Shown piece after piece: positions 1 to 64,000 of a stretch of DNA of 64,000 nucleotides. Every line of letters begins with the position of its first letter. Positions within the stretch are counted from its first letter, which is position 1. A program made the translations under genes and the position numbers. Source of the stretch: a bacterium (GTDB lineage Bacteria > UBA10199 > 2-02-FULL-44-16 > DYJF01); assembly GCA_041739675.1 (NCBI GenBank), contig JBGSNL010000003.1, positions 5,846 through 69,845 on the forward strand, given 5' to 3'. The notes under the pieces are model-generated. The model was not told the origin of the DNA. It searched no databases and saw nothing but the letters and a program-made list of their open reading frames with translations.

Positions 1-82
1 ATCAGCGAATTCAGGCAGTCGCCCCGAATCGTTGACGGTATCGAAAAATTGGCGGCGATGATACATTCAAAGTAGAGGGATT

Positions 83-1126
83 ATGAAAAAAATACTATTT
101 GTGGCGGTGCTCTTTTTGGCGGCGGGATGCGGAGGCAACAGTAACTTGAACAACGCGCCTGCAACGACATCTATATCAGACATGGAAATCAAGGTTGCGC
201 CCGAATCGATCCGCGTCGGAATGGAGGCCGGCCTATTTGTGAAGGTGACCCTGAGCACAGGTGAACAGATTGAGAATCTGACAAGAAGCTTTGAGGATCC
301 CGACGGCGGCGGGGAGCTCCCCATCGAATGGACAAGCTCTAACGAAGCGGTGGCCCATATAGATGAAGATTCGAAACTCGTTTCGGTGTCGCCGGGTTCC
401 GTTACTATAACGGCCTATTTAATGGGAAAATCGCAGTCGAAAACGGTTCGCATCTTCGATGCATATTCTTCCATCACCCCGTCTGCTGACGAAAGTGTTG
501 CGGAGGAGGAGACAGGCGGGGAGCCGACAGAGCCGCCGGCAATCGGTGAGGATACGCCGTGCACCGGTCACGCCGCCGCCGTAGTATCTTTTTCGCCGGG
601 TACCGGTTCCGGCTACGGGATGGATTCGTTGCCGGGTATCGTCATGGGCCCGCCTCACGGCGCGGGCAACGTCAGAGGTTCCACTCACGTGCTAAGCCTC
701 GGCAGGTTGGGTGAGATCGTTCTGGATTTGGGCGATTGCGCGCTTGTAGACGGGCCGGGCGCCGATCTGATCGTGTTTGAAAATGCATTTTTCATAAGCG
801 GCGATCCGGAAAATCCATATGCGGAGCTGGGCGTTGTGGGTGTAAGCGAAGACGGTGTGGATTTTGTTGAGTTTGCGTGCAGTGCGGACGATTTTCCGTA
901 CACCGGTTGCGCGGGGTGGAACCCCGTTTATTCATCAACATCGAACCGCATAAGCCCGTTCGATATCGCAAACGCAGGTGGGGATCATTTTGATCTGGCC
1001 GATTTGGATATAGGAGTTGCACATTATATAAAGATACGCGATGCCGGCACGGAAGGTTTTGGGACCTCGGTCGGTTTCGATCTGGATGCGATATCTGTCG
1101 TGCACGGCGTAAGGGAGACCCATTGA
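83..1126 (+). CDS. Lipoprotein with a bacterial Ig-like (Big_2) domain and a C-terminal domain of unknown function. First gene of the ABC importer operon.
   Basis: N-terminal MKKILFVAVLFLAAGCGG is a signal peptide with a lipobox. The middle region has a Big_2-like pattern (VSVSPGSVTITAY). Its stop overlaps the next start (ATGA at 1123-1126). Confidence 0.6.
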   Translation: MKKILFVAVLFLAAGCGGNSNLNNAPATTSISDMEIKVAPESIRVGMEAGLFVKVTLSTGEQIENLTRSFEDPDGGGELPIEWTSSNEAVAHIDEDSKLVSVSPGSVTITAYLMGKSQSKTVRIFDAYSSITPSADESVAEEETGGEPTEPPAIGEDTPCTGHAAAVVSFSPGTGSGYGMDSLPGIVMGPPHGAGNVRGSTHVLSLGRLGEIVLDLGDCALVDGPGADLIVFENAFFISGDPENPYAELGVVGVSEDGVDFVEFACSADDFPYTGCAGWNPVYSSTSNRISPFDIANAGGDHFDLADLDIGVAHYIKIRDAGTEGFGTSVGFDLDAISVVHGVRETH

Positions 1127-2121
1127 AACTTCTCACTTTCAAAAGATGGGCGGCGGTGAACGGTCTGCTACTTCTTTTGCTCGCGGGAGTGATCGTTGTC
1201 GGCGTTCTCATAGGCGCGGGCCATATAAATATTACGGATGCGATACGAAATACTGGCGGGCGCGACGGCGCGATACTTTTTTCATCAAGGTTGCCAAGGG
1301 TTCTTTTGGCGGCACTTGTCGGCATGGCCCTGGCCTCATCGGGCGGCGCGTTTCAGGCGTTGCTTAGAAATCCCCTGGCTGATCCCTTCATTCTGGGCGT
1401 TTCGGGCGGCGCGGCACTGGGAAGTGTCGCTGCGGTCGGTCTTCATCTTTCATTCGGTGCCATTTCCGCCGCCGCGTTTATATCGGCACTGCTCACGATT
1501 TTTTTCATCTTCGCCGTCGCAAGGACAAAGGGGAGACTTCCCACTCATACGCTGCTCCTCACTGGTGTCATCTTCAACGCATTTTGTTTTGCGCTCATCC
1601 TATTCATAAATGCGATCGTCACGATGGAACAGGCCTATCAGATAATATTTCTCCTGATCGGAAATCTTGAGGCCACAAATTACAAGACGATCGCGATAGT
1701 GGCTGCGTTTGTCTTGACGGGATTCGTTGCACTCACCGTATTTGCGTCAAAGATGAATGTGCTGACCTTGGGCGATGAACCGGCCTCCCATCTTGGCATC
1801 AATCCCGAAAGGCTCCGCGTGATAATATTCGTGGCGAGCTCGCTCATGGTGGGCGCCGCCGTTGCGGTGTCGGGGCTCGTGGGTTTCGTGGGACTTTTCA
1901 TCCCGCACATAATCCGCCTCATCTTCGGGCCCGACCACAGGCTTCTTATTCCGGCATCCGGTTTGTTGGGCGCCGCGTTTCTTGTTGCGTCGGACACGGC
2001 GGCGAGGACGATTCTCATGAACACAAGTTACGCAACGGAACTGCCGGTCGGCGTCATAACGGCTTTGATAGGCGCGCCGGCTTTTGTCTTCCTCTTAAAG
2101 AAACAGCAGAGAGCCATATAA
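1123..2121 (+). CDS. ABC transporter permease of the FecCD/BtuC family (iron-siderophore/cobalamin type)
   Basis: Polytopic membrane protein with the FecCD-family motif FILGVSGGAALG and a Gly/Ala-rich TM core. Translationally coupled to the flanking genes. Confidence 0.8.
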   Translation: MKLLTFKRWAAVNGLLLLLLAGVIVVGVLIGAGHINITDAIRNTGGRDGAILFSSRLPRVLLAALVGMALASSGGAFQALLRNPLADPFILGVSGGAALGSVAAVGLHLSFGAISAAAFISALLTIFFIFAVARTKGRLPTHTLLLTGVIFNAFCFALILFINAIVTMEQAYQIIFLLIGNLEATNYKTIAIVAAFVLTGFVALTVFASKMNVLTLGDEPASHLGINPERLRVIIFVASSLMVGAAVAVSGLVGFVGLFIPHIIRLIFGPDHRLLIPASGLLGAAFLVASDTAARTILMNTSYATELPVGVITALIGAPAFVFLLKKQQRAI

Positions 2122-2122
2122 A

Positions 2123-2902
2123 ATGATAGAGCTTCAAAACATATCCTTTTCGTACGATGACGGTCCGCATGCCTTGAGAGGTATCTCTCTAAAAGTAGGC
2201 AAGGGGGAGTTTGTGGGAATTCTGGGGCCGAACGGTTCGGGAAAAACCACACTTTTAAAAATCATCTCCGGTATACTTAAGGCCCAGCGGGGCGCGCTTT
2301 TTCTGGAGGGAAGACCGTTCGAAAAGGTGCAACACAAGAATCGCGCAAAATTTATTGCCGTTGTCCCGCAGGAGACCTCCATTCCGTTTTCCTTTTCGGC
2401 GGTTGAAGTCGTTCTGATGGGTCGGGCGCCGTATCTTAAGCCGTTCGGATTCGAGACGAAAGCAGACATTGTCATCGCGAAAAACGCAATGTCGGCTACC
2501 GATGTCTCGCATCTGTCCGAGAGAAATATTCAGGAGCTATCGGGCGGTGAAAAGCAGAGGGTGATAGTAGCCCGGGCGTTGGCGCAGGAGCCGCAACTTC
2601 TTCTTCTGGACGAGCCGACGACTTTTCTGGATATCAAACATCAGATGGAGCTTTACCGTTTGGTCAAAAAAAGAAACGAAGAGGACGGGCTGACGGTGAT
2701 AACGGTGCTGCATGACATCAATCTTGCGTCAACTTTCTGCGACAGGATAATATTTTTGAAGCAGGGGCAAATTGTCGCCGACGGCACGCCCCATGACGTG
2801 ATAAAGTACGCAAAGATAAAAGAAGTCTTTGATACCGAAGTTTATGTTGGTATAAACGATCTGACCGGAATGCCGTATTACGTGCCGTTTGCAAATAAAT
2901 GA
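2123..2902 (+). CDS. ABC transporter ATP-binding protein (FecE/BtuD-like)
   Basis: Walker A GPNGSGKTT, ABC signature LSGGEKQRV, Walker B LLLLDEPT. Confidence 0.85.
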   Translation: MIELQNISFSYDDGPHALRGISLKVGKGEFVGILGPNGSGKTTLLKIISGILKAQRGALFLEGRPFEKVQHKNRAKFIAVVPQETSIPFSFSAVEVVLMGRAPYLKPFGFETKADIVIAKNAMSATDVSHLSERNIQELSGGEKQRVIVARALAQEPQLLLLDEPTTFLDIKHQMELYRLVKKRNEEDGLTVITVLHDINLASTFCDRIIFLKQGQIVADGTPHDVIKYAKIKEVFDTEVYVGINDLTGMPYYVPFANK

Positions 2903-3477
2903 AGAAGACACTGAAAATCGCCATATTTGTTTCCGTTACCGTCCATGCCGCCGCCTTTCTGGGGATCGCAGGGTGGTCTCTCATTTCAGTCGCCGGTATC
3001 GGGGGCGGGGAGGGGATGGTGGAGGTGGGGATTGTAGGCAGCGAAGGCGTAAAAGCACAGGCGTTGCCAGTGCGCACGTCACTCCGCAATTCTATGACGA
3101 CGGATAAAGTGTCCGAAGCTTTGTCGGAGCCGAAAAGCGATTATATCGACGGTCATGGTGGCGGCGGAGGAACAGGCGGCGGCGACGGTGGAACGGGATT
3201 CGGCGTCGGCGATCCCAGGCTCACGCAAATCTGGAAAAAGATAAACCGCGCAAAATATTATCCCGAAATGGCAAGAAGGGACGGTGCAGAAGGAGCGCCC
3301 AAAATTGCTTTTTCAATTTCCGAAGACGGCAAAGTCGGCGGTGTGAAGATCGTTCAGTCATCAGGAAACGAAGTTTTGGACAATGCGGCTATAGAGGCAA
3401 TTCAAAACAGCGCCCCACTCCCGTTCTATCCCCAACCCATCACGATAGCCGTTCGCTATTCACTCAAGGATCACTAA
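2899..3477 (+). CDS. TonB C-terminal domain protein (energy transducer TonB-like)
   Basis: N-terminal TM anchor, a Gly-rich spacer (GGGGGTGGGDGG) and a C-terminal TonB-like segment (KYYPEMARRDGAEGAPKIAFSISEDGKV...AIEAIQNSAPLP). Start overlaps the stop of the ATPase gene. Confidence 0.7.
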   Translation: MKKTLKIAIFVSVTVHAAAFLGIAGWSLISVAGIGGGEGMVEVGIVGSEGVKAQALPVRTSLRNSMTTDKVSEALSEPKSDYIDGHGGGGGTGGGDGGTGFGVGDPRLTQIWKKINRAKYYPEMARRDGAEGAPKIAFSISEDGKVGGVKIVQSSGNEVLDNAAIEAIQNSAPLPFYPQPITIAVRYSLKDH

Positions 3478-3538
3478 GTTCTCAGTAGGCATACATTCAG
3501 CGCAGCTCCAAACCCCACTTCCCCGAAAGAAAATTTGA

Positions 3539-4486
3539 CTACTGGTACTTCTTCGCTTCTTCGGGCTGGCCCATTTTGGCATATCCAAAGAAAAGTAGCT
3601 TTTTGATCGTGTCTGTCTGGTTCTTCTGCCAGATTGGCAAAAGTTCACGCACCATGTCAGCGGTCATCTTGAATCTATAGTAGAGCTGCGCCGTCAAGAA
3701 TTTCTTTCCCTCTTCGGAGATGGAAAGTGCTTGAACCTTCGCCTTGTCCTCATTCAATTTCTTTTGTGCGGCCTCAGAAAGTACGCTGAAATTAAAGCGC
3801 CGGCTCTGCCCAGACATCTTTCCGTTTTGATTGGATGCGAAATACCAGCTGTAAGCCTTTCCGGGTGCCAGCTTGAGTTCAGATGCTTTGATTGCGATAC
3901 GGTTATTTGCAGGGGCGATTTTCTTATACGTGATCCGCTTCTTCGACGCATCGTCGACCACGATCACGGGATTTGCAAAATTTAACGGAATACGCTGGCT
4001 CCATAAGAATGTGATTTCGGGAGTCGACTCAATTGCCGTTTCGACAGGGTAGATAGCCTCGGGTCCCATTGTGCCTATTCCCGCAAGTGTCGGCTTCGGC
4101 TGGTTCACGCCCGGCTTGGTCATCTTTACCATACCGTGCACCGTGGGTCCTGCGCCGCCGGCTGCAACCTCGTTCATGGCAAGTGAGATGCCGTCGATCA
4201 TTGTTTTCTTGCCGGCAGGTTTTTCAGCCGCGCCTACCGTATATTTCTCGCCGGAGCCGATTTCCTGAATTGAGCCGTCCATGAGCATCACCGATGCGGA
4301 TGCGCCCGATGCAACGCTAACGCTTGTGCCATCCGGCAGCTCGGCGCCTATCTTCGCGGAGACATTTTGCCCGCCAGGCGCCGCTACGGAAACTTTTCCC
4401 TTTGCGTCCACAATGACGCCCGATGCAAAAACCGGTACTGAAAATGCCATTGCGCACATCACGACCGCAAATTTAAATATTTTCAT
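3539..4486 (-). CDS. Secreted FecR-domain protein
   Basis: Signal peptide MKIFKFAVVMCAMAFSVPVFA. FecR-domain-like pattern KGKVSV..G..V.AKIGAELPDGTSVSVASGASASVMLMDGSIQEIGSGEKYTV. Lies immediately 3' of the CHASE2 cyclase gene, which ends 12 nt upstream; this pairing is commonly seen. Confidence 0.6.
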   Translation of the reverse strand: MKIFKFAVVMCAMAFSVPVFASGVIVDAKGKVSVAAPGGQNVSAKIGAELPDGTSVSVASGASASVMLMDGSIQEIGSGEKYTVGAAEKPAGKKTMIDGISLAMNEVAAGGAGPTVHGMVKMTKPGVNQPKPTLAGIGTMGPEAIYPVETAIESTPEITFLWSQRIPLNFANPVIVVDDASKKRITYKKIAPANNRIAIKASELKLAPGKAYSWYFASNQNGKMSGQSRRFNFSVLSEAAQKKLNEDKAKVQALSISEEGKKFLTAQLYYRFKMTADMVRELLPIWQKNQTDTIKKLLFFGYAKMGQPEEAKKYQ

Positions 4487-4498
4487 AAATCCCCTCCA

Positions 4499-6577
4499 TT
4501 ATTTTGAAACAAGTTCAGTAACAAGATCCCACGCGGGATTCTCGCGCGCCTTTGCGCATCTTGCAAGGAGTTCTCTAGATGGGCCGTCCTCCATGTAGAT
4601 CCGCAAAAGTTCCCGTAAGATAGGCTCTGCCTCGTCAAAGGAGCGCTCTTCGAATTTCGCGAATGCGCTGGCGAATTCATCCGCGATGCGCCTTGAAGGT
4701 TCGAAATCGGGATCGTCTGCGGGCCCCATCACCTCATAGAGGAGCACCGCATCCGATTTCCCCTTCACACGCACACGATCGAGCGGACGGATGATGACCG
4801 ATTTGTCTATGGCCTTGGCCGTGCGCTCGGATACCATGACGCGCGTACCGTAAAACTTGTTGGCCCCTTCTAGGCGGCTGGCAAGATTGACCGTGTCGCC
4901 GATCGCAGTGTAATCGAAACGCGATTCGGAACCCATGTTGCCCACCACCGCTTCGCCGGTATTTATTCCAACGCGCGTCAGGATCGGCCGTCCGCAGATC
5001 GATTCCCATCTGCTCGTTATCTCATTGCTTGCGTTTTGAATTTCGATGGCCGAACGGACTGCGGCCATTTCATGATCCGAAACATCCAGGGGCGCGTTAA
5101 AGAATGCGATGACCGCGTCACCTTCGTACTTGTCTATCGTGCCGCCGTGGCGGAAGAGTATTTCGTTCATCCGGCTCAAATATTCATTCAGGAATTTCAC
5201 TAGGAGATCGGGATTGAGACGTTCCGATATCGAAGTGAACGATGCGATATCCGTGAATAGCGACGTGATCGTTCTTTTCTCTCCGCCAAGTTTCACGAGC
5301 TCGGGATTTTCGATTAACCGCGCAACGACGGTGGGCGGAACATATTGCGCAAATGTCTGCTTGATCCATTTTCGTTGTCTTCCTTCGGTTATGGCCTTCC
5401 ATCCGATGCCGAGGCCGAAGCCCGTGACCACTCCCAGTCCGGGAATGACAACGGGAACGACAATCGCCCACCTTCTGAAGAACAAGACCGCGCATCCGAT
5501 GAGCGCGCCCAACGTTAAAAGAAAAATGAAGCTCGATTTGAAAGGTGAATAAGAGGAAGCCGCGGCCGCCACTAATATAATGATAAGGGCGGCCAGGATC
5601 CAAAGCTGTCTCGGCTCAAAAGTATAATAAAATTGGGAAGTTAGAAGATTTGAGAGGATGTTTGAGTGGATCTCCACTCCGTTCATCCGGGCGTAGCCGG
5701 TAAATTTTGCGAAATATGGCGTCAGGTAAGCGTCTTGAAGGTCTTCATATGCGGCGCCGACGAGTATGATTTTTCCCTTGAGCCAGTCGGCTGGAACGAG
5801 TCCCTTGGCAAGGAGCTGGGCCGAAAAGATTTTGAACGTGTTTGATGTGCCTCCGATTTTTGAAGGGGGGCCGGCAAATCTTATGAACGTCTCGCCTGTC
5901 GGTTTTGCGAAAGGTGTGAGTTTCAAAGAACCGAGCTGCGGCCAGTTGGAGTCATCGGATATTGTGCCTGCAGCCGACTTACCCGTCGCCTTTTCGAAAA
6001 TGAGCGCTGCAAACGAAGGGGTTTTGCCGAGATCGGTAGAAAAATTGTATTTCGCATAACGCACTACGGAGTCGAACGGATTGAAAGGTAGATCGGCGAG
6101 CCCCAGCCCGTCTATCGTCTCGCGGAAGAGCGGCAACGGAAGATCGGCGCATCCGTCTGTGCCCGATTTTCCCGCGGCGCAACCGCCCATGCGCATCGGC
6201 ATCACTGCATAGACCTGCCCTTGGCTGAAACTTGCGGCAAGCGCGTTATCATAATCGGAATAGGACGGGTCCTTGAGAAAAATGTCATACGCGATGAGTT
6301 TGGGCTCCGCCTCAAGGAGTTTGTTATTGAGTTCGGTCAGGAAATCTCTGGGAACCGGCGAGCGGTAGGGAAGCTCCGCCATCGTTTTCTCGTCCAGCCA
6401 GATCATCACGATGTCGGGAGAGGCTTTTGTTTCAGGAGCGAATGCGATTTGCCGCAAATCAAAAGTCGTGGCCTCAAGACTTTCAATTATCTTCAAATGC
6501 GACAGCCCCCATACAATCCCAAACGCCACAAACGAGATCAGCGCCACGGAGACAAATTGTGCAAAACTTTTTTTCAT
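4499..6577 (-). CDS. Class III adenylate/guanylate cyclase with a periplasmic CHASE2 sensor domain
   Basis: N-terminal TM segment, a long extracytoplasmic region, a TM cluster, then a class III cyclase catalytic core (FTDIASFTSISERL...GDAVIAFFNAP...GINTGEAVVGNMGS). Confidence 0.8.
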   Translation of the reverse strand: MKKSFAQFVSVALISFVAFGIVWGLSHLKIIESLEATTFDLRQIAFAPETKASPDIVMIWLDEKTMAELPYRSPVPRDFLTELNNKLLEAEPKLIAYDIFLKDPSYSDYDNALAASFSQGQVYAVMPMRMGGCAAGKSGTDGCADLPLPLFRETIDGLGLADLPFNPFDSVVRYAKYNFSTDLGKTPSFAALIFEKATGKSAAGTISDDSNWPQLGSLKLTPFAKPTGETFIRFAGPPSKIGGTSNTFKIFSAQLLAKGLVPADWLKGKIILVGAAYEDLQDAYLTPYFAKFTGYARMNGVEIHSNILSNLLTSQFYYTFEPRQLWILAALIIILVAAAASSYSPFKSSFIFLLTLGALIGCAVLFFRRWAIVVPVVIPGLGVVTGFGLGIGWKAITEGRQRKWIKQTFAQYVPPTVVARLIENPELVKLGGEKRTITSLFTDIASFTSISERLNPDLLVKFLNEYLSRMNEILFRHGGTIDKYEGDAVIAFFNAPLDVSDHEMAAVRSAIEIQNASNEITSRWESICGRPILTRVGINTGEAVVGNMGSESRFDYTAIGDTVNLASRLEGANKFYGTRVMVSERTAKAIDKSVIIRPLDRVRVKGKSDAVLLYEVMGPADDPDFEPSRRIADEFASAFAKFEERSFDEAEPILRELLRIYMEDGPSRELLARCAKARENPAWDLVTELVSK

Positions 6578-6601
6578 GATTTCGTGGAATGGCGAGGCGT
6601 A

Positions 6602-6732
6602 GGAGCTGAGGTGTCATGGGGCGTCTCGGAGGCGATTGCATCTATGGATATAATGCTGCAATCGCCGAGAGACGAGGTGCGTTTTTGGGCCGTAACCCAA
6701 AAACGACGCCGTACCCATGACACCTCAGCTCC
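6602..6732. repeat. Nested inverted-repeat element. A perfect 19 bp outer stem encloses two inner hairpins. Candidate structured RNA, terminator or REP/MITE-like element.
   Basis: GGAGCTGAGGTGTCATGGG (6602-6620) is the exact reverse complement of CCCATGACACCTCAGCTCC (6714-6732). Inner hairpin 1: GGCGATTGCA / TGCAATCGCC (6631-6640 / 6657-6666), extended by CGTCTC / GAGACG. Inner hairpin 2: GTTTTTGGG / CCCAAAAAC (6681-6689 / 6696-6704). Confidence 0.6.
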
Positions 6733-6751
6733 GAAAGCCTCGCCCGTCGAT

Positions 6752-7909
6752 TTAAACATCATAACACCCTATCGCGCGCGAGATGACTATGCGCTGTATC
6801 TCGCTTGTGCCTTCGCCTATTTCTAAAAGTTTCTGGTCGCGGTAGAACCTCTCGATTTTGTATTCCTGCATGAGGCCGTAACCGCCGTGGAGCTGGACCG
6901 CGTGGTTCACGACGCGGTACATGACCTCCGAGCAGTAGAGCTTGGCCATCGCAGCCTCTTTTGAATAGGGTTTTTCATTGTCTTTCAGCCAGCAGGCCTT
7001 GTAGAGAAGGGAGCGCGCCGCTTCGATCTCGACTGCGCAGTCGGCCAGTTTGAACGCGTTGACCTGGAAAGTTGAAATGGGTTTTCCGAACTGCTTGCGT
7101 TCTTTCGCGTATTTCATGCCGAGCTCGAACGCACCCTGCGCGCCGCCCAACCCCATTGCCGCGATTGAGAGCCTTCCGGCGTCCAGTGTGTCCAACATCT
7201 GATGAAAACCCTCGTCGCGGTTGCCCAAAATGTGATCTTCCGGAACCTCAACGTTGTCGAAATAGAGTTCCGCGGTGTTTGAGGAGCGCCACACCATTTT
7301 ATTTTTCATAGCGCGTCTTGTGAATCCCTTGGAGTTGGACTCAACAATGATGCAGGAAAGTTCCTTTCTTCCGTCCGATCTCTTTCCGGTTGCCGCCTGA
7401 ACCGTGACGCCGGCAGTTATTTCCGTGGCGGCGTTCGTTATAAAGATTTTCGCGCCGTTGATTATCCATTTTCCGCCTTTGAGCTCAGCCGTGGTTTTTG
7501 TGGCGGCCGCATCGGAGCCGGCATCGGGTTCGGTTAGCCCGAAGCCCCAGAGTTTTTTGCCGGTGCAAAGTTCAGGCAGATATTTTTTCTTCTGTTTGTC
7601 GTTTCCAAATTTATAAAGAGGACCGATGCCAAGGGAATTTCCCGCGGCCACGGTTGCCGCCTGCGACCCGTCGATACGGGCCAGCTCCTCAACGAGGATG
7701 ATATACGAAAGATAGTCCATCCCCTGACCGCCGTATTTGGGATCGACCGTTATGCCGAAAAATCCCATCTCCCCCATTTTTTTAGTGATGTCGTAGGAGA
7801 ACTCCTCTTTGCGGTCTAACTCCTCCACTTTAGGAGCGATCTCCCCCTCAGCAAAATCGCGAACAGATTTTCTCAAAAGTTCCTGCTCCGGTAATAAATT
7901 GAAATCCAT
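6752..7909 (-). CDS. Acyl-CoA dehydrogenase (short/medium-chain type)
   Basis: Full-length ACAD architecture. N-terminus MDFNLLPEQELLRKSVRDFAEGEIAP and C-terminal YRDQKLLEIGEGTSEIQR motif. Confidence 0.85.
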   Translation of the reverse strand: MDFNLLPEQELLRKSVRDFAEGEIAPKVEELDRKEEFSYDITKKMGEMGFFGITVDPKYGGQGMDYLSYIILVEELARIDGSQAATVAAGNSLGIGPLYKFGNDKQKKKYLPELCTGKKLWGFGLTEPDAGSDAAATKTTAELKGGKWIINGAKIFITNAATEITAGVTVQAATGKRSDGRKELSCIIVESNSKGFTRRAMKNKMVWRSSNTAELYFDNVEVPEDHILGNRDEGFHQMLDTLDAGRLSIAAMGLGGAQGAFELGMKYAKERKQFGKPISTFQVNAFKLADCAVEIEAARSLLYKACWLKDNEKPYSKEAAMAKLYCSEVMYRVVNHAVQLHGGYGLMQEYKIERFYRDQKLLEIGEGTSEIQRIVISRAIGCYDV

Positions 7910-7917
7910 TTGCCCTC

Positions 7918-9354
7918 CTATGACGCTTCGAAAATATTTCCCCGCCCCAATATCCAGTTAGGATCGTACTGTTTTTTCCAGTCTTTCATCTTTTGTATGA
8001 CGCTCGCATTGTATTGTATAGGCATCAGGTTCGTGTGGATTTTTCCGATGCCGTGCTCGCCCGCGACCCCACCACCCAACTCCACCGCTTTTCTGCAACA
8101 ACGGATGAGCACATCTTCCGCAAGTTTCCACTCTTCGGGGGTTTTGGCAAATATATTTGTGTGCGGATGGCCCCTGCCAAGATGGGCATAGGCTATATAA
8201 GGAAGGTCGACGGCCGCAGCTTCCTTATAAAAGAAATTCATCATCTGGATGAGCCTTTCAACCGGCACCCACCAATCGCTCCCCACCTTGCCGCCATTAA
8301 CCTGCCAGTATTTTCGCCCCTCCTCGTTCGCCCACTCCGGTATCCGGTGGCGCCAGAGGCGGAAGTTCTCTTTTTGCCTTGGGGTATCGGCGACTATTAT
8401 CGAATCGGCAAATTTTTGAGGGATGGCGGAGGCTATTTTTTTGTACAATTTATCAAGCGCCGCGTCCTTTCCTTTTTCGTACTCTTCCTTGAAATATAGA
8501 AGGGCCTGTGTCCCTTCAGGAAATTGTGCGACACCCTCGGCAGTTTTCATGGCGCTCAAGGCGCCGCGGTCGATATATTCCAGCGTGCGTATCGAAGGCG
8601 TTCTATTTTTTACCATATCCACCAGGCATTCAAGTGCTGCCGTCTCCGAAGGGAAGGGTATGAGGGCAGAAAAAAATTCGGGAGACTTTGGAAGAAGTCG
8701 GAGTGTCACATCTGCGATAAATCCCAGAGTCCCCTCCGATCCTATGAAGAGATCGATCGGGTTTTTCCAGCCGGTGAAATAGCCGCCGCGGTTATGTGCG
8801 TCGGAAGGGATCTCGCCCGGTTCCCGTTTCAGTATCTTCTCGGATCCGTCCGCAAGAAAAACGCGTATGCTCTCGACATAACGCCTTATGGGGCCGTATT
8901 TGAAAGAATCCTCGCCGGTGGCGTTCGTCGAAATGTTGGCCCCGACGCGGCATTCGTCGCGCGAGGTGGGCGCAACCGGATAGAAAAAGCCGGCCTCGTC
9001 TATTTTTTTCTGCGCGTCGGCGACAATCGTTCCCGGGCGGATCGTCGCAGTGGGTTTGTCGTGCGCGGCGTCCACAGCCACTACGCCTTCAAGCTTTTCA
9101 GTGCTGATGAGAAGGCCCTCCATGGCGACGGAGGAACCTGTCATGGAGGTCTGCGACGCGCAAAAAGTTACCGGTATGCGGTTTTCGTTGCAGAAACGGA
9201 GCGCCTCTTTAACTTCCTTTTCGTCGCGCGCGCGCATCACTGCGTCGGGGTCGCCCGTCATCATCGTATCTTCAAGATAGGTCTCGATGCGCTCGTCCCC
9301 TTTGAAGATGAGATCGGGCGACCCTGGAATTCGGCTGAAGATTTTCTTGTCCAT
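7918..9354 (-). CDS. FAD-linked oxidase (GlcD/D-lactate dehydrogenase family, FAD_binding_4)
   Basis: Length and N-terminal FAD-binding-domain pattern (IPVTFCASQTSMTGSSV...) fit the FAD_binding_4 fold. The C-terminal HGIGKIH-type segment fits the FAD-linked oxidase C-terminal domain. Confidence 0.7.
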   Translation of the reverse strand: MDKKIFSRIPGSPDLIFKGDERIETYLEDTMMTGDPDAVMRARDEKEVKEALRFCNENRIPVTFCASQTSMTGSSVAMEGLLISTEKLEGVVAVDAAHDKPTATIRPGTIVADAQKKIDEAGFFYPVAPTSRDECRVGANISTNATGEDSFKYGPIRRYVESIRVFLADGSEKILKREPGEIPSDAHNRGGYFTGWKNPIDLFIGSEGTLGFIADVTLRLLPKSPEFFSALIPFPSETAALECLVDMVKNRTPSIRTLEYIDRGALSAMKTAEGVAQFPEGTQALLYFKEEYEKGKDAALDKLYKKIASAIPQKFADSIIVADTPRQKENFRLWRHRIPEWANEEGRKYWQVNGGKVGSDWWVPVERLIQMMNFFYKEAAAVDLPYIAYAHLGRGHPHTNIFAKTPEEWKLAEDVLIRCCRKAVELGGGVAGEHGIGKIHTNLMPIQYNASVIQKMKDWKKQYDPNWILGRGNIFEAS

Positions 9355-9431
9355 CGTTGAGGGTTTTCTATTTTATATCCCTCTTGTATTCAACTCAAAA
9401 ATGTTGGAAAATCAGCTCATTGGAGGTCTCT

Positions 9432-9839
9432 ATGATGACTCAATTTCTCGTCTTTGGAACCGTGGGGATGGTCGCGGAGGTTATCTTCACGTCCTTCAAG
9501 CGCCTCTTGAGCGACAGGACGTACGAGCTCAAGGGAGAGACCTCGCTTTGGATGTTTCCGGTCTACGGCCTGATCGCATTCATATTTCCGCTTGTAGTCT
9601 ACCGCATCGGCTCCTTCCCTTGGTATATCAGGGGCGCTGTCTATATGGTGATCTTCTTTATCGTGGAATATGTGAGCGGGTTAGTGCTCAGAAAGATGAA
9701 GGTGTGCCCGTGGAACTATCCGGCAAAATATTCGCTGAACGGGCTCATATATTTTCCCTACGCGCCGGTCTGGTTCGCGGCGGGGCTGGGTGTCGAGAGG
9801 ATCTATCCGGTGATCACGGCGCTTGGCAAAGCCATTTGA
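9432..9839 (+). CDS. Small polytopic membrane protein, function unknown
   Basis: Start chosen at MMTQFLVFGTVG with a GGAGG RBS. Four predicted TM helices. The 3' end overlaps the convergent hemY gene. Confidence 0.4.
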   Translation: MMTQFLVFGTVGMVAEVIFTSFKRLLSDRTYELKGETSLWMFPVYGLIAFIFPLVVYRIGSFPWYIRGAVYMVIFFIVEYVSGLVLRKMKVCPWNYPAKYSLNGLIYFPYAPVWFAAGLGVERIYPVITALGKAI

Positions 9840-11160
9840 CCGTCTTTTGGGAGACGCTTTTCGAGTGGGCGATTGTATCGGCAACTGAAATTCCCGTGAA
9901 ATAACTTCCCGTCAGAAAGATGCCCGGCAATTTTTTGATCCATCTTCCGATTTCATTCAACCTCTCCTGATGGCCGATCGTGTACTGCGGTATTGCCTGC
10001 GCGATTCTTGTGATGTTATGGAAGCGCGGCTCGGCGCGCACGTTCAGGGTCTGCTCCAGCCCCTGGCGGACATGGGCCAAAAGCTCGTGGTCGTAGAGGT
10101 CGATGGCGTGGGGATCGGTCGCTCCGCCGATAAAGCACGTCAAAAGGGTTTCGCCGTTGGGGGCCCGGTTCGGAAAGAGCGCAGACGACCAGATCGAACC
10201 CAAGAGCCTTATCTTTTCGCGGCGGGGGATCAGAAAGCCGAAACCTTCAAGATCGCGCGGAATTTCGCTGCGCTTGAACACCGCGTGAACGACAGCGAGA
10301 GAAACATAGGGGATTCCCATGAGCGGCGAGAATATCTCCGGCACATGCGGCATGAGAAGGCGCGACGCCTCATGCGCGGGTACTGCGATGACGACCGCAT
10401 CGCCTGTAATCTCTTCCCCCTGATGATCGGTTGAAACCACCCATTTGCCGTCCTCTGTCTTAACAATCGCTTCGGCCGTGGAGTGTATCCTGATCTCCTT
10501 TTTCATCAGATCGTGGAGCCTCGACGGAAGAGTTTGCATCCCCCAGAGGAAGGATAGAAGAGAGCTCTTTCCAAACGTGCCCTTGAGGTGGCGCATCCCT
10601 TTGAAGACGCTTCCGTAGAGATCCTCAATCTCGGCTATGCGCGGAAAAACACTTTTGATCTCAAGCTGAAAAGGATCGCCGGCGTAGACACCTGAAACGA
10701 AGGGATCGACCAGCGCCTCCAGAAGTTCTTTGCCGGCGCGTCTGGTCACGAACGCCGCGAGCGATTCGCCGTCATTGGTCTGTTTGCGGACGAACGGTTC
10801 GAAAAGTACGCGCAGCTTTCCCTTTCCTGAAAGAAGCGGAGAGAGCAGAAACTGCTTGGGGCCGATGGGAACTTCGTGAAGTTTTTCGCCGCGAAATACG
10901 AAGCGTTTCTTCGATTCGTTTTGCACGAGCTGACGTTCGATATCGAGCTCGCGTGTCAGTTCGAAAATAGAATCCGAAGAGCCCAGAAAAGTGTTGGGGC
11001 CCAGTTCCATGAGGTAGCGGTCGTTTTTCAAGACGGTCTTGATTGCGCCGCCGACCGCATCTTCCCTCTCGAGAAGTGTCACCGCCACTTTCTGTTTTTT
11101 GAGCTCGTGCGCGGCGGTCAAACCTGCGATGCCGCCTCCGATGACGATTACGTGTTTCAT
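9814..11160 (-). CDS. hemY: Protoporphyrinogen oxidase (FAD-dependent, amine-oxidase fold)
   Basis: N-terminal dinucleotide-binding motif VIVIGGGIAGLTAAHEL. Length about 450 aa. Sits in an operon with hemH, hemN and hemE. Confidence 0.75.
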   Translation of the reverse strand: MKHVIVIGGGIAGLTAAHELKKQKVAVTLLEREDAVGGAIKTVLKNDRYLMELGPNTFLGSSDSIFELTRELDIERQLVQNESKKRFVFRGEKLHEVPIGPKQFLLSPLLSGKGKLRVLFEPFVRKQTNDGESLAAFVTRRAGKELLEALVDPFVSGVYAGDPFQLEIKSVFPRIAEIEDLYGSVFKGMRHLKGTFGKSSLLSFLWGMQTLPSRLHDLMKKEIRIHSTAEAIVKTEDGKWVVSTDHQGEEITGDAVVIAVPAHEASRLLMPHVPEIFSPLMGIPYVSLAVVHAVFKRSEIPRDLEGFGFLIPRREKIRLLGSIWSSALFPNRAPNGETLLTCFIGGATDPHAIDLYDHELLAHVRQGLEQTLNVRAEPRFHNITRIAQAIPQYTIGHQERLNEIGRWIKKLPGIFLTGSYFTGISVADTIAHSKSVSQKTVKWLCQAP

Positions 11161-12029
11161 ATTTTGAGACCCGAAAACATTTTAACGATTGTTTCCGAAC
11201 TTCCCGGCGGTGCCGCCCTTCTAACATCGCGCATTCCGGCGCGTTTCGCAGCCGGGATGGCGACACGGTCGATATCAAACAAAGTCTCCACATTGTCAAA
11301 GAGAAAGCTTATGGGGACGACGAGGCAGTCTGAAATCCCTCTGTGGACGAATCTTGAAAGCTCCGTTTCCAACGGGGGGGAGCTCCAGCTTCTTCCCATC
11401 GCGCTCTGGTAGGCGACGCTCGTTGAATTTTTGGATCCCAAAGCCTTCGAGATGAGGCTTGCGGACTCTTCCACCTGTCTTTCGTAGGAATTGTCGCCCC
11501 GGTTGGGCGGCATGGCGTGGGCTGAGAAGATAATGTGCACTGAATCCCTGTTCTCGAATTCGCCCAACGATTTTTTGACCTGATCCGCCCATGCCTCGAT
11601 GAAAAGCGGGTGATCGTAAAACGGCCCCGCCCATCTGATGTGGATATTTCTGAAATATTGTTTTTTAAGTCGAGAAATTTTAGAGGCGATCTCGTCATAC
11701 ATTTCAAGGGTCGCGTGCGGATAGAGCGGCAAGATCCTCACGGTTTCGATTCCCTTTCCTTCAATTTCCGAAAGGGCATCTCCCATGGGAGGTTTTCCAT
11801 ATTGCGCCGCCACGAAAACATTTTCGCCCAATCTTTCCGTGAACCGGCGAATTTCGTCCGAAGCTGCGAATCCCACGGCATCATATTTTTTCAGCGCCCT
11901 GTGCCTTGCAAGGAACGCAACGGGTCTTGAAAAAAAACCCAGACGGGCCGCAAATATGTCGTTGATAAAGGGCCCGACTTCCTTGCGGTTTGCAGGCGAA
12001 CCGAAATGGACTAAAAGTGTCGCTGTCAT
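11157..12029 (-). CDS. hemH: Ferrochelatase
   Basis: Ferrochelatase-like sequence throughout (LLVHFGSP..., ILPLYPH...). Start overlaps the hemN stop (ATGA). Confidence 0.8.
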   Translation of the reverse strand: MTATLLVHFGSPANRKEVGPFINDIFAARLGFFSRPVAFLARHRALKKYDAVGFAASDEIRRFTERLGENVFVAAQYGKPPMGDALSEIEGKGIETVRILPLYPHATLEMYDEIASKISRLKKQYFRNIHIRWAGPFYDHPLFIEAWADQVKKSLGEFENRDSVHIIFSAHAMPPNRGDNSYERQVEESASLISKALGSKNSTSVAYQSAMGRSWSSPPLETELSRFVHRGISDCLVVPISFLFDNVETLFDIDRVAIPAAKRAGMRDVRRAAPPGSSETIVKMFSGLKI

Positions 12030-13426
12030 ACGGTCCTTGAATATCTATTTTCCTGTGCCTTGAGATGAGAATCAAAAAGTGCGGCGATGTTTCTGATAAA
12101 GAGGCGGCCCAGCGGCGTCACCTTGAACTCTTTTTCCGACTCGCTGATAAGGCCGTCGGCAAGGAAATCCTTGGAGGAAACGCCTTTGAAAAAATCGTCA
12201 AACGTGGTGCCGCACACGTGCGCAAACTCCTTCTTGTCTATGCCCTGGGAGCAAAATAGTTTTTGCATGACGAAGCGGCGGTTTACATCCTCCTCTGTGA
12301 GCCTGTATCCGCGGCAGACGGGAAGCCTTCCGCACGAGATTGCCCTGAAATAATCGGATAGGCGTTTCTCGTTTTGCACATAGAGGTTTCCAATTTCGCT
12401 GATCGACGAAACCCCTAGGCCGATGAGGCCGGAAGTCGGTTTTGCAGTGTACCCCTGGAACGTGCGCCTTAGTACGCCGTTTTTTTGAGCCTTTGCGAGC
12501 TCGTCCGTCTGTTTTGCAAAATGATCGAGGCCTATGAATTTGTATCCGGCCTTCAGGAACTTCTCTATGGCGGACATGAACATCGAAATCTTTATCTGCG
12601 GCGCGGGAAGCGTGGCCGGGTCTATTTTTCGCTGATGCGGAGCCGCCCATGGGACATAGGCGAAGTTGAAAAGGGAGATGCGGTCAGGGCCCAGACGCAC
12701 GACGTCCGAAATCGTCTTTTGAAAATTATCGCGGTTCTGAAGGGGGAGCCCGTAGCACAAATCTATGTTAACACTCTGGAAATTTGCCTTTCGCGCGTCC
12801 AAGATAAGAGCTTCGATGCAATGAACGTCTTGCACCCTGCCGCACGCTTCTTGAACGTCCTGATTCGTATCCTGCACGCCGAAGCTTATGCGGTTGAACC
12901 CGAGTTCAGAGGCCAGCCTGATCTTTTCGCCGGTTGTCTGACGCGGATCAGCCTCGATTCCTATCTCCGCGCCGGTCTCCAGAGAAAAGCACGAAAGGGT
13001 CGCCTTCATCAGGCGCTCCATCTGCTTTTCGGTCAGATACGTCGGAGAGCCGCCCCCCCAATGAAGGCTGGAGAGCGTCACAATCGGGGAATTCAAATTA
13101 TTGCGGATGATATCCATCTCGGAGATCAAGTTGTCGACGTATCGGTCTATGATATCGATTTTCGGTGTCGCTATGGCGTTGCACGCGCAAAACGTGCAGC
13201 GTGAGCGGCAGAACGGCAGATGCATATATAATGAAAGGGCGTTGGCGCACGTGTGCATAAGCGCATAAGTGAAATCGAAAAGGCCGACGTCGCCGTTCCA
13301 CGCCGGGGCGGGTGGATACGAGGTGTAGCGGGGGAGCGTCCGGTCGTACTTTTCGATGAGATAGGGCGTCAGCTCCACCCTGCACCCGTCGATGACCGCC
13401 GCCATGTCTTTATCTATATTTTGCAT
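12026..13426 (-). CDS. hemN: Oxygen-independent coproporphyrinogen III oxidase (radical SAM)
   Basis: Radical SAM CxxxCxxC (CRSRCTFCAC). HemN-like length and C-terminal HemN_C-like region. Confidence 0.8.
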   Translation of the reverse strand: MQNIDKDMAAVIDGCRVELTPYLIEKYDRTLPRYTSYPPAPAWNGDVGLFDFTYALMHTCANALSLYMHLPFCRSRCTFCACNAIATPKIDIIDRYVDNLISEMDIIRNNLNSPIVTLSSLHWGGGSPTYLTEKQMERLMKATLSCFSLETGAEIGIEADPRQTTGEKIRLASELGFNRISFGVQDTNQDVQEACGRVQDVHCIEALILDARKANFQSVNIDLCYGLPLQNRDNFQKTISDVVRLGPDRISLFNFAYVPWAAPHQRKIDPATLPAPQIKISMFMSAIEKFLKAGYKFIGLDHFAKQTDELAKAQKNGVLRRTFQGYTAKPTSGLIGLGVSSISEIGNLYVQNEKRLSDYFRAISCGRLPVCRGYRLTEEDVNRRFVMQKLFCSQGIDKKEFAHVCGTTFDDFFKGVSSKDFLADGLISESEKEFKVTPLGRLFIRNIAALFDSHLKAQENRYSRTV

Positions 13427-14441
13427 TTTTCACCGTGTCCACAAAAGCCGCAACGCTCGCAACGGGGGTTTTGGGAAGAACCCCGTGGCCGAGATTGGCG
13501 ATGTATCCGGATTCGTTGCCTGCGCCTTCAAGCATCCGGAGCGTCTCGCGTTCGACGGTTGAAGGGGACCTCAAAAGCGTTTCGGGATTCAAGTTTCCCT
13601 GGATCGCCGCGCTATTTTTTGCGCGCCCGATCGCCTCTTTGATATCGATGTCGGAGCCTACGCTCAAAACGTCCGCCCCCGATGATATCATCATGTCAAA
13701 GAGCTCAGAGCTGTTCCTGACATAAAGAATCGCAACGGCGCCCGTTTTTTTGATCTCCGAAACTATTTTTTTGACGTACGGCAGCGCGAATTTTTCATAT
13801 TCGAAAGGGGAAAGAAGCCCGCCCCACGTATCGAATATCTGTATGGCGTCGCTGCCTGCGCTGACCTGCTGGATGGCAAGCGAAGAAATAGTCGGTGTTA
13901 TTTTTTCAAGAAGAGCAGAAACAATTTCAGGCGATTCGCGCAGAAGTGAAATTGCGGAATCGAAACTGCCGCTCCCCCCTTCGATCATATAAGCTGCGAG
14001 GGTCCATGGCGCCCCTACAAATCCCAGAAGTGCCGTTTCCTCTTTGAGCTCGTGGCGGAGATTTTGGGTCGCTTCAAGAAGATGGGGCAGCGAAATGCGC
14101 ACGTTGGGGGAGGACAGGTTTTTTACATCGGCTGCCGTTGTAATTTTTGAATCGAATCTCGGGCCTACATTCTCTTCAAAACGGAGCTTCATCCCCATCG
14201 CATTGAGGGGAAGCAGGATGTCGGAAAAAACGATGACCGCATCCATCCCGAAGCGGCGCCACGGTTGCAGCGACACTTCGAAGATGAGGTCGGGCCTCCT
14301 GCACATCGTGAGGAAATCGTATTTTTCGCGGAGCTCCTGATATTCAGGAAGATATCTTCCTGCCTGGCGCATCAGCCAGACCGGCCTCCGGTCGACTGTT
14401 AACCGCCGGCACGCATTAACAAAGCGCTCGCGGGAGTTCAT
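13410..14441 (-). CDS. hemE: Uroporphyrinogen decarboxylase
   Basis: Classic HemE N-terminus PVWLMRQAGRYLPEY. Confidence 0.9.
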   Translation of the reverse strand: MNSRERFVNACRRLTVDRRPVWLMRQAGRYLPEYQELREKYDFLTMCRRPDLIFEVSLQPWRRFGMDAVIVFSDILLPLNAMGMKLRFEENVGPRFDSKITTAADVKNLSSPNVRISLPHLLEATQNLRHELKEETALLGFVGAPWTLAAYMIEGGSGSFDSAISLLRESPEIVSALLEKITPTISSLAIQQVSAGSDAIQIFDTWGGLLSPFEYEKFALPYVKKIVSEIKKTGAVAILYVRNSSELFDMMISSGADVLSVGSDIDIKEAIGRAKNSAAIQGNLNPETLLRSPSTVERETLRMLEGAGNESGYIANLGHGVLPKTPVASVAAFVDTVKNAKYR

Positions 14442-14477
14442 GAGCCGACAACATCAGAGTCGGAGGCAATTTTCAAG

Positions 14478-16676
14478 CTATTTGCGCCGACGCTTTGCGG
14501 CAAACAGCCCGATCGGCACTATAATCGCCAAAACCGACAGAATGCTCGTTGCAGGGGGCACGGGAACGACCATGCTTCCGCAACCCTTTCCTCCGTCACT
14601 TCCTCCCCCGCAGGTGCTTCCCGTGAAGCAGGATGTACCGGCGGTTATCTGCTGCATTGCGGAAAGGGCATCGACCTTTCCGTATCCGTATTGGAAGTCG
14701 GGAACAGTCGTCTGATCCGGCGCCGCCGCGGCGGTCGTCTGAAGCGTGCTTTTGATCTGGTTCGCGGTGAGGCAATTGTTTTTCTCAAGCATCAGGGCCG
14801 CGATGCCTGCAACGTGAGGAGATGCCATGGAACTCCCCTGCAGTTTGAAGTGAGTTTCGTTGCCCAAGATCGCATCGGGAACGCCGGTGACACCGCTTGC
14901 CAGTGTGGATATGATTGGCTCGCCAGGGGCCGATACGTCAGGTTTTACCCTTGGGCTCACAATTTCACCCGTGGGGCCGAGGCTTGAAAAGACCGAGGCG
15001 TTGCCGACCGTCCCGCCAAGGGCCCCTATGGAGGGATCGTAGACGTCCTGATTGTGCACGTTGCCGTTGATGTCGGTCCACGTGCCGCGGCCCATGTAAG
15101 AACCCACCGTGATAACGCTTGATGCCGTTCCGGGGATCGTCGTTGTCCTGTCGGAGTCGCCGTCCGCCAGATTGTAGCCGTCGGCGCCCGTCACGGACAA
15201 GGTGTCGATGTTCTTGTAAAAGTCGTTGAGCGACGTGTAATCCGGATAGAGCCACATCTCCGCCCTGCAGGAGAGCGACGGCACGCGGATTATGATATCG
15301 AAATCATATGCTGCGGCGATGAGTTGCGCCCAGCTCGATCCAGAGGCCGGCCCTATTCCAATCAGCGCTTCGGGACGGCTGTTTTGAGGATTGCTGTTAA
15401 TTGTTACAACATCGATATTTGCCTTACTGTCTGCGGCCGTTGTGCTGGTGTCGGCAGTATAATTGATGGGGCTTGTTTTAACCTTGTACTGAGACACATC
15501 GGATTCAAGGCCCTGCACATATGCCTTCACCTCGATGGTGGAGTTGCGGCATTCGGTTGTATTGTCGAGCCAGACGTCGACTATGGAGACTCCGTATGCA
15601 GAGAGATCGGTGTCTCTAAGCGTCATTCTCCAGCCGGTCGGAACGCCCGCGCTGACGTTGACGGAGGCGTGAATTCCGCCGAAGGTCGAAGACCCGGGAT
15701 CGCCGGGGACAAAGTTCTCGTTTCCGGCGGCGTCGACAACCACGCGTCCGGCCAACTCATTGCCGCTGCCGTCCAATATGGCCTCGTTCAAACCCTGTTC
15801 AAGAAGTGAAGTGTTATCGTGGGCGCCGAGCGATGTGCCTAGAGAAATATTTATGGCGCAGGGCAGATCGAAATCATCGGCTTGCGTGAAAATGGCGTCC
15901 ACCCCTTCCAGCACCGTCGTCGAAAATGTGCCGCTGGCGTCGGTGTCGGTGCCCGGCCTTAGAAAGGCGAACGCGATGAACGCCTGCGGTGCGACGCCCG
16001 TGTAGGGAGAATCCTGGCTGGCGGCGATTCCAGTGACATGAGTTCCGTGGCCGACGCTGCCGTCGCTACCGCCCTTGCTGACGGAACAAGTGCCGTCGTC
16101 GATTTCAGATTTCGAGCATTCAACCGATCCTCCCGCCGAAGTCATCTGGTCAAGGTAGCAGATGCGCGTTGTGCCGTCCGCGCCGTCGAAATCGGTGTTT
16201 TCCCAATCAAGGGCGCTGTCTACTATACCCACCATCACTCCCGTGCCGTTGTAGGCCCGGTCAAGGCCCGTGCCCGCCTGAACAAGATCGACTTTTGTGA
16301 ACTCGCGCGCCTTGTTCATTTTTACCGTCATGGGTTTTGCGGCTTCTATGTACGAAACCTCATTGAGGTCGGATATTTTTTCCATCGCGTCGAGCGGAAT
16401 CGAAACAGACATTATATGACCGATGACTGCGCGTGTCTGGCCGCCGGCCTCTTTTATGGCAGCGCTTGTCGCATCGGGGTCGGAGCTCTTGAGAAGGCAG
16501 CTTATGAACTCGCGGTCCGTTTCAACGGAGATCGCCTTGCCGAGCATCATCTTTCCCGTTTGAGGATGGGCAATGGTCATTTTCAGAAGGCCGTCCAGTT
16601 TCGCCTGGTCTGCACCGGCGGAAACCGAAACGGATGCCGCCACAAGAACGATCACGGCCGCGAAAATCTTTTTCAT
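14478..16676 (-). CDS. Secreted subtilisin-like serine protease (S8) with a MYXO-CTERM/PEP-CTERM-class C-terminal sorting tail
   Basis: Signal peptide MKKIFAAVIVLVAASVSVSA. Catalytic His (GHGTHVTGIAAS) and Ser (GSSMASPHVAGIAALM). C-terminus GGKGCGS-x10-ILSVLAIIVPIGLFAA-KRRRK is a Gly/Cys motif, a TM helix and a basic cluster. Confidence 0.8.
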   Translation of the reverse strand: MKKIFAAVIVLVAASVSVSAGADQAKLDGLLKMTIAHPQTGKMMLGKAISVETDREFISCLLKSSDPDATSAAIKEAGGQTRAVIGHIMSVSIPLDAMEKISDLNEVSYIEAAKPMTVKMNKAREFTKVDLVQAGTGLDRAYNGTGVMVGIVDSALDWENTDFDGADGTTRICYLDQMTSAGGSVECSKSEIDDGTCSVSKGGSDGSVGHGTHVTGIAASQDSPYTGVAPQAFIAFAFLRPGTDTDASGTFSTTVLEGVDAIFTQADDFDLPCAINISLGTSLGAHDNTSLLEQGLNEAILDGSGNELAGRVVVDAAGNENFVPGDPGSSTFGGIHASVNVSAGVPTGWRMTLRDTDLSAYGVSIVDVWLDNTTECRNSTIEVKAYVQGLESDVSQYKVKTSPINYTADTSTTAADSKANIDVVTINSNPQNSRPEALIGIGPASGSSWAQLIAAAYDFDIIIRVPSLSCRAEMWLYPDYTSLNDFYKNIDTLSVTGADGYNLADGDSDRTTTIPGTASSVITVGSYMGRGTWTDINGNVHNQDVYDPSIGALGGTVGNASVFSSLGPTGEIVSPRVKPDVSAPGEPIISTLASGVTGVPDAILGNETHFKLQGSSMASPHVAGIAALMLEKNNCLTANQIKSTLQTTAAAAPDQTTVPDFQYGYGKVDALSAMQQITAGTSCFTGSTCGGGSDGGKGCGSMVVPVPPATSILSVLAIIVPIGLFAAKRRRK

Positions 16677-16688
16677 AAAATCTCCTTT

Positions 16689-17096
16689 TTATTTTTTGAT
16701 CGACATCGGCACTGCCAGCTCCATGATCTTCACGAACGGAAGGGCCGCAACCTGGGGAACGTCTCCGGCGGCAATGCTTCCGGTTGATATTTTTCCGATG
16801 ACGCTTCGACGGTGAAAACCCGCCTCGTCCAGGGATTTCTTTTCAGCGTTGGTTGGTTTGCCCTGTGTTTTCAGAAGGCACTCGAACGATTTTTCAAAAT
16901 CCTTTTTTGTCATCGCGTTTTCCCACGCCGACCTGAATCTGCCGTCGAGCTTTTGCCATCCCTCTGAAGATTTGAAGATTTCGATCTGAGAGACGGGTTT
17001 CGGCGCACTCTCTTTTGAATTTTTTCCGGCGCATGAAGTGAACACGGGCACTGTGATAAAAAGTGCAGTCAAAATAACAAGTTTGGTTGTCTTCAT
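16689..17096 (-). CDS. Small lipoprotein, unknown function
   Basis: MKTTKLVILTALFITVPVFTSC is a signal peptide with a lipobox. Confidence 0.5.
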   Translation of the reverse strand: MKTTKLVILTALFITVPVFTSCAGKNSKESAPKPVSQIEIFKSSEGWQKLDGRFRSAWENAMTKKDFEKSFECLLKTQGKPTNAEKKSLDEAGFHRRSVIGKISTGSIAAGDVPQVAALPFVKIMELAVPMSIKK

Positions 17097-17275
17097 GGCG
17101 GCGGATTATATTGGATAGAAGGTAATGTGTCAAAAAATCGTTTTCAAAATGAGGATATATCAGATTGATAGACCCACACCTTTTATAACTCATTGATATT
17201 TCATGGCTTATCTATTATTATTGTGGCACATGACTTGCTGTTCAAAGCAGTGCTGAACTTGTTAAGGAGGATTTT

Positions 17276-18301
17276 ATGGAAAACGTTGCGCAAAAAATAT
17301 TCGCCGTGGTTTTGGGAGTCGCGCTTACATTGATGATGGCTCAATGCACGAAGAGCGGGAGTATTCCGTTCGGTGCGGAGCCGAACATTGAAGAGGGCAC
17401 GATCCCGTTTGACAAGACCGGGGTGGAGAATCTGGCGGGAGAGGCCGCGGTCGAAGGCGTCCCGGCGCAAAAGCCGCTTGTGGAGAGTATGCCGGAAGAG
17501 TTGACTTTGGTGTCTCATCCCGCGTCGCTTGTCTCAAATCTCCCTGATGGTTCGGAGGCGACCGTTCTCTTTTGCATGGACGGCGGAAAGGTTTTTTCAT
17601 CGGCAGTTTGGTCCGAACTTGTGAAGACCCCGACTCTCACAAAATTCGTCGAAAAAATGGAGTCGAAGGCCGGCCAGAATATCGAAGGGGCCTATTTGTG
17701 GACATTCGCCTGTTCGCCGCTTGCCGACAAGGATTGCGGCCAGAAGCTTCTTATCGTGGAACCCTTAAAAACAGTTTCCGCCGAAGAGGAAGCGGTTTCA
17801 TTAAAAATTCCTTTCGATACGGCGGGCCTGCCCATTTTATCTGCGGGTGGTTTCGATTCGTATAAGAAAGACGACGTGTTCTACGCCGTGAAGAACGGCA
17901 AGATGATGGTTTCGAACAATGAGCCCCTAATGAAAGCGGCGCTGCTGAACGATATGCTGTCACCGAAAATTCCCGCCGATTCCGTAGCTGTCCTGATTGC
18001 AAAAATGCCCGCAAAGGTTCTGGAGAAAATTGATTTCTTCAAGCCGAACGCTGCGAATGTGAAGCCGGTTCAAAAGATGGTGGCGTTCCTCAAGATAGCT
18101 CCGGATGAAAATCCGGAATTGGACATAAAATATTATGCGGGGGACTATGTGGCGGCTGCAACCGTCGTGAGACTCGACATCGAGCTCGTCGATTGGGATA
18201 AGTTGTTTAATTTCTTTAAGTCTGAAGATTCGAAAGATACAAAGACCGAAGTCGATTCGGCGAATAAACCGGTGACTAATTCCAATTCCAAAACCGAGTG
18301 A
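17276..18301 (+). CDS. Secreted lipoprotein, unknown function
   Basis: GGAGG RBS. Signal peptide plus lipobox (ALTLMMAQC). Followed by an intrinsic terminator. Confidence 0.5.
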   Translation: MENVAQKIFAVVLGVALTLMMAQCTKSGSIPFGAEPNIEEGTIPFDKTGVENLAGEAAVEGVPAQKPLVESMPEELTLVSHPASLVSNLPDGSEATVLFCMDGGKVFSSAVWSELVKTPTLTKFVEKMESKAGQNIEGAYLWTFACSPLADKDCGQKLLIVEPLKTVSAEEEAVSLKIPFDTAGLPILSAGGFDSYKKDDVFYAVKNGKMMVSNNEPLMKAALLNDMLSPKIPADSVAVLIAKMPAKVLEKIDFFKPNAANVKPVQKMVAFLKIAPDENPELDIKYYAGDYVAAATVVRLDIELVDWDKLFNFFKSEDSKDTKTEVDSANKPVTNSNSKTE

Positions 18302-18323
18302 GGTGCGAATCTTGTCTGGGCAA

Positions 18324-18352
18324 GCCCGAGGGAGAAACTCTCGGGCTTTTTT
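18324..18352 (+). terminator. Rho-independent terminator after the 17276-18301 gene
   Basis: GCCCGAG-loop-CTCGGGC stem followed by TTTTTT. Overlaps the hemA stop codon. Confidence 0.65.
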
Positions 18353-19619
18353 ATTCTTCGTTCAAGCGGAAGAGCCTGCAGAGGGTGTCGGCAAGGATGA
18401 TGCGTTCAAGGTCGTCTGATCCGCCGTCTTTGAGCTCTCTTGCGGCGTCGTGAAGAATCTTGGCGACTATGGATTGGGTTCCGGCCTCAATGATCTTTTT
18501 TTGCCTGTCATCAAGGCCCGAAAGTTTAGCGAGAGTTTTTTCAGCTTCCTGGGCGCCCAGGGCCTCCAGCTTTCGGCCCAGCATCGCAATTGTTGTAAGG
18601 AATTCGGGTTTTGAAAGTTCGAGAAAAAATTTGTCCGATTCTTCGCTTACCATGGCCTCGGCTTTTTGGGCTTCCATCGCGCGTCTTTCGCTGTTCTCTT
18701 TCGCGATGTGGCTCAAGTCATCTATGTTGAAAAGATGCACGTTCCTGATTTCGGAGACCTCCGGTTTCACATCCCTGGGTGTTCCTAGATCTATAATCAC
18801 CATGGGACGCGAGCGGGATTTGGCCGCACCCGCTATCATTTGTTCATCAATTATCGGCCGGTTCGCACCCGTTGAGGAAACTATTATGTCGGCGCGTCTC
18901 ATCGCCGATGAGAGATCGTCCCAGCCGATTGCCTCTCCTCCAGTGTGCTCTGCTATTAGCACGGCTTTTTCAAACGTCCGGTTCGCTACAAGGATGCGGC
19001 CGGTTCCGTATTTTTTGAGCTGTCTCACGACCAGCGCGCCCATCTCGCCGGCGCCCACCACGAGCACCGTCAAATTGGACAGATCTTCCAGATGTCTGGC
19101 CGCCAGATCCACGGCGACTGAAGCTATGGAGACCTGGCCCTTTCCAATCCCTGTCTCGGTGCGGATTTTTTTGGCCACGCCAATCGCTTTCAGCATTGCG
19201 CGGTCGATGAAGGGACCGGTTGTGCCCTGCTCCCTGGCTCTTGAATAGGCCTCTTTGATCTGTCCTAATATCTGCGCCTCGCCAACGACCATCGCGTCAA
19301 GACTCGATGCGACGCGGAACAGGTGCCTCATCGCATCCGGCCCCGTTTTTTCGTACCAGAAATCCGCCGACGAAGAAGGATCGACGCCCGCTTCCACGCA
19401 GAGCTCGTGTCGGAGTTTGCCGCCGACGGACCGTTCTCCGTCTGTTACCGCATAAATCTCAAAACGGTTGCACGTGGCCAGATACAAAGCTTCATTGATG
19501 ATCGAGCTGCCTTTAAGTCTGCCAAGAAATTCGTAGGCGTCATCGGGCTCGAAGGCGAACCGCTCCCGGAGCGAAATAGGCGCTTTCCGATGATTTATTC
19601 CGATGGTTAAAAATTCCAT
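18351..19619 (-). CDS. hemA: Glutamyl-tRNA reductase
   Basis: N-terminus LTIGINHRKAPISLRERFAF and the catalytic Cys context ATCNRFEIY. Confidence 0.9.
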   Translation of the reverse strand: MEFLTIGINHRKAPISLRERFAFEPDDAYEFLGRLKGSSIINEALYLATCNRFEIYAVTDGERSVGGKLRHELCVEAGVDPSSSADFWYEKTGPDAMRHLFRVASSLDAMVVGEAQILGQIKEAYSRAREQGTTGPFIDRAMLKAIGVAKKIRTETGIGKGQVSIASVAVDLAARHLEDLSNLTVLVVGAGEMGALVVRQLKKYGTGRILVANRTFEKAVLIAEHTGGEAIGWDDLSSAMRRADIIVSSTGANRPIIDEQMIAGAAKSRSRPMVIIDLGTPRDVKPEVSEIRNVHLFNIDDLSHIAKENSERRAMEAQKAEAMVSEESDKFFLELSKPEFLTTIAMLGRKLEALGAQEAEKTLAKLSGLDDRQKKIIEAGTQSIVAKILHDAARELKDGGSDDLERIILADTLCRLFRLNEE

Positions 19620-19620
19620 T

Positions 19621-20595
19621 TTATTTCCAGACGCCCGGGATCTTTTCGTTGCAGAACCTGCAATAACCGTCTTTCAGGTTGTTTTCAAGGACTATGTAAC
19701 CGCTTCTTTTTATGACGATTTTTTTGCATTTGGGGCATTTTGTGTTCTCAAACTCGTTTGGCGGTACATTTCCGACGTAAACGTATTTGAGTCCGGCATC
19801 TACCGCCGCCCGGGCGGTATCCATAAGTGTGGCTACAGGCGTCGGATATAAATTTGTGAGCCTGTAGAGCGGGAAGAAACGGGTGAAATGGATCGGCACA
19901 TCGGGGCCCATCTCGTTTAAAACCCACGAGATGATTTCTTTTAACTGTTCCGGCTTGTCGTTCATCGTCGGAACGACGAGATGGATGATCTCGAAGTGCA
20001 CGCCCAATTTTTTCGCGATCTTCAAATATCTTTCGACCGGACCCCGCGTGCCGCCGACAACGTTTCTGTAAAATTCGGGGTTCCCCTTGAACGTGATGGA
20101 CGCGCCGTCTGTCACGGAGAGAATTTCGTGCGCCGGAGCGTCGTTTAAAAACGCGGCCGTCACGAGAACGTTTTTTATCCCTTTCGCGTGCGCGGCCCGG
20201 CTCGTGTCCAGCGCGTATTCATAAAACGTGCTGGGGTCGGAATATGTGTACGCGATGGAAGGGCATTTGTTTTTCTCCGCCTCGCGCACGACGTCTTTCG
20301 GCATCATCTCCATGGATTCCACTTCGTCGGGATATTTCTGGCTGATGTCCCAGTTCTGGCAATAGAGACAGTGAAGGTTGCAGCCTGCGGTGGCGATGGA
20401 AAAGATGGAAGACGACGGCAGAAAATGGAAAAGAGGTTTTTTCTCGACGGGATCGATATGGGCGGCACACGGTTTTCCATAAACCAGCGTTAAGAGCTCG
20501 CCCTCGCGGTTGTAGCGCGAACGACAATAGCCGTGTTTGCCCGGTTTGATCGTGCAGCCGCGCGGACAAAGTTCGCACAAAATATCTTTGCTCAC
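19621..20595 (-). CDS. Radical SAM enzyme, PflA-like, probably the AmmeMemoRadiSam-system type (AmrS)
   Basis: Cys-rich N-terminus (CELCPRGC...GYC). Radical SAM motif CNLHCLYCQNW. C-terminal CPKC...CRFC zinc-ribbon-like pairs. Confidence 0.55.
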   Translation of the reverse strand: MSKDILCELCPRGCTIKPGKHGYCRSRYNREGELLTLVYGKPCAAHIDPVEKKPLFHFLPSSSIFSIATAGCNLHCLYCQNWDISQKYPDEVESMEMMPKDVVREAEKNKCPSIAYTYSDPSTFYEYALDTSRAAHAKGIKNVLVTAAFLNDAPAHEILSVTDGASITFKGNPEFYRNVVGGTRGPVERYLKIAKKLGVHFEIIHLVVPTMNDKPEQLKEIISWVLNEMGPDVPIHFTRFFPLYRLTNLYPTPVATLMDTARAAVDAGLKYVYVGNVPPNEFENTKCPKCKKIVIKRSGYIVLENNLKDGYCRFCNEKIPGVWK

Positions 20596-20870
20596 GGTTT
20601 CGCCTCCCCGGCTATCTTCAGGTGGCGCGCGGGCTCGCTTGAAAGTTTTCCGTCCTTGATCATCTTCTCGGTGACGGCCGTGCGGTTGCCTTCCTCCTTC
20701 AGCCGCTCCCTGTAGGTCGATTCAAAAAAATTCTCCGGTTGAGCCCGCTGCGGTTGCGCTGCGGCAGCCGGTTCGGGCGCTGCCTTCTCGGACGTTTTGT
20801 AAACCGCCCATGCGGTGGCGGCCAGGATCGCAAGTATTATCGGTATGAGGACGAGATTTTTGAGCTTCAT
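20592..20870 (-). CDS. Small membrane-anchored protein, unknown function
   Basis: Single N-terminal TM helix. Reading frame nested tightly between the polyferredoxin gene and the radical SAM gene, with overlapping stop/start codons. Confidence 0.4.
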   Translation of the reverse strand: MKLKNLVLIPIILAILAATAWAVYKTSEKAAPEPAAAAQPQRAQPENFFESTYRERLKEEGNRTAVTEKMIKDGKLSSEPARHLKIAGEAKP

Positions 20871-20871
20871 A

Positions 20872-22041
20872 TTATCTCCGGAATTTCAGGCGCACCTTTG
20901 TGCCCAGCCTTGAAAGCAACTCCACAACGAGCCCCGTGGGACAGAAGATGCGGCACCACGGGCGCCTTAGAAAAAGCGCCGCGACGAGAATTGTCCCGGA
21001 CTGGATCCAGACCGCGCTTCCGGCGTCGGGAGCAAAACAGCGCGAGAATGGCTCCACGTTTCTGAATGCCGGCACGTTGAAAGCGACGACCGCCACGATC
21101 ACCGCTGCCAGGACCAGCCACCTGATCCGGCCGGCGTGCTTCATCCATTTATCGTCTACTCCGCATTTGGGAATCTTTGCGGCGGAGGCCGCGTCCTGCA
21201 TCGCTCCGAACGGGCAGAGATATGAGCAGTAAAGCGGGCCCTTGAAGAGCGCGGAGACGACGGCGAATATAAGAAGCGAGAGAAGTGCCAGATTGTTGAT
21301 GCCGGGAATATCGCCATATCCGAGATCCAGAAAATTTCCGATCGACACCGGTGTGTTGAAGAGAAGGCCGATCACGATGAATGAAAGAAGGAGCGAGGAG
21401 GAGCGAAGTATGCGTTTCCCGGGCATGTAGACCGCGAGGATTGAAAATCCGATGAGAAAAAGCGCCGCGATGCCCGCGATCTTGGGCCTGTCGATAATGA
21501 CGTTACTTATTGCCGATTTTTTTTTTGACGCTTCGGAGAAAATTCCGCTCTTCAGAACCTTGTCAGCGGCCGCAAGAGACGCGGCGTGAATATCCTCTTT
21601 CATGGCCTGGGAAGATATCGTGGCGCCTGTCACGGTTTCGATTCTGCTCCAGTCGTCGGTGGGTTTCATTCCAAGAAAGCGTTTGAAAAATCCTGCGGAG
21701 ATTATTCGCTGCATGTGTTCGGGGCTGTCCTGATGGGCCAGAAGTTTTGTCCCGGTGATCGCACCCGATTTATCGACGCCCACAAGGACCGATAGCTCGT
21801 CCCTGTAACCGCCTATTTCAGGCGGAACCCTGGTTGTGATGACGGCGACCCCTGCCAGGCTGCCTTCGGAGTCAAAAAGGCTGTAACAGTCGATGGGCTC
21901 ACTGAGATGTTTGAAGCTTTTGGCCCCGGGGACCATGGAAAGGATATCCTTTTGAGAGGGCTCGGAAACGGGGCCGGCGGCGAATGCGCCAGCCGAGATG
22001 AGGATGATCAGAAAAATTGTAATTTGCCTGATCGCGGACAT
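20872..22041 (-). CDS. Membrane FMN-binding-domain protein with two 4Fe-4S CxxxCP motifs (NosR/NapH-like polyferredoxin)
   Basis: Start chosen at MSAIRQITIFLIILISAGAFA (signal peptide). Periplasmic FMN_bind-like segment (TGATISS). TM helices. CSYLCPFG and CRIFCPTG motifs. Confidence 0.6.
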   Translation of the reverse strand: MSAIRQITIFLIILISAGAFAAGPVSEPSQKDILSMVPGAKSFKHLSEPIDCYSLFDSEGSLAGVAVITTRVPPEIGGYRDELSVLVGVDKSGAITGTKLLAHQDSPEHMQRIISAGFFKRFLGMKPTDDWSRIETVTGATISSQAMKEDIHAASLAAADKVLKSGIFSEASKKKSAISNVIIDRPKIAGIAALFLIGFSILAVYMPGKRILRSSSLLLSFIVIGLLFNTPVSIGNFLDLGYGDIPGINNLALLSLLIFAVVSALFKGPLYCSYLCPFGAMQDAASAAKIPKCGVDDKWMKHAGRIRWLVLAAVIVAVVAFNVPAFRNVEPFSRCFAPDAGSAVWIQSGTILVAALFLRRPWCRIFCPTGLVVELLSRLGTKVRLKFRR

Positions 22042-22102
22042 GGCCGGAGTATGGGCCGACTCCCCTTGACGTGTCAATAGCAGGGGTTGTATAGGCCGGT
22101 TT

Positions 22103-22486
22103 ATGTATAAATGGACTCTATTGCTTTGTCTTTTGGTTGTCATTTCCTGCGGAGGCACCTCTTCCGATTCCGGATTTTTCGACGATGTGCCCACCGGTTC
22201 GTCTCCGGTCGTTTCGCGGCTGGATCCGGCCTCCGGCCCCGTCGGAACTTTGGTGACAATTTACGGTCTGGGATTTTCATATATCGCGCCGACGAATATT
22301 ATTGCGATGGGAACCGGGGCCGCTGTTGCGGAGAGTTATTCTATTTTAGCTGCCCCTACCACCGACGAGATCGAAACACTCACCTTCACGGTGCCGACGG
22401 GGCTTGCACCCGGAGCTTATCCGGTGGTAGTTGTCGTGCACGAAATTCCAAGCAACTCCGACGTGCAATTCACGGTGACGCCATGA
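22103..22486 (+). CDS. Small lipoprotein with an IPT/TIG-like Ig-fold domain
   Basis: Signal peptide plus lipobox (LLVVISCGG). PVVSRLDPASGPVGTLVTIYG is IPT-like. Stop overlaps the downstream kinase start (ATGA). Confidence 0.5.
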   Translation: MYKWTLLLCLLVVISCGGTSSDSGFFDDVPTGSSPVVSRLDPASGPVGTLVTIYGLGFSYIAPTNIIAMGTGAAVAESYSILAAPTTDEIETLTFTVPTGLAPGAYPVVVVVHEIPSNSDVQFTVTP

Positions 22487-23520
22487 CGGAACTTTCAAAA
22501 GATCGCCTGAACACGATGTTTCGCGAGACACTGAAAAGCGACTCGCCCGTGCGAACGATTACAAAGCTCCACGGCGACGCCTCATACCGCACATATTTCC
22601 GGGCCACATTGGAGGACGGGCGCACTTTCATACTGATGAAGATGCCTCTGGGAAAAGCCTCCGCCTCGGAGGAGATAACCAACTTCAACGGCACGCACAA
22701 GGAGCTCCCCTTCATAAATGTCGCACGCTTTCTGAAAAGCCACGGGATCAACGTCCCCGAGGTGCGCCGCTATTATGAAGACGACCACATAATGATCCTT
22801 GACGATCTTGGCGATAACATCATGGCGAAGATTGTGGAAGGAGGCGGCGACGATGTGAGGCAGGCGTGGTACAGGCGCGCGGTCGATCTTTTGATCGAGC
22901 TCCAGAAAAAAACGTCGGTCTCGCACAAGTTCGAGTGCGTGGCCCTGCAGCGTTCGTTCGACGCCACGCTTTTGAACTGGGAGTTCGATCATTTTCTGGA
23001 ATACGGAATCGAGGAGCGGAGGCTCAAGAAGATGGGCGATGCCGACAGGGACCTGTTCGTGAAGGAGACAAGAAAAATATCGGCTGCTATCTCGGAGCTC
23101 CCCTACGGTTTCACTCACCGCGATTTTCAGAGCCGCAACATTCTCATAGTGGGAGACGATCTCTACCTCATCGATTTTCAGGACGCGCTTATGGGCCCTG
23201 CTGCATACGATCTTGTCTCGCTCTTACGCGACTCGTATGTGAAGCTCTCTGAACCGCTTCTCGATCGCCTCATCGAATATTACTGCGACAAGAAAGGCAG
23301 GGACTGCAAAACTTTCAGGCACGAATTCGATCTTGTCACCTGCCAGAGAAAGTTGAAGGATGCCGGACGGTTCGTCTACATCGACCGCGTGAAGAAAAAT
23401 CCCGATTTCCTGAAATATATACCGACGTCTCTGGGCTATGTGCAAAGTGCCATGATAAAACTTCCCGAATGCCAGCCTTTATACGAGATGCTCAAAAAAT
23501 ACGTTCCGGAGTGGAATTGA
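22483..23520 (+). CDS. Aminoglycoside-phosphotransferase-fold kinase, AmgK-like (anomeric MurNAc/GlcNAc kinase candidate)
   Basis: APH-family catalytic motifs HRDFQSRNILI and IDFQDA. Translationally coupled (TGATG) to an NTP-transferase gene, as in the AmgK-MurU arrangement. Confidence 0.6.
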   Translation: MTELSKDRLNTMFRETLKSDSPVRTITKLHGDASYRTYFRATLEDGRTFILMKMPLGKASASEEITNFNGTHKELPFINVARFLKSHGINVPEVRRYYEDDHIMILDDLGDNIMAKIVEGGGDDVRQAWYRRAVDLLIELQKKTSVSHKFECVALQRSFDATLLNWEFDHFLEYGIEERRLKKMGDADRDLFVKETRKISAAISELPYGFTHRDFQSRNILIVGDDLYLIDFQDALMGPAAYDLVSLLRDSYVKLSEPLLDRLIEYYCDKKGRDCKTFRHEFDLVTCQRKLKDAGRFVYIDRVKKNPDFLKYIPTSLGYVQSAMIKLPECQPLYEMLKKYVPEWN

Positions 23521-24251
23521 TGGAAGGCGAAATCAAAAAAGCGATGGTGCTTGCGGCGGGGCTGGGAACGAGGCTTAGGCCCCTCACATACAAAGTTCCG
23601 AAGCCGCTTCTGAAGCTGGATTTGCACAGGCTGATCGACTATTCATTATATTATCTTTCGCGCTACGGAATTTCAGGGGTGATGATAAATCTCCACCATC
23701 TCGGCGATATGATACGCGAATATGTCGGGGACGGCAGCCGATATAATCTCAAGGTCTCATATTCGCATGAACCTGAAATTCTGGGGACCGGCGGCGGGAT
23801 AAAAAACTGCGAGTCCTTCTTTGAGGGAAAACCTTTTGTCTCGATCAACTCGGATTCTCTTTTGAATGTGGATCTCGCATCGGCGATCAAAAAACATTTT
23901 CAGAGCGGGGCCCAAGCTACGATGGTCTTGAAAAAACGTGATTCCTCCGATCCGTATGACGGCATTGAAATAGAAAACGGGTTCGTCAAAAAAATCGGAG
24001 GAGATGGCGGCTATTTTTATACAGGGCTGCAAATAATAGGCCCCGAACTTTTAAAGGAGCTGCCTCCGAAGGGGACGGCCTCCTGTCTCATCAAAGACGG
24101 ATACCGGAGGTTGATGGAAAAGGGCGGAAAAGTTGCTGCGTTCATCTACGACGGTTACTTCAACGATCTGGGCACACCGGAGCGTTACGAGCAGGCAAAA
24201 AAAGACGTGGCAAGCGGCGCCTACGGGCTGGAGGCCGTTTCCAGATTGTAG
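23520..24251 (+). CDS. Nucleotidyltransferase, MurU-like (sugar-1-phosphate uridylyl/guanylyltransferase family)
   Basis: N-terminal MVLAAGLGTRLRPLT...KPLL NTP-transferase motif. Confidence 0.65.
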   Translation: MEGEIKKAMVLAAGLGTRLRPLTYKVPKPLLKLDLHRLIDYSLYYLSRYGISGVMINLHHLGDMIREYVGDGSRYNLKVSYSHEPEILGTGGGIKNCESFFEGKPFVSINSDSLLNVDLASAIKKHFQSGAQATMVLKKRDSSDPYDGIEIENGFVKKIGGDGGYFYTGLQIIGPELLKELPPKGTASCLIKDGYRRLMEKGGKVAAFIYDGYFNDLGTPERYEQAKKDVASGAYGLEAVSRL

Positions 24252-26686
24252 ATCTCGATCCCGCATGTGTCAGACGAAGCCAAGAGCCGGTTTTCAAATT
24301 CATCAAACATCGCAAGCCCGTTGAAGCGGCAAGTGTCGCAGCTCGAATCCACCTTCGGGACCTTCGGGTCCGATATGTCAATCACCCAGAATGGTTTTGA
24401 CGCGCCTTCAGGCGTGGCGACGTAGAGTTTTTTGGATGTTGCAACGATGGAGGAATTTGAAAATCTTTCCGTCGCTGCAGCCGAGGCGGGCAGCGCGGTT
24501 GCCGAGATGTCGGTCGTTGGATCGGCAGCACTTCTTATCTTGATGGTCTTGCCTTGTATGAATGCAAACGTTTCTCCCGTCTCATCGAAATCGAGATCCA
24601 TCACGTTTTCGAGAGGCGTGGTGAGACTATTTATCGCCGACGGCGCCGCTCCCGATGACGGATTTATGTCGAACGAGAAAAGGCCGGCGGCGCAGGAAAA
24701 CGTGACGGTGTAAACGCCGGCATCGCTTTTCGTTATCTTTTGAATGCGCGCCCGCTTGTCTCTCTCATCGCCCTTGTAGGAGATGGTGCTCGTGGTGCCC
24801 TGAAGGTTGGGATTGAATTTTGAGTCCGCGAACCCGCCGCCGTAGACAGTTCCCTGATAATAATGTTTTCCGCCCGCGTAGCCGTAAAGCAGCGCGAATA
24901 GCTTGCCGCTATAGAGAGCGATATCGGCCACGCCGCGCCCCTGTTCAAGGGCGTCCTTGTCGCTTGCCGAAACTGGAGGGAAATCCTTGAAATGTTTTGA
25001 GTCACCGGTGCGCGGGAAGGAGAGCTGCCCTCTCGTGGTCGTATCTTCCCCCTTCTGCCATTCTATGCGCCACGCGTCGCCGGGGGCCGACCATGCGAAC
25101 GCCAGGTTTTCCCCCTTGTAGGCGGCGCGCGCGACGTAGGAACCGGGTGTAGGCGTTGCAATCGAAATTTTTTTGCGCTCCTTGTCGTTTTCAAGATAGA
25201 GAATTCCGCCCATTTCGGATTCGAGATCCATTGAGACGATGTAGAGGCCGTTTGCATCCTCCATCCGCGTCCTGATGGCGCCGGTGTCGACGATGAGAAA
25301 CGTGCCGTCCGGCTGAACCACCTCAAGAGACGAGGCGCCGCTTCCGTCTTCGCGTTTCACCGCCACGAACGTCGCAGCGGTGTAGTTAGCACCGCTGATA
25401 GTCGCCACACCAAGGTTAGCCGGTACGCCGCCCAGAAGGTCGTTTCGTCCGTCAAACGATGAGCTTGTATTCCAGAGCTCTTCGCCCGTCACCGGGTCCG
25501 TGGACCTTGTCATCACCGCAAGGAAGTTGGGCGCGCGCAAGGTGATGATGTCGTTTCCCGCGGCCATGTGGAAGATGAGCGGCGGGGCGTTCTCGTTTAT
25601 TTGATAGACGAACGGGGCGCGCGCAAAGTAGGCGGCCTTTTCGGTTACCTTGGTGAGATCGCGATAGATGAAAAATCCGGCCGTGAAAGCGTCGAATCCG
25701 CCGCTTGTTTTGGCCTTTGTGAGATCCCCGCTTTTCGCTTTTTCGCGCATGCAGGCGAGCTTTTCAGCGTCGGTAGACTTGTCGCATTTTGTAATTAGGA
25801 AATTCTGGGCCGCCGCATTTTCATAGGCCAGTCCCGCAACGTAGAAGTTGACCCCGTCGGTGGAGACGTCCGTCGGGATGAAAGAATCGAAGCCCGTGAA
25901 CTTCCCCGCCTCCGGTGTGAACGAAACATTCGTAACCGCTTTCGTTCCGATATCGACCATGCGGACAATTGTTTCGGCCTGGCCCGTCATAATATTTTGA
26001 AGAATCGGATCGAACACCTGTTCGAATGTTGGAGTGAGCCCTCCCTGCACGGTTTTTTGCGCGAGCAGGAATATCTTCGATTCGGTGACTGCAAGTCTCA
26101 CGGGCAGATACGCCGTTTCGCCGTCCTTGAGTTCAGCCGACGATACGATCTTTGACGGTGCGGTCTTGCTTGCCACTCCGTCTTCGGTCGTCGACATCAC
26201 GCTTCCGTCGCCCGTTATGAAATAGAAATTCTTTTTATCACCGGTCTTGGCAATTGCGACGGCAACCACCCCTTCAGGAACCGACAGGAAGGCTTTTTCG
26301 GCCAACGTTCCGTCATCGGCAAGAATGACAACACCCACGCCGCGTTCGGTACCGTAAAATATTTTTGGATCCGCGCCGGTGCCGAAAGAGGCCATATCGG
26401 TCACGGCGCCCTGATTCTTAAGAAGAAGCGGACCCAGTGTCACGCCGCTCGATGCGTACTGTATCGAGGAGCCCAGCCCCCAGATGATCAGCGGAATCGG
26501 TTCCGAATCCGGGATCGAGACAAGGGTACTGGCGACCGCGCGTATCTGGCCGCCGATGCCTCCCTGATAATAGTTGAGGATGTTATCGGCTTCGCTCAAG
26601 TCCTGAGTGCTTTTACCGCCGCCGCTGCAGGTCCATACAAAAGCGAGAAGGGGCAGGCAGATTAAAAGAAGTAACAGTCGTTTCAT
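24221..26686 (-). CDS. Large secreted lipoprotein, unknown function
   Basis: Start chosen at MKRLLLLLICLPLLAFVWTCSGGG. No recognisable catalytic motifs. Beta-rich composition. Confidence 0.45.
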   Translation of the reverse strand: MKRLLLLLICLPLLAFVWTCSGGGKSTQDLSEADNILNYYQGGIGGQIRAVASTLVSIPDSEPIPLIIWGLGSSIQYASSGVTLGPLLLKNQGAVTDMASFGTGADPKIFYGTERGVGVVILADDGTLAEKAFLSVPEGVVAVAIAKTGDKKNFYFITGDGSVMSTTEDGVASKTAPSKIVSSAELKDGETAYLPVRLAVTESKIFLLAQKTVQGGLTPTFEQVFDPILQNIMTGQAETIVRMVDIGTKAVTNVSFTPEAGKFTGFDSFIPTDVSTDGVNFYVAGLAYENAAAQNFLITKCDKSTDAEKLACMREKAKSGDLTKAKTSGGFDAFTAGFFIYRDLTKVTEKAAYFARAPFVYQINENAPPLIFHMAAGNDIITLRAPNFLAVMTRSTDPVTGEELWNTSSSFDGRNDLLGGVPANLGVATISGANYTAATFVAVKREDGSGASSLEVVQPDGTFLIVDTGAIRTRMEDANGLYIVSMDLESEMGGILYLENDKERKKISIATPTPGSYVARAAYKGENLAFAWSAPGDAWRIEWQKGEDTTTRGQLSFPRTGDSKHFKDFPPVSASDKDALEQGRGVADIALYSGKLFALLYGYAGGKHYYQGTVYGGGFADSKFNPNLQGTTSTISYKGDERDKRARIQKITKSDAGVYTVTFSCAAGLFSFDINPSSGAAPSAINSLTTPLENVMDLDFDETGETFAFIQGKTIKIRSAADPTTDISATALPASAAATERFSNSSIVATSKKLYVATPEGASKPFWVIDISDPKVPKVDSSCDTCRFNGLAMFDEFENRLLASSDTCGIEIYNLETASSP

Positions 26687-26748
26687 ATTTCCACCTCTCT
26701 TAACCCCCTCGGAAATCATAGCACACATGCGCATTGGAGGGAAGCGGG

Positions 26749-27336
26749 CTATTTCTCAAATACGAGAATGCACCTCTTCTCGCCTGCTGCAGCCTGGTAC
26801 TGGTGATTGGAGGAGAGCTTGAGGCCGTATTTTTTAATCGTCTTATCGGCGGTTTTAAGCTCCTGCTGCCATTTTGCGCCTTTCATGGCTATGATCCTTC
26901 CACCGGCCTCGAAGTAGGGCTCCCCAAGCTCAAGGTATAGCTCCAAAGGCCACGTCGCGCGGGAAACGACCGCGTCGAAGGGGCCGTGTGTCCTGAAAAA
27001 CTCAGGGTCCTCGGCGCGCCCCTGATACGCCTCGATCCCTTTGAGTCCCAGCTCGAAGACCACCTGCCTCAAAAAATTCACCTTCTTCCTGTTGGAGTCC
27101 AGAAGGGAGACATGGATATCGGGGCATTCTATTTTGATGGGGATGCCGGGAAATCCCGCGCCGCTCCCGATGTCGATGAGAGTTTTTGACCGGCCGAGAA
27201 AGGGGATCACCGCCTTCGAGTCGTCAAAATGTTTTGTGCGTATTTCGGCGGGATGGGTCGCGGCGGTTAAGTTCACAATCTTCGACCACTTTGCGATGAG
27301 GCCCAAGTAGTGATCGTATTGTTCTTCCTTGGTCAT
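26749..27336 (-). CDS. rsmG: 16S rRNA (guanine527-N7)-methyltransferase
   Basis: SAM motif IDIGSGAGFPGIPIKI. RsmG-like N-terminus and length. Confidence 0.8.
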   Translation of the reverse strand: MTKEEQYDHYLGLIAKWSKIVNLTAATHPAEIRTKHFDDSKAVIPFLGRSKTLIDIGSGAGFPGIPIKIECPDIHVSLLDSNRKKVNFLRQVVFELGLKGIEAYQGRAEDPEFFRTHGPFDAVVSRATWPLELYLELGEPYFEAGGRIIAMKGAKWQQELKTADKTIKKYGLKLSSNHQYQAAAGEKRCILVFEK

Positions 27337-28169
27337 ATCGATATCTTCGTAAGTTCCCGCGAGAGTTTTACTTTCACGTCAAGCCCCATGCGGCGGACAA
27401 ATTTCAGCGCCTCTTTGCCGATGCGGTCCAGATTCCTGTCGGCCGCCCACGGATCATAGTGGAAGAGGAAAAGCCGGCCCACGCCCGCCGCCGCGGCGAG
27501 CATTATGGGATAGTTGACGGGGCTGTGTCCCCAGCCGATCTTCCCTTTGTACTGTTCAGGCGTGTACTGCGCGTCGTGGATCAAAATGTCCGCGCCCTTG
27601 AGCCAGCGGATGAAGGCCATACCCTTTCTGACCGACGGCTCGTTATCGCTTGCATAGACGACCGTTTTTTTATCCGGCAAAATAAATTTTAGGGCATATG
27701 ATCCGTCAGGATGATTGCATTGGAAAGTTTCAACCTTCACCGGTCCTATTTTGATCCGGCCCTTCGAAAATTTTCCGAAGCGGACATTGGCCTGCGTCTT
27801 CAAAATATTTACAGGAAAATACGGCGGGCTCAAAAGTTTTTTGAGGCTCGATTTAAGGCCGGCGCTTGTTCTTCCCGGACTTGCAATCGTCAATCGGCTC
27901 CCTTTTTTGTAGAGCGGCTTGAAAAATGGAAGGCCCATCACGTGATCCAGATGAAGATGCGAAAGTAAAATCGTTGCCTCAGTTTTTTTTCTTCTGACCA
28001 GGTCTCTGCCCAGGGCCCTGATGCCCGTGCCCGCATCGCATATAATGATGCTTTTTCCGGATTTTATTTCGACGCAGGGGGTGTTGCCGCCGTATTTTGC
28101 AGTGTCAGGGCCCGGCGAGGCCGTTGAGCCTCTCACTCCCCAGAAGGTTATTTCGATTTTTTTCGGCAT
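27333..28169 (-). CDS. MBL-fold metallo-hydrolase
   Basis: HxHxDH motif (LSHLHLDHVMGLPFF). Confidence 0.65.
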   Translation of the reverse strand: MPKKIEITFWGVRGSTASPGPDTAKYGGNTPCVEIKSGKSIIICDAGTGIRALGRDLVRRKKTEATILLSHLHLDHVMGLPFFKPLYKKGSRLTIASPGRTSAGLKSSLKKLLSPPYFPVNILKTQANVRFGKFSKGRIKIGPVKVETFQCNHPDGSYALKFILPDKKTVVYASDNEPSVRKGMAFIRWLKGADILIHDAQYTPEQYKGKIGWGHSPVNYPIMLAAAAGVGRLFLFHYDPWAADRNLDRIGKEALKFVRRMGLDVKVKLSRELTKISI

Positions 28170-28234
28170 GAGAAAAACCCTAGCGCAATTTCAATAAATG
28201 AGTATAGTAGGATCGCTTTATATAGCAAGGACTT

Positions 28235-29719
28235 ATGAGCATATTTTCCGACATTCTCTCCCAGCCGGCCGTTGTGGCGGCGATAGCCGTCGTCTTCATT
28301 ATATACTGGAGGATCGCGGCGAGAAGCACAAAGTTTCCGCATATACCGCTGGGTCTTTTCATACTTTACCTTCTGATTGATTTTGCGCGGATATTGCTGC
28401 TGTCTTACAACCTGCCTCAATGGGCGGCCCGTCTGGATCTCATCTCGATCATAGTCCTTTACTGCGCGGCGGCGCGTCTTGTCTTTTATGTCTTTGTCGA
28501 TATCTGGCTCACGCGCAAGCTCAAGTTCCAGCTTCCTAAAATCACGAGGGATGTGGCGCTTGCCGTCATATTTGCCGTCATCGTCATAATTCTTCTCCAC
28601 AAAAAAGGTGGCGTGAACCTCGCCTCACTTATCACCACGTCCGCCGTCCTTACGATGGTCATAGGTCTTGCGCTGCAGGACACGCTTGGAAATCTCTTTT
28701 CGGGGCTGGCGCTTCAAACCGAAAAACTCCTTCAGATCGGGGAGTGGATATCGTTCCGCGAACACGTGGGGCAGGTTGTGGGGATGACGTGGAAATCCAC
28801 GCTCATAAAGACGCTGGAAAACGAGATCGTCTATATTCCCAACAACGTGATCTCCAAAGAGATCGTGAAAAATTATTCGCGGCCGGAACCCTCCCATGTG
28901 GCATACATAGAGATAGGTATTCAGTACGAGGCGCCGCCCAACAAGGTGCGGGAAGTCATTTTAGACACCCTTGCGGAGTATGACAAGGTTCTGAAAGTTC
29001 CGCCTCCGCAAGTTCGTCTCATCATGTTCGGCGACCACGCGATAACTTATCAGATAAGATTCTGGAACAACGATTTCGGCGGGGAGAAGCTTCTCAAAGC
29101 CGAGATCATGAACATGCTCTGGTACGCGTTTAAGCGCAATGGCATACAGATCCCGTTCCCGATAAGGGATGTGCGTTTCCATCACGTCGAGCGGGCGAAT
29201 GAGGAACATAAAAGAGAGGGGATTCGCTCAGCTATTACGGCGAAGCTCAAAAATATTCCTGTCCTTACGCCGCTTCCGCCCGAGGACATCGAGCTTCTGG
29301 CAAAGCGTGTTTCATTTGAACTTTTTGGAAACGGCGAATCGATCGTCCATCAGGACGAGCTAGGCGATTCGATGTATATCATACACAGCGGCGGCTGCGA
29401 CATCGTCTTGGAGGGCGGTGAGAGAAAAGTCGTTGCCACTTTGAAGGAAGGGGATTTCTTTGGAGAGATGAGTTTGCTCACCGGCGAGCGGCGCACGGCG
29501 ACCGTCGTTGCGAAAGGCGACACAGAGGTTTTCATGATCGACAAAAAATCTTTTGCCGATATCCTAAAGGCTCATCCGGCCATCTCGGAAACACTGGGGC
29601 AGGCGCTTGTCACGCGCCAGACCTATCTTGCCGCAATGCAGGGCAGAAAAGAAGCTCCCTCGCCATCAGCCACCTCGCAGCTCGTATCCAAGATCAAATC
29701 ATTTTTTGGAATTGGATAA
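28235..29719 (+). CDS. Mechanosensitive channel (MscS family) fused to a C-terminal cyclic-nucleotide-binding domain
   Basis: N-terminal TM helices and an MscS-like core. C-terminal CAP-type cNMP-binding signature GDFFGEMSLLTGERRTATVVA. Confidence 0.75.
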   Translation: MSIFSDILSQPAVVAAIAVVFIIYWRIAARSTKFPHIPLGLFILYLLIDFARILLLSYNLPQWAARLDLISIIVLYCAAARLVFYVFVDIWLTRKLKFQLPKITRDVALAVIFAVIVIILLHKKGGVNLASLITTSAVLTMVIGLALQDTLGNLFSGLALQTEKLLQIGEWISFREHVGQVVGMTWKSTLIKTLENEIVYIPNNVISKEIVKNYSRPEPSHVAYIEIGIQYEAPPNKVREVILDTLAEYDKVLKVPPPQVRLIMFGDHAITYQIRFWNNDFGGEKLLKAEIMNMLWYAFKRNGIQIPFPIRDVRFHHVERANEEHKREGIRSAITAKLKNIPVLTPLPPEDIELLAKRVSFELFGNGESIVHQDELGDSMYIIHSGGCDIVLEGGERKVVATLKEGDFFGEMSLLTGERRTATVVAKGDTEVFMIDKKSFADILKAHPAISETLGQALVTRQTYLAAMQGRKEAPSPSATSQLVSKIKSFFGIG

Positions 29720-31429
29720 CAGCTTTTCGCTTGCAGCCAGACGGGCGCGGATATCCCGCTCATATACATCGAAATCGATAGTCTTGTAGCCCAATATGTC
29801 CGCGACTTCGTCGGCCGTGAGCTTGTCGCCGGCAAAAAAGAGTTTGTCCTTCAGAAATTTCCCGACATCCTTGTTTTCGTGCCATTTCCCGCCAAATTTC
29901 TCGGAGAGGGTATCATCGATTTGCGTGGCCAAAACGAACGAGCGGACGTAATCGACCGCGTAAAGGAACTCGTCGATATCGGTTAAATATCTTTCAGAGT
30001 CGGTGGCTTCCATCGGGAAGCCGTATGCTTTTTCAAAAAGTGTGCGATACATCTCCCGCTTGTCGGTGCTCTGCCCGTTGTAGATTCCGGCCCACCACTT
30101 GGGATCGTCGCCGTGATATGCCGATTCATAAACGAGCTTCGCGCCGCCGTATCTGCGCATGAAATAAAGATCGTTGAAGAGGGCGAAGCGCACAAGCTTT
30201 GCAATGTCGACATCGGTCAGTACGGGAACCTTTTTGTCGGCGGGCTGCTTTTTGTTCCACTCCACGATGAAATCGCGGTAGTAGCGCAGGAAATCGGGGT
30301 CCGAAAAACGGCCTTCGAAAAGACCCGCATAGGCCTCCGTTGCGGCGTAATCGCCCAGATATTTGAAGGCCCACTCGGGAACCGTCGTGTTGGCAAAATG
30401 TTCGGCGTGGCCCGTTTCATGGAAGAGAGGTGTGAAATCGCCGATGCCGCCCTGGGGGGCTATCGTCATCCTTATGTCGGAAGGGACGACAATGTTGTAG
30501 CACGCGGCGCGCGGATTTTTCTTGGGCCGCTGTTCGTCGTCCAAGAGAATCTGGTGGCCGTCCGCAGTCGTGAAATCAAGCCCTATGTCCGCCAGAAAAT
30601 ATTTGAGGAACGGGACCATCGCGTCGGCCGGAAAATAAGAGACGTAAGTATCGAGGCGGAAGATTTTCTGGAGATCGCTTCTTCGCATGTCCTCAACCTT
30701 CATGTTCAAAAGATCTTTTGCGTGTTCGGCGAGAAGCGTTTTGTAAATCGAATCGGTCTTCTTTCCAAAGTTATCTGCGTCCCTGATGATTTTTTTGAAA
30801 TCCTTAACGTTTCGCGCCTCAAGAGAGAAATCGAGATACGATTTATAGCCCAGGCTCTTTATTATCTCGTGGGCCTTCGCATCGCGCTCGGCGACAATGG
30901 GGTTGAGTTTCTCGCGCTGGACTTCGGCAGTCAGAAGCTGGAGCTCCTTGCGTTTTTTGGCGTCGTTCTCCTTGGCCATGACTATGGGGATCTCGCGGTA
31001 CGCCACCTCTTTTTTCAGCCACGGCACTTTTACGGTGGTTTTGGATTCCGTGTTGGTGAGTTTGTCGTCGAGCGAGACGACCTCGCGCCCGACGTGCTGC
31101 TCAACCAGATAATCCTTGAAATATGTCCGCGCGCGCTTCTCGTCTGGGGAGATTCCGGGTTCATTCATTTTTTCGTCCACGAACTTGATGGCGTCGGGCG
31201 TGAAGAGCCACTCGTAGCCTTTGTAGGTCGATTCAAAATCCACCGGCGTGCCCTTGATGCGGTTATTCCAAGACATCGTGGCCTGCGTGCGCATGAGTTC
31301 GTCGGCGGCTGAAATCATTTTGTCGAGTGTAAGTGGCCCCTGCGGTTTGGATTTGCCGGCGACCGATAAGCCTGAGTTCATAATCATTGCTGCCCCCATT
31401 AGAATTGTTAAATAAATTTTTAGACGCAT
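29699..31429 (-). CDS. Secreted zinc metallopeptidase (HExxH; M3/M32-like oligopeptidase)
   Basis: Start chosen at MRLKIYLTILMGAAMIMNSGLSVA (signal peptide). HETGHAEHF zinc-binding motif. Confidence 0.5.
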   Translation of the reverse strand: MRLKIYLTILMGAAMIMNSGLSVAGKSKPQGPLTLDKMISAADELMRTQATMSWNNRIKGTPVDFESTYKGYEWLFTPDAIKFVDEKMNEPGISPDEKRARTYFKDYLVEQHVGREVVSLDDKLTNTESKTTVKVPWLKKEVAYREIPIVMAKENDAKKRKELQLLTAEVQREKLNPIVAERDAKAHEIIKSLGYKSYLDFSLEARNVKDFKKIIRDADNFGKKTDSIYKTLLAEHAKDLLNMKVEDMRRSDLQKIFRLDTYVSYFPADAMVPFLKYFLADIGLDFTTADGHQILLDDEQRPKKNPRAACYNIVVPSDIRMTIAPQGGIGDFTPLFHETGHAEHFANTTVPEWAFKYLGDYAATEAYAGLFEGRFSDPDFLRYYRDFIVEWNKKQPADKKVPVLTDVDIAKLVRFALFNDLYFMRRYGGAKLVYESAYHGDDPKWWAGIYNGQSTDKREMYRTLFEKAYGFPMEATDSERYLTDIDEFLYAVDYVRSFVLATQIDDTLSEKFGGKWHENKDVGKFLKDKLFFAGDKLTADEVADILGYKTIDFDVYERDIRARLAASEKLLSNSKK

Positions 31430-31541
31430 GGTTTTCCTCCCGTTTGTAAAGTTCTGATAGCCCAAGCTCTTTCCAGAGTCCACCCTTTTCCTTTGACAGG
31501 TCAAACGGGCGCAATTACGCTTGGAAACGCGGAGGTGATTT

Positions 31542-31712
31542 ATGCAAATTACACGCAGACAATTCGGGCTGGCGATGGTCCTTGGAGCTTTGGCATTGGC
31601 ACTTTCAAGGATGTTCGGATTTCTTTTCCATAAGAGACCGGCTGACAGGGAAGTTTCGGGCGGAGGATACCCCGCCAAATACTGGAAACGCGCGGATCAT
31701 TTGGGCGGATAG
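31542..31712 (+). CDS. 56-codon small ORF encoding a twin-arginine-type signal peptide (leader/uORF or 5' duplication remnant)
   Basis: GGAGGTG RBS 4 nt before the ATG. MQITRRQFGLAMVLGALALALS is Tat-like (TRRQF followed by an h-region). Ends 20 nt before the Memo-AMMECR1 start. Confidence 0.3.
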   Translation: MQITRRQFGLAMVLGALALALSRMFGFLFHKRPADREVSGGGYPAKYWKRADHLGG

Positions 31713-31731
31713 TGTAAGCAAAGGGGGCGCC

Positions 31732-33201
31732 ATGCAGAGACGCAACGTTTTTTATATCTTGCTTGCGGCGTGTCTTCTTTTTCCGGGCGAGGGCTGCTCC
31801 AAGGTTAAGGCCCCGGCCGAAAAGAAGGCGGAACAGACAGTCGTGAAACCCGCAGTTGCGGGGGCGTTTTATCCCGCCGACAAAGAGATATTAAGCACGA
31901 CAATCGAAAAATATTTGAACGAGGCCGCTCCTGCGCCTGTGAGCGAGCACATATTCGGTATCGCGGTCCCGCACGCGGGTTATCAATATTCGGGGCCGGT
32001 CGCGGCATACGCCTACAAATCGATAGAGGGGAAAAAATATTCGACTGTTGTCGTCATGGCCCCGTCACATCGGGTCGGTTTTGAAGGTATCGCCCTCACG
32101 ACAAAGGATTTTTACGAGACGCCGCTGGGCCGGATCCCCATCGCAAAAGAGCTCTCGCAAAAACTCATGAGCGATTTTTCCTGGGCCAAAGACGATCCGC
32201 GCCCATACGGTATTGAGCATTCACTTGAGGTGGAGCTCCCCTTTTTGCAGACGGTGCTCAAAGATTTCAAAGTCCTTCCCATAATAGTCGGCGTTACAAA
32301 TCCCAACATGCTTTCAAAGCTGGCGGCAAAATTGAACGAGATGCTCCCCGGCGGGGATGTCCTTTTTGTCGCGAGCACCGATCTTTCCCACTACCACCCT
32401 TATAATGATGCGGCGGCGAGGGATAAAAAGACCATAAAAATCATCGAGGATATGAACGTTGCGGCGTTCGCTGCGGCGGAACTGAAGGGGGAGGCCGAGC
32501 TTTGCGGCGGCGCACCTGTCGAAACGCTCATGGAGATCGCAAAGCTTAGAAAGGGCAAGGCGAAGCTTGTGAAATACGCCAACTCCGGCGACGTTACGGG
32601 CGACAAGTCGCGCGTCGTGGGCTACGGGGCTTTTGTGTTCACAGGCGGGGCGGCAGCGGAAGAGGGTGCTCTTTCGGAGACGCAGAAAAAAACGCTGCTC
32701 GCGATTGCGAGAAATTCGATCGAGGCCGAGGTGTCAGGAAAGCCGCAGCCAAAGTTTGACATAAAAGATCCCGTTCTTCTCAAAGACGGCGCGGCATTTG
32801 TGACCATCAGGGAACACGGGGATTTGAGGGGCTGCATCGGCCACATCATGGCGGTGGGGCCGCTTTACAAATCGGTGCGCGATAACGCCGCCTCCGCGGC
32901 ATCGCAGGACCCGCGTTTTCCTCCGGTGAGGCCGGATGAACTTAAAAATATCGATCTTGAAATATCGGTTCTCACGCCGCCAGAGCCTCTTTTAAAACCG
33001 ATGGATGTCAGGATCGGAACCGACGGTCTCATCATACAAAAAGGATATAACCGCGGAGTCCTTCTGCCGCAGGTTCCCGGCGAGCAGGGCTGGGGAAAAG
33101 AAGAGTTTCTGGAAGGTATCTGCCGCAAGGCCGGCATGTCCGCCGGCTGCTGGAAAGACGCCAACCTCATGCGCTTCCAGGCTATCGTTTTTCATGAATA
33201 A
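31732..33201 (+). CDS. Memo-like (AmrB) and AMMECR1 (AmrA) fusion protein with an N-terminal signal-like segment
   Basis: Memo motifs AGAFYP, APSHRVGFEG and DLSHYH. C-terminal AMMECR1 motif LRGCIGHI. N-terminus MQRRNVFYILLAACLLFPG is signal-peptide-like. Confidence 0.75.
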   Translation: MQRRNVFYILLAACLLFPGEGCSKVKAPAEKKAEQTVVKPAVAGAFYPADKEILSTTIEKYLNEAAPAPVSEHIFGIAVPHAGYQYSGPVAAYAYKSIEGKKYSTVVVMAPSHRVGFEGIALTTKDFYETPLGRIPIAKELSQKLMSDFSWAKDDPRPYGIEHSLEVELPFLQTVLKDFKVLPIIVGVTNPNMLSKLAAKLNEMLPGGDVLFVASTDLSHYHPYNDAAARDKKTIKIIEDMNVAAFAAAELKGEAELCGGAPVETLMEIAKLRKGKAKLVKYANSGDVTGDKSRVVGYGAFVFTGGAAAEEGALSETQKKTLLAIARNSIEAEVSGKPQPKFDIKDPVLLKDGAAFVTIREHGDLRGCIGHIMAVGPLYKSVRDNAASAASQDPRFPPVRPDELKNIDLEISVLTPPEPLLKPMDVRIGTDGLIIQKGYNRGVLLPQVPGEQGWGKEEFLEGICRKAGMSAGCWKDANLMRFQAIVFHE

Positions 33202-33210
33202 AATGTTTGG

Positions 33211-35031
33211 CTATTGCGCTGTGCCCAGTTTCTGCCGGATGGAAGTGATCATTCCCGATATCTCTGCGTCCTGTTGCATGTCGGCGGGCATCAGTTGAAA
33301 CATGCTTTCAAAGAATTGCTTTGTGAAGTCGGAGGGTCTTCCATTAAGCGTAAATCCGTCGGCGACTACATGTAACGCTTCAGTAGCAGTATTTCTTTTT
33401 CCCAGAATCCAATCTATGCTTGATGTTATGAATAAAAATTCAATTTTAGAGATATCAAAAAATGTTTCGTCGCCAAAAGTCTTTACCAATGGATTTCCCA
33501 TCCATTTTTTAACTATGTAAACCGTCAAATTGTGTTGCACGTCATTGCGGTTTTCAGACTTCAATTGGAGACAGTGAGCGAGATCATTTATTGCCATGCT
33601 CAAATTCCCCTTTTGTAACCAGATAGTGCCACGGACAAAAAAGTAGTTTGAAGATGAGTAGATGTCGATGGCTTGTGTGCAAAAGTCTATTGCATCATCT
33701 AATGAATTCATTTGCCGCGAAATATTGCTAAGGGCGAGAAGTGCGTTAGCATTCATGTCATCCAACAGAATTGCCGTGCGCGCAGCATCTTCGGCTGCTG
33801 CTAAATTGTTATCTTGCACCAATAGGCAAGCTGAATTTGAATAAAATATGCTTAATGCTTGGCGCAATGCTAGAGGGAAATTTTTGCGATATTGCGCATC
33901 GCTTTGATAAAATATTGGATCAAAGAGACGTCGTTGATTATCAAGTTGCAGGCTGATGCAGAAATGATTGAAATCCGGATTGGATTTTGTCGCTCTCTCA
34001 AGTAGGGTGTTAGATCGTGTTCTGAGGCTTTCAGGGCCATCTAACAACGCGACGTCTTCCACTCCAAGACTTACCTGAAGAAATATGGGGTTGAGCCCAG
34101 CAGTTTCAAATACCGAAAAAAGGATCTTGGAGACCTCTGAACAATCTCCCTCGGTCCTATTAATGGCTTCTAGTGCCGTGTATTCCACCTCATTATATTT
34201 CGGACGCAGGCCGCCTCGACGCACGAGAAAATTTGCGAATTCTCCGAATTCAAATTTATTCAGTTCTTCGTTGGCGTAAAGCAAAAAATCCGGATTCAGT
34301 GTGGACAAGCCGGCAGGAGGAGTCGTTGTAAGCCAAAAAAGACCAAAGGCAAGCCGCTTTTTATATTCCTCCGTTCCTTCTACAAAGCCCTTTCTTGTTA
34401 TGATATCCTTTAGCAGGTTGATTGCGTCTGTCACTTTCGTTTGAATATCTTCATCAAAAGTTGTTTCCGGATTCAAGTCGTCGAGCACCCACGGGAGGGG
34501 ATGGCCAAGTGTGGCCTCTATGAGATTTCGAAAACGCTCATAGTTGTTCATGGCATATTCAAAGACCTCTTGAGAATCTATTTTCAGGTCATTGGCCCCT
34601 TTGATGCAGGATTTTTCTTCCTGTGACGCACAATATTTGCCGTCGAAATTTATGACATTGTAACCTTTATCAATATCACTTTGCGCAACCCCTTCTCTCA
34701 AAAGACCCTGATATAATTTGTATGCCTGCGGATTGTCCGACTCCTCAAAATTTAACGTTATCCTCGGAGCGGACGGCTCGCTTCCTTTATTTGTACAACC
34801 CGCTCCGAAAAGCATGAAGGGCCAGCCGAAAACTATTGCGGGGAGCATTGCTGGTTTTTCAGCATAGAAATCATAAACAGTTTTTACTCCATCAACGATT
34901 GCGCCCGGCGCAGCATCAACGGTTTCTTTTGCCGTCTCCGCTATGGTTTCAAGATCCGTGCAGTAATCGCCTATGCACGCCTCGTAATTGAATGGATTTA
35001 GGTCGCTCCAGCTGATGCCGCCAGAATACAT
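33211..35031 (-). CDS. Family member A: conserved N-terminal module (MYSGGISWSDLNPFNYEACIGDYCTDLETIAE), an internal hydrophobic segment and TPR-like repeats
   Basis: RBS GGAGGAAAC then ATG. 32-residue N-terminal near-identity with the 42247-44529 protein. No Sec signal. TPR-like C-terminal half. Visibly more A/T-rich than its neighbours. Confidence 0.6.
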   Translation of the reverse strand: MYSGGISWSDLNPFNYEACIGDYCTDLETIAETAKETVDAAPGAIVDGVKTVYDFYAEKPAMLPAIVFGWPFMLFGAGCTNKGSEPSAPRITLNFEESDNPQAYKLYQGLLREGVAQSDIDKGYNVINFDGKYCASQEEKSCIKGANDLKIDSQEVFEYAMNNYERFRNLIEATLGHPLPWVLDDLNPETTFDEDIQTKVTDAINLLKDIITRKGFVEGTEEYKKRLAFGLFWLTTTPPAGLSTLNPDFLLYANEELNKFEFGEFANFLVRRGGLRPKYNEVEYTALEAINRTEGDCSEVSKILFSVFETAGLNPIFLQVSLGVEDVALLDGPESLRTRSNTLLERATKSNPDFNHFCISLQLDNQRRLFDPIFYQSDAQYRKNFPLALRQALSIFYSNSACLLVQDNNLAAAEDAARTAILLDDMNANALLALSNISRQMNSLDDAIDFCTQAIDIYSSSNYFFVRGTIWLQKGNLSMAINDLAHCLQLKSENRNDVQHNLTVYIVKKWMGNPLVKTFGDETFFDISKIEFLFITSSIDWILGKRNTATEALHVVADGFTLNGRPSDFTKQFFESMFQLMPADMQQDAEISGMITSIRQKLGTAQ

Positions 35032-35104
35032 GTTTCCTCCTGTCAATCCTGTCAGGGATAGGTCATATCTAATTGATCGGGCGATGTATAGAGGAAATTG
35101 GGCC

Positions 35105-35141
35105 AAAAAAAAGGCCACTTGGTTGCCCAAGCGGCCCTTTT
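35105..35141 (-). terminator. Bidirectional Rho-independent terminator between the BNR lipoprotein gene and gene A
   Basis: 10 bp stem GGCCACTTGG / CCAAGCGGCC with loop TTGC. A-run on one side and T-run on the other. Confidence 0.65.
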
Positions 35142-35155
35142 TGGTTTCATTTCAA

Positions 35156-37753
35156 TTAGTGCGTTATTATCATCGGACTCAATGGCCTTGTCATGACTCT
35201 GAATGAGCTCGAAGGTTCAGTCGGCGTTTCCTCCGATGTCGGCGGAGCGGCCCCAACATCCACGCCACCCATGGTAGAACCGTCTCCGACTGCAGAGACT
35301 TTGTAGGTCACCTTAGCACCGGAAACAGTTGCTGCGATGGCGACGCTTCTCACTTCGCCCAGGTCAACCGCTTCGGGTGAATTGAGTACCGACCAGAACT
35401 CTCCGCCGTTGCGTGTGACCGCCATGCCAGTCGCTGTTCCTGCGAGAACGACCGGTCCGGTCTCATCCTGATTGTAAGCGGGATCGATTGCCAGTGATAG
35501 AACTGGGCCGGCAAGAGTCCCGGTTGTTTTCGTCCAGTTTGCGCTATCTTTATTGCTCACGTATACGCCGTCATCGGTTCCTGCGAAGAGCATGTCCGAC
35601 TTGGCGTCATAGGCGATGCTGTACACCGGTTGCGTACCGTCAAGCGCTCCACCTACAAACTGTGCCCAGCCTATTCCATTGCCGCTTTCGTTGACGTAGA
35701 CTCCACTGTTGGTTGCGGCGAAGATTTTTGTTCCGACTTCTTCCAAGTCATGCGCAACCTTTGAACCGTCTCTCGAATAGACGCCGTTCGTATCTTGATT
35801 TCTTGCCCCGATCCACGGTGTTCGCACTCTGTCCGCCGCGTGCTTGGCGGCATCCTCGGTAACGAGTATTCCGCGGTCATAGGCAACGATCAGGCGGCCG
35901 TCTTCTTTTGCTATCATGTCGCAAATCTGCCCCATCGAAACGATGTCGGCTGAGCTTGGTGCGTTGGAGATGCCGGTCTGTGTCTTGCCCGCGCACGTCT
36001 TATGGCTGCCCGAATATCCATCTCTCCTTGCGTAGAAGAAGATGTCGAACGGTTTCCAATCGCTGTCTTTTTCTCCTCCATTAGTTGTATACATGATGAG
36101 ACCGGTTGTGCCTACGTAAACAACGTTCGGATCGCCCTTTTTCACCGCGATGGCGTTCACGGGATAGGTTTTCACATAATTTGAGAAGAAATTGTTGTTC
36201 TGCCAGAGACCTCCGAGTTCAAAGGCATTCTTTATCGGATCCTCTATGCCGATGCCGTCCGCAAGTTCCTTGCTATCGGCAAAATTGCTCAGGCGATATA
36301 CTGAAATTTCACCGAATGCTTCGCGTTTCACGCCGTAATAGAAACGGCTTGCATCATTGGGATCGGCTATGACGCGTGTCACGGGCAATGCGTCACCAAC
36401 ACCGCCATGGAAGAACTGATGGCTCATCATCGGGATGATGCTCTGGATAGGATGTTGTGTCTCGGGAGTAGAAATTCCGATACGATTAATGACAATCGGG
36501 ATTCCCGACAAATCCGGGACCCTTGCTTTCACCTTTGTTCCTGCGACGAGATCTGCCTTATTAACGGCCTTACCGCCAACCGTGAGAGAGTCGATTCCGC
36601 TCACCGTTGCGGCGTCAGCCTGCACTTCAATCTCAACTTCTTCGGAGACGAAAGCCCACGGGCCGGCCTTGATGTCGAGGGCTGTCGTGTTGCCGCTCTG
36701 AAGGGCTACGACGACTGCGGCGCGGGCGCTATTCTCGCCCACCTGAGCGATCATGTCGAAGCGTGTATCAGAGGTCAGCGTGCAGAGGCTGTCCTGCATT
36801 CCGCCGGTCAAAACCTGTGCGGTCGGGAGCGCGGGCTCGCACGTCACGGGCTTGTCTGCTGTTACAGTCACCTGTGCACTTGCGGGGATCGCTTCATAAT
36901 GGACCGTTACTTGATCGGTGAAATTTGGAACCGTCACCAACGCTTCTTGTCCGTTGGCAGTGATCGTCGCTCTGATGTTGGATGCGTTGACCTGAATCGT
37001 GACGTCGTCGGTCTTTTCCTGACCGTCGGCGCATATGGCCTCAACAGTGTATTTCGTCGTCGCGGAAGGCGTCACCGTAGCTTCGCCTGACGTCGGGAAC
37101 GTATCGGCAACCGGCGTTCCGTCAGCTGCCACAACAGTTACCTGCGTCACGTCCGGACTTGCCGTCCATGTGATCGTCGTCGGGTCGCCGGCATTTACAG
37201 GAGTATCGCCTGCGCCGGATACGATGTCTACCGAACATTCGGATGCCGCAACTACAGCTACTGTAATAGTAGCCTGCGAGGTCACCGGTCCTGTCGGTAC
37301 AGGGTTCTCGGAAGGTGTTGGAACCGGCGGTTCTCCCGGAAGCGGTATCTGACCGGACTTGGACAGTTTGGATATGACGACTATCGCAGCCGCGCTTTCA
37401 TCGGCCGCCGCAAAAGTCTTGGATGCGGTGAGGATAAAGTCCGTCGTGTTCGTTATGCCATCCACCTGTGTGGAGCCCGAAAGCTCTTCAAAGGGGCCGG
37501 CATGGAACTGGAACACACCCTCCGGTGCTGATGCGACCTCTATCGAGTCCGCGTCCTCCACTTCCCAGTAGATCGTCGTGGATCCGCCAAGCGGAACCTG
37601 AGGCGGATCGGCCCTGAAGACCTTGATCACCGGTGGAGGCGGCGTGATATTCGCGCTCTGGCCGAGCTGAAGCTCGCCGTCGGAGCACGCGGCTGCGAAG
37701 GCCGCAATCGCGACCACCGCTATCATCCGCCATATTTTCGTTGTGTTCATCAT
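35156..37753 (-). CDS. Large lipoprotein with Ig-like domains and BNR/Asp-box (Ycf48/sortilin-like) beta-propeller repeats
   Basis: MMNTTKIWRMIAVVAIAAFAAAC is a lipoprotein signal. Repeated S-x-D-x-G-x-x-W-type Asp-box motifs (TNGGEKDSDW, SNKDSANWTK, TRNGGEFWSV). Thr/Val-rich Ig-like repeats. Confidence 0.6.
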   Translation of the reverse strand: MMNTTKIWRMIAVVAIAAFAAACSDGELQLGQSANITPPPPVIKVFRADPPQVPLGGSTTIYWEVEDADSIEVASAPEGVFQFHAGPFEELSGSTQVDGITNTTDFILTASKTFAAADESAAAIVVISKLSKSGQIPLPGEPPVPTPSENPVPTGPVTSQATITVAVVAASECSVDIVSGAGDTPVNAGDPTTITWTASPDVTQVTVVAADGTPVADTFPTSGEATVTPSATTKYTVEAICADGQEKTDDVTIQVNASNIRATITANGQEALVTVPNFTDQVTVHYEAIPASAQVTVTADKPVTCEPALPTAQVLTGGMQDSLCTLTSDTRFDMIAQVGENSARAAVVVALQSGNTTALDIKAGPWAFVSEEVEIEVQADAATVSGIDSLTVGGKAVNKADLVAGTKVKARVPDLSGIPIVINRIGISTPETQHPIQSIIPMMSHQFFHGGVGDALPVTRVIADPNDASRFYYGVKREAFGEISVYRLSNFADSKELADGIGIEDPIKNAFELGGLWQNNNFFSNYVKTYPVNAIAVKKGDPNVVYVGTTGLIMYTTNGGEKDSDWKPFDIFFYARRDGYSGSHKTCAGKTQTGISNAPSSADIVSMGQICDMIAKEDGRLIVAYDRGILVTEDAAKHAADRVRTPWIGARNQDTNGVYSRDGSKVAHDLEEVGTKIFAATNSGVYVNESGNGIGWAQFVGGALDGTQPVYSIAYDAKSDMLFAGTDDGVYVSNKDSANWTKTTGTLAGPVLSLAIDPAYNQDETGPVVLAGTATGMAVTRNGGEFWSVLNSPEAVDLGEVRSVAIAATVSGAKVTYKVSAVGDGSTMGGVDVGAAPPTSEETPTEPSSSFRVMTRPLSPMIITH

Positions 37754-37782
37754 ATCCTAAGCCCCTTTCTTCCTTAGATTGC

Positions 37783-39708
37783 TTATTGACCTATCCCAGG
37801 AAACGTTACTCCAAGTGTTGTAGAAACCGCCCAGTCGAAACCGTATTCTTCACCGGTCATGCTTGCCCCATCTCTCCCCATGAGATCGAGAGCTAACTCG
37901 CCAGTCAGCTTGCTGCCGTCGTCTCCGAATGGCGTTTCAAAACCAAGCTGTAAGCGTCCGACTGGCGAATCGTATCCTCTGTCATCACAGAAGGTATTCC
38001 CAGTGTCGGATTCAGTGAAACACGCATCGCCGTGGTTTCCGTAGTACAACATTGATACACCGGGAATCAGTTTGAATCTATCGGAGATACTGATCGGGAA
38101 ATTGGCGTATGCTTCCATATCGATGCGATACGCTTCGTAAGGCTGAACCGCTCTCCATGCATACGCTGTCAGAAGGTTCAATCCTATGACGACGTTTTCA
38201 TGGACTGTTCCTTCGATTTCAAGTTTTACTCTGACGACACCGGTTGCATCTGCGAGACCATAGCCGCCTACGGAACCCCCGATCGTAAGATCACCGTCTA
38301 AAAGATCTGCGCTTGCACCGACAACTGCGCCGCCGCCGTTTTCGCCGGTAACTGCGTCGGTCGTGGTTGTCACTTCACCGGTCGCCGGATCGGTCGTAGG
38401 GATGAGTCCGATGGATACACTCTGACCGCCGACGGCTTCGGCTGTAAGGGTCACATTATCTGTCACGGGGTATCGCATGCTGACATCCGCTCCGGCGAAT
38501 GATCTGCCGAAGAGCGATACCAGACCGCCGTTAACTCCGACGAATCCGCGCTTCTTGAATACTTCGTTTTCCGTTAAGAAGTAGTTCGCGCCTAAGGCAA
38601 GGTCCGTGATGTTGGCGGAATCGGATATTCCGTTGACAAGCTGGAGCAGTGCAATATCTTCGCTAGTAACCCTGTAATCCTGAGATCCCGCGGCCTCGAT
38701 TTTCATGCGAAGCAAGTTGATTGCCCAGTCTTTGATTACATAGGCGACGCCGCCGTCGAAGGAGAGCTCGCCTGACCATCCCAGAGAGCCGAAACCGCCC
38801 GATCCGCTTGCTACAAGACGCCAGAGCCAGCTTTCATCGTCATCAAAATTGACGACGCCCGGCATTCCACCCCCTGTGGGCCCTGCCACTACCGGATAGC
38901 GCGCAAGTTCAACGGTAATAATGCTGATTTCGTCTGCGCTGATAACTGTGTCGCCGTCAGTGTCCGAACCGGCTACGGTCACGTTGCTGATATAAGTTGT
39001 AAACAGGCGATTTAAAAGACCTTGCGCATCAAGATTTTCATCCCGCTGAATCTGGTCAATCTGTCCCACTAAGGCATCACCTATGGCCTCTTGGACATCG
39101 GGGTTGTCCTGCAAATTATCAGGCACCTGCGACATTGCGCTTTCATGCAGGCCGATAATTACGTCTCCTGTGGGCCTTCTGTACTGGCGATTTTGAAATG
39201 CTTCGGTGAGAGGATCGACCAGTGCATCTATCCCATTCAGAGTCGATCGCTGGACATTGTAATCCAAGAGATCCTGATTAGCCAAATCTCTCAGTGTCGT
39301 ACCCTCTAATGCCAACTCGCGCGCTTTACCGAACCAAGCTGGATATGTGAATCCTTCAAAGAACGGGATTATCTTGAGCGACTCTGATTGTGCCTGACGA
39401 AGCAAAGCTATATCCAAGCCGTCGACGGCTTGAGCTGTGCACTGATCGGCAGCTGTATATGCCGGATTGGAGTCTTCGCCCGGGTTCAACTGAAATGCGT
39501 ACCGGAGGCATGCCGATGTCGCCGATTCTGTTCCGACCATAACATATGTGTCATAGATACGAAGTTGTGCCGGAGTTAGGTCTTGCACGTTAGTGTCGTA
39601 CAGTCCTTCCACTGTAGTCCGGCACTCGGCGTTTTCCAGACCGCACATAGCAGTCGTTATTTGCCCACGATATTGGCTCTGACTGGTTACTTGTCCACCT
39701 GGCAACAT
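37783..39708 (-). CDS. Family member D: MLPGG N-terminus, beta-rich Gly/Asp-rich protein, no Sec signal
   Basis: RBS AAGGAGGAAAC then ATG, identical to gene A. Begins M-L-P-G-G. 29 nt upstream of the BNR lipoprotein gene. Confidence 0.5.
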   Translation of the reverse strand: MLPGGQVTSQSQYRGQITTAMCGLENAECRTTVEGLYDTNVQDLTPAQLRIYDTYVMVGTESATSACLRYAFQLNPGEDSNPAYTAADQCTAQAVDGLDIALLRQAQSESLKIIPFFEGFTYPAWFGKARELALEGTTLRDLANQDLLDYNVQRSTLNGIDALVDPLTEAFQNRQYRRPTGDVIIGLHESAMSQVPDNLQDNPDVQEAIGDALVGQIDQIQRDENLDAQGLLNRLFTTYISNVTVAGSDTDGDTVISADEISIITVELARYPVVAGPTGGGMPGVVNFDDDESWLWRLVASGSGGFGSLGWSGELSFDGGVAYVIKDWAINLLRMKIEAAGSQDYRVTSEDIALLQLVNGISDSANITDLALGANYFLTENEVFKKRGFVGVNGGLVSLFGRSFAGADVSMRYPVTDNVTLTAEAVGGQSVSIGLIPTTDPATGEVTTTTDAVTGENGGGAVVGASADLLDGDLTIGGSVGGYGLADATGVVRVKLEIEGTVHENVVIGLNLLTAYAWRAVQPYEAYRIDMEAYANFPISISDRFKLIPGVSMLYYGNHGDACFTESDTGNTFCDDRGYDSPVGRLQLGFETPFGDDGSKLTGELALDLMGRDGASMTGEEYGFDWAVSTTLGVTFPGIGQ

Positions 39709-39769
39709 GTTTCCTCCTTAATTTCCCCCGATTCACCTTCAATTCATCTCAATTTGAAAAAACTCCTTC

Positions 39770-39882
39770 ATAATTATCTAGGTATGCATGCGATTCCGTC
39801 ATCCGGTGCTCCATAAGCCATGTCAGCGGGTCCGCCGATTTCAGTCGGGCGTACTCTGATCTCTCTGCACGCCGCTTGTGTC
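39770..39882. repeat. DNA-level repeat, copy 1 (3' end of gene C plus its 3' UTR). Near-identical to 42242-42350.
   Basis: Shares the exact runs GTCAGCGGGTCCGCCGATTTCAGT and GGGCGTACTCTGATCTCTCTGCACGCC and overall high identity with the second copy. Confidence 0.7.
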
Positions 39883-41204
39883 GGTTGCGTCGGTTCAGTC
39901 GGCTGAGTCTGCTGATTCGGCACGCAATGTCCGTGGTCTCTGTGTTCTCCAGGAGGACACGTGCGCGGCGTGGTCGGCCTTACAGGCGGTGTCACAGGCG
40001 GTGTCGGTTCGGTTGCGACCGGCTCTGCGGGAACAAATCCATAGATGCTGTTCATGATCCACTGCACGAGTTCCCTGCGCTCCGGATCGGAAATGAATCC
40101 AAGATATACGTTCATCACAGCATCAGAAGGTCTCTGTTCGGGAAGAGCGCAACTGCTAAAAAGTTTCGCAAGGGCATCGCGTGCTCTTGCAATGTAGGTA
40201 TTGGCGTACTCGGCCTGTCCCGTCGCCTGCGAACTGTTGGCCGCTCTCACATACCATGCGGCCATGACGATGTCGGCCATCTGGTTGTCCTGAAATTTCA
40301 CTGTCGAAGACAGGGCGGTCAGGGCCGCTTTTACCTGAGTTTCATTGAGGCCTTCAACCGGCGCAACTGCGGCCAGGAAGTAATCGATCGGGAAGGTTGC
40401 GGATGTTATCGTGCCGCAAGTCGTCGCACCGAATTTTTTGAATGCTTCCTGAACGGCCGCGATATAGGCGTCCACATTTGTGTTTGCCTCGGCCGCAAAT
40501 GACCATCTGGCCTGCGCGATGTTGCTGTACTCGCCAACGTAATCGAGGACGTCCGGATGCCACGTTGTGACGCCGGAGAGTGTGAGAATGTCGAAGATCT
40601 GTTTCTGTTCGCCGGCGTATCTGGATTCAATGTTGACATTCACGGGAACGCGTTCCGGCGTAAAGTACGTTCCGTCCGCCCACGTATACCACTTGTCGAC
40701 GTGGCACACGTTGTCCATGGTGAAAGGTCCCGTCCATGATTGCGTCATCGTCCAGTCTATTGCGTTGTCCGCCGTGAGACCTTTTTCACGTCCCCACAAA
40801 GAAAGAAGGGATCTGAACGAGGCATTGGTCATTCTTGCGTTGATCTGAATGTCGTTTTGTATGACCTTGCAGTAGCTGTCTTCCGGATTGAAATAAGTTC
40901 TTGGAGCTACGGGAGCTGCAGGAGCCGGTTGAGGCGCCGGAGCTGCTGTTTCCGGTTTTGCTGCGTCTTGTGCGACAAGTGCTACCGTTTCATCATCTTC
41001 ACCGCAGGCCGATGCTACAGCAACGAAACCTGTCACTGGCAAAACAATTTCAGGCGCCAAAATTGCAGCCGCTACCCATGCGGCGGCTCCCAGAGCCGCC
41101 AAGAGGTCTTCAGGATCTTCATGTGAAGCATTGGCATGCAATTGGCCGGTTGCAAAATCGTGTTCCCATTTTACGAGTCCGCCATCAAATCCACCTGAAA
41201 ACAT
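39774..41204 (-). CDS. Family member C: MFSGG N-terminus, internal hydrophobic segment ending VASAC, C-terminal Cys-bracketed motif
   Basis: RBS AAGGAGGAAAT then ATG. C-terminal ACREIRVRPTEIGGPADMAYGAPDDGIACIPR is shared with the 42247-44529 protein. A Pro-rich linker precedes it. Confidence 0.55.
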   Translation of the reverse strand: MFSGGFDGGLVKWEHDFATGQLHANASHEDPEDLLAALGAAAWVAAAILAPEIVLPVTGFVAVASACGEDDETVALVAQDAAKPETAAPAPQPAPAAPVAPRTYFNPEDSYCKVIQNDIQINARMTNASFRSLLSLWGREKGLTADNAIDWTMTQSWTGPFTMDNVCHVDKWYTWADGTYFTPERVPVNVNIESRYAGEQKQIFDILTLSGVTTWHPDVLDYVGEYSNIAQARWSFAAEANTNVDAYIAAVQEAFKKFGATTCGTITSATFPIDYFLAAVAPVEGLNETQVKAALTALSSTVKFQDNQMADIVMAAWYVRAANSSQATGQAEYANTYIARARDALAKLFSSCALPEQRPSDAVMNVYLGFISDPERRELVQWIMNSIYGFVPAEPVATEPTPPVTPPVRPTTPRTCPPGEHRDHGHCVPNQQTQPTEPTQPTQAACREIRVRPTEIGGPADMAYGAPDDGIACIPR

Positions 41205-41397
41205 ATTTCCTCCTTACAAACTAAATAAGCCCGAGGACGCGCTGAATTTCATCGTTACGCTACCCAGTTGCATTATCGGATGACCCCCAAAAATGTTGCG
41301 TCCTTTTTTCTACCATCCCCCTCAATTCGCCCACTTCTTGGTGGGAACCCGCCGAAGTTTCAGTGGCGGGGCCCTCATCCTTATTTTCGTGCGAAAT

Positions 41398-41440
41398 AGA
41401 AAAAAGTTGCGCGGTATTTTTAAGCAATACCGCGCAACTT
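41398..41440 (-). terminator. Rho-independent terminator after gene E (14 bp perfect stem)
   Basis: AAGTTGCGCGGTAT-loop-ATACCGCGCAACTT followed on the minus strand by a U-run. Confidence 0.7.
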
Positions 41441-41466
41441 GTAATACGCTGATATTATTAAGTATT

Positions 41467-42213
41467 TTAGTGCTGTCCTTGTGCCCCTTGGCCTGCTGTC
41501 CACGGCACTTGGAATCCGCGTCCGGTGCCCGCATCGGCTGCAGGAGGAGGAGAAGGAGGAGGTGGCGGCGGCGTGGTCGTCGGACCGCCTTCACTCGAAC
41601 ACCTTTCAGCAGCCCTTTGCCTTGCACACTCGATATCCCCTTGGCATTGTGTAATTTCCGTGGCTGTTGGCTGGCAATTACTAGTAGATGGCGGCTGCTC
41701 GTTCATTTCGCGATGTGAACATCTGTCTTGAATACAAGCCGCGTAATCTTGAACATCCGGTCTTGAACATAATACTGTGTCTGAAGGTGTCGGCACACAT
41801 TCATAATGTGCCTGGCATTCTGTTCCCGCCAGGCCGGCTCGTATGTCGTCAACGGAACAAGGCGGCAACTGTGTGGCAACGTTTTGGCCGCTTAGTCTGT
41901 TTGCAAGCTCGAGCAAGAAGGAGGCAAAAGTATATGTACCGCCCCACAAGTTGATGCCTCCGTTTGATGAGCACATTTCGTTTGATTCAGCGGTGGGGCA
42001 AGTTTTGAATATCGTGTTTGCGATCACATAAGCAAAGCCTTCAAAAATAGCTTTAAGATTTTCCGGCACACGCTGCAGGTTGAGCGTGTAGGTATTGGTC
42101 GTATCCTGTACGCACTGAGTTATCTTGTCTTCAGTCTGCTCATTAGCGCATGCGAGCGAGGTGATTCTATCAAGCGTACTTCCGACATTTTGCGTCTGTC
42201 CTGCTGAAATCAT
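41467..42213 (-). CDS. Family member E: MISAGQ N-terminus, Cys-rich and Pro-rich small protein
   Basis: RBS AAAGGAGG then ATG. M-I-S-A-G fits the family start. Many Cys residues. C-terminal poly-Pro stretch (PPPPPPSPPP). Confidence 0.45.
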   Translation of the reverse strand: MISAGQTQNVGSTLDRITSLACANEQTEDKITQCVQDTTNTYTLNLQRVPENLKAIFEGFAYVIANTIFKTCPTAESNEMCSSNGGINLWGGTYTFASFLLELANRLSGQNVATQLPPCSVDDIRAGLAGTECQAHYECVPTPSDTVLCSRPDVQDYAACIQDRCSHREMNEQPPSTSNCQPTATEITQCQGDIECARQRAAERCSSEGGPTTTPPPPPPSPPPAADAGTGRGFQVPWTAGQGAQGQH

Positions 42214-42241
42214 AAGGCCTCCTTTTGAAGCGTTGTTCAAT

Positions 42242-42350
42242 ATAAATTATCTGGGTACACAAGCAATGCCGTCATTTGGCTCTCCATAAGCTCTGTCAGC
42301 GGGTCCGCCGATTTCAGTTGGGCGTACTCTGATCTCTCTGCACGCCGGAG
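42242..42350. repeat. DNA-level repeat, copy 2 (3' end of gene B plus its 3' UTR). Near-identical to 39770-39882.
   Basis: Same exact runs as copy 1. Conservation extends past the stop codon into the AATTAT-rich 3' flank. Confidence 0.7.
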
Positions 42351-44529
42351 GCGGAGGAGGTGGTGGTGCTACGACTATCTTGCAATTATCGTCACAATTC
42401 GGAGTGCCGTCGCATTCCTCGCCGCGTTCCACTCTGCCGTTGCCGCATTCGATGGTAGGCGGTGGAACCGCATTCCTTGTGCAATCGTTTCTGCAGCCGT
42501 CGTTGTTATTTGTATTTCCGTCGTCGCACTGCTCGCGTCCTTCCACAACATGATCGCCGCACCTGATCGTGTGCACAGGCTCACCTTGAGGTGTCACGCA
42601 CGAACCGGCTAAACCCGTCGTCGTCGCCTGTCCGTCGGGGCACGGTTCGCAGCTGCAATCTTCCGGATTGAGCACTTGCGGCGGTGTGTTCTGGCTGAAG
42701 CACCACTCTGCGGCAGTCATCTGCATGTTGCACTGCTGCGTAGCCTCAACGAACATCCTGGCAGGGCTCTGCTCATGGCAGCACTCTCCCGGCGTGACAA
42801 CATGCGGCTGCCTTATGCGGTCTCGCAACGTTTCTTCTCCATGTATCGGCTGTCCACCCAGCGGCCAGAAGTCGAAGGCGATTCCGTCATTCATCTTCTG
42901 GATGTATTCAAGCAGAAGGCGTGACCAGTAGTGGTCATCGGCGCAGGTGGGGCAACGATCATACGAGCGTTGTACCGCACCGTTGATCTCCTTTAGTATC
43001 TCCGTCCTGATCGTCTCTTTGGTTTCACCCGCGCGGCGCCAGATATAATCGTTGGCGTATTGGCGGATGGACATCCTCATGTCGAGCCCCGTCGCTGGAT
43101 CGGCAAAGCCTCCCATGACGAGAATGATGTTGTCCTGCTCGTCCAACTCGACCCACCACTCGCCCGTGTCTATCTTGCCCGTGCTGTCCGCGTTTGACAG
43201 TTCGTCCCAGCGCATGTGGTAAATGGCGGCTGTCTGGAAATACAAAGATGCGGCATGGCCCGCCAAAGGTGTAGCCCAATCAATACGGTTGGACTGCGCG
43301 CGGCCCGGAGTTCCCCAATCGATGTCCCGCCAGGTGAAATCGAAGTCGAACTTATGCATATCGGGGTATTTGACCCCGGCGGCTGCGGTCATATTCATTA
43401 GCACAAGCTCGTATCTTTGGACCGCGTCGGGGTTGTTGTTAGAAAGGTCGGTCATAAGCACGGAGACTTCGTTCATCCTATTCCTGATATCATCTTGTAT
43501 TTGACCTATTAAAACATCATCCGCTTCAATGATAGTCTGGTCTTTCCCATCACTTACATCTTTCTCTCTTTTGGCGACGGCTTCTTCAAGTTTCTTGAAG
43601 AGGTCTTGGAGGTTGAAAGGCAAGCGCCGGAGGTTATCTTCCAGCGCATATTCCAGCGGCGTCCTGGGCAGAGTATAATCTGGTTCGAAGAATTTCTTGA
43701 AATCCTCAAGGAAGGCGGCGCGAACGTCGGGATAACGCGATGACACCAGCAGATTTGCAGTGTGGTTGAGATACTCCGTGGCCTCTACGAGATTCGGGGG
43801 CCAGAAAAACCAGCCGGGTATTGCGCTGGTGAGCCTTGTCGCCTCCATCAGTTTTATGATGGACCATACTCTCGAATCATCGTCATTGAGACCGTTTGAA
43901 AAACTCCAGAAAGAGGCGGGCGTGTCCGACCACGTCCAGAAGCCGTCGGTTTCAAGGATGTTGCGTCCGCATATGACGTCTTTGTGATCGGGGTTGTAGA
44001 TGCGCCACGCATTAAAGGAACAAGTATCTTGCGCCCCGAAAAAGCCCGTAAAGTTGCCGGGGTGGTCGGAGCAGATAATTCCACCGTGCACCATCGAGCC
44101 CCAGAATTCGAAAGACTCCTGGCTTCCGCGCGAGCGACATGCGCCGAGGTCCTCGTCGTAATAATCAGTGAGCGATTTGTCGGCAAGCTCATCATAGTTG
44201 ACATAGTCCTCTCTCAGATATTTCCTTTCAGCGAGAGGCGTTGTCTCTTTTCTGGGGTCGGGCGTGGGGATTTCGTTGCCGCCACAGCCCGCGCCTAAAA
44301 TACTGAGCGCCACTTTTCCGATCGCACGCTCCGGCGCTGTAAAATTATCGACGAAATTCCCAAGTGGATCGTCGCTCGTGACGTACGCCTCTTCCAACGC
44401 TTCACGAAAGAAATTGTTGGCTGCGGAGTACTGTTCGGCAACTGTGTCCAAACTGGTACAGTAGTCACCTATGCACGCTTCATAATTGAACGGATTAAAG
44501 TCGCTTAATGAAATGCCCCCTGAAAACAT
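42247..44529 (-). CDS. Family member B: conserved N-terminal module, Myxococcus-type cysteine-rich repeats and the C-terminal Cys-bracketed motif
   Basis: RBS AGGAGGCAAC then ATG. MFSGGISLSDFNPFNYEACIGDYCTSLDTVAE matches gene A. C-terminal region has CGDHVVEGREQCDDGN...DGC and CGNGRVERGEECDG repeats. The last 31 aa match gene C. Confidence 0.6.
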   Translation of the reverse strand: MFSGGISLSDFNPFNYEACIGDYCTSLDTVAEQYSAANNFFREALEEAYVTSDDPLGNFVDNFTAPERAIGKVALSILGAGCGGNEIPTPDPRKETTPLAERKYLREDYVNYDELADKSLTDYYDEDLGACRSRGSQESFEFWGSMVHGGIICSDHPGNFTGFFGAQDTCSFNAWRIYNPDHKDVICGRNILETDGFWTWSDTPASFWSFSNGLNDDDSRVWSIIKLMEATRLTSAIPGWFFWPPNLVEATEYLNHTANLLVSSRYPDVRAAFLEDFKKFFEPDYTLPRTPLEYALEDNLRRLPFNLQDLFKKLEEAVAKREKDVSDGKDQTIIEADDVLIGQIQDDIRNRMNEVSVLMTDLSNNNPDAVQRYELVLMNMTAAAGVKYPDMHKFDFDFTWRDIDWGTPGRAQSNRIDWATPLAGHAASLYFQTAAIYHMRWDELSNADSTGKIDTGEWWVELDEQDNIILVMGGFADPATGLDMRMSIRQYANDYIWRRAGETKETIRTEILKEINGAVQRSYDRCPTCADDHYWSRLLLEYIQKMNDGIAFDFWPLGGQPIHGEETLRDRIRQPHVVTPGECCHEQSPARMFVEATQQCNMQMTAAEWCFSQNTPPQVLNPEDCSCEPCPDGQATTTGLAGSCVTPQGEPVHTIRCGDHVVEGREQCDDGNTNNNDGCRNDCTRNAVPPPTIECGNGRVERGEECDGTPNCDDNCKIVVAPPPPPPPACREIRVRPTEIGGPADRAYGEPNDGIACVPR

Positions 44530-44726
44530 GTTGCCTCCTAATCAAGGTCGTTGTTTTAATTGACCTCAACCCCTTATCGCGGTTTTTCAAAAATAGTTGC
44601 TTGGTTTTTTAAGGTACCCTGAGAGGCCCGTTTATCAATAAGAATAGGGGTATGGCAAGCCGGAAAAGAGCTTTATTGCTTATTGGCGGAAAGTCTGCTA
44701 GGGAGCCCCCAACAATCGGAGGTAAA

Positions 44727-46127
44727 ATGAAGCCCGATATCAATGAGTTAGTAAGCGCGCATCAGGGAAGGCAGTGGGAGCTTTTTGGAAAATACGTCAA
44801 TCCGCAGCTCGCCTGCGTCGTCAAAACAATAGGTTTCAACCGCAACTATGTCCGTGCCGACGGGCCCTTTCTATATGATGAAGAAGGAACAGAGTATCTG
44901 GATTTTCTGGCGGGCTACGGCGTCTACAACATGGGGCGGAACAACAAGACGATAAAAGAAGAATTGCACAAGGCCCTCGACGCAAACTGGCCCAACATGG
45001 TGCAGATGGACACGCCGCTTCTCGCGGGACTTCTGGCGGAGAGACTTTTGTCGGTGGTGAATCAGTCGGGTGAAAGGCTGGACACCGTTTTTTTCACGAA
45101 CTCCGGAACTGAGGCGAACGAGGGCGCGATAAAATTCGCGCGCAAGGCGACGGGCCGCCCGCGCATCCTATTCTGGGAACACGCGTTTCACGGCCTGACC
45201 ACCGGCTCGCTGGCGCTCAACGGCAACAAGGAATTCAAAAAAGGATTCGGCGATCTGCTTCCGGGCTGCATGCCTATTCCCTTCAACGATCTTTCCGCGC
45301 TTGAGAATGAGTTGAAGAAAAAAGACTGCGCGGCATTTATCATTGAAGCAGTTCAGGGCAAGGGTGTCTACGTTGCCGATCCTCAATTTTACACAGAAGC
45401 GCAAAATCTCTGCCGCAAATACGGTACGCTTTTTGTGATCGACGAGGTGCAGACCGGGTTCGGCCGCACCGGCAAATGGTTCGCCCATCATCATTGGGGG
45501 CTGTCGCCCGATATCGTCACCGTGGCAAAGGCGCTCTCCGGCGGCTACATCCCCGTGGGCGCGATCTGCTTCAGACGCGAGATCTACGACAAGGTATTCA
45601 ACGGAATGGAGCAGTGCGTGGTCCACTCCAACACTTTCGGACGCAACGTGCTTGCGATGACCGCGGGGCTCGCATCGATAGATTACATGGAAAAAGAGGG
45701 AGTCATCGAGAACGCGGCACGCATGGGCGAAAAAATCGTGACGGGTCTCCGCGAAATGGCCGGAAGATATGAGATGATAAAAGAGGTGAGGGGGCTGGGG
45801 CTCATGGTTGGAATTGAGTTCGGCGAGCCGAAATCTTTTTCGCTCAAGGCCGGTTGGAAGCTTCTGCACGCGGTGAACAAAGGGCTCTTCGGCCAGATGG
45901 TCGTGGTGCCTTTGATGTGCGATCACCACATACTCACGCAGGTTGCGGGCCACGATGTGGATATCGTAAAACTGTTGCCGCCTCTCATCATCAACGAGTC
46001 TCATGTCGAGCGCTTCCTCACGGCGTTCGATTGCGTCATGAAGGAGTGCCACCGCTTCCCCGGCAACGCATGGACGGTCGGCAAGAGACTTGCGACAGAA
46101 GCACTCAAGGCAAAAAAAGCAATCTAA
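44727..46127 (+). CDS. Class III (PLP-dependent) aminotransferase, ornithine/acetylornithine aminotransferase-like (HpnO-like candidate)
   Basis: GGAGG RBS. Class III motifs FTNSGTEANEGAIKFAR and DEVQTGFGRTG. PLP-Lys context AKALSGG. Confidence 0.8.
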   Translation: MKPDINELVSAHQGRQWELFGKYVNPQLACVVKTIGFNRNYVRADGPFLYDEEGTEYLDFLAGYGVYNMGRNNKTIKEELHKALDANWPNMVQMDTPLLAGLLAERLLSVVNQSGERLDTVFFTNSGTEANEGAIKFARKATGRPRILFWEHAFHGLTTGSLALNGNKEFKKGFGDLLPGCMPIPFNDLSALENELKKKDCAAFIIEAVQGKGVYVADPQFYTEAQNLCRKYGTLFVIDEVQTGFGRTGKWFAHHHWGLSPDIVTVAKALSGGYIPVGAICFRREIYDKVFNGMEQCVVHSNTFGRNVLAMTAGLASIDYMEKEGVIENAARMGEKIVTGLREMAGRYEMIKEVRGLGLMVGIEFGEPKSFSLKAGWKLLHAVNKGLFGQMVVVPLMCDHHILTQVAGHDVDIVKLLPPLIINESHVERFLTAFDCVMKECHRFPGNAWTVGKRLATEALKAKKAI

Positions 46128-46130
46128 TCG

Positions 46131-48863
46131 TTGGCGGCTTGGGGGTTCTTCGCCGATTCTATGCGCACGAGATTTTTCACCTGGCTTGGAAATTTCATAC
46201 CGCGGCACCCGTGGAAGATAGTCGTCACGGCCCTCGTCCTCACGGCGGTCTCCGGGGTGCTCGCGATAACGAGTCTTTCGCTCGACGCCGATCAGGACAA
46301 CCTCATTTCAGAAAAACTTGAGTATCATAAGCGCTACAAGGATTTCCTGCGGGAGTTCGGCGATCAGGAATATCTCTATCTCGTCGTGGAATCGGGCGGC
46401 GACCTTGCCCGCGCAAAAAAATTCGTCAAGTCGGCTGCCGACAGGATTTCGCGTCTGCCCGACATCAGCGAGGTGACGTACAAGATAGACAACCCCGCGT
46501 TAGAGAAAAGTTTTCTGCTTTTGTTGAATCAGGACCAGTTGAGATCTCTGGCCGATATGGTGGGCGGAGGGACCTTTTCGATACAGAGGTTCGCCTCTCT
46601 TTCAAGTCTTGAGGAGCTTTTTTCCGTCATCAATGAAGAGATCCAAAAACCGGTCTCTCCCAAAGAAGAGGAGAAACTGACTTTAGGTTTCAAGTTTTTA
46701 GACGGACTTGTCGGTTCACTGGACAGCGCGGTCACAAACGGCACGCCCTACGAATCTCAGCTGGAGAATCTCTTTTTCGGCGAGGGGAGCTTCGATCCCG
46801 AAGGCTACCTCGTCACAAAAAACAAAAAATTTCTCATCTGCCTCATAATGCCCGCAAAAAATTATGGAACGCTCGCGGTCATCGAAGAGCCGCTTAAGAG
46901 AATCAGAAACGCGATTGAAGAGACAAGATGGGAGTTTCCGGGAATCAAAGCCGGCCTGACGGGCAGGCCCGTTCTGGCAGCGGACGAAATGGCCACGTCA
47001 AACCGTGACATGAACATGGCTACGATACTTTCTCTGATCGCGGTGGCCGTGGTCTTCATAATCGCCTTTCGGAGTGCGGCGCGCCCACTGCTTGCAATGG
47101 CGGCCCTTGTCATGGGGATCGCCTGGACATACGGGTTCGTGACCGTTGCATTCGGGACCTTGAATCTTCTCTCCATAGTATTTGCGATCATACTTGTGGG
47201 CGCATCGATTGAATACGGCATCCACGTCGTCGCAAGATATCAGGAGGAGCTCTCGCGCCACAGAAACATCGACGAGGCGGTGAAAAGAATGCTTCTGGCG
47301 ATAGGCAAAGCCGATCTCACCAGTGCCGCGACAACGGCGGGAGCGTTCGCCACGCTTCTCTTCACGAACTTTCGCGCGTTAAAGCAGCTGGGCGCCATTG
47401 CGGGCATGGGCATTGTATTCTGTGTTTCCGCCATGCTCTTTGTTCTGCCCGCGCTTCTCGTGATCAGGGACCACAAACTGTACGGTGACAGGAAAATGCC
47501 GGCGTGGGCAAAGCCCAAGCCAGCAATGCAGGTGACGGCCATCACGAAGCTTTACCGCCGCCCCGCGTTCCTGCTTGCAGGCGCTGCAATCGTCACGATT
47601 GCGTTATCCCCCTTCGTTCGAAAGATTTTTTTCGATTTCAATCTTTTAAATCTCCAGGCCAAGGGGATCGAGTCCGTCGAATACGAACGGAAGCTAATCA
47701 CGGAATCGGATGAATCGACATGGTTCGCGAACGCCGTTGCGAAAACACCGGAGGAGTCCGCAAAGCTTGCCGAAAAATTCAGAAAACTTCCGGTGGTGAA
47801 AAAGGTGGAGGATATAACATCCATCGTCCCGCTCGATCAGAAGGCGAGGATGTTTCTCATAAGAAGGATGGCGCCGGCGTTTGAAAATATAAAAGGCATA
47901 AAATTCGATGGCGGCAATGTGCCGGTCGACGCAGCGACGCTGGCAAGGCAGATATCGTCATTCGACAGCTCGCTCAGCCGTCTTGAGGAGGAGGCCTTTT
48001 CCGCCGGACGCATAGATGCTGTTGAGGAGCTTGAAGGATTCAGGGACAGGGTTTCAAAACTGGCGCGTGATATCGAAGCGGCGCCTGAGGCGTCATTTCG
48101 CATCGCTGAATTCGAAAAGGCCTTTTTCGGCGATCTCCACGACAAACTTGATCTTCTCGCCTCCGGTATGCACCCTGCGCCCTTGAAAATAGGGGATATG
48201 CCGCCCGCGATCCAGCGAAGGTTCATAAGCCCCAAAGGGAATTACGCGATATACATAACGCCCGCTGAGGACATCTGGAACGAGGAGAGTCTCAAGCGTT
48301 TTGTCACGGAGATAAGAAAAGTCGATCCGCTTGTTCTGGGAACGCCGATAGAAGTTTACGAATCGGGACGGATCATGGTCCGCGCGTTTCTGATCTCCGG
48401 CGTGCTTGCGTTCATAGTCATCTACATGCTGGCGCTCATAGACTTCAAGTCCATCAGGGCGGCGGCGATGGCGACAATGCCGCTTTTTTTAGGCGGCCTC
48501 TGGCTCGTTTCGATCATGGGGCTTTTTGGGATCCCTTTCAATCTGGCGAACTTTTTTGCTATTCCAATCATAATAGGAGTGGGCGTGGACAGCGGCGTCC
48601 ATATCATCCATCGTCTGAAGCAGGAGCGTGAGCTTCCCGCCCTGGGCCGTGCAACGGGAACGTCTGTTTTGCTCACCGCCGCCACAAACGCGATAGGGTT
48701 CGGAATGATGATGATTGCGGCTCACAGGGGGATAGCGAGTTTAGGAATGATCATGGCGATCGGGACCATCTGCTGTGCGGTTGCAGCACTTCTTGTCATG
48801 CCGCCGATCGCATGGAGATTTTTGGGTTTTCATGATGAAAAATCCCGAGGGGGGATAAAATGA
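46131..48863 (+). CDS. MMPL/RND-superfamily lipid exporter (HpnN-like candidate)
   Basis: Two-lobed architecture: each lobe has an N-terminal TM helix, a large periplasmic domain and a cluster of five or more TM helices. About 910 aa. Confidence 0.7.
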   Translation: MAAWGFFADSMRTRFFTWLGNFIPRHPWKIVVTALVLTAVSGVLAITSLSLDADQDNLISEKLEYHKRYKDFLREFGDQEYLYLVVESGGDLARAKKFVKSAADRISRLPDISEVTYKIDNPALEKSFLLLLNQDQLRSLADMVGGGTFSIQRFASLSSLEELFSVINEEIQKPVSPKEEEKLTLGFKFLDGLVGSLDSAVTNGTPYESQLENLFFGEGSFDPEGYLVTKNKKFLICLIMPAKNYGTLAVIEEPLKRIRNAIEETRWEFPGIKAGLTGRPVLAADEMATSNRDMNMATILSLIAVAVVFIIAFRSAARPLLAMAALVMGIAWTYGFVTVAFGTLNLLSIVFAIILVGASIEYGIHVVARYQEELSRHRNIDEAVKRMLLAIGKADLTSAATTAGAFATLLFTNFRALKQLGAIAGMGIVFCVSAMLFVLPALLVIRDHKLYGDRKMPAWAKPKPAMQVTAITKLYRRPAFLLAGAAIVTIALSPFVRKIFFDFNLLNLQAKGIESVEYERKLITESDESTWFANAVAKTPEESAKLAEKFRKLPVVKKVEDITSIVPLDQKARMFLIRRMAPAFENIKGIKFDGGNVPVDAATLARQISSFDSSLSRLEEEAFSAGRIDAVEELEGFRDRVSKLARDIEAAPEASFRIAEFEKAFFGDLHDKLDLLASGMHPAPLKIGDMPPAIQRRFISPKGNYAIYITPAEDIWNEESLKRFVTEIRKVDPLVLGTPIEVYESGRIMVRAFLISGVLAFIVIYMLALIDFKSIRAAAMATMPLFLGGLWLVSIMGLFGIPFNLANFFAIPIIIGVGVDSGVHIIHRLKQERELPALGRATGTSVLLTAATNAIGFGMMMIAAHRGIASLGMIMAIGTICCAVAALLVMPPIAWRFLGFHDEKSRGGIK

Positions 48864-49504
48864 AAAAATTCGCTTTCTTGCTGGCGCTGGCGCTCGGTTT
48901 CCTTTTTGTGGTTCCGGCGCAGGCCGAAGAGAAGGACATGTTGCGGAAGGGTGTTGACCGCAGATACCGTCTGTCAAAGAAACTCCAGAGCGAGATAAAC
49001 ATCAACGGCGGTGATTTTCTGGGCGATGAGACGCATAATTCCTGGAGCGTGGGCGCAAAATATTTTCTTCACATTAACAACACGATCGCGGTCGGCGCGT
49101 CATATATGTACACGCCGATCTACACCGATTTCGATTCTACGTTCGGCAAAACGGTGAAAAGCAGACAGCAGCACTTCATTGACGGCGAGGTGATGTTTTC
49201 AAACGACGCGGCGCTTCGCGCGGGGAACAGCGTTATCGAATTCGATCTGTTCGGAACATTGGGCATGGGAACAGAATGGATCAACAGGCATTGGGAGCCG
49301 GTCGGGGTGATCGGCGGCGGCATAATAGTTTACACTCCCTGGCCCTGGTTTGCGGCCCGCGTCGACGTCACCAACTATATCCATCCCACCCCCAATCCCA
49401 GCGGGGACACAATCAACGCGGATATAAATTTCGCCGCGGGAGTTTCGTTCTTTTTTCCTGTGAAGAGAATCAACGAAGAGGGCGGGCCCGTTTTGAGCCC
49501 GTAA
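48860..49504 (+). CDS. Outer-membrane beta-barrel protein, unknown function
   Basis: Signal peptide MKKFAFLLALALGFLFVVPAQA. Alternating amphipathic strands. C-terminal aromatic-rich segment. Translationally coupled (ATGA) to the MMPL gene. Confidence 0.5.
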   Translation: MKKFAFLLALALGFLFVVPAQAEEKDMLRKGVDRRYRLSKKLQSEININGGDFLGDETHNSWSVGAKYFLHINNTIAVGASYMYTPIYTDFDSTFGKTVKSRQQHFIDGEVMFSNDAALRAGNSVIEFDLFGTLGMGTEWINRHWEPVGVIGGGIIVYTPWPWFAARVDVTNYIHPTPNPSGDTINADINFAAGVSFFFPVKRINEEGGPVLSP

Positions 49505-49544
49505 TTCGTTGACAATCAATTGTTTTATCGGATAGGTAATAAAT

Positions 49545-49781
49545 GTGCAGCCGAATCGTATGGAAAGATGCTGGCGCAGTTTGAAGCCTGAAATACTTGC
49601 CAGATGGGACAAGCTCTCGGAGTACGATTTAACGGGCATCGGCGGCGATTTCGACGGTTTGGTCGAGATCATAAGACAGCGCTATTTTCCCGGCAGATCG
49701 AAGCTCTCAATTGAAGCGGAAATCAGAGATTGGTTGGTTTTGCAGATGGATGAGTTGGAAAAAAGTGAACTTTGCGAGTGA
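49545..49781 (+). CDS. CsbD-like small stress-response protein
   Basis: W..L...DL....G..D.LVEIIRQRY....EAEIRDWL matches the CsbD family consensus. Confidence 0.45.
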   Translation: MQPNRMERCWRSLKPEILARWDKLSEYDLTGIGGDFDGLVEIIRQRYFPGRSKLSIEAEIRDWLVLQMDELEKSELCE

Positions 49782-49791
49782 AGGAGGGGTC

Positions 49792-50913
49792 ATGAAAGAT
49801 AGAGAAAAATTCTCGGTATTGGACAAGCCCGCCGGTTATAATTTTCCGGAGCTCTCAAAAGAAGACTCGGCCAAAAAGCGCGAAATACTGTCCAGAACCG
49901 TGGAGTCGGTCGACCTTGAAAAAATAAAAGACATCGGCGATCTGGTTGCCGCATATGGGAACGCATCTGTGCAGGCCAGGAACATCGGCGCGTGCGCGCA
50001 GATCTACGACCGCATGCTGCGCGACCGCGACCGCCCGACCGTCATGCTGGGGCTCGCGGGCCCGCTCATTGCAGCGGGGCTGCGCAAAGTTATCAGGGAC
50101 ATGGTCGCCCACAACATGGTCGATGTCATAGTATCCACAGGCGCCATCCTCTATCAGGACCTCTATCAGTCGCAGAATTTTAAGCACTACACCGGCACGC
50201 CAAACGCGGACGACAAAGAGCTCCGCGATCTCTACATCGACCGCATCTATGACACATATGTGGATGAGTCGCAGTTCTGGCGTCTGGATTGCTCGGTCGG
50301 CAGTTTTGCGGACAAGCTTCCCCCGGGGCGATATTCTTCCAGACATTTTTTGGAGGAGCTGGGCCGCTCAGTGAACGATGAAAACTCAATTCTCGCCACG
50401 GCGGCCAAGCACGGAATTCCGGTCTTTTCGCCGGCGATCAACGATTCGTCGATAGGAATCGGTCTCACTGAACATTATCACCGCTGCGTGAAAGAGAACC
50501 GCCGCGGCGTCACGATAGACTCTATCCAGGACAACTACGAACTGACCCAGATCGTCGTCAAATCGAAGGCGACCGCCGCGGTCTACATCGCGGGCGGTGT
50601 TCCCAAAAATTTCATCAACGACTCCGTTGTCATGGCCTACATCTTCAACATGGACACTGGCGGCCACCGCTACGCGATCCAGCTGACCACCGACGTGCCG
50701 CATTGGGGCGGGCTCTCCGGTTCAACCCTCTCCGAGGCGACGAGCTGGGGCAAGGTCTCCAAGGAGGCCACGCACTGCATGGCCTTTGTCGAGCCGTCCG
50801 TCTCACTGCCGCTGGTCGTGGGCTCCGTGTTCAAGGGCTGGCAGGCAACGAAGAGGCCCAGGCTCTCGTTCGAATGGGATCCGCCGATCCTCAAAAACCT
50901 GAAGACAACCTAG
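49792..50913 (+). CDS. Deoxyhypusine synthase family protein (DHS-like / homospermidine-synthase-like)
   Basis: GAAGGAGG RBS. DHS-like core including VDVIVSTGAILYQDL and the GGVPKNF Rossmann-like segment. Confidence 0.6.
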   Translation: MKDREKFSVLDKPAGYNFPELSKEDSAKKREILSRTVESVDLEKIKDIGDLVAAYGNASVQARNIGACAQIYDRMLRDRDRPTVMLGLAGPLIAAGLRKVIRDMVAHNMVDVIVSTGAILYQDLYQSQNFKHYTGTPNADDKELRDLYIDRIYDTYVDESQFWRLDCSVGSFADKLPPGRYSSRHFLEELGRSVNDENSILATAAKHGIPVFSPAINDSSIGIGLTEHYHRCVKENRRGVTIDSIQDNYELTQIVVKSKATAAVYIAGGVPKNFINDSVVMAYIFNMDTGGHRYAIQLTTDVPHWGGLSGSTLSEATSWGKVSKEATHCMAFVEPSVSLPLVVGSVFKGWQATKRPRLSFEWDPPILKNLKTT

Positions 50914-50917
50914 CGTC

Positions 50918-51631
50918 ATGGACGCATCGGAACTCGAAAAACTTACGCTCGGCCAGGATATGGATGCCCGCTCCGCCACGGAGATCGTGGGTTGGGCGTG
51001 GGAAACCTTCAAAGACGATCTTGTTTTTTCCTGCAGCTTCTCCGCTGGCGACATGGTCCTTCTGGATATGCTGGCAAGGATCGACGCAAAACCGAAAATA
51101 ATTTTTGTAGATTCCTGCCGCCTGATTCCGGAGACGTATGAGTTCATCGACGTCGTGATGGATCGCTACCGCATAAAACCCGTTTTTTATTTTCCCGATA
51201 CGAAAAAACTTGCGGCCTATCTTTCAGAGAACGCTCCTAATGCGTTCCGGCACGATCGCGAGCTGAGACTCGCCTGCTGCGAGATAAGAAGGCACGAGCC
51301 TTTGAGACGCGCGAACGCGGGCCACAAAGCGTGGATGGCGGGCTTGAGGCGTTCTCAATGTGAGACGCGGAGGGCCGTAACGAAAGTGTCCATGGATCCG
51401 GTGCATGAAGGGATCGCCAAGATATGTCCAATTGCAGACTGGAGCTGGGAACAGGTTTTCACATATGCAAAAGAGCACAGCGTTCCGGTGCAGCCGCTCT
51501 ACGAACGGGGCTACATGAGCATCGGCTGTGCGCCGTGCACGAGGGCCTCGTCCTCAGGGGACGAGCGGGCCGGCCGCTGGTGGTGGGAGTCCTCCTCAGA
51601 GAGGGAAGACGGGGTTCACTTCATTTTCTAA
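50918..51631 (+). CDS. PAPS/APS reductase family protein (CysH-like, with an Fe-S Cys pair and CxxC)
   Basis: N-terminal [12 protein letters not shown] (PP-loop-like). CC (LACCEIRR) plus SIGCAPCT cysteines as in APS reductases. Starts 5 nt after the DHS-like gene. Confidence 0.6.
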
Positions 51632-53309
51632 GATGCACCATCAAAATTGAAATGGCGGCGGGCGTAATGCCGGGGATGCGCGATGCCTGGGCGAGGCTCA
51701 CGGGTCTTATTTTTTGGAGTTTTTCTCTCACCTCGTTTGACAAACCGTTGACCGGCCCGTAGGCGAATTGACGCGGGATCAGAAAATCTTCCAGTTCGCC
51801 CAGTCTTGCGGCCATGCGTTTCTGCGATTTGAGATAACCATCGTATTTGAGTTGGATTGTCGCGGCCTCAACCACTTCATCGTCAAACGTTCCTGACTTC
51901 CCCGCATTTTTCTGAAGAATTTCGACCGCCTCTTCAATTCGCTGTCTCTTCTTCTCAAAATGGTTCCATTCCGGGTCGCCCACGAGGCCGGCTTTTCTCC
52001 CGACCGTTCGTAATCTTATGTCCGCATTGTCCTCACGAAGCAAAAGCCTGTGCTCCGCGCGCGACGTGAACATCCTGTAGGGTTCGCTCGTCCCCTTTGT
52101 CACGAGATCGTCTATCAGGACGCCGATGTAGGCTTCGCTTCGTTTGAGGATGAGAGGTTCTTTTCCCCTCAATGCGAGCGCCGCATTGATTCCTGCCATG
52201 AGCCCCTGTGCCGCCGCTTCTTCATAACCCGAAGTTCCGTTTATCTGGCCGGCAAGATAAAGACCGGCTATCCGTTTTGTTTCAAGCGTGGGATCAAGCT
52301 GCGTGGGGAAGACAAAATCGTATTCGACGGCATATCCCGGCTGGAGGATTTTTGCGTTCTCAAGCCCCGGAATGGTTCTGAGCATTTCATATTGCACATC
52401 AAGCGGAAGCGAGGTGGAAAGCCCGTTCACATATATCCAGTCGGTTGCGAGCCCTTCTGGCTCAAGGAAGAGCTGATGGCGCTCTTTGTCGGCGAAGCGC
52501 ACTACCTTGTCTTCGATGGAGGGGCAATATCTCGGGCCTACGCCCGCAATCTTTCCCGAATAGAGAGGCGAGCGGCTAAGACTTTTCATGATAACGTCGT
52601 GCGTTTGTTTGTTCGTGTATGTGATGTAGCAGACCATCTGCGGCAGAAGCGGGGCCTTTTCAAAAAATGAAAAGCGCGGCGGAGGATCGTCGCTCTCCTG
52701 TTTCTGGCAGGCAGAAAAATCGATTGTGTTCTTGTCAAGGCGGGGGCAGGTGCCGGTCTTGAGCCGCCCCATTTCAAAGCCAAGATTTCTTAACGACGCA
52801 GAAAGGCCTTTGGATGCAAAATCGTCTATGCGTCCACCGTCTTTGTGCTCCATCCCGAAGTGGAGAAGGCCGTTCAAAAACGTTCCGGTCGTGATGATAA
52901 CTTTTTTTCCTCTTTCTAAAAGCGCTGGAATATCTTCGGCTATTTCCTCACGCAGAGTGATGTTGGGTTCGTGCTCAAGGACTTCACGCATTCTTTTGTG
53001 ATAAAGCGCGCGGTCGGATTGGCAGCGTGTCGAGCGGACGGCAGGTCCTTTGCTCATGTTGAGGCGGCGGAACTGTATGCCAGTGGCGTCGGCGGTGCGC
53101 CCCATCTCGCCGCCAAGTGCGTCGATCTCGCGGACGATATGTCCTTTGGCCAGGCCGCCTATCGCCGGGTTACAGCTCATCTGGGCTATTGTATCCAGGC
53201 GCCCCGTGAGAAGGAGGACCTTCGCGCCCATGCGCGCGGCCGCCAAGGCCGCCTCGCATCCGGCATGACCTGCTCCGACAACGATTATATCGTATTTTGC
53301 TGGGGTCAT
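51621..53309 (-). CDS. mnmG: tRNA uridine 5-carboxymethylaminomethyl modification enzyme MnmG (GidA)
   Basis: N-terminus [23 protein letters not shown] and GidA-like sequence throughout. Confidence 0.85.
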
Positions 53310-53355
53310 AATCTTATGAGCGGCTTAAAGCATAATCATGACGGAAACGGCAAAT

Positions 53356-53386
53356 AAAAAAGGCGGCCTTTTCGGCCGCCTTTTCT
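53356..53386. terminator. Bidirectional Rho-independent terminator between mnmG and the TSP3 gene
   Basis: AAAAA-GGCGGCC-TTTTC-GGCCGCC-TTTTCT. Confidence 0.6.
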
Positions 53387-53401
53387 GCATCGTATCTTTA
53401 A

Positions 53402-54292
53402 TTACTTGAGCTTCCTGCGTATCGCCAGAGGGGCAATAGAGATGGCGAGAATCAGAATAGAGACCACATTTGACGCGTGACCCGTGTTGACGATAGTCGA
53501 GCTGCATCCGCCGCCGGTGGAGGCGCTGCCGGTATCGCATGCATCGCCTATTCCGTCGCCGTCCGTATCGATCTGGTCCGCATTCTCTTCAGCAACGCAG
53601 TTATCGACGTCATCAAAAAGTCCGTCTGCGTCTGTGTCGGGGCAGCCCCACTCATTGACCGCGGTGCTGGCAGGTGTATCCACGCAAAGATCGTCAACGT
53701 CGGCTACTGTGTCGCCGTCCGTGTCTATCGGGAGAGAACCGGTGAGATCGGGGTCGTCAGCAATTATGGTGCATCCGACTTCGTCCACTTCGGTATCTGC
53801 GGGGGTATCGCCGCATTCGTCGTCGCCATTACGGATTCCGTCGCCATCGTTATCAAGAGTCGGCCATGCAGAAACCTCTGGTCTCAATGGATAGGCGGAA
53901 AGTATCTCAATTGGGCAACCGTGACTATCGACCGTGGTTCCCGGTACCGTGTATAGACAATCATCTTCACTGTCCAAAACGTCATCGCCGTCGTCGTCGT
54001 TATCGAAGAGATCCCTTATTCCGTCATCATCGTAATCACCGAACATAGATGGAGGGCAACCGTTTCTGGCGGGGTTGGTATTGGCTATACCCTGCTTATC
54101 AGGGCAAGCGTCTACGCTGTTTGCGATGCCATCGCTATCAGTGTCGGAAGAAGGCAGCGTTCTGCTCACCCCGACATCTATTTCATAGCCACTGAGTGCT
54201 ATGTCGTCACTCGCCGGTTCCGCCATCACTTTGGCGCCGACCAGCAAGCCGGCAACGACTATCAGGGCAAACACAAAAAACTTTGACTTCAT
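53402..54292 (-). CDS. Secreted thrombospondin-type-3-like Ca-binding repeat protein with a MYXO-CTERM/PEP-CTERM-class C-terminal tail
   Basis: Start chosen at MKSKFFVFALIVVAGLLVGAKVMA with a GGGAGGAAC RBS. Repeated DxDxDGxxDxxD motifs. C-terminus GGGCSS-x10-VVSILILAISIAPLAI-RRKLK. Confidence 0.65.
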   Translation of the reverse strand: MKSKFFVFALIVVAGLLVGAKVMAEPASDDIALSGYEIDVGVSRTLPSSDTDSDGIANSVDACPDKQGIANTNPARNGCPPSMFGDYDDDGIRDLFDNDDDGDDVLDSEDDCLYTVPGTTVDSHGCPIEILSAYPLRPEVSAWPTLDNDGDGIRNGDDECGDTPADTEVDEVGCTIIADDPDLTGSLPIDTDGDTVADVDDLCVDTPASTAVNEWGCPDTDADGLFDDVDNCVAEENADQIDTDGDGIGDACDTGSASTGGGCSSTIVNTGHASNVVSILILAISIAPLAIRRKLK

Positions 54293-54495
54293 AGTTCCTC
54301 CCACTGTTTGTTCAGCCTGATATAAAGCAAGAAGAATGCCAAATTCGCATGGAGAAAAAGTCAATGATTGTGAAGTGTTAAAGTTTGGTGATATGAAACC
54401 CACATTATATATATGGAGAATCGGTCCAAATATGGGGTCTTGAGTCACCATAAGAAATCTTGCCTTTTATTGATTCTTTCCATAGGCTGCGCCTC

Positions 54496-55218
54496 ATGAA
54501 AAACGGAAAAGCTTTGATCACGGGTTCCACGGGTGCCATCGGCGGGGCAATTGCCGTTGAGCTGGCAAAGAGGGGCTACGATCTGGCCCTTCATTATAAT
54601 ACGAATAAAAAGAAGGCCATGCAATTGGCCGAACAGACAAGATCGGTCGGTAAGAAGGTTTTTGCAGTGGGCGCCGATATCGGGCAGGTGGGGGAGATAA
54701 AAAAGCTCGTTGAAAGCGCCGTGTCCGGTTTGGGGGGGTTGAGCCTTCTGGTCCACTGCGCCGCGGTTTTTATGAAGACCTCATTTGAAGATGTGAAAGA
54801 AGAAGTCTTTGACGACATCATAAATATCAATCTCAAGGCCGCTTTTTTTGTCGCGCAGGAGGCCTCGCGCGTGATGGAAGAGGAAGGCCGGATGATCTTC
54901 ATGAGCGATATTGCCGCCGTAAAGCCGTATGCGGGATATCTGCCGTACTGCATCGCGAAGGCGGCGGTTGATAGCCTGGTTCGCGGGCTCGCGAAAAAAT
55001 ATGCGCCCAGAATTGCGGTCAATGCGATCGCGCCCTATATCGTTACGCGCCCTAAAGGGATGAGCGATGCAGGCTGGAACGATCTCATCAGCAAGACGCC
55101 GGCCAGGCGCGAGAGCCCGCCGCAAGAAATTGCGCAGATTGTGACGTTTCTGGCAAAGGCTTCGCCGTCGCTGACGGGACAGATCATCGCGGTGGACGGG
55201 GGTCGATTATTGCGGTGA
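54496..55218 (+). CDS. SDR-family oxidoreductase (possibly pteridine-reductase-like)
   Basis: TGSTGAIGGAIA Rossmann motif. YxxxK in YCIAKAAVD. Followed by a queD/PTPS-family gene. Confidence 0.65.
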   Translation: MKNGKALITGSTGAIGGAIAVELAKRGYDLALHYNTNKKKAMQLAEQTRSVGKKVFAVGADIGQVGEIKKLVESAVSGLGGLSLLVHCAAVFMKTSFEDVKEEVFDDIININLKAAFFVAQEASRVMEEEGRMIFMSDIAAVKPYAGYLPYCIAKAAVDSLVRGLAKKYAPRIAVNAIAPYIVTRPKGMSDAGWNDLISKTPARRESPPQEIAQIVTFLAKASPSLTGQIIAVDGGRLLR

Positions 55219-55337
55219 AGGCGGAGGCGTAGGGCAACTCTTCGCAGTCTCTCGGCTTGGCTGGTGCACACCAGATTATGGGCGTGGGAGAGAGACGAGA
55301 AGAGTTGGCCGAGAGCGTCCGCCGTCGAGGAGAAAAA

Positions 55338-55739
55338 ATGTATTCCATCAGCAAATCGTTTTCATTCTGTTACGGTCACAGGCTGCTTGGCGACAAGGGC
55401 AAGTGCAGGAACCTTCACGGGCACACCGCAAAAGTGGTCATACATCTGGAATCGGGTATTTTGGACGAGAACGGGATGGTCTGCCACTTCGACAATCTGA
55501 AAAATACGATCGGAAAATGGATCGAGGAGAATCTCGATCACGCGATGCTGCTCTCAAAAGACGATCCTGCGGCGAAGGTGTTAAAAGAGATCGGCGAGCG
55601 TCTGTATGTCATGGAGACAAATCCCACGGCCGAAAGCATCGCGAAGCTGATTCACACGCAGGCGAAATCCCAAAAGTTGCCCGTTGCGCGAGTAGAAATG
55701 TGGGAATCCGACACGGCCAAAGCTTCATACAGCGTGTAA
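55338..55739 (+). CDS. queD: 6-carboxy-5,6,7,8-tetrahydropterin synthase / 6-pyruvoyl-tetrahydropterin synthase family
   Basis: FSFCYGHRLLGDKGKCRNLHGHT matches the PTPS/QueD Cys/His-motif family. About 133 aa. Confidence 0.7.
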   Translation: MYSISKSFSFCYGHRLLGDKGKCRNLHGHTAKVVIHLESGILDENGMVCHFDNLKNTIGKWIEENLDHAMLLSKDDPAAKVLKEIGERLYVMETNPTAESIAKLIHTQAKSQKLPVARVEMWESDTAKASYSV

Positions 55740-55766
55740 AGCGAGTTGGTCGAAAGCCCTCGAGCT

Positions 55767-55994
55767 TTACACCGAAATCACTTCTTTTAATTCCGGAAAC
55801 GAATCGCGAAGAATCTGCTCCACGCCCGCCTTCAATGTCATCAAAGAAAAGGGGCAGCAGCCGCAGGCGCCGGTGAGCTTCACGACGATCGTGTTGTCGT
55901 CTTTGATTTCCACCAGATCCACTCCGCCGCCGTCGGCCTGAAGCCTGGGCCTGATTTTTTCGTTCAATACCTTTTCAACTTCCTCGCGCTTCAT
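55767..55994 (-). CDS. NifU-like (Nfu-type) Fe-S cluster scaffold domain protein
   Basis: LQADGGGVDLVEI...GACGCCPFS is the CxxC Nfu motif. Confidence 0.65.
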   Translation of the reverse strand: MKREEVEKVLNEKIRPRLQADGGGVDLVEIKDDNTIVVKLTGACGCCPFSLMTLKAGVEQILRDSFPELKEVISV

Positions 55995-56095
55995 TGGGCC
56001 TCCCTTTGGTCTTGTTCGAACGCGGCGGACCCTAGCAATTATTGGATTCCCGCGCAAGTGATTTGACGGCTTGACTTAACAGTGCCGGATCGGGC

Positions 56096-56779
56096 ATGAA
56101 ATATGCCCTTATGCTTTCACCCGCAGAGAAAAAGGAGAAGAGGAACTGGTTTTTCTTTATCCTGGGATATTTTGCCGGCGGATATTTGCTCATCAACTGG
56201 ATCAATCAGTTCCGCACCCACTATTATGACGTTTCATTTTCATTTGAGAAATCAATTCCATTCATCCCGGCTATGATCTTCGGTTACATACTCGTTTATT
56301 TCAGCGTCCTTCTTTTGTATTTCCTGATCGACGACATCGCTGATTTCCGCCGCGCCGTGGTCGCCTATCTTCTGCTGACGACGGTCCACTACATTTTTTT
56401 CCTTGTCCTGCCCGTGAGATACGAGCTGCGGCCTGATTTGGCCGCGGTGACCGGATTCGGCGTGGGCGTCACGAGGCTCTATTATTTCATCGACATGCCC
56501 TACAACTGCTTTCCCTCGCTGCATGTGGCTTATCCGGCGCTGGCGGCGCTTATTTCGTGGCGCCATCACCGGTATTCAAGCGGAATTTTCATAGTGATGA
56601 CGGTGATCATTGCCGCGTCGGTCATATTCGTGAAGCAACATTACATTCTGGACGTGGTGGCGGGGGCTCTGACTTCGATCATTTTGTTCAAGACGGTGAC
56701 GATGACCGAAGGATGGTGGCTGAGGCTCTTCAGACTTTCGAATGCTTCACCTGGGTTATCTCAACCCCGTTCTCTGTAG
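56096..56779 (+). CDS. PAP2-superfamily-like polytopic membrane protein
   Basis: Six TM helices. Degenerate PAP2 motifs (RP, PSLH, HYILD). Overlaps the convergent thyX 3' end by 50 nt. Confidence 0.4.
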   Translation: MKYALMLSPAEKKEKRNWFFFILGYFAGGYLLINWINQFRTHYYDVSFSFEKSIPFIPAMIFGYILVYFSVLLLYFLIDDIADFRRAVVAYLLLTTVHYIFFLVLPVRYELRPDLAAVTGFGVGVTRLYYFIDMPYNCFPSLHVAYPALAALISWRHHRYSSGIFIVMTVIIAASVIFVKQHYILDVVAGALTSIILFKTVTMTEGWWLRLFRLSNASPGLSQPRSL

Positions 56780-57515
56780 CTATTTCAATATCCCCGAAAA
56801 TGTTGGGTGATTCTTCTTTTAGTATCTTTGCGATCATGACCGCCAGATTTCTGATCTCGCTGTCTGCATGAGCCGACCCCCGCATCTCGCAGAAATGGCG
56901 CCATGAGCGCGCGTTGGCGGTAACGAAGAGTTTTGTTTCGCAGGCGTTTGGAAGCACGGACCTGGCCGACTGGCGCACGAGTTTTCTACGTTCGGTTCCG
57001 GCAAGTTCCGGATATTTCGCCGCGACAAACTTATCGGTTTCCTCCACGAGCTCGCAATAACTCTTATGAGCCTGGGCGACTGAGGCCTCCCACTTTGCCC
57101 TCAGATCCGAATTTTCGTGATAGAGCGGCGGAACGACGTATCTCGTGTCGGATTCGTCGACGTAGCGCTGGCTCTCCTGGCTGTATGCAAAGCCGGCGCG
57201 ATGGCGGATTAACTCATGCGTGAGCGAGCGGCTGATGCCCGTGATTATAAAGCTCCATGTCACGTGCTCCAGAACCGAGCCATGATGGGAGGCTATGATA
57301 TTTTCAAGATATTCCGCGTTCGATTTGCGTCCCTTGCCGAACGAGAGATAACATATCCTCCCCGCCGATTCGGCGAGTATTTCCGAATCTATTTTCGTAT
57401 CGGTCTCGAAGGACATCCCTTCGTCGTCAAGGAATGCCTTGAGCATGTCGGCATCCATGTGGGATTTCCCGACAAGATAAACGCGCGGTTCCGTGACAAT
57501 TTGTTTTCTATCCAT
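56730..57515 (-). CDS. thyX: FAD-dependent thymidylate synthase
   Basis: ThyX motif RHRAGFAYSQESQRY (RHRxxxxxS). Confidence 0.8.
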   Translation of the reverse strand: MDRKQIVTEPRVYLVGKSHMDADMLKAFLDDEGMSFETDTKIDSEILAESAGRICYLSFGKGRKSNAEYLENIIASHHGSVLEHVTWSFIITGISRSLTHELIRHRAGFAYSQESQRYVDESDTRYVVPPLYHENSDLRAKWEASVAQAHKSYCELVEETDKFVAAKYPELAGTERRKLVRQSARSVLPNACETKLFVTANARSWRHFCEMRGSAHADSEIRNLAVMIAKILKEESPNIFGDIEIATENGVEITQVKHSKV

Positions 57516-60500
57516 CTATGAACATCCCATTGAGTTGCCGCAGTTTAAGCACTTGTAACACGCGCCGTTTCTGACCGTCACATGGCCGCACTGGTCGCAG
57601 AAGGGGGCGTCCCCCATCATCGTGGAAAGGTGCGCATCGGTTATAGAGGTCGAAGCACTCCCGCGTTTTGCATCGGAGATTGAGACCACAACGCCTGAAG
57701 AAGTTGCGACGGTCTGGAGCTGGCCCATTGCGGACGCGGCACCTTCCGCCCTTGCGGCGACGGGCACGGCCATCGGAAGCTCGTCTTCTTCGGGGAGTTC
57801 CGATGCGCGGGATATCATTTTTTCCGCAGTGGCAGGCTGAGGCTGCGGGACGACCATCGTTCTTTTGGGCTCCTCATTCTTTTGTTCGTCTTCGATCTTC
57901 TGAATTTCAAGTTTCACGTCTTCATCTTTCGTGGGCTTCACCTGAACGAAATCGGTGCGGCCCATATATTCCATGCCGAGGACGCGGAAGATGAAATCGA
58001 CGACGGATGTCGCCATCTTGATATTGGGATGGTCAACGACCCCCTGCGGTTCGAAGCGTGTAAAGGTGAAGCAATCTACAAACTCCTCAAGCGGGACGCC
58101 GTACTGAAGGCCCAGAGAAACGGCGATGGCAAAGCAGTTCATGACGCTTCTGAACGCCGCGCCTTCCTTGTGCATATCGATGAAGATCTCGCCCAGGGCG
58201 CCGTCTTCATATTCGCCGGTGCGGACGTAAACCTTGTGGCCGCCGACGCGCGCCTCCTGCGTGAAGCCGCGGCGCTTCTTCGGTAGCCTTTTTCTTCTAA
58301 GGACCGCAACTTGGGGTTCCTGTGAAGTCGAATGGGCAGCGATTCCCTGTTCCCTTTGCGTCGAATCCAGTTTTTTTTTGATATCGTCCGCTACCGCGTT
58401 CAAAGGTTGAGCAAGTTTAGAGCCGTCGCGATAGAGGGCGACCGCTTTGACGCCCATGCGCCACGCCTCGATATAGAGGCGCTCTATCTCTTCCGCAGTG
58501 ATCTTGTTGGGAAGATTGATCGTCTTGGAAATTCCGCCGGAGAGAAACTTCTGCGCGGCCGCCATCATTTTCAGATGGGCCATCGGGGCGAGATAACGCT
58601 CACCGTATTTTCCGCACCGGTTGGCGCAATCAAAAACCGGCAGGTGCTCGTCTCTCAAATGGGGAGCGCCTTCGATCGTCATCTTTCCGCAGATGTGGAT
58701 ATTCGCCTCTTCGATCTGCTCGTTTGAAAATCCCAGCTCTTTCAACAGATTGAAATAGGGTTTTGCGTACTGCTCTTCGGTGAAGCCGAAGCGCGCCATT
58801 GCCTCCGGCCCCAGCGTTCCGGGATTGAACGCAAACGAGAGCTCAAAGATGCGGGCAAGCGCATTTGCGATTTTTTCAAGATCCGCGTCGTTGAAGCCCT
58901 TGTCGCGCAAGCTGTGCTCATTGATGTGCGGGCTGCCTTCAAGCGAAGAGGTTCCCGACACATAACGGACGATATCGTCTATCTCGTTCGGCGTGTATCC
59001 CAGACGTTTGAGCGCCAGCGGAACCGACTGGTTGACGATCTTGAAATAGCCTCCGCCGGCGAGCTTTTTGAATTTGACGAGCGTGAAGTCTGGCTCGATT
59101 CCGGTTGTGTCGCAGTCCATCAAAAGCCCGATCGTTCCCGTGGGGGCCAGAACCGTAACCTGCGCGTTTCTGTATCCCCAGCGCGAACCGTCGGCGAGAC
59201 AGCGATCCCACACCTGTTTTGCGGCATGAGCCAGATACTCCGGGCAGTGGTGTTCGGGAATTTCGTAGGCCGCGTCGCGGTGCATGCGGATCACTTCAAG
59301 CATCGGTTCGCGGTTCTTTGCATATTCCGCAAATGCGCCTTTCTGGGATGCAATCTCCGATGATGCGCGATTTGCCGCCCCGTGCATGATAGCCGTGATT
59401 GCAGCTGCAACAGCGCGCCCCTCGTCGCTGTCATAAGGAAGGCCCATGACCATGAGGAGCGTTCCCATGTTGGCGTATCCCAGACCCAACGGTCTGAACA
59501 GATGACTGTTCCTCGTTATTGCGGAGGTTGGATATGAAGAGAAATCCACCAGTATCTCCTGCGCCATGATGAATATGCGGCAGGCGTGCACGAACGATTC
59601 AATGTCGAACTGGCCCGTCACTTCATCATAGAATTTCATGAGATTGACCGAGGCCAGGTTGCACGCGCTGTTGTCCAAAAAGAGGTATTCACTGCACGGG
59701 TTGGAGGCGTTGATTCTTCCTGATGCCTTACACGTGTTCCACTTGTTGATAGTCGTGTCGAACTGGATGCCGGGATCGGCGCAGCTCCACGTCGCTTCGG
59801 AGACAAGATGCATGAGGTCGCGCGCGCGGCGTGTTTCATACGGCTCGCCGGTTGTGCGAAGGGTCGTCTTCCACGGTTCGTCGTTCAAATACGCGTACAT
59901 GAATGTGTCAGGTATGCGGATCGAGTTGTTCGAATTCTGTCCGGAGACCGTGCGATACGCTTCTCCGTTGAAGTCGGATGTGTAGCCGGCGGCTATCATC
60001 GCGGCGACCTTCTTTTCCTCATTCACTTTCCAGTTGATGAAATCGACTATCTCCGGGTGATCGATGTCGAGACAAACCATCTTCGCCGCGCGGCGGGTCG
60101 TGCCGCCCGACTTTGTGGCGCCCGCGCCCCTATCTAGCACTTCCAAAAACGACATGAGACCAGATGATGTGCCGCCGCCGGAAAGTTTTTCGTATTTGCT
60201 TCTAAGCCTGCTGAAATTTGTTCCCGTACCCGAACCGTACTTGAAAAGTTTCGCCTCGCTTTTGGCCAGTTCGAATATCGACATCAGGTCGTCGTCCACC
60301 GATTGAATGAAACACGCCGACGCCTGAGGGGATTCGTAGGAATTTTTCGTGAGTTGCGGCTCTCCTGATTCTTCATCCCAGTGCCAGTTTCCGCCGCTGC
60401 CTTCGATGTGATATGAATGGTAGAGTCCACAGTTGAACCACACCGGGGAATTGAACGCCCCCGTCTGATTCAAAAGCATGTGAGTGAGCTCGGCCTCGAA

Positions 60501-60878
60501 TGTGTCGGCGTCTTCGGCAGATGCGAAATATCCGTTTTCTTCTCCCGCCCATCTGATCGTGTGCGCTACACGCGTTACAACCTGGCGGATGGAAGTTTCA
60601 TGGCCGGCACCCGGAACGCCGCGCTTTCTGAAATATTTTGAAACAAGAATATCCGTAGCAAGCTGCGACCACCCATCGGGGACTTCGACATCATCCATCC
60701 TGAAGACGATGGAGCCGTCGGGGTTCGTGATCAGCGAAGATCTTTTTTCGTAGCGGACTTCATCGAGAGGGTTCACTCCGCGGCGTGTGAAACAGCGGGG
60801 GACAGAAAGGCCTTTTTCGATGGCGCTGATGTGAGACTTTTTCTTAGCTTTTACCCCCCTGACAGCCTTTATGACCAT
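57516..60878 (-). CDS. nrdJ: Class II (adenosylcobalamin-dependent) ribonucleotide reductase, long form with C-terminal zinc ribbon
   Basis: RNR catalytic-core similarity and 1120 aa length. C-terminal CDQCGH...CYKCLNCG zinc ribbon. Adjacent to thyX. Confidence 0.75.
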   Translation of the reverse strand: MVIKAVRGVKAKKKSHISAIEKGLSVPRCFTRRGVNPLDEVRYEKRSSLITNPDGSIVFRMDDVEVPDGWSQLATDILVSKYFRKRGVPGAGHETSIRQVVTRVAHTIRWAGEENGYFASAEDADTFEAELTHMLLNQTGAFNSPVWFNCGLYHSYHIEGSGGNWHWDEESGEPQLTKNSYESPQASACFIQSVDDDLMSIFELAKSEAKLFKYGSGTGTNFSRLRSKYEKLSGGGTSSGLMSFLEVLDRGAGATKSGGTTRRAAKMVCLDIDHPEIVDFINWKVNEEKKVAAMIAAGYTSDFNGEAYRTVSGQNSNNSIRIPDTFMYAYLNDEPWKTTLRTTGEPYETRRARDLMHLVSEATWSCADPGIQFDTTINKWNTCKASGRINASNPCSEYLFLDNSACNLASVNLMKFYDEVTGQFDIESFVHACRIFIMAQEILVDFSSYPTSAITRNSHLFRPLGLGYANMGTLLMVMGLPYDSDEGRAVAAAITAIMHGAANRASSEIASQKGAFAEYAKNREPMLEVIRMHRDAAYEIPEHHCPEYLAHAAKQVWDRCLADGSRWGYRNAQVTVLAPTGTIGLLMDCDTTGIEPDFTLVKFKKLAGGGYFKIVNQSVPLALKRLGYTPNEIDDIVRYVSGTSSLEGSPHINEHSLRDKGFNDADLEKIANALARIFELSFAFNPGTLGPEAMARFGFTEEQYAKPYFNLLKELGFSNEQIEEANIHICGKMTIEGAPHLRDEHLPVFDCANRCGKYGERYLAPMAHLKMMAAAQKFLSGGISKTINLPNKITAEEIERLYIEAWRMGVKAVALYRDGSKLAQPLNAVADDIKKKLDSTQREQGIAAHSTSQEPQVAVLRRKRLPKKRRGFTQEARVGGHKVYVRTGEYEDGALGEIFIDMHKEGAAFRSVMNCFAIAVSLGLQYGVPLEEFVDCFTFTRFEPQGVVDHPNIKMATSVVDFIFRVLGMEYMGRTDFVQVKPTKDEDVKLEIQKIEDEQKNEEPKRTMVVPQPQPATAEKMISRASELPEEDELPMAVPVAARAEGAASAMGQLQTVATSSGVVVSISDAKRGSASTSITDAHLSTMMGDAPFCDQCGHVTVRNGACYKCLNCGNSMGCS

Positions 60879-60972
60879 TTCACCCTCCGTTTACAAGCCT
60901 GTGAATAACTAAAAATGTCTATTAATATCATTAAGATAGGTATTTATTGAGGCTTTAATATCGACCCTTTAT

Positions 60973-61021
60973 CCACAATATGTTGTATAGTGAACTGATG
61001 TTTAGACACTATATATTGTGG
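60973..61021. promoter_or_regulatory. Tandem NrdR boxes upstream of the nrdJ-thyX operon
   Basis: CCACAATATGTTGTAT (60973-60988) and ACACTATATATTGTGG (61006-61021) match the NrdR-box consensus acaCwAtATaTwGtgt. Their centres are about 33 bp apart. Confidence 0.6.
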
Positions 61022-61164
61022 TGTCAAAGGAAAAGAGACTGCGTCTCTTTTTTTTGTTCATGATGCAGCCACTGATTTGAAATTGTGGATATTTTCCTCA
61101 AATCCTTCCGTAACATGCGTTTTACCTTGCTAATGCGAAAAAAATGGCTGTATAGGGTCACAAA

Positions 61165-62367
61165 ATGGAAACGTCAGGATTCAATAAACCCGCTCTTCCA
61201 CAGGATCTCCACCGCTTTTCCTCATTTGTAATTCACTACGGGGAGATTGCTCTGAAAAAAGGCAACCGAGATTACTTCGAGGATTGCCTCATGAGGAATA
61301 TCCGTCTAGCCATTGATAGGAAGGATGTTTGCGAGGTTCGACGCCTGCAAGGCCGCATACATGTTGAGTTTGCCAATCCAGCCATCGGCCAACCCATGAT
61401 GGACAGATTGAAGAGGGTCTTTGGTGTTGCAAGTATTTCTGCGGCCGTAAGATCTGAGCCTGCTATTTCACCGATCAGAGAGGCGGTGCAAAATATTGTT
61501 GCGGGACGCACGTTTGAAAGCTTTGCCGTTCGCACGCGACGCGCGGAAAAATCTTTTCCGATGTCATCGCAGAAAGTGAATGAAGAGATCGGCGCGCTCG
61601 TTCAAAAAATGACGGGTGCAAAGGTCGATCTTGAAAATCCGAAACTCACAGTGGCGGTTGAGATCACAAAAAAACACGCCTTCATTTTTCTGGATCACGT
61701 TAAAGGGCCGGGCGGGCTCCCTGTGGGTATCAGCGGAAGGGTGGCGTGTCTTATCTCCGGGGGAATTGACTCGCCTGTGGCGGCTTGGCGCGTAATGAAG
61801 CGCGGCTGTCTTCCTGTTTTTATCCATTTTCACTCGGCGCCTTTCACCTCTGCCGCTTCGCAGGAAAAGGTGGAAGAGATGATCTCTCTTCTGATGGAAG
61901 GACAGCCCAGGACCCGCCTTGTCACGGTTCCCTTCGGCCCGATTCAGCAAAAAATCGTGGTAGGCGTGCCCATGGCATATCGCATCATCATATATAGACG
62001 CTTCATGGTGAGGATCGCCGAAAAAATTGCGAGAGAACAAAGGGCGCAGGCGCTGGTGACTGGCGAGGCCCTCTCGCAGGTGGCGTCACAGACCCTCTCT
62101 AACCTGACTACAATCGAATCCGTATCGACGATGCCGATACTGCGCCCATTAATTGGAATGGATAAGCAGGAGATAGTGGATGAGGCTAAAAAAATAGGGA
62201 CCTATGACATCGCTATAATCCCGCACGATGACTGTTGCAGCTTTTTGATGCCCAGAAACCCGGTTACGCGCACAACCAACTCAGAGGTTGAAAAAGTGGA
62301 GCAGAACCTGGATATAGAGGCCCTTGTGCAAATGGGGCTTGATGGAAAAGAAATTCGTGATATGTGA
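61165..62367 (+). CDS. thiI: tRNA 4-thiouridine synthase ThiI
   Basis: N-terminal THUMP-like region (IHYGEIALKKGNR). PP-loop SGGIDSPVAAW. Confidence 0.8.
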   Translation: METSGFNKPALPQDLHRFSSFVIHYGEIALKKGNRDYFEDCLMRNIRLAIDRKDVCEVRRLQGRIHVEFANPAIGQPMMDRLKRVFGVASISAAVRSEPAISPIREAVQNIVAGRTFESFAVRTRRAEKSFPMSSQKVNEEIGALVQKMTGAKVDLENPKLTVAVEITKKHAFIFLDHVKGPGGLPVGISGRVACLISGGIDSPVAAWRVMKRGCLPVFIHFHSAPFTSAASQEKVEEMISLLMEGQPRTRLVTVPFGPIQQKIVVGVPMAYRIIIYRRFMVRIAEKIAREQRAQALVTGEALSQVASQTLSNLTTIESVSTMPILRPLIGMDKQEIVDEAKKIGTYDIAIIPHDDCCSFLMPRNPVTRTTNSEVEKVEQNLDIEALVQMGLDGKEIRDM

Positions 62368-62373
62368 GGCAAG

Positions 62374-63213
62374 ATGAGCCATCTCAAAGAATACAAGAGC
62401 AACGCCAAATCGCCCGAAGACAGGAACTTGGGAGACGAGTGGATCGATTGGGACGGCCACGATGAAGGACATACAATTGATGAAGGGAAGGGTCTCTTTC
62501 TCTGGTTCACTTTCGGTGTCGTGCTGCTTGCAGATGCGCTTCTTGTCATCCTCGTTTATCTTATCACGCCGCGCCTTGCCTCATTTATAGAGGAGTTGCC
62601 GGTGGCGGCGTGGACGCTGGCCGGCCTTTTCATTGCGGCGACCGCATTCTGGTATGTGGAGCTTGTTTTCACGGCCTATCACGAAAAAAATTTCTTTTTG
62701 TTTCGCTCGCGGCCCCATTTCTTGTTTGAGCTCATCTACACGCGCGTAATCAAGCTCAGCAGAGTTTTCGGGGTCTCCCGCGACCGCCTCGGACACTCGT
62801 TTGTAAAGGTCTCAAATGCCGTTTCAAGGGCCATGAGGAAGAAGGTTGAAACCGAACGGCTTTTGGTCCTGCTGCCGCGCTGCCTGTCCAAAGAGGAGCT
62901 GAAAAAAGCCATGGCACTCAAGGAGCGCTACACTTTTGAGATTTTCACCGTTTCAGGCGGCGAGCTTGCGAGAAAAAAGGTGAAAGAGATTAGGCCCACG
63001 GCGGTCATAGGCGTGGCCTGCGAGCGCGACCTCGTTTCCGGAATCCGCGATGTTGGCGGCCGCCTCTCGATCATAGGCATACCAAACAAGCGTCCGCACG
63101 GCCCGTGTAAAGATACGCATATCGATTTGAACGCCCTTGAAGACGCCATAAAATTCTACGTCGGCCCGCCCCGCCATATAGAGGAAAAAGACGAATCTCG
63201 CACTGCGTCATGA
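62374..63213 (+). CDS. Membrane protein, DUF116-like, unknown function
   Basis: Two or three TM helices followed by a soluble domain. Immediately downstream of thiI. Confidence 0.35.
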   Translation: MSHLKEYKSNAKSPEDRNLGDEWIDWDGHDEGHTIDEGKGLFLWFTFGVVLLADALLVILVYLITPRLASFIEELPVAAWTLAGLFIAATAFWYVELVFTAYHEKNFFLFRSRPHFLFELIYTRVIKLSRVFGVSRDRLGHSFVKVSNAVSRAMRKKVETERLLVLLPRCLSKEELKKAMALKERYTFEIFTVSGGELARKKVKEIRPTAVIGVACERDLVSGIRDVGGRLSIIGIPNKRPHGPCKDTHIDLNALEDAIKFYVGPPRHIEEKDESRTAS

Positions 63214-63275
63214 CAATCTTCCTTTTCGTTGCTTTTCTTCAGCTCCGTTGCTAAAAAAATAGCCGGCAACAATTT

Positions 63276-64000
63276 ATGCATAAATTCCAAATGAAGATCG
63301 TCTGCGCGGCAATCATTGTGTCGATGTTTTCCGCCTGCGGAATGAAGAAGGTGGCCACCGCGACCATAGGCAAGCTCGCGGTTGACGGCACGTCGGTCCT
63401 TGAATCCGAACAGGATATCGAACTCGCAAAAAATTCCACCCCATCGCTCATCTTGACCCTTGAAGTTCTGGCCAAGGGAAATCCGAATGACAAAAGGATG
63501 CTCACATTACTCGCCAGATCGTACGGCCAGTACGCCTTCGGGTTTTTGGAAGAGGATATCCTGAAATATAAGGATACGGACCCATCATTATATAAGAAGG
63601 CATCAGACAGGGCGGATCTCTTCTACAAGCGCGGGAGAGATTATGGTCTTTCGGCCCTTTGGTCGAAAAAAGAGCAGGAGAGGGTATTGTCCCTTCCGCA
63701 GGACGCGTTTGAAAAAGAACTCCTGAAATTCGGAAAGGGGAGGGCGGGATCGCTTTTCTGGACAGCCTTCTGTTGGGGTAACTTCATAAATCTTCATCGC
63801 GACGATGTTTTGATATTTGCCGATATCTCCCGCGTAGAGGCAATTGTTAAAAGAGTGTTGAAGCTCGATCCTTCATTCTATTACGGCTCGGCCCACAGCT
63901 TTTTGGGTTCGATCGCCTCTTCCAAACCCGCGATGCTGGGCGGTCAGCAAAAAACCGCCGAAGACGAATTCAAAGCGGCAATGGAAGTCAGCAGCGGCTA
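63276..64000 (+). CDS. Lipoprotein with TPR-like repeats (TatT-like), partial; runs off the window end
   Basis: MHKFQMKIVCAAIIVSMFSAC is a lipoprotein signal. The open frame continues to position 64000. Confidence 0.4.
   Translation, partial: MHKFQMKIVCAAIIVSMFSACGMKKVATATIGKLAVDGTSVLESEQDIELAKNSTPSLILTLEVLAKGNPNDKRMLTLLARSYGQYAFGFLEEDILKYKDTDPSLYKKASDRADLFYKRGRDYGLSALWSKKEQERVLSLPQDAFEKELLKFGKGRAGSLFWTAFCWGNFINLHRDDVLIFADISRVEAIVKRVLKLDPSFYYGSAHSFLGSIASSKPAMLGGQQKTAEDEFKAAMEVSSG

Follow-up and report, generated by a model that had tools for sequence, protein, structure and literature searches.

What is the function of an N terminus that begins alike on proteins which otherwise differ? In a 64-kb window, by which we mean the whole stretch of DNA analysed here, five minus-strand genes (A to E) share a ribosome-binding site and nearly the same first five residues. 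An original prediction took them for paralogues without Sec or Tat signals and proposed that their N terminus is a new targeting, docking or assembly module.

Shared starts and shared blocks in the cluster

AGGAGG, a 4-nt spacer and ATG occur at all five minus-strand starts (44529, 42213, 41204, 39708 and 35031), and the encoded tips follow the pattern M-[FYLI]-[SP]-[GA]-G (Table 1), just as had been described. AGGAGG-N3-6-ATG is found at eight sites in the window, five of them belonging to these genes, and the peptide motif of the tip is absent from every other gene start in the window. No in-frame start lies upstream of B, C or D, E would gain just nine codons from a TTG 5′ of its SD sequence, and independent gene calls in public assemblies choose identical starts. 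Gene L of the same cluster, whose SD is weak and which has no MxSGG tip, provides an internal control, an ordinary leader inside the cluster.

The five genes are not paralogues as had been supposed. All-against-all BLASTP returns just two alignments, between residues 1–32 of A and B and between the last 39 residues of B and C (77% identity), indicating that the genes are unrelated outside these blocks. The reported near-identity of A and B is borne out, with 26 of the first 32 residues identical (81% amino-acid and 71% nucleotide identity). Within this block 21 codons differ, 15 of them purely synonymously and including an AGC/TCA serine, and Nei–Gojobori estimates give pS 0.94 and pN 0.13, with synonymous sites saturated. 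Comparison of B and C of a related locus, L008, gives pS 0.82 and pN 0.19, and the B/C tail gives pS 0.36 and pN 0.06. The two N-terminal comparisons indicate that the N-terminal module is real and, as predicted, selected at the protein level.

The repeats of gene B match TIGR02232/PF13948 in Pfam and NCBIfam scans, and a terminator-like hairpin after E would divide the cluster into transcription units B–E and C–D–L–A. A co-occurring protease or transporter, suggested originally, did not emerge: among the window genes scanned, none in or adjoining the cluster encodes a partner protein, peptidase, chaperone or transporter. A FecCD-type import system ~40 kb from the cluster is the only ABC system among the Pfam-scanned window genes, which include no C39 peptidase.

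Table 1. Positions of genes, leaders and shared blocks in the cluster
Feature	Position	Strand	Length	Description
Gene B	42247..44529	minus	760 aa	ORF; SD AGGAGG at 44534-44539; long leader, uncharacterised helical domain, myxo-type Cys-rich repeats, poly-Pro, C-terminal Cys-loop tail
B leader	44284..44529	minus	residues 1-82	MFSGG tip, block common with A, acidic/aromatic region, R/K, core VALSILGAG, lipobox Cys82
N-terminal block of B common with A	44434..44529	minus	32 codons	
B C-terminal tail and stop, common with C	42247..42345	minus	32 residues	ACREIRVRPTEIGGPADRAYGEPNDGIACVPR; ~86% nucleotide identity
Gene E	41467..42213	minus	248 aa	MISAG tip, 14 Cys, poly-Pro, tail GRGFQVPWTAGQG
Intrinsic-terminator-like hairpin	41404..41440	minus		15-bp stem then T run, directly after E
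Gene C	39774..41204	minus	476 aa	MFSGG tip, 66-residue leader, Cys67 in ASAC; then Pro/Ala tether, uncharacterised domain, B-type C-terminal tail
C leader	41004..41204	minus	residues 1-67	net charge -7; PROSITE lipobox core match VTGFVAVASAC
Gene D	37783..39708	minus	641 aa	MLPGG tip, polar N terminus with conserved Cys pairs
Gene L	35156..37753	minus	865 aa	classical lipoprotein (MMNTTKIWRMIAVVAIAAFAAAC)
Gene A	33211..35031	minus	606 aa	long leader, uncharacterised domain, TPR repeats (TPR matches)
A leader	34795..35031	minus	residues 1-79	MYSGG tip, block common with B, VYDFYAEK, 19-residue uncharged core, Cys79 in GAGC

Leader anatomy and its relatives

The long leaders of A, B and C, together with their relatives (ten leaders from five loci), follow one order: first the M-x-[SA]-G-G tip, then a block rich in acidic and aromatic residues, Y-[DE]-x-Y, one or two K/R residues, an uncharged core, a lipobox and a Pro/Gln-rich tether. 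As originally noted, the hydrophobic stretch ends in GAGC in A (Cys79) and B (Cys82) and in ASAC in C (Cys67). The Cys, at residues 67–90, is preceded by 66–81 residues in the window and 66–89 in relatives. The core spans 9–19 residues in A, B and C (9–20 with relatives), and K/R stands ahead of it in window A and B and in eight of the ten leaders overall. Position -1 is occupied by G, A or S in all ten, and the linkers after the Cys are rich in Pro/Gln/Ser. The extension ahead of the signal has a net charge of -4 to -11 and contains 6–14 aromatic residues; the whole B leader has a net charge of -9. C-type leaders have two hydrophobic halves parted by A-P-E, and M1, G4, G5, N62, P66 and C82 are invariant among five B-family members.

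The core pattern of PROSITE PS51257, {DERK}(6)-[LIVMFWSTAG](2)-[LIVMFYSTAGCQ]-[AGS]-C, is matched by seven of the ten leaders, window A and C among them, and by both classical L lipoproteins. Window B, L002-B and L012-B have 9-residue uncharged cores, and a charged residue lies one position too close for the pattern. None of the ten leaders has a short basic n-region at the N terminus with a Cys within the first ~35–40 residues. Contrary to the original reading, A, B and C seem to have a lipoprotein signal with a lipobox in this stretch, and the three are predicted pre-prolipoproteins. The statement that the proteins lack Sec and Tat signals stands for D and E, and for the absence of a Tat RR from the ten leaders, but not for A and C, which match the lipobox core, or for B, one residue off. 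Because A, B and C appear to carry a Sec-type signal, the module is best seen as a long extension of a lipoprotein signal and not as the stand-alone signal that had been proposed.

Synteny of the cluster extends to four other metagenomic loci (L002, L007, L008 and L012), with the same aminotransferase and MMPL neighbours, and two of these relatives are labelled Bdellovibrio/Pseudobdellovibrionaceae. An M-x-[SAG]-G-G start is present on nine of the ten readable cluster genes of these loci, and the tip is the sole feature common to these nine and all five window genes. Gene C has an ortholog in L002 (35% identity over 301 aa) and gene L one in L008 (50% identical). A search of 1152 ORFs with an HMM of the B-family leader retrieved L008-C (E = 3.7e-11), window A (E = 2.7e-5) and L002-C (E = 0.005), the mature parts of which are unrelated; the window C leader (E = 1.8) and L002-X were without significant similarity. 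The retrieval of A qualifies the claim that A and B diverge completely past residue 32, which is roughly right. The leader is best explained as a portable module joined to unrelated mature domains.

As expected from the failure to recognise it, the leader matches nothing in Pfam, NCBIfam or PHROGs, and PF13018 is unmatched in Pfam by the full proteins at E <= 0.1 and by the leaders of A and B taken alone at E <= 10. Only four B-type representatives occur beyond the window among 1.84 billion proteins. We conclude from these searches that the module, which recurs in the four syntenic loci on proteins whose mature parts are unrelated, is very rare and lineage-restricted; it does not represent a sorting signal of wide occurrence.

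For D and E the puzzle of signal-less proteins survives: both have the tip only, and no hydrophobic segment, lipobox or signal peptide was found in either. The D homolog of L008 (28% identity) conserves Cys residues with D and ends ...YLQFKLTW, and that of L002 starts MFSGG. The C-terminal half of D is beta-rich, with a dyad-hydrophobicity z of 5 (residues 300–641), the value being 0 in the L008 homolog, and the tail of E matches the C terminus of P0007, a B-family lipoprotein. AlphaFold models, including that of D, were unusable (mean pLDDT 43 and 35). D and E look extracytoplasmic on account of the conserved Cys pairs and of an E tail that is the same as in a B-type lipoprotein; since they nevertheless combine the tip with no hydrophobic segment, the tip cannot simply be part of the lipoprotein signal.

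Explanations for the leader and the tip

We give roughly even chances to a lineage-restricted, extended lipoprotein leader on a conserved envelope-protein cluster of a Bdellovibrio-like bacterium, with the extension serving as a hold-back or docking element. The sequences show the anatomy, the conservation, the selection at the protein level and the synteny; by inference from them and by analogy, the embedded signal would engage Sec with the N terminus inside the cell, the Cys would be lipidated by Lgt, and LspA (signal peptidase II) would cut before it. The acidic extension (here 55–70 residues) would stay in the cytoplasm throughout and may act before cleavage to hold back or dock the protein, akin to ESPR on autotransporters. 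If this is true, the cluster's highly translated products could be handled together. Several observations speak against this explanation: the strongly acidic N-region contrasts with the n-region that signal peptides normally have, three B-family cores comprise just 9 uncharged residues, the leaders of window C and L002-X lack significant similarity to the rest, no partner protein, peptidase or transporter gene lies close by, and the export of D and E, which carry the tip alone, is not accounted for.

The tip might instead belong to a translation-initiation cassette, made up of a perfect SD, a 4-nt spacer of fixed length, ATG and another SD-like site, AGGNGG, at +9 to +14; selection would then act for very high or matched translation, and M-x-S-G-G would largely be a reading of RNA. 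Codon 3 ends in A at 12 of the 14 starts from five loci, against a background in which TCA, GCA, CCA and GGA make up 9–25% of their synonymous sets; this A produces the AGGNGG, and the 'peptide' motif may therefore in part reflect RNA. Gly codons being GGN, GGNGG is indistinguishable from Gly-Gly. The five genes own most of the window's AGGAGG-N3-6-ATG sites, four of their five start regions are no more structured than expected from shuffling (z = 0.2 to 2.8), and gene L lacks both strong SD and tip. We still consider the cassette unlikely: it leaves unexplained the next 60–80 residues, clearly selected as protein, position 3 is a small residue every time despite three first bases (T, G and C), and an SD-like site downstream of the start is not known to enhance initiation. 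A misannotated upstream start, also raised originally, would have the proteins begin at an internal start before the core and the shared N terminus go untranslated. Met62 of A and a Met71-Arg-Lys just ahead of the core in the L002 B ortholog are candidates, but none of the ten leaders has an internal start with an SD-like sequence before the core and three have no candidate at all. The upstream ATGs have perfect SDs, and the upstream region is kept over five loci and conserved as protein with synonymous change saturated; the sequences already contradict this reading, which is almost certainly wrong.

A Sec-independent export or assembly tag would place the information in the tip itself, M-x-[SAGP]-[GA]-G, read by some machine that handles all cluster proteins. 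Such a tag would suit the tip's presence across the cluster and its relatives, above all on D, E and the D homologs of L002 and L008, which have no hydrophobic segment or lipobox, and it agrees with the Cys residues that D shares with L008-D, the beta-rich half of D, the ...YLQFKLTW end of L008-D, and the 14 Cys and P0007-like tail of E. It is nonetheless quite unlikely, given that transporter, peptidase and chaperone genes are absent in or adjoining the cluster, that D and E are only presumed to lie outside the cytoplasm, with the dyad signal missing in L008-D and the D structure model useless, that the predicted Sec/LspA signal of A, B and C is already sufficient, and that five residues hold very little information for sorting. 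Acidic N-tails can cross the membrane aided by the membrane potential (M13 procoat, Pf3 coat), and both the acidity of the extension and the A-P-E that splits the C-type stretch in two would fit an uncleaved signal-anchor, or a reversed topology with the acidic N-terminal domain translocated (N-out). We regard this as very improbable, because G/A/S at -1 in all ten leaders and an invariant Cys suit LspA and Lgt and not an anchor, 9-residue cores are too short for a bilayer, K/R flanks the core N-terminally in eight of ten leaders, and the Cys-rich repeats and Pro-rich tethers on the C-side fit a C-out orientation.

Comparison with known export signals

Tat, double-glycine and prepilin signals were considered and rejected, in agreement with the original prediction for the last two. 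The RR of a Tat signal (S/T-R-R-x-F-L-K before the core) occurs in none of the ten leaders. Double-glycine (C39) leaders likewise have Gly-Gly in an N-terminal segment without a hydrophobic core, as in D and E, but there the GG, GA or GS ends a 15–30-residue peptide with hydrophobic residues at -4, -7 and -12, whereas here the GG lies at residues 4–5, and no C39 peptidase or ABC exporter is encoded in or adjoining the cluster. A prepilin signal is a short basic leader ending in Gly, followed by a hydrophobic stretch of ~20 residues that has Glu at +5; a class III type IV prepilin was rejected, as polar or acidic residues follow G5 and no hydrophobic stretch comes next. In KxYKxGKxW and YSIRK signals, such as the ~90-residue GspB signal, a conserved motif in a lengthened N-region singles out some of the surface proteins for special handling, such as accessory Sec or septal secretion. 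Those N-regions are basic and Gram-positive and their motif is unlike the one here, where no N-terminal NCBIfam match was found.

The classical lipoprotein signal (Lgt/LspA/Lnt; PROSITE PS51257), of which gene L is a textbook case within the cluster, has in common with these leaders K/R, a core free of charges, G/A/S at -1, Cys at +1 and, after it, a Pro-rich tether that is disordered. By contrast, the Cys lies at 67–90 here and at ~15–35 there, a conserved ~45–70-residue extension with a charge of -4 to -11 replaces the few basic residues, and three B-type cores fall one residue below the PROSITE minimum. ESPR signal peptides, which exceed 50 residues, join a canonical C-terminal part to a conserved extension at the N terminus, which slows export; the extension is itself no signal, is family-restricted and modulates export (PMC8151025). 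The leaders described here resemble ESPR (type V secretion, PF13018) in design only, in that a conserved N-terminal extension precedes a canonical signal; sequence similarity and a PF13018 match are absent. ESPR comprises ~25 residues on signal-peptidase-I substrates of Proteobacteria, whereas here the extension is acidic, spans ~45–70 residues and precedes predicted lipoproteins of a Bdellovibrio-like lineage. Our best reading, by analogy, is that the extended leader is closest in logic to the autotransporter ESPR, and it would constitute a new, previously undescribed and rare variant of the extended signal peptide.

Cluster layout and kinship among its genes

Six genes (B, E, C, D, L and A) are arranged head to tail on the minus strand of the window. 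In five of them, L being the exception, AGGAGG and four further bases precede an ATG that opens an N-terminal M-x-[SAGP]-[GA]-G, hereafter the tip. Five of the eight AGGAGG-N3-6-ATG sites in the window belong to these cluster genes, and no other gene start in the window was found to encode the tip. L (MMNTTKIWRMIAVVAIAAFAAAC), whose ribosome site is weak, is an ordinary lipoprotein and served as a built-in control for an ordinary lipoprotein leader. The strongest terminator-like site of the region is a hairpin that directly follows E. The rest of the window is housekeeping, with genes for haem synthesis, gidA/gidB, ribonucleotide reductase, MscS, a Memo–AMMECR1 fusion and an MMPL transporter. 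The Memo–AMMECR1 fusion lies beside the cluster and has a start resembling a signal peptide, possibly with a lipobox; this is surprising, as Memo and AMMECR1 proteins are usually taken to be cytoplasmic.

Coordinates of cluster genes, shared segments and accompanying features
Feature	Position	Strand	Description
Gene B	window 42247-44529	minus	760 aa; MFSGG
Gene E	window 41467-42213	minus	248 aa; MISAG
Gene C	window 39774-41204	minus	476 aa; MFSGG
Gene D	window 37783-39708	minus	641 aa; MLPGG
Gene L	window 35156-37753	minus	865 aa
Gene A	window 33211-35031	minus	606 aa; MYSGG
Terminator-like hairpin	window 41404-41440	minus	15-bp GC-rich stem, then T run
A/B blocks	window 34936-35031 and 44434-44529
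Window B/C tail	window 42247-42345 and 39774-39872	minus	ACREIRVRPTEIGGPAD..ACxPR, Cys-loop
Window E tail	window 41467-41541	minus	GRGFQVPWTAGQG / ADAGTGRGFQVPWTAGQG
P0007 tail	L012 about 8750-8827
L008 B/C tail	L008 about 4975-5034 and 6805-6868		another Cys-loop tail; pS 0.87, pN 0.17
L002 B/C tail	L002 458-480 and 3565-3590		VVRNPFAD
Block type, window and L002			[YW]E.C..[DG]YCT
Block type, L007 and L012			GG[ED]F.IF..YEW
Block type, L008			GGFEI.GYD..LS
Memo–AMMECR1 fusion	window 31732-33201	plus	start MQRRNVFYILLAACLLFPGEGCSK
PF05635 gene	L002 5730-6281	minus	23S rRNA intervening-sequence protein, Avd-like four-helix bundle
PF05635 gene	L012 6204-6557		as above
L001 ORF	L001 185-532		start M(H)MKRPLEFNLEACIGDYC

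The original prediction treated the five tip-bearing genes as paralogues, a claim contradicted by all-against-all BLASTP, which found only two short shared pieces: residues 1–32 of A and B (81% identity) and the C-terminal 39 residues of B and C (77% identity). The A/B block is 71% identical as DNA, 15 of its 21 changed codons are synonymous, including an AGC versus TCA serine, and Nei–Gojobori counting gives pS 0.94 and pN 0.13, values that point to an old block maintained as protein. Because synonymous sites are saturated with change, shared constraint is a better explanation than recent gene conversion; old transfer of the block or of the tails between genes is possible. The pS of 0.94 (about 18 of 19 sites) lies above the 0.75 expected at saturation. 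Chance may account for this excess; alternatively, selection could disfavour identical DNA in two blocks separated by 9.5 kb, since recombination between them would remove the cluster.

The only recognized domains of the cluster are the TPR repeats of A and a single myxo-type Cys-rich repeat of B. No N-terminal region matched Pfam, NCBIfam or PHROGs, the isolated A and B leaders gave no match even at E ≤ 10, and PDB sequence and profile searches returned only TPR matches for A. AlphaFold models of B (5-sequence alignment, pLDDT 43) and D (single sequence, pLDDT 35) were too poor to interpret. By eye, A residues about 290–375 (EGDC297SEV...H356...LFD372P), ahead of the TPR repeats, resemble a transglutaminase-like Cys-His-Asp core, an assignment that we dropped for want of a Pfam match even at E ≤ 10.

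Anatomy of the long leaders

We compared ten leaders, defined as residue 1 to the lipobox Cys, from A, B and C of the window and from four syntenic metagenomic loci (L002 B, C and a further leader-bearing gene, X; L008 B and C; L007 B; and L012 B). In all ten, the first Cys past a hydrophobic core falls at residue 67–90, is preceded by G, A or S and is followed by a Pro/Gln/Ser-rich linker; K or R stands immediately N-terminal of the core in eight. The PROSITE lipobox core is matched by seven of the ten leaders and by both L proteins, and three B-type cores are one uncharged residue too short for it. Across the B family the lipobox Cys is invariant, as are M1, G4, G5, N62 and P66. Ahead of the core, all ten leaders have a strong net negative charge (−4 to −11) and are rich in aromatic residues, with a second loose motif, Y-[DE]-x-Y. 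Judged by sequence, the internal hydrophobic stretch of A, B and C is a lipoprotein signal, and the earlier statement that these proteins lack a Sec signal was wrong.

Misplaced starts do not account for this anatomy. Internal initiation was rejected because no internal start codon in any of the ten leaders is accompanied by a Shine–Dalgarno-like (SD-like) sequence; three of the leaders lack even a candidate codon. Upstream, the B, C and D open reading frames (ORFs) contain no in-frame start, and E could gain only nine codons, from a TTG lying 5′ of its SD. With neither an SD-backed internal start nor a usable upstream one, the long N terminus is therefore translated.

Relatives, portable leaders and shared tails

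The nearest relatives of the class-III aminotransferase flanking the cluster, at 81% and 74% identity, come from metagenome-assembled genomes labelled Bdellovibrio sp. and Pseudobdellovibrionaceae. An exhaustive phmmer search with B against 1.84 billion representatives recovered four true relatives (P0002, P0003, P0005 and P0007), and all remaining matches were through the Cys-rich repeats. Each of the four genes adjoins, and is divergent from, the same aminotransferase and MMPL pair, and the proteins start with MLSGG, MRSGG, MFSGG and MKAGG, the last taken at an SD-preceded ATG inside an over-long gene call. All four cluster genes of L002 have the tip (MLSGG, MIAGG, MIAGG and MFSGG) and strong ribosome sites; L008 has it in three of four (MFSGG, MKSGG and MFGGG), the fourth being the L orthologue with a classical signal. 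The tip is common to 14 genes in five loci. The feature originally noticed is genuine and is shared by a small Bdellovibrio-like lineage. In two relatives a PF05635 gene, absent from the window, lies between the aminotransferase and B; neither a reverse transcriptase nor adenine-specific repeat differences were seen.

Other searches returned little. The B leader and the complete B and D sequences, used as queries in word-index protein searches, matched nothing or only themselves, a viral-contig scan with the B alignment had no match, and back-translated A/B block patterns were absent from 185,579 species genomes. In metagenomes these patterns gave a single doubtful match, a small GC-rich ORF on a separate contig (L001; Ga0209666_1155189), whose N terminus matches the A/B core FNYEACIGDYC without the tip and runs into a Pro/Ala-rich stretch. 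This ORF could be a distant relative, or the match could be chance because the 8-mer is itself the search pattern.

A hidden Markov model (HMM) built from five B-family leaders and run against 1152 ORFs of at least 60 aa from the window and relative loci recovered, beyond its training set, L008-C (E = 3.7e-11), window A (2.7e-5) and L002-C (0.005), with the next match at 0.28. The leader is a portable module: the mature parts of these three proteins are unrelated to B. Window C (E = 1.8) and L002-X (E = 3.7) have in common with the model only the tip and the overall layout. N-terminal blocks fall into lineage-specific types, different proteins of one genome having the same type, and the L008 B/C leader pair (pS 0.82, pN 0.19) repeats the signature of window A/B.

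C-terminal tails follow the same pattern, being common to unrelated proteins of one genome and different between genomes. These short tails stand after Pro-rich linkers and are under purifying selection. The window B/C tail, near-identical as DNA (pS 0.36, pN 0.06), is younger than the A/B block and likewise constrained; we rejected it as a diversity-generating retroelement repeat, as its differences are not adenine-specific and no reverse transcriptase is present. The tail of E is nearly identical to that of P0007, a B-type lipoprotein encoded in another metagenome, and P0003 ends in a related tail, GRGVTNPW. Shared tails could be ligands for a common partner, for example A through its TPR domain or L through its propeller.

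Possible roles of the extension and of the tip

For this observed combination of anatomy, conservation, selection and synteny we propose that the embedded signal would insert N-in/C-out through Sec and be processed by Lgt and LspA at the lipobox Cys, leaving the acidic extension in the cytoplasm, where it would act before cleavage. By analogy, the extension may be a hold-back or docking element through which the products of a highly translated cluster are handled together, a role in which our confidence is evenly balanced.

The lipoprotein-leader model does not account for the presence of the tip in D and E, which have no signal: these proteins, and the D homologues of L002 and L008, have the tip without a hydrophobic segment or lipobox. 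We consider it quite unlikely that the tip marks proteins for sorting or assembly by a novel pathway, through which all cluster proteins, D and E included, would be exported or assembled, with the lineage-specific blocks and C-terminal tails as ligands co-evolving with shared receptors. That explanation stays alive if D and E, neither with a hydrophobic signal, lie outside the cytoplasm. D is possibly an outer-membrane β-barrel. Its Cys residues are conserved with the L008 homologue, which ends in ...YLQFKLTW, resembling an outer-membrane β-signal. In a crude dyad-hydrophobicity test for such barrels, the C-terminal half of window D had strongly alternating hydrophobicity (z = 5) and L008-D had none (z = 0). 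E contains 14 Cys, and its tail is one otherwise known from a lipoprotein. It is also unlikely, if less so, that part of the apparent peptide motif is a translation-related RNA feature. In 12 of the 14 starts the third codon ends in A, although TCA, GCA, CCA and GGA make up only 9–25% of their synonymous sets; positions +9 to +14 then read AGGNGG, which places an additional SD-like hexamer at the very beginning of the coding region in the window, L002, L007, L008 and L012 starts. No RNA hairpin common to the five window start regions was found, and four of the five have no more structure than shuffled sequence.

Practical reach is limited, the family being very rare, with five representatives among 1.84 billion proteins, all from metagenome assemblies. 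If the lipoprotein-leader model holds, these leaders would offer a simple system for probing what cytoplasmic signal-peptide extensions do, be it in timing, spatial targeting or co-assembly. The tip-only D and E hint at a possible unrecognized export route in predatory bacteria. Leaders of this kind are not described in the literature searched; on that basis, and if the model holds, they would be the first extended signal peptides of lipoproteins to stand beside those of autotransporters and Gram-positive adhesins, unusual in having a long acidic N-domain that has moved between unrelated proteins of one cluster. Their nearest precedent is the ESPR (extended signal peptide region) of type V secretion. 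ESPR signal peptides exceed 50 residues, with a canonical C-terminal part and a conserved 25-residue extension that cannot target alone, slows export and affects later assembly (PMC8151025). The description that best fits the window's module is a rare and new variant of the extended signal peptide, carried by lipoproteins.

Follow-up and report, generated by a model that had tools for sequence, protein, structure and literature searches.

A fast-evolving six-gene envelope cluster with a shared N-terminal tag in Bdellovibrio-like predatory bacteria

Analysis of a 64,000-nucleotide stretch of bacterial DNA (the window) revealed a real and fast-evolving six-gene envelope cluster that is found only in Bdellovibrio-like predatory bacteria. 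The best explanation, to which we give about an even chance of being right, is that the six genes form a lineage-specific, hypervariable envelope or surface module of the Bdellovibrionota whose members, except for the lipoprotein F, share a leader tag that acts before export.

Gene organization and conservation of the cluster

The minus strand carries all six cluster genes in the order B-E-C-D-F-A (Table 1). The start codons of A-E agree with the NCBI-derived entries in the protein collection, in which F is an 864 aa entry beginning at the second ATG. Spacers of 33 nt (B-E), 65 nt (C-D), and 29 nt (D-F) agree with an earlier note on this DNA, which also predicted strong terminators after E and F. 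The terminator after E indeed has a strong and perfect stem, although of 15 bp instead of the 14 bp first given (dG -24.2 kcal/mol, z -7.1, a fold equalled by none of 200 shuffles), and the one after F was borne out by folding (dG -27.6, z -4.1). A 13-bp hairpin also occurs directly 3' of F in a relative (L003). The division of the cluster into three transcription units, predicted from these two strong terminators, is plausible.

Table 1. Predicted genes and features of the cluster, in window coordinates.
Feature	Coordinates	Strand	Remarks
Gene B	42247..44529	-	760 aa
Tag of B (MFSGG)	44515..44529	-	5 nt after AGGAGG
Short hydrophobic stretch of B and GAGC (Cys82)	44284..44316	-	one Lys off the PROSITE lipobox core
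Cys-rich acidic repeat in B	42478..42564	-	TIGR02232, 33.8 bits vs cutoff 20.8
C-terminal Cys-loop of B, ACREIRVRPTEIGGPAD..DGIACVPR	42250..42366	-	77% identity to C C-terminus
Gene E	41467..42213	-	248 aa
Intrinsic terminator after E	41398..41440	-	stem 41440-41404, T-run to 41398
Gene C	39774..41204	-	476 aa
Hydrophobic segment of C, signal-like, displaced	41004..41069	-	lipobox VASAC (Cys67)
C-terminal Cys-loop of C	39777..39893	-	
Gene D	37783..39708	-	641 aa
N-terminal domain of D	39034..39708	-	predicted helical; four invariant Cys C22, C29, C67, C90
C-terminal all-beta domain of D	37786..39009	-	predicted
Gene F	35156..37753	-	865 aa
Lipoprotein signal peptide and lipobox of F (Cys23)	37685..37753	-	
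Beta-propeller domain of F	35255..36382	-	
Intrinsic terminator after F	35105..35137	-	stem 35137-35113 with one G.U pair, T8 35112-35105
Gene A	33211..35031	-	606 aa
Hydrophobic segment of A, signal-like, displaced	34795..34851	-	lipobox LFGAGC (Cys79)
Putative transglutaminase-like catalytic core of A	33919..34143	-	C297, H356, D371, all kept in ortholog
TPR repeats of A	33532..33831	-	

Homologs of F numbered 13 among 5.8 billion proteins and were found in Bdellovibrio or Pseudobdellovibrionaceae MAGs; these relatives, all uncultured, are 26-61% identical to F and lie only on Bdellovibrionota-type contigs. Wherever upstream DNA exists, a large D-like gene lies directly upstream of F (loci L002, L003, L005, L006, L008, L011, L013, L017, L019, L027, and L028), such that D and F constitute the conserved core of the cluster, and their adjacency recurs in no fewer than four distinct genomic contexts. 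A is often absent from the clusters of relatives and D is the constant partner of F. Genes with the tag described below (MxSGG type) accompany F orthologs at every locus for which upstream DNA is available, four of them from distant relatives with another genomic context, and this synteny supports the proposal of the earlier note that the cluster is a dedicated module rather than a random neighbourhood. Identity to the relatives was 60-81% for the flanking genes and 40-61% for F, at most 31% and only in part for D, and 30-40% or undetectable for the accessory proteins. The neighbours are housekeeping genes, and the window lacks genes for an exporter or a processing enzyme.

Predicted products of the cluster

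In agreement with its first description, F was identified as a lipoprotein that combines Ig-like domains (about four) with a beta-propeller, which has seven blades. SDGEL directly follows the lipobox Cys in nearly all orthologs examined, with variants in L008, L017, and L019. Every profile match of F to BNR/Asp-box and GH74-type propellers and to PorZ of the type IX system fell below the family cutoffs, no catalytic family was assignable from these matches, and F differs from all of them in its four N-terminal Ig-like domains and lipid anchor.

F is literally the only product with a classical lipoprotein signal, but the description of A, B, and C as signal-less was not borne out: all three carry a hydrophobic stretch and, displaced to residues 67-82, a Cys of lipobox type. 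Based on the PROSITE core pattern (one match per protein), the lipobox core was matched by A (Cys79), C (Cys67), and proteins of L002, L003, L011, and L013 (at C32-C90), and nearly so by B (Cys82). A 32-aa N-terminal leader domain is common to A and B. The body of B is Cys-rich (27 Cys) and is followed by a myxo-type Cys-rich repeat, and the body of C has orthologs in L002 and L003. The C-terminal motif of B and C includes a 17-codon stretch that is nearly identical in DNA, pointing to recent gene conversion between the two genes, and lineage-specific C-terminal Cys-loop motifs are common to 2-4 paralogs per locus. A keeps the pattern G-D-C-S-E ... H ... D ahead of its TPR repeats, a layout that we take to be akin to a LapG-type or transglutaminase-like cysteine protease plus TPR with SirB1-like architecture; A differs from these in having no BTLCP match, and PF01841 was matched by its ortholog alone, below threshold.

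B, C, D, and E matched no Pfam, NCBIfam, or PDB family. D is Gly/Asp-rich as first described (11.9% Gly, 8.3% Asp), whereas its beta-rich character applies to the C-terminal two thirds only, the first ~225 residues being predicted helical. The fold prediction of D is of low confidence (pLDDT 36), and in this low-confidence model strands of 13-16 residues are predicted in the C-terminal ~100 residues. The C-terminal residue is Phe or Trp in many D orthologs; the window's D ends in TFPGIGQ, which is not aromatic, and has 641 aa compared to 864-1415 aa in the orthologs, most of the middle region being missing. The most probable location of the C-terminal domain of D is the outer membrane. No signal peptide, transmembrane, or hydrophobic segment was found in D and no hydrophobic segment in E. 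Both proteins are Cys-rich with invariant Cys pairs (14 Cys in E), and judged from its alignment with the N-terminal domain of D (hhalign probability 97.8%, E 9e-13), E is a stand-alone paralog of that domain with a Pro-rich tail.

The shared N-terminal tag

The products of A-E all open with a five-residue tag of the Met-hydrophobic-Ser-Gly-Gly type (MFSGG in B and C, MYSGG in A, MISAGQ in E, and MLPGGQ in D), with F as the sole exception. The consensus of the 29 tagged cluster genes from the relatives and the window was M-[FILKY]-[SAPGC]-[GACS]-G, comprising M-[FILK]-[ASPGC]-[GAC]-G in 13 D-like proteins (Gly5 in 13/13) and M-x-S(14/16)-G/A-G(16/16) in 16 accessory proteins; seven cluster ORFs of relatives have no strict tag and begin with MxGP or otherwise. 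A strong Shine-Dalgarno sequence (AGGAGG-like) precedes all tagged genes by 5-7 nt, and within the window this combination with a tag-type start was identified in the five cluster genes only. In ~316 kb of fetched loci, 29 of the 31 starts of this kind were inside these clusters. The tag, possibly a new type of sorting signal, matched none of the protein family models searched.

Alternative explanations

The tag could instead be mainly an RNA or translation-initiation element in which the Shine-Dalgarno site and AUG-UUU-UCA-GGN-GGN set high or coordinated expression and not protein sorting. This is unlikely, although in addition to the conserved ribosome-binding site it draws on codon usage: codon 2 was TTT for 13/13 Phe and codon 3 was TCA for 17/18 Ser and GCA for 6/6 Ala, compared to a background in the window's genes of 14% TCA and 22% GCA within their own codon families. 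Given this nucleotide-level bias, conservation of the tag may partly serve translation. Codons ending in A/U are generally favoured close to start codons, but such a preference leaves the invariant Gly5 unaccounted for, all four wobble bases occur among the Gly codons of positions 4-5, and the residues at position 4 (Gly, Ala, Cys, or Ser) are alike in their small side chain and not in their nucleotides; nor would the element give an export route for the signal-less, disulfide-rich D and E. The pattern of substitutions between A and B over codons 1-32 (14 synonymous and 6 non-synonymous), together with the Gly codon wobble and variable residue 4, suggests selection at the protein level. That the six genes are unrelated neighbours whose common N-termini were left by a recent duplication is scarcely credible: the B/C near-identity and gene conversion would fit, but D orthologs with at most 30% identity still have the tag in common although their next 20 residues cannot be aligned, and synteny in four contexts and the near-exclusive start motif also contradict it.

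Other readings concern D and the fate of the accessory proteins. D might be an outer-membrane translocon that delivers F, and perhaps A-C, to the surface as in Slam/type XI-like barrel-plus-lipoprotein pairs, the tag being incidental. As in those systems, a lipoprotein gene is kept beside that of an outer-membrane-type protein (predicted, for D) with a helical N-domain and beta C-domain. D always adjoins F on the upstream side, and CSDGEL at the lipid-anchor Cys of F is strongly conserved. This is nevertheless unlikely: D matched neither DUF560 nor another Pfam/PDB family and has no signal peptide, its barrel fold is hypothetical, F has an Ig-plus-propeller and not a TbpB-like fold, and the order of the genes and the lineage are different. 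It is quite improbable that the locus is a predator's polymorphic cassette of effectors or toxins, sending accessory proteins including the protease-like A to prey through a D/F port, with their common N- and C-terminal modules used for delivery; modular termini (A/B N-domain and B/C C-terminal motif) around variable bodies, the paralog-shared Cys-loops, the Cys-His-Asp core of A, and the extreme divergence would suit it, but no known toxin domains or immunity-like small genes were recognised (in searches that excluded the PADLOC library) and secretion-system genes are absent nearby. The Gly/Asp-rich D with no signal peptide might also recall an RTX-like adhesin with type I secretion or the tail-fibre module of a prophage, a very improbable and largely contradicted reading as RTX repeats were absent, no ABC, MFP, or C39 genes were found near the cluster, Cys-rich proteins are atypical of type I substrates, and phage signal was absent (no meaningful PHROG match and no relatives in viral contigs).

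Comparison with known systems

A, B, and C resemble in layout the extended signal peptides (ESPR of type V secretion and KxYKxGKxW and YSIRK of Gram-positive surface proteins), with a short conserved motif at the very N-terminus that is separated from a hydrophobic core by a long spacer, and with a leader that can precede mature domains unrelated to each other (A and B). The differences are that the tag sequence is unrelated, the A/B/C-type signal closes with a lipobox, and the tag is also on D/E-type proteins with no hydrophobic core. The cluster is also similar to the polymorphic TraA-type receptors of Myxococcus in the TIGR02232 repeat of B and a highly polymorphic locus, but differs in having no PA14/MYXO-CTERM match, no TraB-like OmpA partner, and an unrelated architecture.

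Proposed model

In the preferred reading of a hypervariable envelope module, the invariant core would be D followed directly by F, with D consisting of a helical N-domain held by disulfide bonds and a C-domain of long beta strands in the outer membrane, and this core would be ringed by the fast-evolving Cys-rich accessory proteins A, B, C, and E. The tag of A, B, and C would head a 60-75 residue leader ahead of the lipoprotein-type signal, and this leader would be cut off by lipoprotein processing. As processing at the lipobox would remove the tag, it would act before or during export, and its loss from mature A-C, if they are processed, argues against F simply holding the tagged mature proteins, the anchor or chaperone role first suggested for it. 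The tag may be a cytoplasmic-side leader or sorting tag through which all members enter a single route of export and assembly. Points against this model are the lack of exporter and processing genes in the window, the low-confidence fold of D and its non-aromatic end in the window, the seven cluster ORFs with no strict tag, and the nucleotide-level bias at codons 2-3. The surface or envelope role of the earlier note is plausible, and assembly would yield a variable complex at the surface that plausibly makes contact with prey or other surfaces.

Gene Layout and Transcription Units

Gene calls and folding confirmed the genes, hairpins, and gaps described in the earlier note for the minus-strand cluster B, E, C, D, F, and A, including intergenic gaps of 33, 65, and 29 nt. 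The hairpin 3' of E was likewise borne out, with a stem of 15 bp in place of the 14 bp previously counted. No shuffled sequence folded as well as either the terminator after E or that after F, and the two strong terminators together with the gaps make three transcription units (B-E, C-D-F, and A) plausible. A 13-bp palindromic hairpin was also located directly 3' of the F gene in L003, one of the loci (L001-L028) fetched from relatives on Bdellovibrionota-type contigs. The starts of genes A-E were identical in NCBI-derived protein entries, where the F entry comprised 864 aa from the second ATG. No Rfam family or tRNA was detected in the window.

Coordinates of the cluster and associated features (window positions unless a locus is named)
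Feature	Position	Strand	Details
Cluster	33211-44529	minus	order B, E, C, D, F, A
Gene B	42247-44529	minus
Gene E	41467-42213	minus
Gene C	39774-41204	minus
Gene D	37783-39708	minus	641 aa
Gene F	35156-37753	minus
Gene A	33211-35031	minus
Hairpin 3' of E	41440-41398		perfect stem and T-run; -24.2 kcal/mol, z -7.1
Hairpin 3' of F	35137-35105		one G.U pair, T8; -27.6 kcal/mol, z -4.1
Tag start, A	35017-35031
Tag start, D	39694-39708
Tag start, C	41190-41204
Tag start, E	42199-42213
Tag start, B	44515-44529
D-F gap	37754-37782
F start region	37685-37753
Haem biosynthesis set	9814-19619
Subtilase gene	14478-16676
Gene of 837-aa protein	24221-26734	minus
659-aa ORF	29699-31678	minus
Memo-AMMECR1 fusion gene	31582-33201	plus
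Longer D ortholog, L002	7251-9965
Longer D ortholog, L003	6886-9957
Longer D ortholog, L005	354-3164
211-aa ORF, L028	6982-7617

The neighbours of the cluster in the window included haem biosynthesis genes, ribonucleotide reductase, ThyX, MnmG, and similar genes. The haem biosynthesis set encoded glutamyl-tRNA reductase, URO-D, a HemN-like radical SAM protein, ferrochelatase, and a protoporphyrinogen oxidase-like protein, with a subtilase gene inside it. The Memo-AMMECR1 fusion gene was convergent with gene A, their stop codons lying 9 nt apart with no hairpin detected between them. Two further conserved proteins carrying an N-terminal signal and no Pfam match, one of 837 aa (orthologs with lipoprotein signals) and one of 659 aa (orthologs of ~570 aa with secretory signals), were syntenic in L001, L002, L003, and L005; neither began with the five-residue tag described below, and both appear to lie outside the cluster. 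A viral origin was rejected, as neither a phage signal nor an informative PHROG match was found.

A Conserved D-F Pair at a Hypervariable Site

The earlier note had proposed searching for orthologs of F beside tagged genes in other genomes, and this synteny, the lack of which would have counted against the note's reading, was found in both close and distant relatives. F had 13 full-length homologs; the genome records with a name were MAGs of a Bdellovibrio sp. and of a member of the Pseudobdellovibrionaceae. Close relatives had the cluster in the same chromosomal slot, from an aminotransferase/MMPL pair to the Memo-AMMECR1 gene, with varying gene number and content. The distant relatives L006, L008, L017, L019, and L027 (F 26-32% identical) had a different neighbourhood, and a large D-like gene still lay directly upstream of F, often behind small tagged genes. 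D was immediately upstream of F in every locus with enough sequence and gene A was absent from many relatives; judged by this gene order, the conserved core is D-F.

Identity to relatives was 60-81% for flanking genes, 40-61% for F, 31% or less over only part of the length for D, and 30-40% or undetectable for the accessory proteins (cluster proteins other than D and F). L013 had the closest flanks (72-81%; Memo-AMMECR1 72%, aminotransferase 81%), yet its F was only 40% identical. With the fast divergence of the cluster, the locus thus behaves like a hypervariable island whose site is fixed. The accessory set of L013 also differed from that of the window, and the comparison suggests that the whole island was replaced or diverged very fast. 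In L028, F and the Memo-AMMECR1 gene were separated by a 211-aa ORF that, judged by eye, is possibly an IS200/RAYT-like transposase; it has an H-x-H-type motif (HTHFHLL).

The lipobox core {DERK}(6)-[LIVMFWSTAG](2)-LIVMFYSTAGCQ-[AGS]-C (PROSITE PS51257 logic) matched F once, at Cys23, and F alone among the cluster proteins had a short, positively charged n-region followed by a lipobox Cys within approximately residues 1-35, so that its description as the sole member with a classical lipoprotein signal held. F had the beta-propeller fold required of BNR/Asp-box families; against their profiles it fell below the family threshold (NF045728, 38 bits vs. a cutoff of 175). It had no Pfam match, and its orthologs gave at most faint PSII_BNR or Sortilin-Vps10 matches.

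The D-F gap and the F ribosome-binding region (aAGAAAGGGGtTTAGGAT ATG AAA AAC) were conserved at the DNA level, and the same junction was conserved in L005, L006, L008, L011, L013, and L028, even with F orthologs ~30% identical. The signal peptide of F (MKNTSRIWRL...AACSDGEL) showed unusually high conservation. This pattern suggests that D and F are translationally coupled or that the D:F ratio is regulated, or alternatively that the signal peptide and residues +2 to +6 have a function.

A Shared Five-Residue N-Terminus

Proteins A-E begin with a tag of the Met-hydrophobic-Ser-Gly-Gly type, absent from F. In relatives, every D-like gene upstream of F and the majority of accessory genes there had a start of the form M-[FILKY]-[SAPGC]-[GACS]-G, with an AGGAGG-like site 5-7 nt before it. 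Gly5 was invariant in D-like proteins (n = 13), in which position 6 was Q, E, K, D, or N, while 14 of 16 accessory proteins had Ser3 and all 16 had Gly5. A tag start with a Shine-Dalgarno site occurred in the window only in the five cluster genes, and 29 of the 31 such starts in 316 kb of fetched loci lay within these clusters; 24 equivalents of the window's tag starts were recorded in the loci.

The tagged N-termini were not covered by any Pfam or NCBIfam match, and literature searches covering secretion signals in Bdellovibrio, leaders of the double-glycine type, propeller lipoproteins, and hypervariable surface loci yielded no description of the family or the tag; a secretion paper among them dealt with classical Sec signals only. 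A prepilin-type signal was rejected for lack of a hydrophobic helix after the Gly of the tag, a Tat signal for lack of RR, and a transglutaminase Gln substrate because position 6 is also E, D, K, or N. Upstream alternative starts were ruled out by an in-frame stop; for D, a stop codon is found 4 codons upstream of the start.

Tagged Proteins With a Displaced Lipobox

The earlier note regarded the tagged family members as signal-less, which was contradicted for A, B, and C. The lipobox core matched once, 3' of a hydrophobic stretch, in A (Cys79) and C (Cys67), and was missed by one Lys in B (Cys82), placing the candidate Cys at residues 67-82 behind a 60-75 residue leader and outside the usual early position. 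Proteins of this class in relatives had a single displaced match at Cys32-90. Should they be processed as lipoproteins, the tag would be removed, and its role would thus fall before or during export. The leader modules were portable, as A and B shared one leader on unrelated bodies and a second was common to L002 and L011 proteins. The codon differences across the 32 N-terminal residues shared by A and B were 14 synonymous vs. 6 non-synonymous, which argues that this stretch is under selection as protein.

The bodies of these proteins differed. Protein A contained TPR repeats (PF07719, 28 bits vs. a cutoff of 27) with strong profile matches to TPR structures, and a G-D-C-S-E...H...D pattern of which C297, H356, and D371 were kept in a 42% identical ortholog; that ortholog gave a sub-threshold Transglut_core match (PF01841, 18.9 bits, cutoff 23) and A itself gave none. 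Protein B had one myxo-type Cys-rich repeat (TIGR02232, 33.8 bits vs. 20.8), no other informative match in Pfam, NCBIfam, PHROG, or PDB sequences, and only itself as a match in a homology search. B and C ended in a common Cys-loop, ACREIRVRPTEIGGPAD...C, with related RP..EI..G...C loops at the C-terminal end of four L002 paralogs and one L011 paralog, and four L013 paralogs had an ending of their own (PCCS...C.DGC). Near-identity at the DNA level of 17 codons within the B/C motif in the window indicates recent gene conversion.

Tagged Proteins Without a Hydrophobic Segment

The signal-less label was accurate for D and E, in which the lipobox core was not found, and D/E-like proteins had no hydrophobic segment anywhere in the sequence. 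A Sec signal peptide was absent from D, with a maximum KD19 of 1.74 anywhere and a maximum KD15 of 1.46 in the first 140 residues among 12 D-like proteins. The N-domain of D had four invariant Cys, E had 14 Cys, and E-like proteins were homologous to the D N-domain (hhalign probability 97.8%, E 9e-13); by these features, D/E-like proteins carry hallmarks of extracytoplasmic proteins.

The C-terminal 400 residues of D were predicted as all-beta at low confidence, with strands of 13-16 residues toward the C-terminus. An AlphaFold2 model placed long strands at residues 234-636, of which only the secondary-structure pattern is usable given a pLDDT of 36 from a 3-sequence alignment. Phe or Trp was last or second-to-last in D of L001, L002, L003, L005, L011, L019, L027, L028, and the further relative P0021, and in neither position in the window's D (TFPGIGQ) or those of L006, L008, L013, and L017. 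D is probably located in the outer membrane. The window's D lacked ~250-400 middle-region residues present in orthologs of 864-1415 aa, with the N-domain and beta C-domain retained in frame.

Searched exhaustively with HMMER, 1.84 billion representative proteins yielded only two relatives of D, and a profile of nine D-like sequences retrieved D alone, apparently swamped by low-complexity words. A PDB profile search with D gave no match. Neither Pfam, NCBIfam, PHROG, nor PDB sequences offered an informative match to C, D, E, or ten accessory proteins of relatives.

Possible Roles of the Module

The evidence fits best with a lineage-specific envelope module in which D, probably in the outer membrane, would pair with the lipoprotein F, the accessories would be polymorphic Cys-rich lipoproteins and copies of the D N-domain, and all tagged members would share a pre-export leader tag. 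This partly supports and sharpens the earlier interpretation of a dedicated surface-structure or adhesin-like module. It is possible, although on balance we doubt it, that the tag is a previously unrecognised Bdellovibrionota export or sorting signal, defining an undescribed route across the inner membrane for non-Sec/Tat proteins and also marking the lipoproteins with 60-75 residue leaders. On this reading, the non-Sec/Tat proteins would include D, as a disulfide-bonded protein and probably a beta-barrel of the outer membrane, and E as the paralog of its N-domain.

A rival reading takes the tag mainly as a translation element. Its second and third codons were strongly biased (TTT for 13/13 Phe, TCA for 17/18 Ser, and GCA for 6/6 Ala, compared to TCA as 14% of Ser and GCA as 22% of Ala codons in window genes), so that an RNA-level or translation-initiation component is also likely. 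The Gly codons of the tag used all four wobble bases without bias and position 4 alternated between Gly, Ala, Cys, and Ser, which argues for selection at the protein level. D could instead be a Slam-like translocon for F; the adjacent lipoprotein gene is shared with Slam/type XI systems, but DUF560 (PF04575) was missing from D and 8 relatives, none of which had any Pfam match at E up to 1. The cluster could also be a polymorphic effector locus. No exporter genes were present in the 64-kb window.

Surface modules that pair a barrel with a lipoprotein are a known kind of system, as are extended signal peptides. The layout of the envelope module resembles both, but no homology to either was detectable and it qualified as a member of neither. 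D differs from outer-membrane beta-barrels that are BAM substrates in lacking a cleavable N-terminal Sec signal peptide, the cluster N-termini did not match the ESPR, KxYKxGKxW, or YSIRK motif models, and B shares the TIGR02232 repeat with myxococcal TraA-like receptors but lacks PA14 and MYXO-CTERM (Pfam, NCBIfam). A double-glycine leader for a C39-peptidase ABC exporter was rejected since GG at residues 4-5 is too short against a leader of 15-30 residues, and no peptidase-ABC exporter was found in the 64-kb window; type I secreted RTX proteins were rejected given no RTX nonapeptide match and no ABC, MFP, or TolC genes nearby.

The main interest of the cluster is that D and E have exported-type Cys patterns yet no Sec, Tat, or lipoprotein signal, so that their passage across the inner membrane is unaccounted for by recognisable signals; D adds to the same puzzle a C-terminus of outer-membrane type, which numerous orthologs have and the window's D lacks. 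The strictly positioned tag is common to these proteins and to lipoproteins that carry their signals 60-75 residues further in. Were the tag a sorting signal, it would represent a new means of directing envelope proteins to their destination and provide a handle for locating the machinery. With its fixed site and divergence far faster than that of its flanks in a predatory lineage, the locus is a candidate determinant of surface or prey recognition.

Follow-up and report, generated by a model that had tools for sequence, protein, structure and literature searches.

Two proteins from neighbouring genes in one envelope operon of an uncultured Bdellovibrio-like bacterium end in nearly the same 32-residue peptide, bracketed by cysteines and held behind a proline-rich linker; in related loci, operon proteins likewise share a C-terminal peptide within a locus, and the peptide switches between loci. 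Sequence comparison suggests that this tail is an interchangeable label for addressing or docking, of a kind so far undescribed.

The tail and its operon

The window (the whole 64-kb stretch of DNA analysed) contains a direct repeat in two copies, 39772-39874 and 42245-42347, which are 103 nt long and 87% identical; the only other repeat family of at least 40 nt in the 64 kb is a 42-nt pair with 74% identity. On the reverse strand, the repeat encodes the last 32 residues and the stop codon of gene C (39774-41204; 476 aa) and of gene B (42247-44529; 760 aa). The tail of C, ACREIRVRPTEIGGPADMAYGAPDDGIACIPR, comprises residues 445-476 (39777-39872, stop codon 39774-39776) and that of B, ACREIRVRPTEIGGPADRAYGEPNDGIACVPR, residues 729-760 (42250-42345, stop codon 42247-42249). 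The two agree at 28 of 32 residues, as the original prediction of a shared Cys-bracketed C-terminal motif had it, and outside the tail B and C have no detectable similarity. Six-frame motif and tblastn scans found no tail copy in the window beyond these two. Also as predicted, a Pro-rich linker precedes the motif in both genes: the Pro/Thr/Gln-rich QQTQPTEPTQPTQA in C (39873-39914) and PPPPPPP in B (42346-42366), which are mutually unrelated. Similarity between the copies begins at the Ala-Cys codons and stops 2-4 nt beyond the stop codon. This DNA boundary coincides with the peptide boundary and the linkers differ, which supports reading the tail as a module at the peptide level. Two exact runs lie inside the repeat, of 28 and 25 nt rather than the 27 and 24 nt first given. 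The further claim that the repeat reaches into the 3' UTR fell away: AATTATCT is the reverse complement of AGA-TAA-TT, and sharing after the stop amounts to 2 nt, or at most 4 with a 3-nt gap. The tails have net charges of 0 and -1, end in ..ACVPR and ..ACIPR, and reach a maximal 19-residue Kyte-Doolittle mean of -0.18 in B and 0.45 in C.

B and C sit in a six-gene envelope operon, all on the reverse strand, whose conservation extends to a few metagenomic genomes of Bdellovibrio-like bacteria. B opens with an MFSGG module at its N-terminus, and residues 72-82 carry a lipobox-like ..ILGAGC. A large uncharacterised domain comes next, then one family 4-Cys repeat (residues 618-647), Cys-rich stretches, the linker and the tail. 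The first Cys-rich stretch (656-684) gives one significant match to myxo_disulf_rpt (TIGR02232)/DUF4215, upstream of the linker and outside the tail, and a second, similar stretch after it was recognised by eye; C gives no such match. In L006, the B orthologue is 40% identical over 648 aa (E 1e-143). C begins with MFSGG and a hydrophobic stretch ending ..VASAC, followed by a helical core of ~280 aa with a confident AF2 model and no fold match, a degenerate Cys segment, the linker and the tail; it has eight distant homologues (P0005-P0012). Gene B2 (41467-42213; 248 aa, starting MISAGQ) has its own linker-tethered tail, GRGFQVPWTAGQGAQGQH (41470-41523), which differs from the Cys loop and is common to two proteins of L003. 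Immediately downstream of C, gene C2 (37783-39708; 641 aa, starting MLPGGQ) has a strand-rich, outer-membrane-barrel-like C-terminal third with the terminus ..LGVTFPGIGQ; a signal peptide was not found in it. Gene D (35156-37753; 865 aa) combines a classical lipoprotein signal with a BNR/Ycf48-like beta-propeller region. Gene E (33211-35031; 606 aa from the ATG at 35031) has a lipobox-like ..LFGAGC and TPR repeats, and its N-terminal 32-aa module (34936-35031) is the same as that of B. An intrinsic terminator with a 15-bp stem and T-run (41404-41440, reverse strand) parts the B-B2 unit from the C-C2-D-E unit.

The comparison set comprises eight related loci, most on short contigs, with two complete operons. 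Between loci, flanking genes are 70-81% identical and operon proteins 16-49%, so that divergence is much faster inside the operon than in its flanks, as one would expect if its components were exposed and co-evolving. M-[FIL]-x-G-G opens nearly every operon protein, and in some a longer N-terminal module is shared. A lipobox-like [IL].G[AGS]GC is kept in B, C, E and their orthologues; because of these conserved motifs and the disulfide-type Cys repeats of B, an extracytoplasmic location is plausible. Several operon proteins (C2-like, P0007 and P0010) have no recognisable signal peptide, which leaves the export route, and hence the disulfide, putative.

Tails across related loci

In five related loci, the C-termini of at least two operon proteins match in a tail set behind a flexible linker; four of the five loci pair a B-like with a C-like protein. 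Tail type varies by locus: the Cys-bracketed loop, GF.VPWTAG, or [IV][IV]R.PF.D. In L006 the B orthologue ends ..VVEVVRNPFADK and the C orthologue ..AEVVRNPFAD, while three operon proteins of L012 end GVIVRDPFADNSGN, PTIREPFTK.. and TPIVRPAFD. The B-like protein of L007 ends CPATPTSTQWQSWTDEQKDNYRQLREACQGK and its C-like protein CPPVPTATQWQSWSEAQKSAYKNERNECQGN; two proteins of L003 end GHGFQVPWTAGHGG and GRGFSVPWTAGQQKK. In L001, a C-like protein and an adjacent 75-aa gene share CG.EP.I.NA.YNV..AY...WK.C.GK. The exception is L004/L005, where the B-like protein ends ..KRPDPFKPL and the C-like protein in a Cys-bracketed tail. The window itself carries two types, the Cys loop on B and C and GFQVPWTAG on B2. 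In every case the tail follows a Pro-, Gly-, Lys- or Gln-rich linker, and in all DNA examined tails are confined to genes of the operon.

By shuffling, the within-locus pairs of L001 and L007, the two loci so assessed, reach p<0.0005, and between-locus comparisons give p 0.01-0.85. Homology of the window's Cys loop with the Cys-bracketed tails of L001, L007 and P0010 was not significant at these same values (p 0.01-0.85); only the architecture recurs. Shared tails in the related loci have pS 0.39-0.72, so it is selection that keeps the peptide and not recent copying. The idea that the C-terminus might be a recognition tag, for sorting, anchoring or partner binding, gains comparative support, from four loci with B-like/C-like tail sharing and a fifth in which an adjacent small gene takes part, the tail type varying among them.

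The tail is not covered by any match in Pfam, NCBIfam, Rfam or PDB. AF2 does not fold it confidently (pLDDT about 30 over C residues 429-476), and PDB sequence searches with B, C and C2 returned no match. Against the NCBIfam sorting-signal models, B, C and the isolated 33-aa tail returned nothing at E<=1. An exhaustive HMMER search with C against 1.84 billion representatives, which copies below ~60% identity would escape, matched the tail to B alone and is the best available evidence that close copies are absent elsewhere. A word-indexed protein search with the 48-aa tail also came back empty, but it overlooked B, a member of that database, and so says nothing about absence. Peptide-pattern scans of genome and metagenome contigs with the tail alignment found no relatives in a set that evidently excludes the window's own genome. 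The full-length B search and the A4 profile search recovered only self and P0012, from a candidate list probably swamped by low-complexity words. Literature on the motif or on C-terminal sorting signals in Bdellovibrio yielded nothing relevant besides Haft 2023 (doi 10.1101/2023.06.07.544157).

Uneven divergence and alternative origins

Synonymous divergence within the repeat is not uniform. Over tail codons 1-17, B and C are 98% identical in nucleotides (pS 0.08), with the same codon at 16 of 17 positions where codon usage predicts 6.0 (P=4e-7); over codons 18-32, nucleotide identity is 73% with pS 0.71 and pN 0.13, and codon sharing (5 of 11, 4.1 expected) is at expectation. The near-identical core, 54 nt with one mismatch, lies at 39821-39874 in C and 42294-42347 in B on the reverse strand, with its 5' edge at the tail start, and the two tail copies are 2.47 kb apart. 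Since codon sharing is far above expectation in the first 17 codons, the first ~54 nt of the cassette are probably a recent short gene-conversion tract between B and C, although with just two sequences nucleotide-level constraint would look alike. Recent copying of the whole cassette is excluded by the synonymously saturated 3' half. Of the conversion or duplication originally proposed for a 3' cassette, the 5' ~54 nt therefore stand, and recent duplication of the whole does not. The N-terminal block is conserved at the protein level only, just as claimed: residues 1-32 of B and E are 81% identical in amino acids and 71% in nucleotides (pS 0.94), and 10 of 25 codons are the same, at the expected 9.8. 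The uneven dS appears to be a clean small example of short-tract conversion over ancient, selected similarity.

One alternative places the constraint in the nucleic acid: an mRNA element, or an internal promoter for B2 and C2, would keep the ~54-66 nt nearly identical and the peptide similarity would be secondary. Two hairpins are indeed predicted in the identical stretch of both copies (GGCGUGC..GUACGCC and UCGGCG-GACC-CGCUGA), both contain a sigma-70-like ATGACG-18-GATAAT whose -10 element takes in the stop codon plus 2 nt beyond, and a gene with a strong RBS begins 33-65 nt downstream of each. However, the fold z-scores are not distinctive (-0.83 and -2.0 for the 70-nt core, 0.13 and -2.0 for 141 nt), and Rfam 15 gave nothing at gathering score over the window and, for each of the two copies, nothing even at E<=1. 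The promoter matches at 9/12, a quality found at 15 sites in the region where 9.5 +/- 3.3 are expected, and it falls in the diverged half of the repeat. In other loci the shared tails are saturated at synonymous sites, which makes the peptide the selected unit. Such an element is thus very unlikely, and the 3' UTR or RNA element of the original prediction finds no support in these folds, in Rfam or in a similarity that ends so close to the stop. Still less probable is a simple recent duplication or transfer of the 3' cassette between genes with no function implied. It would account for two nearby copies with sharp boundaries and 87% identity, and the original prediction had tied it to just two copies with dS at the background paralogue level. 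Two copies are indeed detectable, but dS is heterogeneous, which already largely refutes this origin on sequence grounds: the divergence of the last 15 codons is old and under purifying selection, and other genomes repeat the linker-tail architecture with tails of their own.

Two further alternatives accept the peptide as the conserved unit and assign it another role; we regard both as improbable, to a similar degree. The tail could be a degenerate last 4-Cys repeat that has lost its two middle cysteines, capping a C-terminal stalk with no addressing role. On this view B and C would share the tail through membership of both in the 4-Cys repeat family (T.EDCL..P.GTHVLN...C.PC....T.DG..C); B has a bona fide copy (33 bits with an HMM built from 16 repeats), MAFFT aligns the tail with the last 4-Cys repeat of homologues (AAC..PTEI/AADCL..GTHIL and DDGIACIPR/RDGLKCVGR), and the shared ending DG[IL].C[IV].R is found in L006 B as well. 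Yet the tails score only 2.3 and 3.6 bits against the same 16-copy HMM, values equalled by 26 of 500 and 14 of 500 shuffles, and pairwise tail-versus-repeat scores give p=0.06-0.07. The tail follows a linker and is not contiguous with the 4-Cys repeats, and a repeat origin leaves unexplained the non-Cys tails (VVRNPFAD, GF.VPWTAG) that show the same within-locus sharing. Alternatively, the tail may be a processing or maturation signal that a dedicated enzyme, protease or transpeptidase, recognises and removes or cross-links in a sortase-like manner, with no membrane-spanning segment. Several proteins per genome carry one tail, placed behind a linker at the very C-terminus, and every Cys-type tail has a Cys at its start; sharing of a tail by several proteins is the logic by which known sorting signals were found (Haft 2023, doi 10.1101/2023.06.07.544157). 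Against this role, the tail has neither a hydrophobic segment nor a basic cluster (hydropathy maxima -0.18 to 0.45, ends VPR/IPR) and matches no NCBIfam sorting-signal model. Neither the operon nor the scanned subset of window ORFs contains a sortase, exosortase, rhombosortase or CPBP-type myxosortase, and no protein-secretion family was matched in that subset.

Known C-terminal signals and a proposed docking model

Known systems offer partial likenesses. In Bacteroidota, the CTD of T9SS folds into a domain of about 70-100 residues. Like the tail, it sits at the C-terminus of otherwise unrelated proteins, where it serves as a signal on Sec-exported cargo and is read by an outer-membrane machine; the tail differs in having 32 Gly/Pro-rich residues, no confident AF2 fold and no TIGR04183 or Pfam match. 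In type IV pilins, the D-region is a disulfide-bonded loop at the extreme C-terminus that serves interaction and assembly, and the Cys-bracketed tail resembles it in form. Unlike pilins, the tailed proteins have no prepilin leader, no conserved N-terminal hydrophobic helix (their N-termini read M-[FIL]-x-G-G) and no pilin fold, and the locus has no pilus genes. A likeness of logic only links the tail to docking peptides read by TPR or beta-propeller receptors (the BamD-read OMP beta-signal, TPR clamps): these too are short, linker-tethered C-terminal peptides, and the operon encodes the TPR lipoprotein E and the beta-propeller lipoprotein D. The OMP beta-signal itself is unlike the tail, which ends in Arg (..DGIAC[VI]PR) and lacks a terminal aromatic.

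MYXO-CTERM-type signals are also short, extreme C-terminal domains with a conserved Cys on unrelated envelope proteins of one genome, and the lineage of the window also uses the 'myxo' cysteine-rich repeat. Tripartite Cys-containing sorting signals have a hydrophobic segment of transmembrane length directly after the signature motif and a C-terminal Arg-rich cluster (Haft 2023, doi 10.1101/2023.06.07.544157). The tail has no membrane-spanning hydrophobic segment, no Arg-rich cluster and no HMM match; it has two Cys 27 residues apart and is limited to a single operon, where MYXO-CTERM-type signals mark dozens of proteins, and no cognate intramembrane protease appeared among the scanned ORFs of the neighbourhood. 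A PEP-CTERM/MYXO-CTERM-type signal was rejected on the missing hydrophobic segment (19-residue maximum -0.18 to 0.45).

With moderate confidence, a little above an even chance, we favour a docking or sorting role for the tail, as a linker-tethered peptide on B and C that a shared partner would read, with ~54 nt of its DNA recently converted. It would be a short C-terminal label on a flexible Pro-rich linker, carried by two otherwise unrelated envelope proteins, probably lipid-anchored, in a fast-evolving operon of a small Bdellovibrio-like lineage. A disulfide formed in the periplasm or extracellularly would join the two cysteines and close a 27-residue loop, and the tail would dock or sort B and C to one common partner. 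The most plausible source of this partner is the operon itself, with barrel-like C2, beta-propeller lipoprotein D and TPR lipoprotein E as candidates. Tails would stay alike within a genome and be replaced jointly between genomes because both must fit the same partner; the short conversion tract would have homogenised the first ~54 nt recently, atop older selected similarity.

A wider scheme is possible, though we consider it unlikely: an undescribed two-ended system for addressing in Bdellovibrio-like bacteria, in which M-[FIL]-x-G-G starts (some proteins having the longer N-terminal module and an unusual extended lipoprotein signal) combine with interchangeable C-terminal tails on the cargo-like proteins, and C2, D and E form the receptor or assembly machine that reads them. 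Tail classes would then act as specificity cassettes of a surface complex under rapid evolution, each switching along with its receptor.

Shared C-terminal tails on unrelated proteins have repeatedly led to sorting machineries, among them sortase, exosortase, rhombosortase, myxosortase and T9SS. The same genomic signature is seen here, one tail on different proteins per genome with concerted replacement between genomes, on a tail without the transmembrane and basic parts that define known sorting-signal classes. The operon that hosts it is diverging far more quickly than the genes around it, and the lineage is a relative of bacterial predators. Should the tails prove to be docking labels, they would provide a compact, testable system for the addressing of envelope proteins and for the co-evolution of label and receptor.

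A shared C-terminal peptide and its uneven divergence

Genes B (42247-44529, 760 aa) and C (39774-41204, 476 aa), both on the minus strand, end in a Cys-bracketed tail of 32 residues, 28 of which are identical between C (ACREIRVRPTEIGGPADMAYGAPDDGIACIPR) and B (ACREIRVRPTEIGGPADRAYGEPNDGIACVPR). The encoding DNA forms a 103-nt direct repeat (39772-39874 and 42245-42347) with 87% identity, which bears out the near-identical motif originally predicted behind Pro-rich linkers. In the 64 kb, repeats of at least 40 nt form just one other family, a 42-nt pair (74%), and six-frame motif scans and tblastn revealed no third tail copy in the window. The repeat starts exactly at the Ala-Cys codons, after unrelated, Pro-rich linkers (QQTQPTEPTQPTQA in C, PPPPPPP in B), and ends 2-4 nt past the stop codon; it is thus the peptide that defines the similarity, and the proposed extension into the 3' UTR, where the noted 'AATTATCT' is AGA-TAA-TT reverse-complemented, does not hold. 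Beyond the tail, likeness between B and C is limited to an MFSGG start.

Synonymous divergence, on which the original prediction would separate conversion from duplication, is heterogeneous within the repeat. Tail codons 1-17 (ACREIRVRPTEIGGPAD) carry a single synonymous difference (pS, synonymous differences per site, 0.08; 98% nucleotide identity), whereas codons 18-32 show pS 0.71, pN (the nonsynonymous counterpart) 0.13 and 73% identity; the halves differ at p=0.002, and the first half differs from an N-terminal module common to B and gene E (pS 0.94, saturated) at p=7e-7 (Fisher tests). Judged by window codon usage, identical codons number 16/17 in the first half (6.0 expected, P=4e-7), while the second half (5/11, 4.1 expected) and the B/E module (10/25, 9.8 expected) are at expectation. 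As a peptide, then, the tail is old and held by purifying selection, and only its 5' ~54 nt (39821-39874, 42294-42347) were recently made identical or are constrained at the nucleotide level.

Of the origins first proposed, recent gene conversion over a short tract, with the copies lying 2.47 kb from each other, best explains the near-identity of these 54 nt, the 5' edge of the putative tract being the point where homology ends; plain recent duplication of the repeat is contradicted, since the 3' half of the tail is saturated at synonymous sites. That an RNA or promoter element keeps the 54 nt is a weak alternative on the two sequences compared. Two small hairpins are predicted in each copy within the identical stretch, an identity that leaves no covariation to test. 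Against the predicted RNA element at the 3' end, Rfam gave no match at gathering score in the window or at E<=1 for each copy, and fold z-scores of the two copies are not distinctive (-0.83 and -2.0 for the 70-nt core; 0.13 and -2.0 for 141 nt). A sigma-70-like ATGACG-18-GATAAT occurs in each tail copy (39773-39802, 42246-42275, minus strand), and these sites lie upstream of the C2 and B2 starts, both strongly ribosome-bound. A promoter is disfavored by a match of just 9/12 with no enrichment over shuffles; the GATAAT (-10) hexamer spans the terminal Arg codon, the stop and one further base.

A fast-evolving operon

The minus strand carries six genes head to tail: B, B2 (41467-42213), C, C2 (37783-39708), D (35156-37753) and E (33211-35031). 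Directly after B2 and before C comes a strong intrinsic terminator (41404-41440, minus strand; 15-bp stem with 7 GC pairs, then a T-run), which splits the cluster into B-B2 and C-C2-D-E units. A fused Memo-like/AMMECR1 protein (539 aa, 31582-33201, plus strand) adjoins the operon, an arrangement repeated in related locus L012. D combines a classical lipoprotein signal with a BNR/Ycf48-like region, and E has TPR repeats; in B, C and E, a long acidic N-terminal extension precedes a short hydrophobic stretch followed by a lipobox-like ..[IL].G[AS]GC or ..ASAC. The C core is confidently helical (AF2) and lacks a specific fold relative. C2-like proteins (C2; orthologues at L012 11720-14791 and L001 1611-4307) carry cysteine pairs and strand-rich C-termini whose ends (..LGVTFPGIGQ, ..FAIGFTFSGVPK, ..GGVAHWK) resemble those of outer-membrane barrels; none shows, in its first 140 residues, a hydrophobic signal that would account for export.

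The operon is unannotated and its lineage barely sampled. B, B2, C and C2 each form a singleton protein cluster, all from one NCBI contig (75.5 kb). With C as query, exhaustive HMMER searching across 1.84 billion representative proteins brought up eight distant homologues, 24-46% identical in the core, and B as the sole other match to the tail; a word-indexed protein search returned 'no candidate' for a 48-aa query verbatim from B, which is in the database, so its short-query negatives do not mean absence. The same operon occurs on the homologues' contigs and in one GTDB genome match ('MAG: Bdellovibrio sp. isolate FI88_57_8', L006), whose B orthologue is 40% identical across 648 aa (E 1e-143). 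In L012 the neighborhood is wholly conserved: GidA, deoxyhypusine synthase, MMPL and aminotransferase flank the operon at one end, Memo/AMMECR1 at the opposite end. Between loci (L004, L006, L012), flanking genes (44652-48863) keep 70-81% identity (aminotransferase 77-81%, MMPL 70-77%) and operon proteins (33211-44529) only 16-49% (D 49%, E 41%, B 40%, C2 16-24%); the operon therefore evolves unusually fast.

Matching ends within loci

The related loci, too, have operon proteins with a common C-terminal tail behind a low-complexity linker, and tail type varies by locus: B-like ..VVEVVRNPFADK and C-like ..AEVVRNPFAD in L006; GVIVRDPFADNSGN, PTIREPFTK.. and TPIVRPAFD in L012; B-like CPATPTSTQWQSWTDEQKDNYRQLREACQGK and C-like CPPVPTATQWQSWSEAQKSAYKNERNECQGN in L007; C-like CGAEPTISNAEYNVPEKKSAYREALTKWKTCTGK and, on an adjacent 75-aa gene, CGKEPEITNADYNVRARREAYQKAHAKWKACIGK in L001; B-like GHGFQVPWTAGHGG and C-like GRGFSVPWTAGQQKK in L003. 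B2 in the window ends GRGFQVPWTAGQGAQGQH, a second type (GRGFQVPWTAGQ.., 41470-41523, minus strand, after a PPPPPPSPPP linker) common to the B-like and C-like proteins of L003 (595-633, 2359-2400); this genome thus has tails of two classes. Three sequence-unrelated tails have the architecture seen in the window (Cys, 26-30 residues, Cys, then three residues). An exception is L004/L005, where the B-like protein ends ..KRPDPFKPL and the C-like ESCRSPTPNEIADGATGLICTKKGK. By shuffling, the two within-locus pairs tested (L001, L007) match at p<0.0005, and between-locus comparisons are not significant (p 0.01-0.85). The synonymous sites of tails shared in other loci show saturation or strong divergence (pS 0.39-0.72), so it is selection on the peptide that keeps these tails similar. 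Throughout the DNA examined, tails occur on operon genes only, and in these few loci tail switching between closely related genomes is concerted.

N-termini behave similarly. Five of the six genes start M-[FILY]-[SP]-[GA]-G: MFSGG in B (44515-44529) and C (41190-41204), MISAG in B2 (42199-42213), MLPGG in C2 (39694-39708) and MYSGG in E (35017-35031), D with its lipoprotein signal standing apart. Like starts (MFAGG, MIAGG, MLSGG, MKSGG and others) occur on most operon genes of L001, L003, L004-L007, L011 and L012, with few exceptions, such as MPNPL (P0008) and MSGPS (P0012) among the distant C homologues. Their codons vary, so conservation is at the protein level. We found no described N-terminal signal of this kind, and searching the literature for MFSGG brought up nothing relevant. 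In B (44434-44529) and E (34936-35031, both minus strand) the start opens a 32-aa module, M[FY]SGGIS.SD.NPFNYEACIGDYCT.L[DE]T[VI]AE, with 81% amino acid identity despite its saturated pS, confirming that this block is conserved at the protein level only; the rest of B and E is unrelated, so N-termini match within the genome just as the tails do. The L006 B orthologue carries a more divergent version.

What the tail may be

Short shared C-terminal tails are already a known kind of feature; this one has no defining feature of the described families. Pfam and NCBIfam gave no match to it (they place one myxo_disulf_rpt/DUF4215 repeat in B, upstream of the linker), nor did PDB sequence searches. 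A cleaved processing signal is one rival reading. Tripartite C-terminal sorting signals, including Cys-containing MYXO-CTERM, are defined by a hydrophobic segment and a basic cluster (Haft 2023, doi 10.1101/2023.06.07.544157); the tail lacks both (hydropathy over 19 residues peaks at -0.18 and 0.45), and no sorting enzyme was found in the operon or among the window ORFs scanned. Another makes the tail a degenerate terminal copy of the operon family's ~45-aa 4-Cys repeat (T.EDCL.K.P.GTHVLN...[DE]C.PC....T..G..C; B copy at 42589-42678), which matches no Pfam or NCBIfam model, is apparently undescribed and stands in one to four copies ahead of linker and tail in B-like and C-like proteins, including P0005-P0012. 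MAFFT does place the tail under that repeat, but against the HMM built here the tail scores 2.3-3.6 bits, equalled by 3-5% of shuffles, and B's own repeat scores 33.

AF2 gives no confident model of the tail (pLDDT about 30). We infer a disulfide between its cysteines, because an extracytoplasmic location is probable and the pair is conserved. The same tail on different proteins of each genome, its concerted replacement, a flexible tether and purifying selection lead us to read it, from sequence, as a probable docking or sorting peptide. Together these traits are the hallmark of a label displayed by several proteins because a single reader has to recognize them all; that reader would most plausibly be found among C2 with its barrel-like C-terminus, the beta-propeller lipoprotein D and the TPR lipoprotein E.

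Follow-up and report, generated by a model that had tools for sequence, protein, structure and literature searches.

Acidic cysteine-rich repeats, catalogued as TIGR02232 (myxo_disulf_rpt, 'cysteine-rich acidic repeat'), PF13948 (DUF4215) and IPR011936, are widespread in bacteria and eukaryotes and usually occur in many tandem copies. Twelve copies of this type have been reported in one diatom protein, and the repeat has been described in secreted or adhesive proteins. A second point of comparison is provided by bacterial lipoproteins, whose signals, processed by signal peptidase II, are described by PROSITE entry PS51257 with the core motif {DERK}(6)-[LIVMFWSTAG](2)-[LIVMFYSTAGCQ]-[AGS]-C. 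The accompanying rule places the cysteine at residues 15-35 and a Lys or Arg among the first seven residues. In type 5 secretion, which includes autotransporters and two-partner secretion, a signal peptide of the signal peptidase I type is preceded by an extended signal peptide region (ESPR) some 25 residues long, whose motif differs from the one treated here. The title and abstract of PMC2805444 concern long autotransporter signal sequences, in which a conserved N-terminal extension stands ahead of a signal sequence of ordinary type, and this analogy was the only one found in the literature on extended lipoprotein signal peptides.

Protein B, a 760-aa product encoded on the minus strand at 42247..44529 (stop codon included; from the list of open reading frames) of the 64 kb window, that is, the whole stretch of DNA analysed, touches on each of these systems. 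It is read, with a probability of roughly 70%, as a lineage-restricted, fast-evolving and most likely cell-envelope protein of an uncultured Bdellovibrio-like Gram-negative bacterium, in which the repeat belongs to a mosaic tail of cysteine modules. Its first repeat is like the TIGR02232 family in cysteine spacing, acidic signature and score, and the tandem arrangement with a short proline-rich linker is found as well in the DUF4215 protein P0011. In contrast to the long arrays of the family, protein B holds 1.5 copies, the second without the DDGN...DGC half; the host protein lacks a canonical signal peptide, and the repeat is not kept in its orthologues.

Identity of the cysteine-rich repeats

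The first-pass annotation had quoted two peptides from the C-terminal region of protein B, and both lie exactly where they were placed: repeat 1, CGDHVVEGREQCDDGNTNNNDGCRNDC (aa 657-683, 42481..42561, minus strand), and repeat 2, CGNGRVERGEECDGTPNCDDNC (aa 695-716, 42382..42447, minus strand). The assignment of both to the Myxococcus cysteine-rich repeat class holds for repeat 1, which the proposed TIGR02232 HMM search recovers as a genuine TIGR02232/DUF4215 unit, and does not extend to repeat 2, a sub-threshold half-match. With a curated cut-off of 20.8 bits, the TIGR02232 model scores 33.8 bits on the whole protein (E=2.1e-8, 13 bits over the cut-off), 41.5 bits on repeat 1 alone (E=8.5e-11) and 11.6 bits on repeat 2 alone (E=0.18), the last alignment covering profile positions 3-16 only. 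The Pfam DUF4215 model, with a gathering score of 27 bits, gives 26.4 bits on full-length protein B, 0.6 bit below that score, 29.0 bits on its 179-aa tail and 33.9 bits on repeat 1 alone; PF13948.12 is also listed in the precomputed annotation of P0001.

The four cysteines of repeat 1 (C657, C668, C679 and C683) are spaced C-x10-C-x10-C-x3-C, as in P0011, and carry the acidic signature E-x-C-D-D-G-N...D-G-C. Repeat 2 keeps four cysteines in the spacing C-x10-C-x5-C-x3-C, its loop between the second and third being 5 residues long, not 10, and the DDGN...DGC element is absent. P0011, an unrelated metagenomic protein, was the single match in a protein search with the repeat region alone; the segment from repeat 1 through the linker to repeat 2 aligns with its two tandem PF13948 units at 50% identity over 58 residues, with a 5-residue gap required in repeat 2, and its second unit likewise contains EECDGAP. 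This tandem alignment, together with the gap of 11 residues between repeats 1 and 2, supports reading repeat 2 as a shortened, degenerate copy of the TIGR02232 unit.

A six-frame regular-expression scan of the 64 kb window found no further copies of the motif, and a PDB sequence search with the repeat region returned nothing significant. Matches of repeat 2 to the LDL-receptor class A protein LDLRAD3 in that search (phmmer, E about 0.3-0.4) reflect a weak likeness through an acidic C-D-G-x-x-x-C-x-D string and were dismissed as noise; cysteine number and spacing differ, and no Pfam Ldl_recept_a match was found in protein B. Each TIGR02232 unit would form an acidic knot with four cysteines and presumably two disulfides, and its role in the tail may be that of a rigid spacer or an adhesive element rather than that of the functional core of the protein.

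Architecture of protein B

Protein B, which is encoded on an NCBI contig of 75.5 kb, stands alone at 90% clustering, and a strong Shine-Dalgarno sequence, AGGAGGCAAC, directly 5' of the ATG supports its start codon. Its conserved N-terminal region, MFSGGISLSDFNPFNYEACIGDYCTSLDTVAE (aa 1-32, 44434..44529, minus strand), is 81% identical to the start of the paralogue T606; the two genes differ there mainly at third codon positions, and the region is conserved at the protein level. Beyond it, a body predicted to be mostly helical (aa ~100-580) leads into a C-terminal tail of ~180 residues, which runs from a cysteine core through a mini-module, repeat 1, repeat 2 with its 5-residue deletion and a poly-proline linker to a terminal loop.

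The core (ECCH...C...EWC...C.C; aa 583-627, 42649..42783, minus strand) is conserved across the family, with C583, C584, C600, C610, C625 and C627 invariant in alignment A4, which comprises protein B and its four orthologues. The CPxGQ mini-module, CPDGQATTTGLAGSC (aa 630-644, 42598..42642, minus strand), recurs in related tails, where C.PCP.GQ.T..G..C-like strings were recognized by eye, without statistics, near the C-termini of P0009 and L001_6490. The poly-proline linker (aa 722-728, 42346..42366, minus strand), read from the sequence, has counterparts ahead of the tail in most orthologues, as a proline-rich stretch in P0006 and P0009 and in weaker form in P0007 and P0008. Finally, the 31-residue Cys-loop tail, CREIRVRPTEIGGPADRAYGEPNDGIACVPR (aa 730-760, 42250..42342, minus strand), is common to the paralogue E476, whose C-terminus matches it at 77% amino acid identity and at 87% DNA identity over 103 nt.

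The body shares no Pfam domain among the five family members, and a PDB sequence search with the family profile returned nothing significant. An AlphaFold2 model based on the five-sequence alignment was unusable (mean pLDDT 43, pTM 0.36; pLDDT about 30 in the repeat region). An assembly chimera as the source of the repeats was ruled out, since a second assembly, the Logan assembly of run SRR28170473, matches 37166..42708 at 100% identity, repeats included, and since family-typical modules lie on either side of them.

Orthologues and distribution of the family

An exhaustive phmmer search with aa 1-640 of protein B against 1.84 billion representative proteins identified four homologues, P0006-P0009, bringing this very rare family to five sequences. 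Each homologue's gene lies in divergent orientation to the aminotransferase-MMPL genes, the arrangement seen in the window too. This exhaustive search was needed because word-indexed protein searches, with full-length protein B or with the five-sequence alignment, returned protein B alone, their candidates probably being swamped by poly-proline and cysteine-rich words. A scan of GTDB genomes for the N-terminal domain with the patterns SD[FL]NPFNY and EACIGDYC yielded nothing, and scans with the family alignment recovered no more than one already known entry per collection, DYJF01000064.1 among the genomes and Ga0185342_1001868 among the metagenomes.

The cysteines of the repeats had been expected to be conserved in orthologues, an expectation that largely failed: the repeat is missing from all four positional orthologues, TIGR02232 does not match P0006-P0009 even at E<=10, and DUF4215 matches one of the five family members. 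At the position of the repeat, the orthologues carry a different element, C-x2-C-x9-DG-x2-C. Because these four homologues occupy the same chromosomal position without the repeat, it is specific to the lineage of protein B, and the best explanation would be that the TIGR02232 units were gained in that lineage only or were remodelled beyond recognition elsewhere. Among the relatives, neighbouring genes are 67-89% identical, whereas protein B itself is 33-43% identical, a comparison that indicates fast evolution of the protein. The relatives comprise the assembly GCA_020723205.1 and the runs SRR28170473, ERR7850084 and SRR22387967.

The repeat had also been taken as a hint at the lineage of the organism. 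One relative is labelled Bdellovibrio sp., which fits loosely, while the repeat's presence throughout bacteria and eukaryotes weakens the hint. As the closest orthologues lack the repeat, it gives no basis for deducing the function of protein B or the lineage of the organism.

Probable export signal and displaced lipobox-like site

As had been claimed, a canonical signal peptide is missing from the N-terminus of protein B. Hydrophobicity in the protein is highest in a short stretch ending in a cysteine, AIGKVALSILGAGC (aa 69-82, 44284..44325, minus strand), which forms a displaced lipobox-like site. Cys82 is invariant in alignments A1 and A4 and is conserved in orthologues and paralogues. The likeness to PS51257 lipoprotein signals lies in a short hydrophobic, uncharged segment that leads through small residues to an invariant cysteine; the core motif occurs in seven relatives (E476, T606, P0007, P0008, L001_4939, L001_6490 and L004_5273), and protein B departs from it by one residue, a lysine at -10. 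The position differs clearly, the cysteine lying at residue 82 in protein B and at 67-90 in its relatives, after a conserved M-x-x-G-G region of ~45-65 residues, in place of 15-35; only L865 and L004_9659, both with Cys23, are canonical by position.

Export would probably proceed through the short hydrophobic stretch and Cys82, a signal that resembles a lipoprotein signal peptide shifted ~60 residues downstream by the conserved M-x-S-G-G region, with Cys82 as the putative lipidated residue. The ESPR is comparable as a conserved N-terminal extension ahead of an ordinary signal sequence, but the extension considered here is 45-65 residues long, starts with M-x-S-G-G and leads to a lipobox-like site, and domain scans, Pfam among them, found no type 5 secretion domains in protein B. 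An argument for full disulfide pairing from a consistently even number of cysteines after the putative lipidated one was dropped, as the count is even in three proteins (B, P0006 and E476) and odd in four other relatives. The extracellular location proposed from the repeat is plausible on other grounds, being better based on the hydrophobic stretch with Cys82 and on the envelope-related neighbours.

Alternative explanations

The resemblance to TIGR02232 could in principle be a chance match of a low-complexity stretch rich in D, N, G and C, with neither peptide belonging to the family, and such a match would suit a protein with only 1.5 copies where many in tandem are typical, a second copy below threshold, a whole-protein DUF4215 score 0.6 bit short and orthologues in which the repeat is not found. 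The HMM scores already largely refute it, since repeat 1 lies 13 bits over the TIGR02232 cut-off in the whole protein (E=2e-8) and, scanned alone, reaches 33.9 bits with DUF4215, and the four-cysteine spacing equal to that of P0011, with 50% identity across 58 residues, makes coincidence a very remote prospect. A different objection accepts the repeats and places the protein in the cytoplasm, where the cysteine modules and both repeats would bind metal in the manner of zinc knuckles and aa 69-82 would be a buried helix. This seems unlikely: the repeat has been described in secreted or adhesive proteins, poly-proline linkers are present, the cysteine after the hydrophobic stretch is invariant in orthologues and paralogues with the lipobox motif in seven relatives, a classic lipoprotein is encoded in the same cluster, and divergence as fast as this is characteristic of exposed proteins. 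These observations have to be set against the absence of an N-terminal signal peptide, the shortness of the hydrophobic stretch (about 13 residues, one of them Lys) and its failure of the strict lipobox motif, the CxxC pairs (C526/C529) and a CSCEPC string, and the cluster proteins D641 and C248, which are without any hydrophobic leader.

Somewhat less probable again is an uncleaved signal anchor, by which protein B would sit unlipidated in the inner membrane, its body and tail in the periplasm and its first ~65 residues on the cytoplasmic side. That topology would make the conserved N-terminal region a cytoplasmic domain, and the hydrophobic regions of E476 and L001_6490, about 30-35 residues, have membrane-spanning length; in protein B and the four orthologues, however, the stretch measures some 12-14 residues, fewer than a transmembrane helix needs, and in every case small residues and a cysteine come after it. 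A cell-envelope protein exported through a displaced lipobox-like signal is the preferred reading.

The six-gene cluster

The gene for protein B belongs to a cluster of six on the minus strand at 33211..44529, five of whose products start with M-x-x-G-G. Counting the window together with four related sources, 14 proteins have this motif, and its glycine codons vary. Downstream of the gene for protein B lies C248 (41467..42213, minus strand), encoding a cysteine- and proline-rich protein of 248 aa that starts MISAGQ, with the Shine-Dalgarno sequence AGGAGGCCTT before its ATG; gene calling on the Logan contig recovered this 248-aa gene as well, and its tail, ADAGTGRGFQVPWTAGQG, is the tail of the orthologue P0009. 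C248 is probably co-transcribed with the gene for protein B, and a terminator-like hairpin with a 15-bp stem and a T run (41404..41440, minus strand; terminator scan) follows it and may close this unit.

The other members are two paralogues and two further proteins. E476 (39774..41204, minus strand) combines an MFSGG start with the lipobox motif at Cys67 and the C-terminal tail of protein B, and T606 (33211..35031, minus strand) joins the N-terminal 32 aa of protein B to a lipobox motif at Cys79 and TPR repeats. D641 (37783..39708, minus strand) starts MLPGGQ, lacks a hydrophobic leader and is weakly similar to L004_6929 (sequence end ...LQFKLTW); its C-terminal half, with alternating, beta strand-like character, may form an outer-membrane barrel. 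L865 (35156..37753, minus strand) is a lipoprotein with a classic signal peptide and the PS51257 core motif at lipobox Cys23, a propeller-like C-terminal part and a partial match to the glycosylhydrolase-like family NF045728, and it is 50% identical to L004_9659. In addition to this lipoprotein, an outer-membrane beta-barrel match and an MMPL transporter nearby place protein B in an envelope context. A phage origin of the cluster was rejected because PHROGs gave nothing meaningful for its six proteins.

A tentative and, on balance, doubtful proposal is that the cluster and its counterparts in the four related sources constitute a previously undescribed system for sorting or assembling envelope proteins in an uncultured lineage of Bdellovibrionota. 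Its marks would be rapid divergence, an N-terminal M-x-[SAGP]-G-G motif, to which 'class 1' members add the pre-region of 45-65 residues and the displaced lipobox, and proline linkers followed by short C-terminal tails. These tails, common to paralogues within a genome and differing between genomes, would resemble sorting tags or ligand-binding tips that can be exchanged, and the TIGR02232 units of protein B would be one kind among several small cysteine cassettes that shuffling has brought into them.

Significance

The TIGR02232 match in protein B is an ordinary domain match that adds one protein to a large known family; it is of little importance in itself and is one weak indicator of export among several. 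More weight falls on the cluster, with its rare family, fast evolution, unusual N-terminal motif, displaced lipobox and swappable tails. Should these traits be the signature of a dedicated route of export or surface display, they would bear on the ways in which Bdellovibrio-like bacteria build and diversify their surface.

Repeat class and position in protein B

Both cysteine-rich peptides that the first-pass annotation had quoted lie in protein B, the 760-residue product of a minus-strand open reading frame at 42247..44529, whose final ~150 codons occupy 42247-42700: repeat 1, CGDHVVEGREQCDDGNTNNNDGCRNDC (residues 657-683; 42481..42561, minus strand), and repeat 2, CGNGRVERGEECDGTPNCDDNC (residues 695-716; 42382..42447, minus strand). 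A six-frame regular-expression scan of the 64-kb window revealed no further motifs of this kind. The Logan assembly of run SRR28170473 is 100% identical over 37166..42708, which rules out that mis-assembly of this record produced the repeat region.

The NCBIfam model TIGR02232 (myxo_disulf_rpt), whose curated cut-off is 20.8 bits, matched residues 656-684 of whole protein B with a score of 33.8 (E=2.1e-8) and repeat 1 by itself with 41.5 bits. Against DUF4215 (PF13948), the Pfam model for this repeat, which has a gathering score of 27, full-length B reached 26.4 bits, repeat 1 by itself 33.9 and the 179-residue tail 29.0. Repeat 1 is a genuine TIGR02232 "cysteine-rich acidic repeat" unit, whereas the Myxococcus-type class proposed for both peptides is only half matched in repeat 2, which by itself scored 11.6 bits (E=0.18) and covers only profile positions 3-16. 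Repeat 2 retains four cysteines, but its second loop is cut from 10 residues to 5, with DDGN...DGC missing. A search with the repeat region recovered a single database protein, P0011, an unrelated metagenomic protein with tandem PF13948 units, whose alignment with B, 58 residues long and 50% identical, takes in repeat 1, the linker and the beginning of repeat 2; EECDGAP also occurs in the second unit of P0011, and the first can be aligned to repeat 2 with a 5-residue gap. Based on the HMM scores and this alignment, repeat 2 is best read as a degenerate, shortened unit beside one genuine unit. The finding is an ordinary one, adding one more member of a known repeat family within an otherwise orphan protein.

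Orthologues and divergence

An exhaustive phmmer search of 1.84 billion representative proteins with residues 1-640 of B returned four homologues (P0006, 43% identical; P0007, P0008 and P0009, each 37%), together with the window paralogue T606 (33211..35031, minus strand), matched via its N-terminus only. All four homologues are divergently paired with an aminotransferase class III gene, next to which, as in the window, stands an MMPL gene on L003 and L008, the two contigs reaching far enough; they are positional orthologues. In two relatives (L001 and L008), the B orthologue is separated from the aminotransferase gene by a small 23S_rRNA_IVP-family gene, and L008 also carries a Y1_Tnp transposase at this place (L001, 2589-2747; L008, 6204-6557 and 4037-4528). 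As both are absent from this spot in the window, it appears prone to insertion.

TIGR02232 matched none of the four orthologues even at E≤10, and DUF4215 matched one of the five family members. Opposite repeat 1, the alignment of B with its orthologues shows a ...C-x2-C-x9-DG-x2-C... element (e.g. TGCESCPPETPITEDGLTCIAR); MAFFT pairs some cysteines and the DG of repeat 1 with it, but no model detected a relationship between the two. Given the missing matches and the different element, the repeat is specific to the window's lineage. Conservation of the repeat cysteines among orthologues thus fails; an upstream cysteine core (C583, C584, C600, C610, C625 and C627) is invariant. The lineage suggested from the repeat, myxobacteria and their relatives, agrees loosely with the source of P0006, labelled Bdellovibrio sp. 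isolate FI88_57_8, a genus assigned to Bdellovibrionota by NCBI, but the repeat itself, widespread across bacteria and eukaryotes and missing from the nearest relatives' orthologues, is a poor marker. With MnmG, RsmG, class II RNR, ThyX, ThiI and HemA among its genes, the window is chromosomal DNA.

The body of B (residues ~100-580) has no relatives in Pfam, NCBIfam, PHROGs or PDB, and an AlphaFold2 model from the five-sequence alignment, unusable at a mean pLDDT of 43, suggests a mostly helical fold. B is 33-43% identical to its orthologues, compared with 67-89% for the adjoining aminotransferase, MMPL and deoxyhypusine-synthase-like genes on the same contigs, and so diverges fast. Its C-terminal ~180 residues form a mosaic of conserved cysteine core, CPDGQ...C mini-module (found again in the P0009 tail and in that of L001_6490, a protein on contig L001), repeat 1, repeat 2, poly-proline linker and a 31-residue Cys-loop tail. 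This last is common to B (42250..42342) and its paralogue E476 (39777..39869), at 77% protein identity and 87% DNA identity over 103 nt. Likewise, EVVRNPFAD is common to the tails of P0006 and L001_6490 in L001, and SPTPNEIL.G..G.IC to those of P0008 and L004_5273 in L004; the P0009 tail in L008, ADAGTGGRGFQVPWTAGQG, equals that of window protein C248 (41467..41560). Such short tails, mostly behind proline-rich linkers, are shared by paralogues within a genome and differ between genomes (window, L001, L004 and L008), a pattern suggestive of gene conversion or of exchangeable tags.

N-terminus, location and proposed role

The reported absence of a canonical N-terminal signal peptide in B was confirmed. 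Its most hydrophobic segment, AIGKVALSILGAGCG, spans residues 69-83, and Cys82 is invariant among orthologues and paralogues. Seven related proteins satisfy the PROSITE lipobox core motif at the equivalent cysteine (residues 67-90), from which B is one residue short; all eight break the rule placing the cysteine at residues 15-35. The N-terminal extension is indeed translated, because a strong AGGAGG Shine-Dalgarno precedes each ATG, most differences between B and T606 over the first 32 codons fall at third positions, and Gly-Gly codons vary across 14 proteins encoded in the window and in four related sources. We infer that, in B, a conserved pre-region displaces a signal of the lipoprotein type.

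The surroundings of B fit an envelope role: L865 (35156..37753, minus strand) is a classic lipoprotein (Cys23), D641 may be a beta-barrel protein, and an OMP beta-barrel match, an MMPL transporter and a thrombospondin-type-3-repeat anchor protein lie close by. Each repeat unit is most likely a small acidic knot of four cysteines, a rigid spacer or adhesive element within an exported, fast-evolving tail; to the overall picture we assign a probability of about 0.7. That the repeat resemblance arose by chance is contradicted by the HMM scores and scarcely credible. An uncleaved signal anchor formed by the hydrophobic stretch is improbable, and a cytoplasmic, metal-binding protein B is rather unlikely.

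Gene cluster

Five of the six cluster proteins (33211..44529, minus strand), namely B, C248 (41467..42213), E476 (39774..41204), D641 (37783..39708) and T606, start with M-x-x-[GA]-G behind a strong AGGAGG Shine-Dalgarno, as do nine proteins of orthologous clusters (L001, 2870-8474; L004, 3175-9610; L003, 7630-9687; L008, 6740-8827). Position 2 always holds a bulky or basic residue (F, L, I, Y, K or R), and because the Gly codons vary, selection on the motif acts at protein level. A known signal with such a motif did not turn up, nor do we know of one. Directly after C248, a very strong terminator-like hairpin (41404..41440, minus strand; 15-bp stem and T run) implies a two-gene B-C248 transcript apart from E476.

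The C-terminal half of D641 resembles alternating beta strands, and its L004 relative (6929-9610) terminates in ...LQFKLTW, like an outer-membrane barrel. Both lack a hydrophobic signal peptide, start with MLPGGQ and MFGGGQ, respectively, and have a cysteine ~22-30 residues in. T606, which has TPR repeats, also contains GDCSEVSKILFSVFETAGLNPIFLQV and, further on, ...NHFC...FDP; by eye these two strings resemble a transglutaminase-like Cys-His-Asp core that no Pfam match supports. Elsewhere in the window, a 349-residue protein (53402..54451, minus strand) with thrombospondin type 3 repeats partially matches PA1041 peptidoglycan-anchor lipoprotein, Myxococcus MtsC and TraB models, an architecture typical of myxobacterial-type envelope proteins, and one open reading frame (31582..33201, plus strand) joins Memo-like and AMMECR1 domains behind a signal- or lipoprotein-like N-terminus.

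The cluster context is a more novel lead than the repeat match: the M-x-x-G-G starts, the displaced lipobox and the tails shared within but different between genomes may, as a tentative and somewhat doubtful proposal, mark a new sorting or display system.
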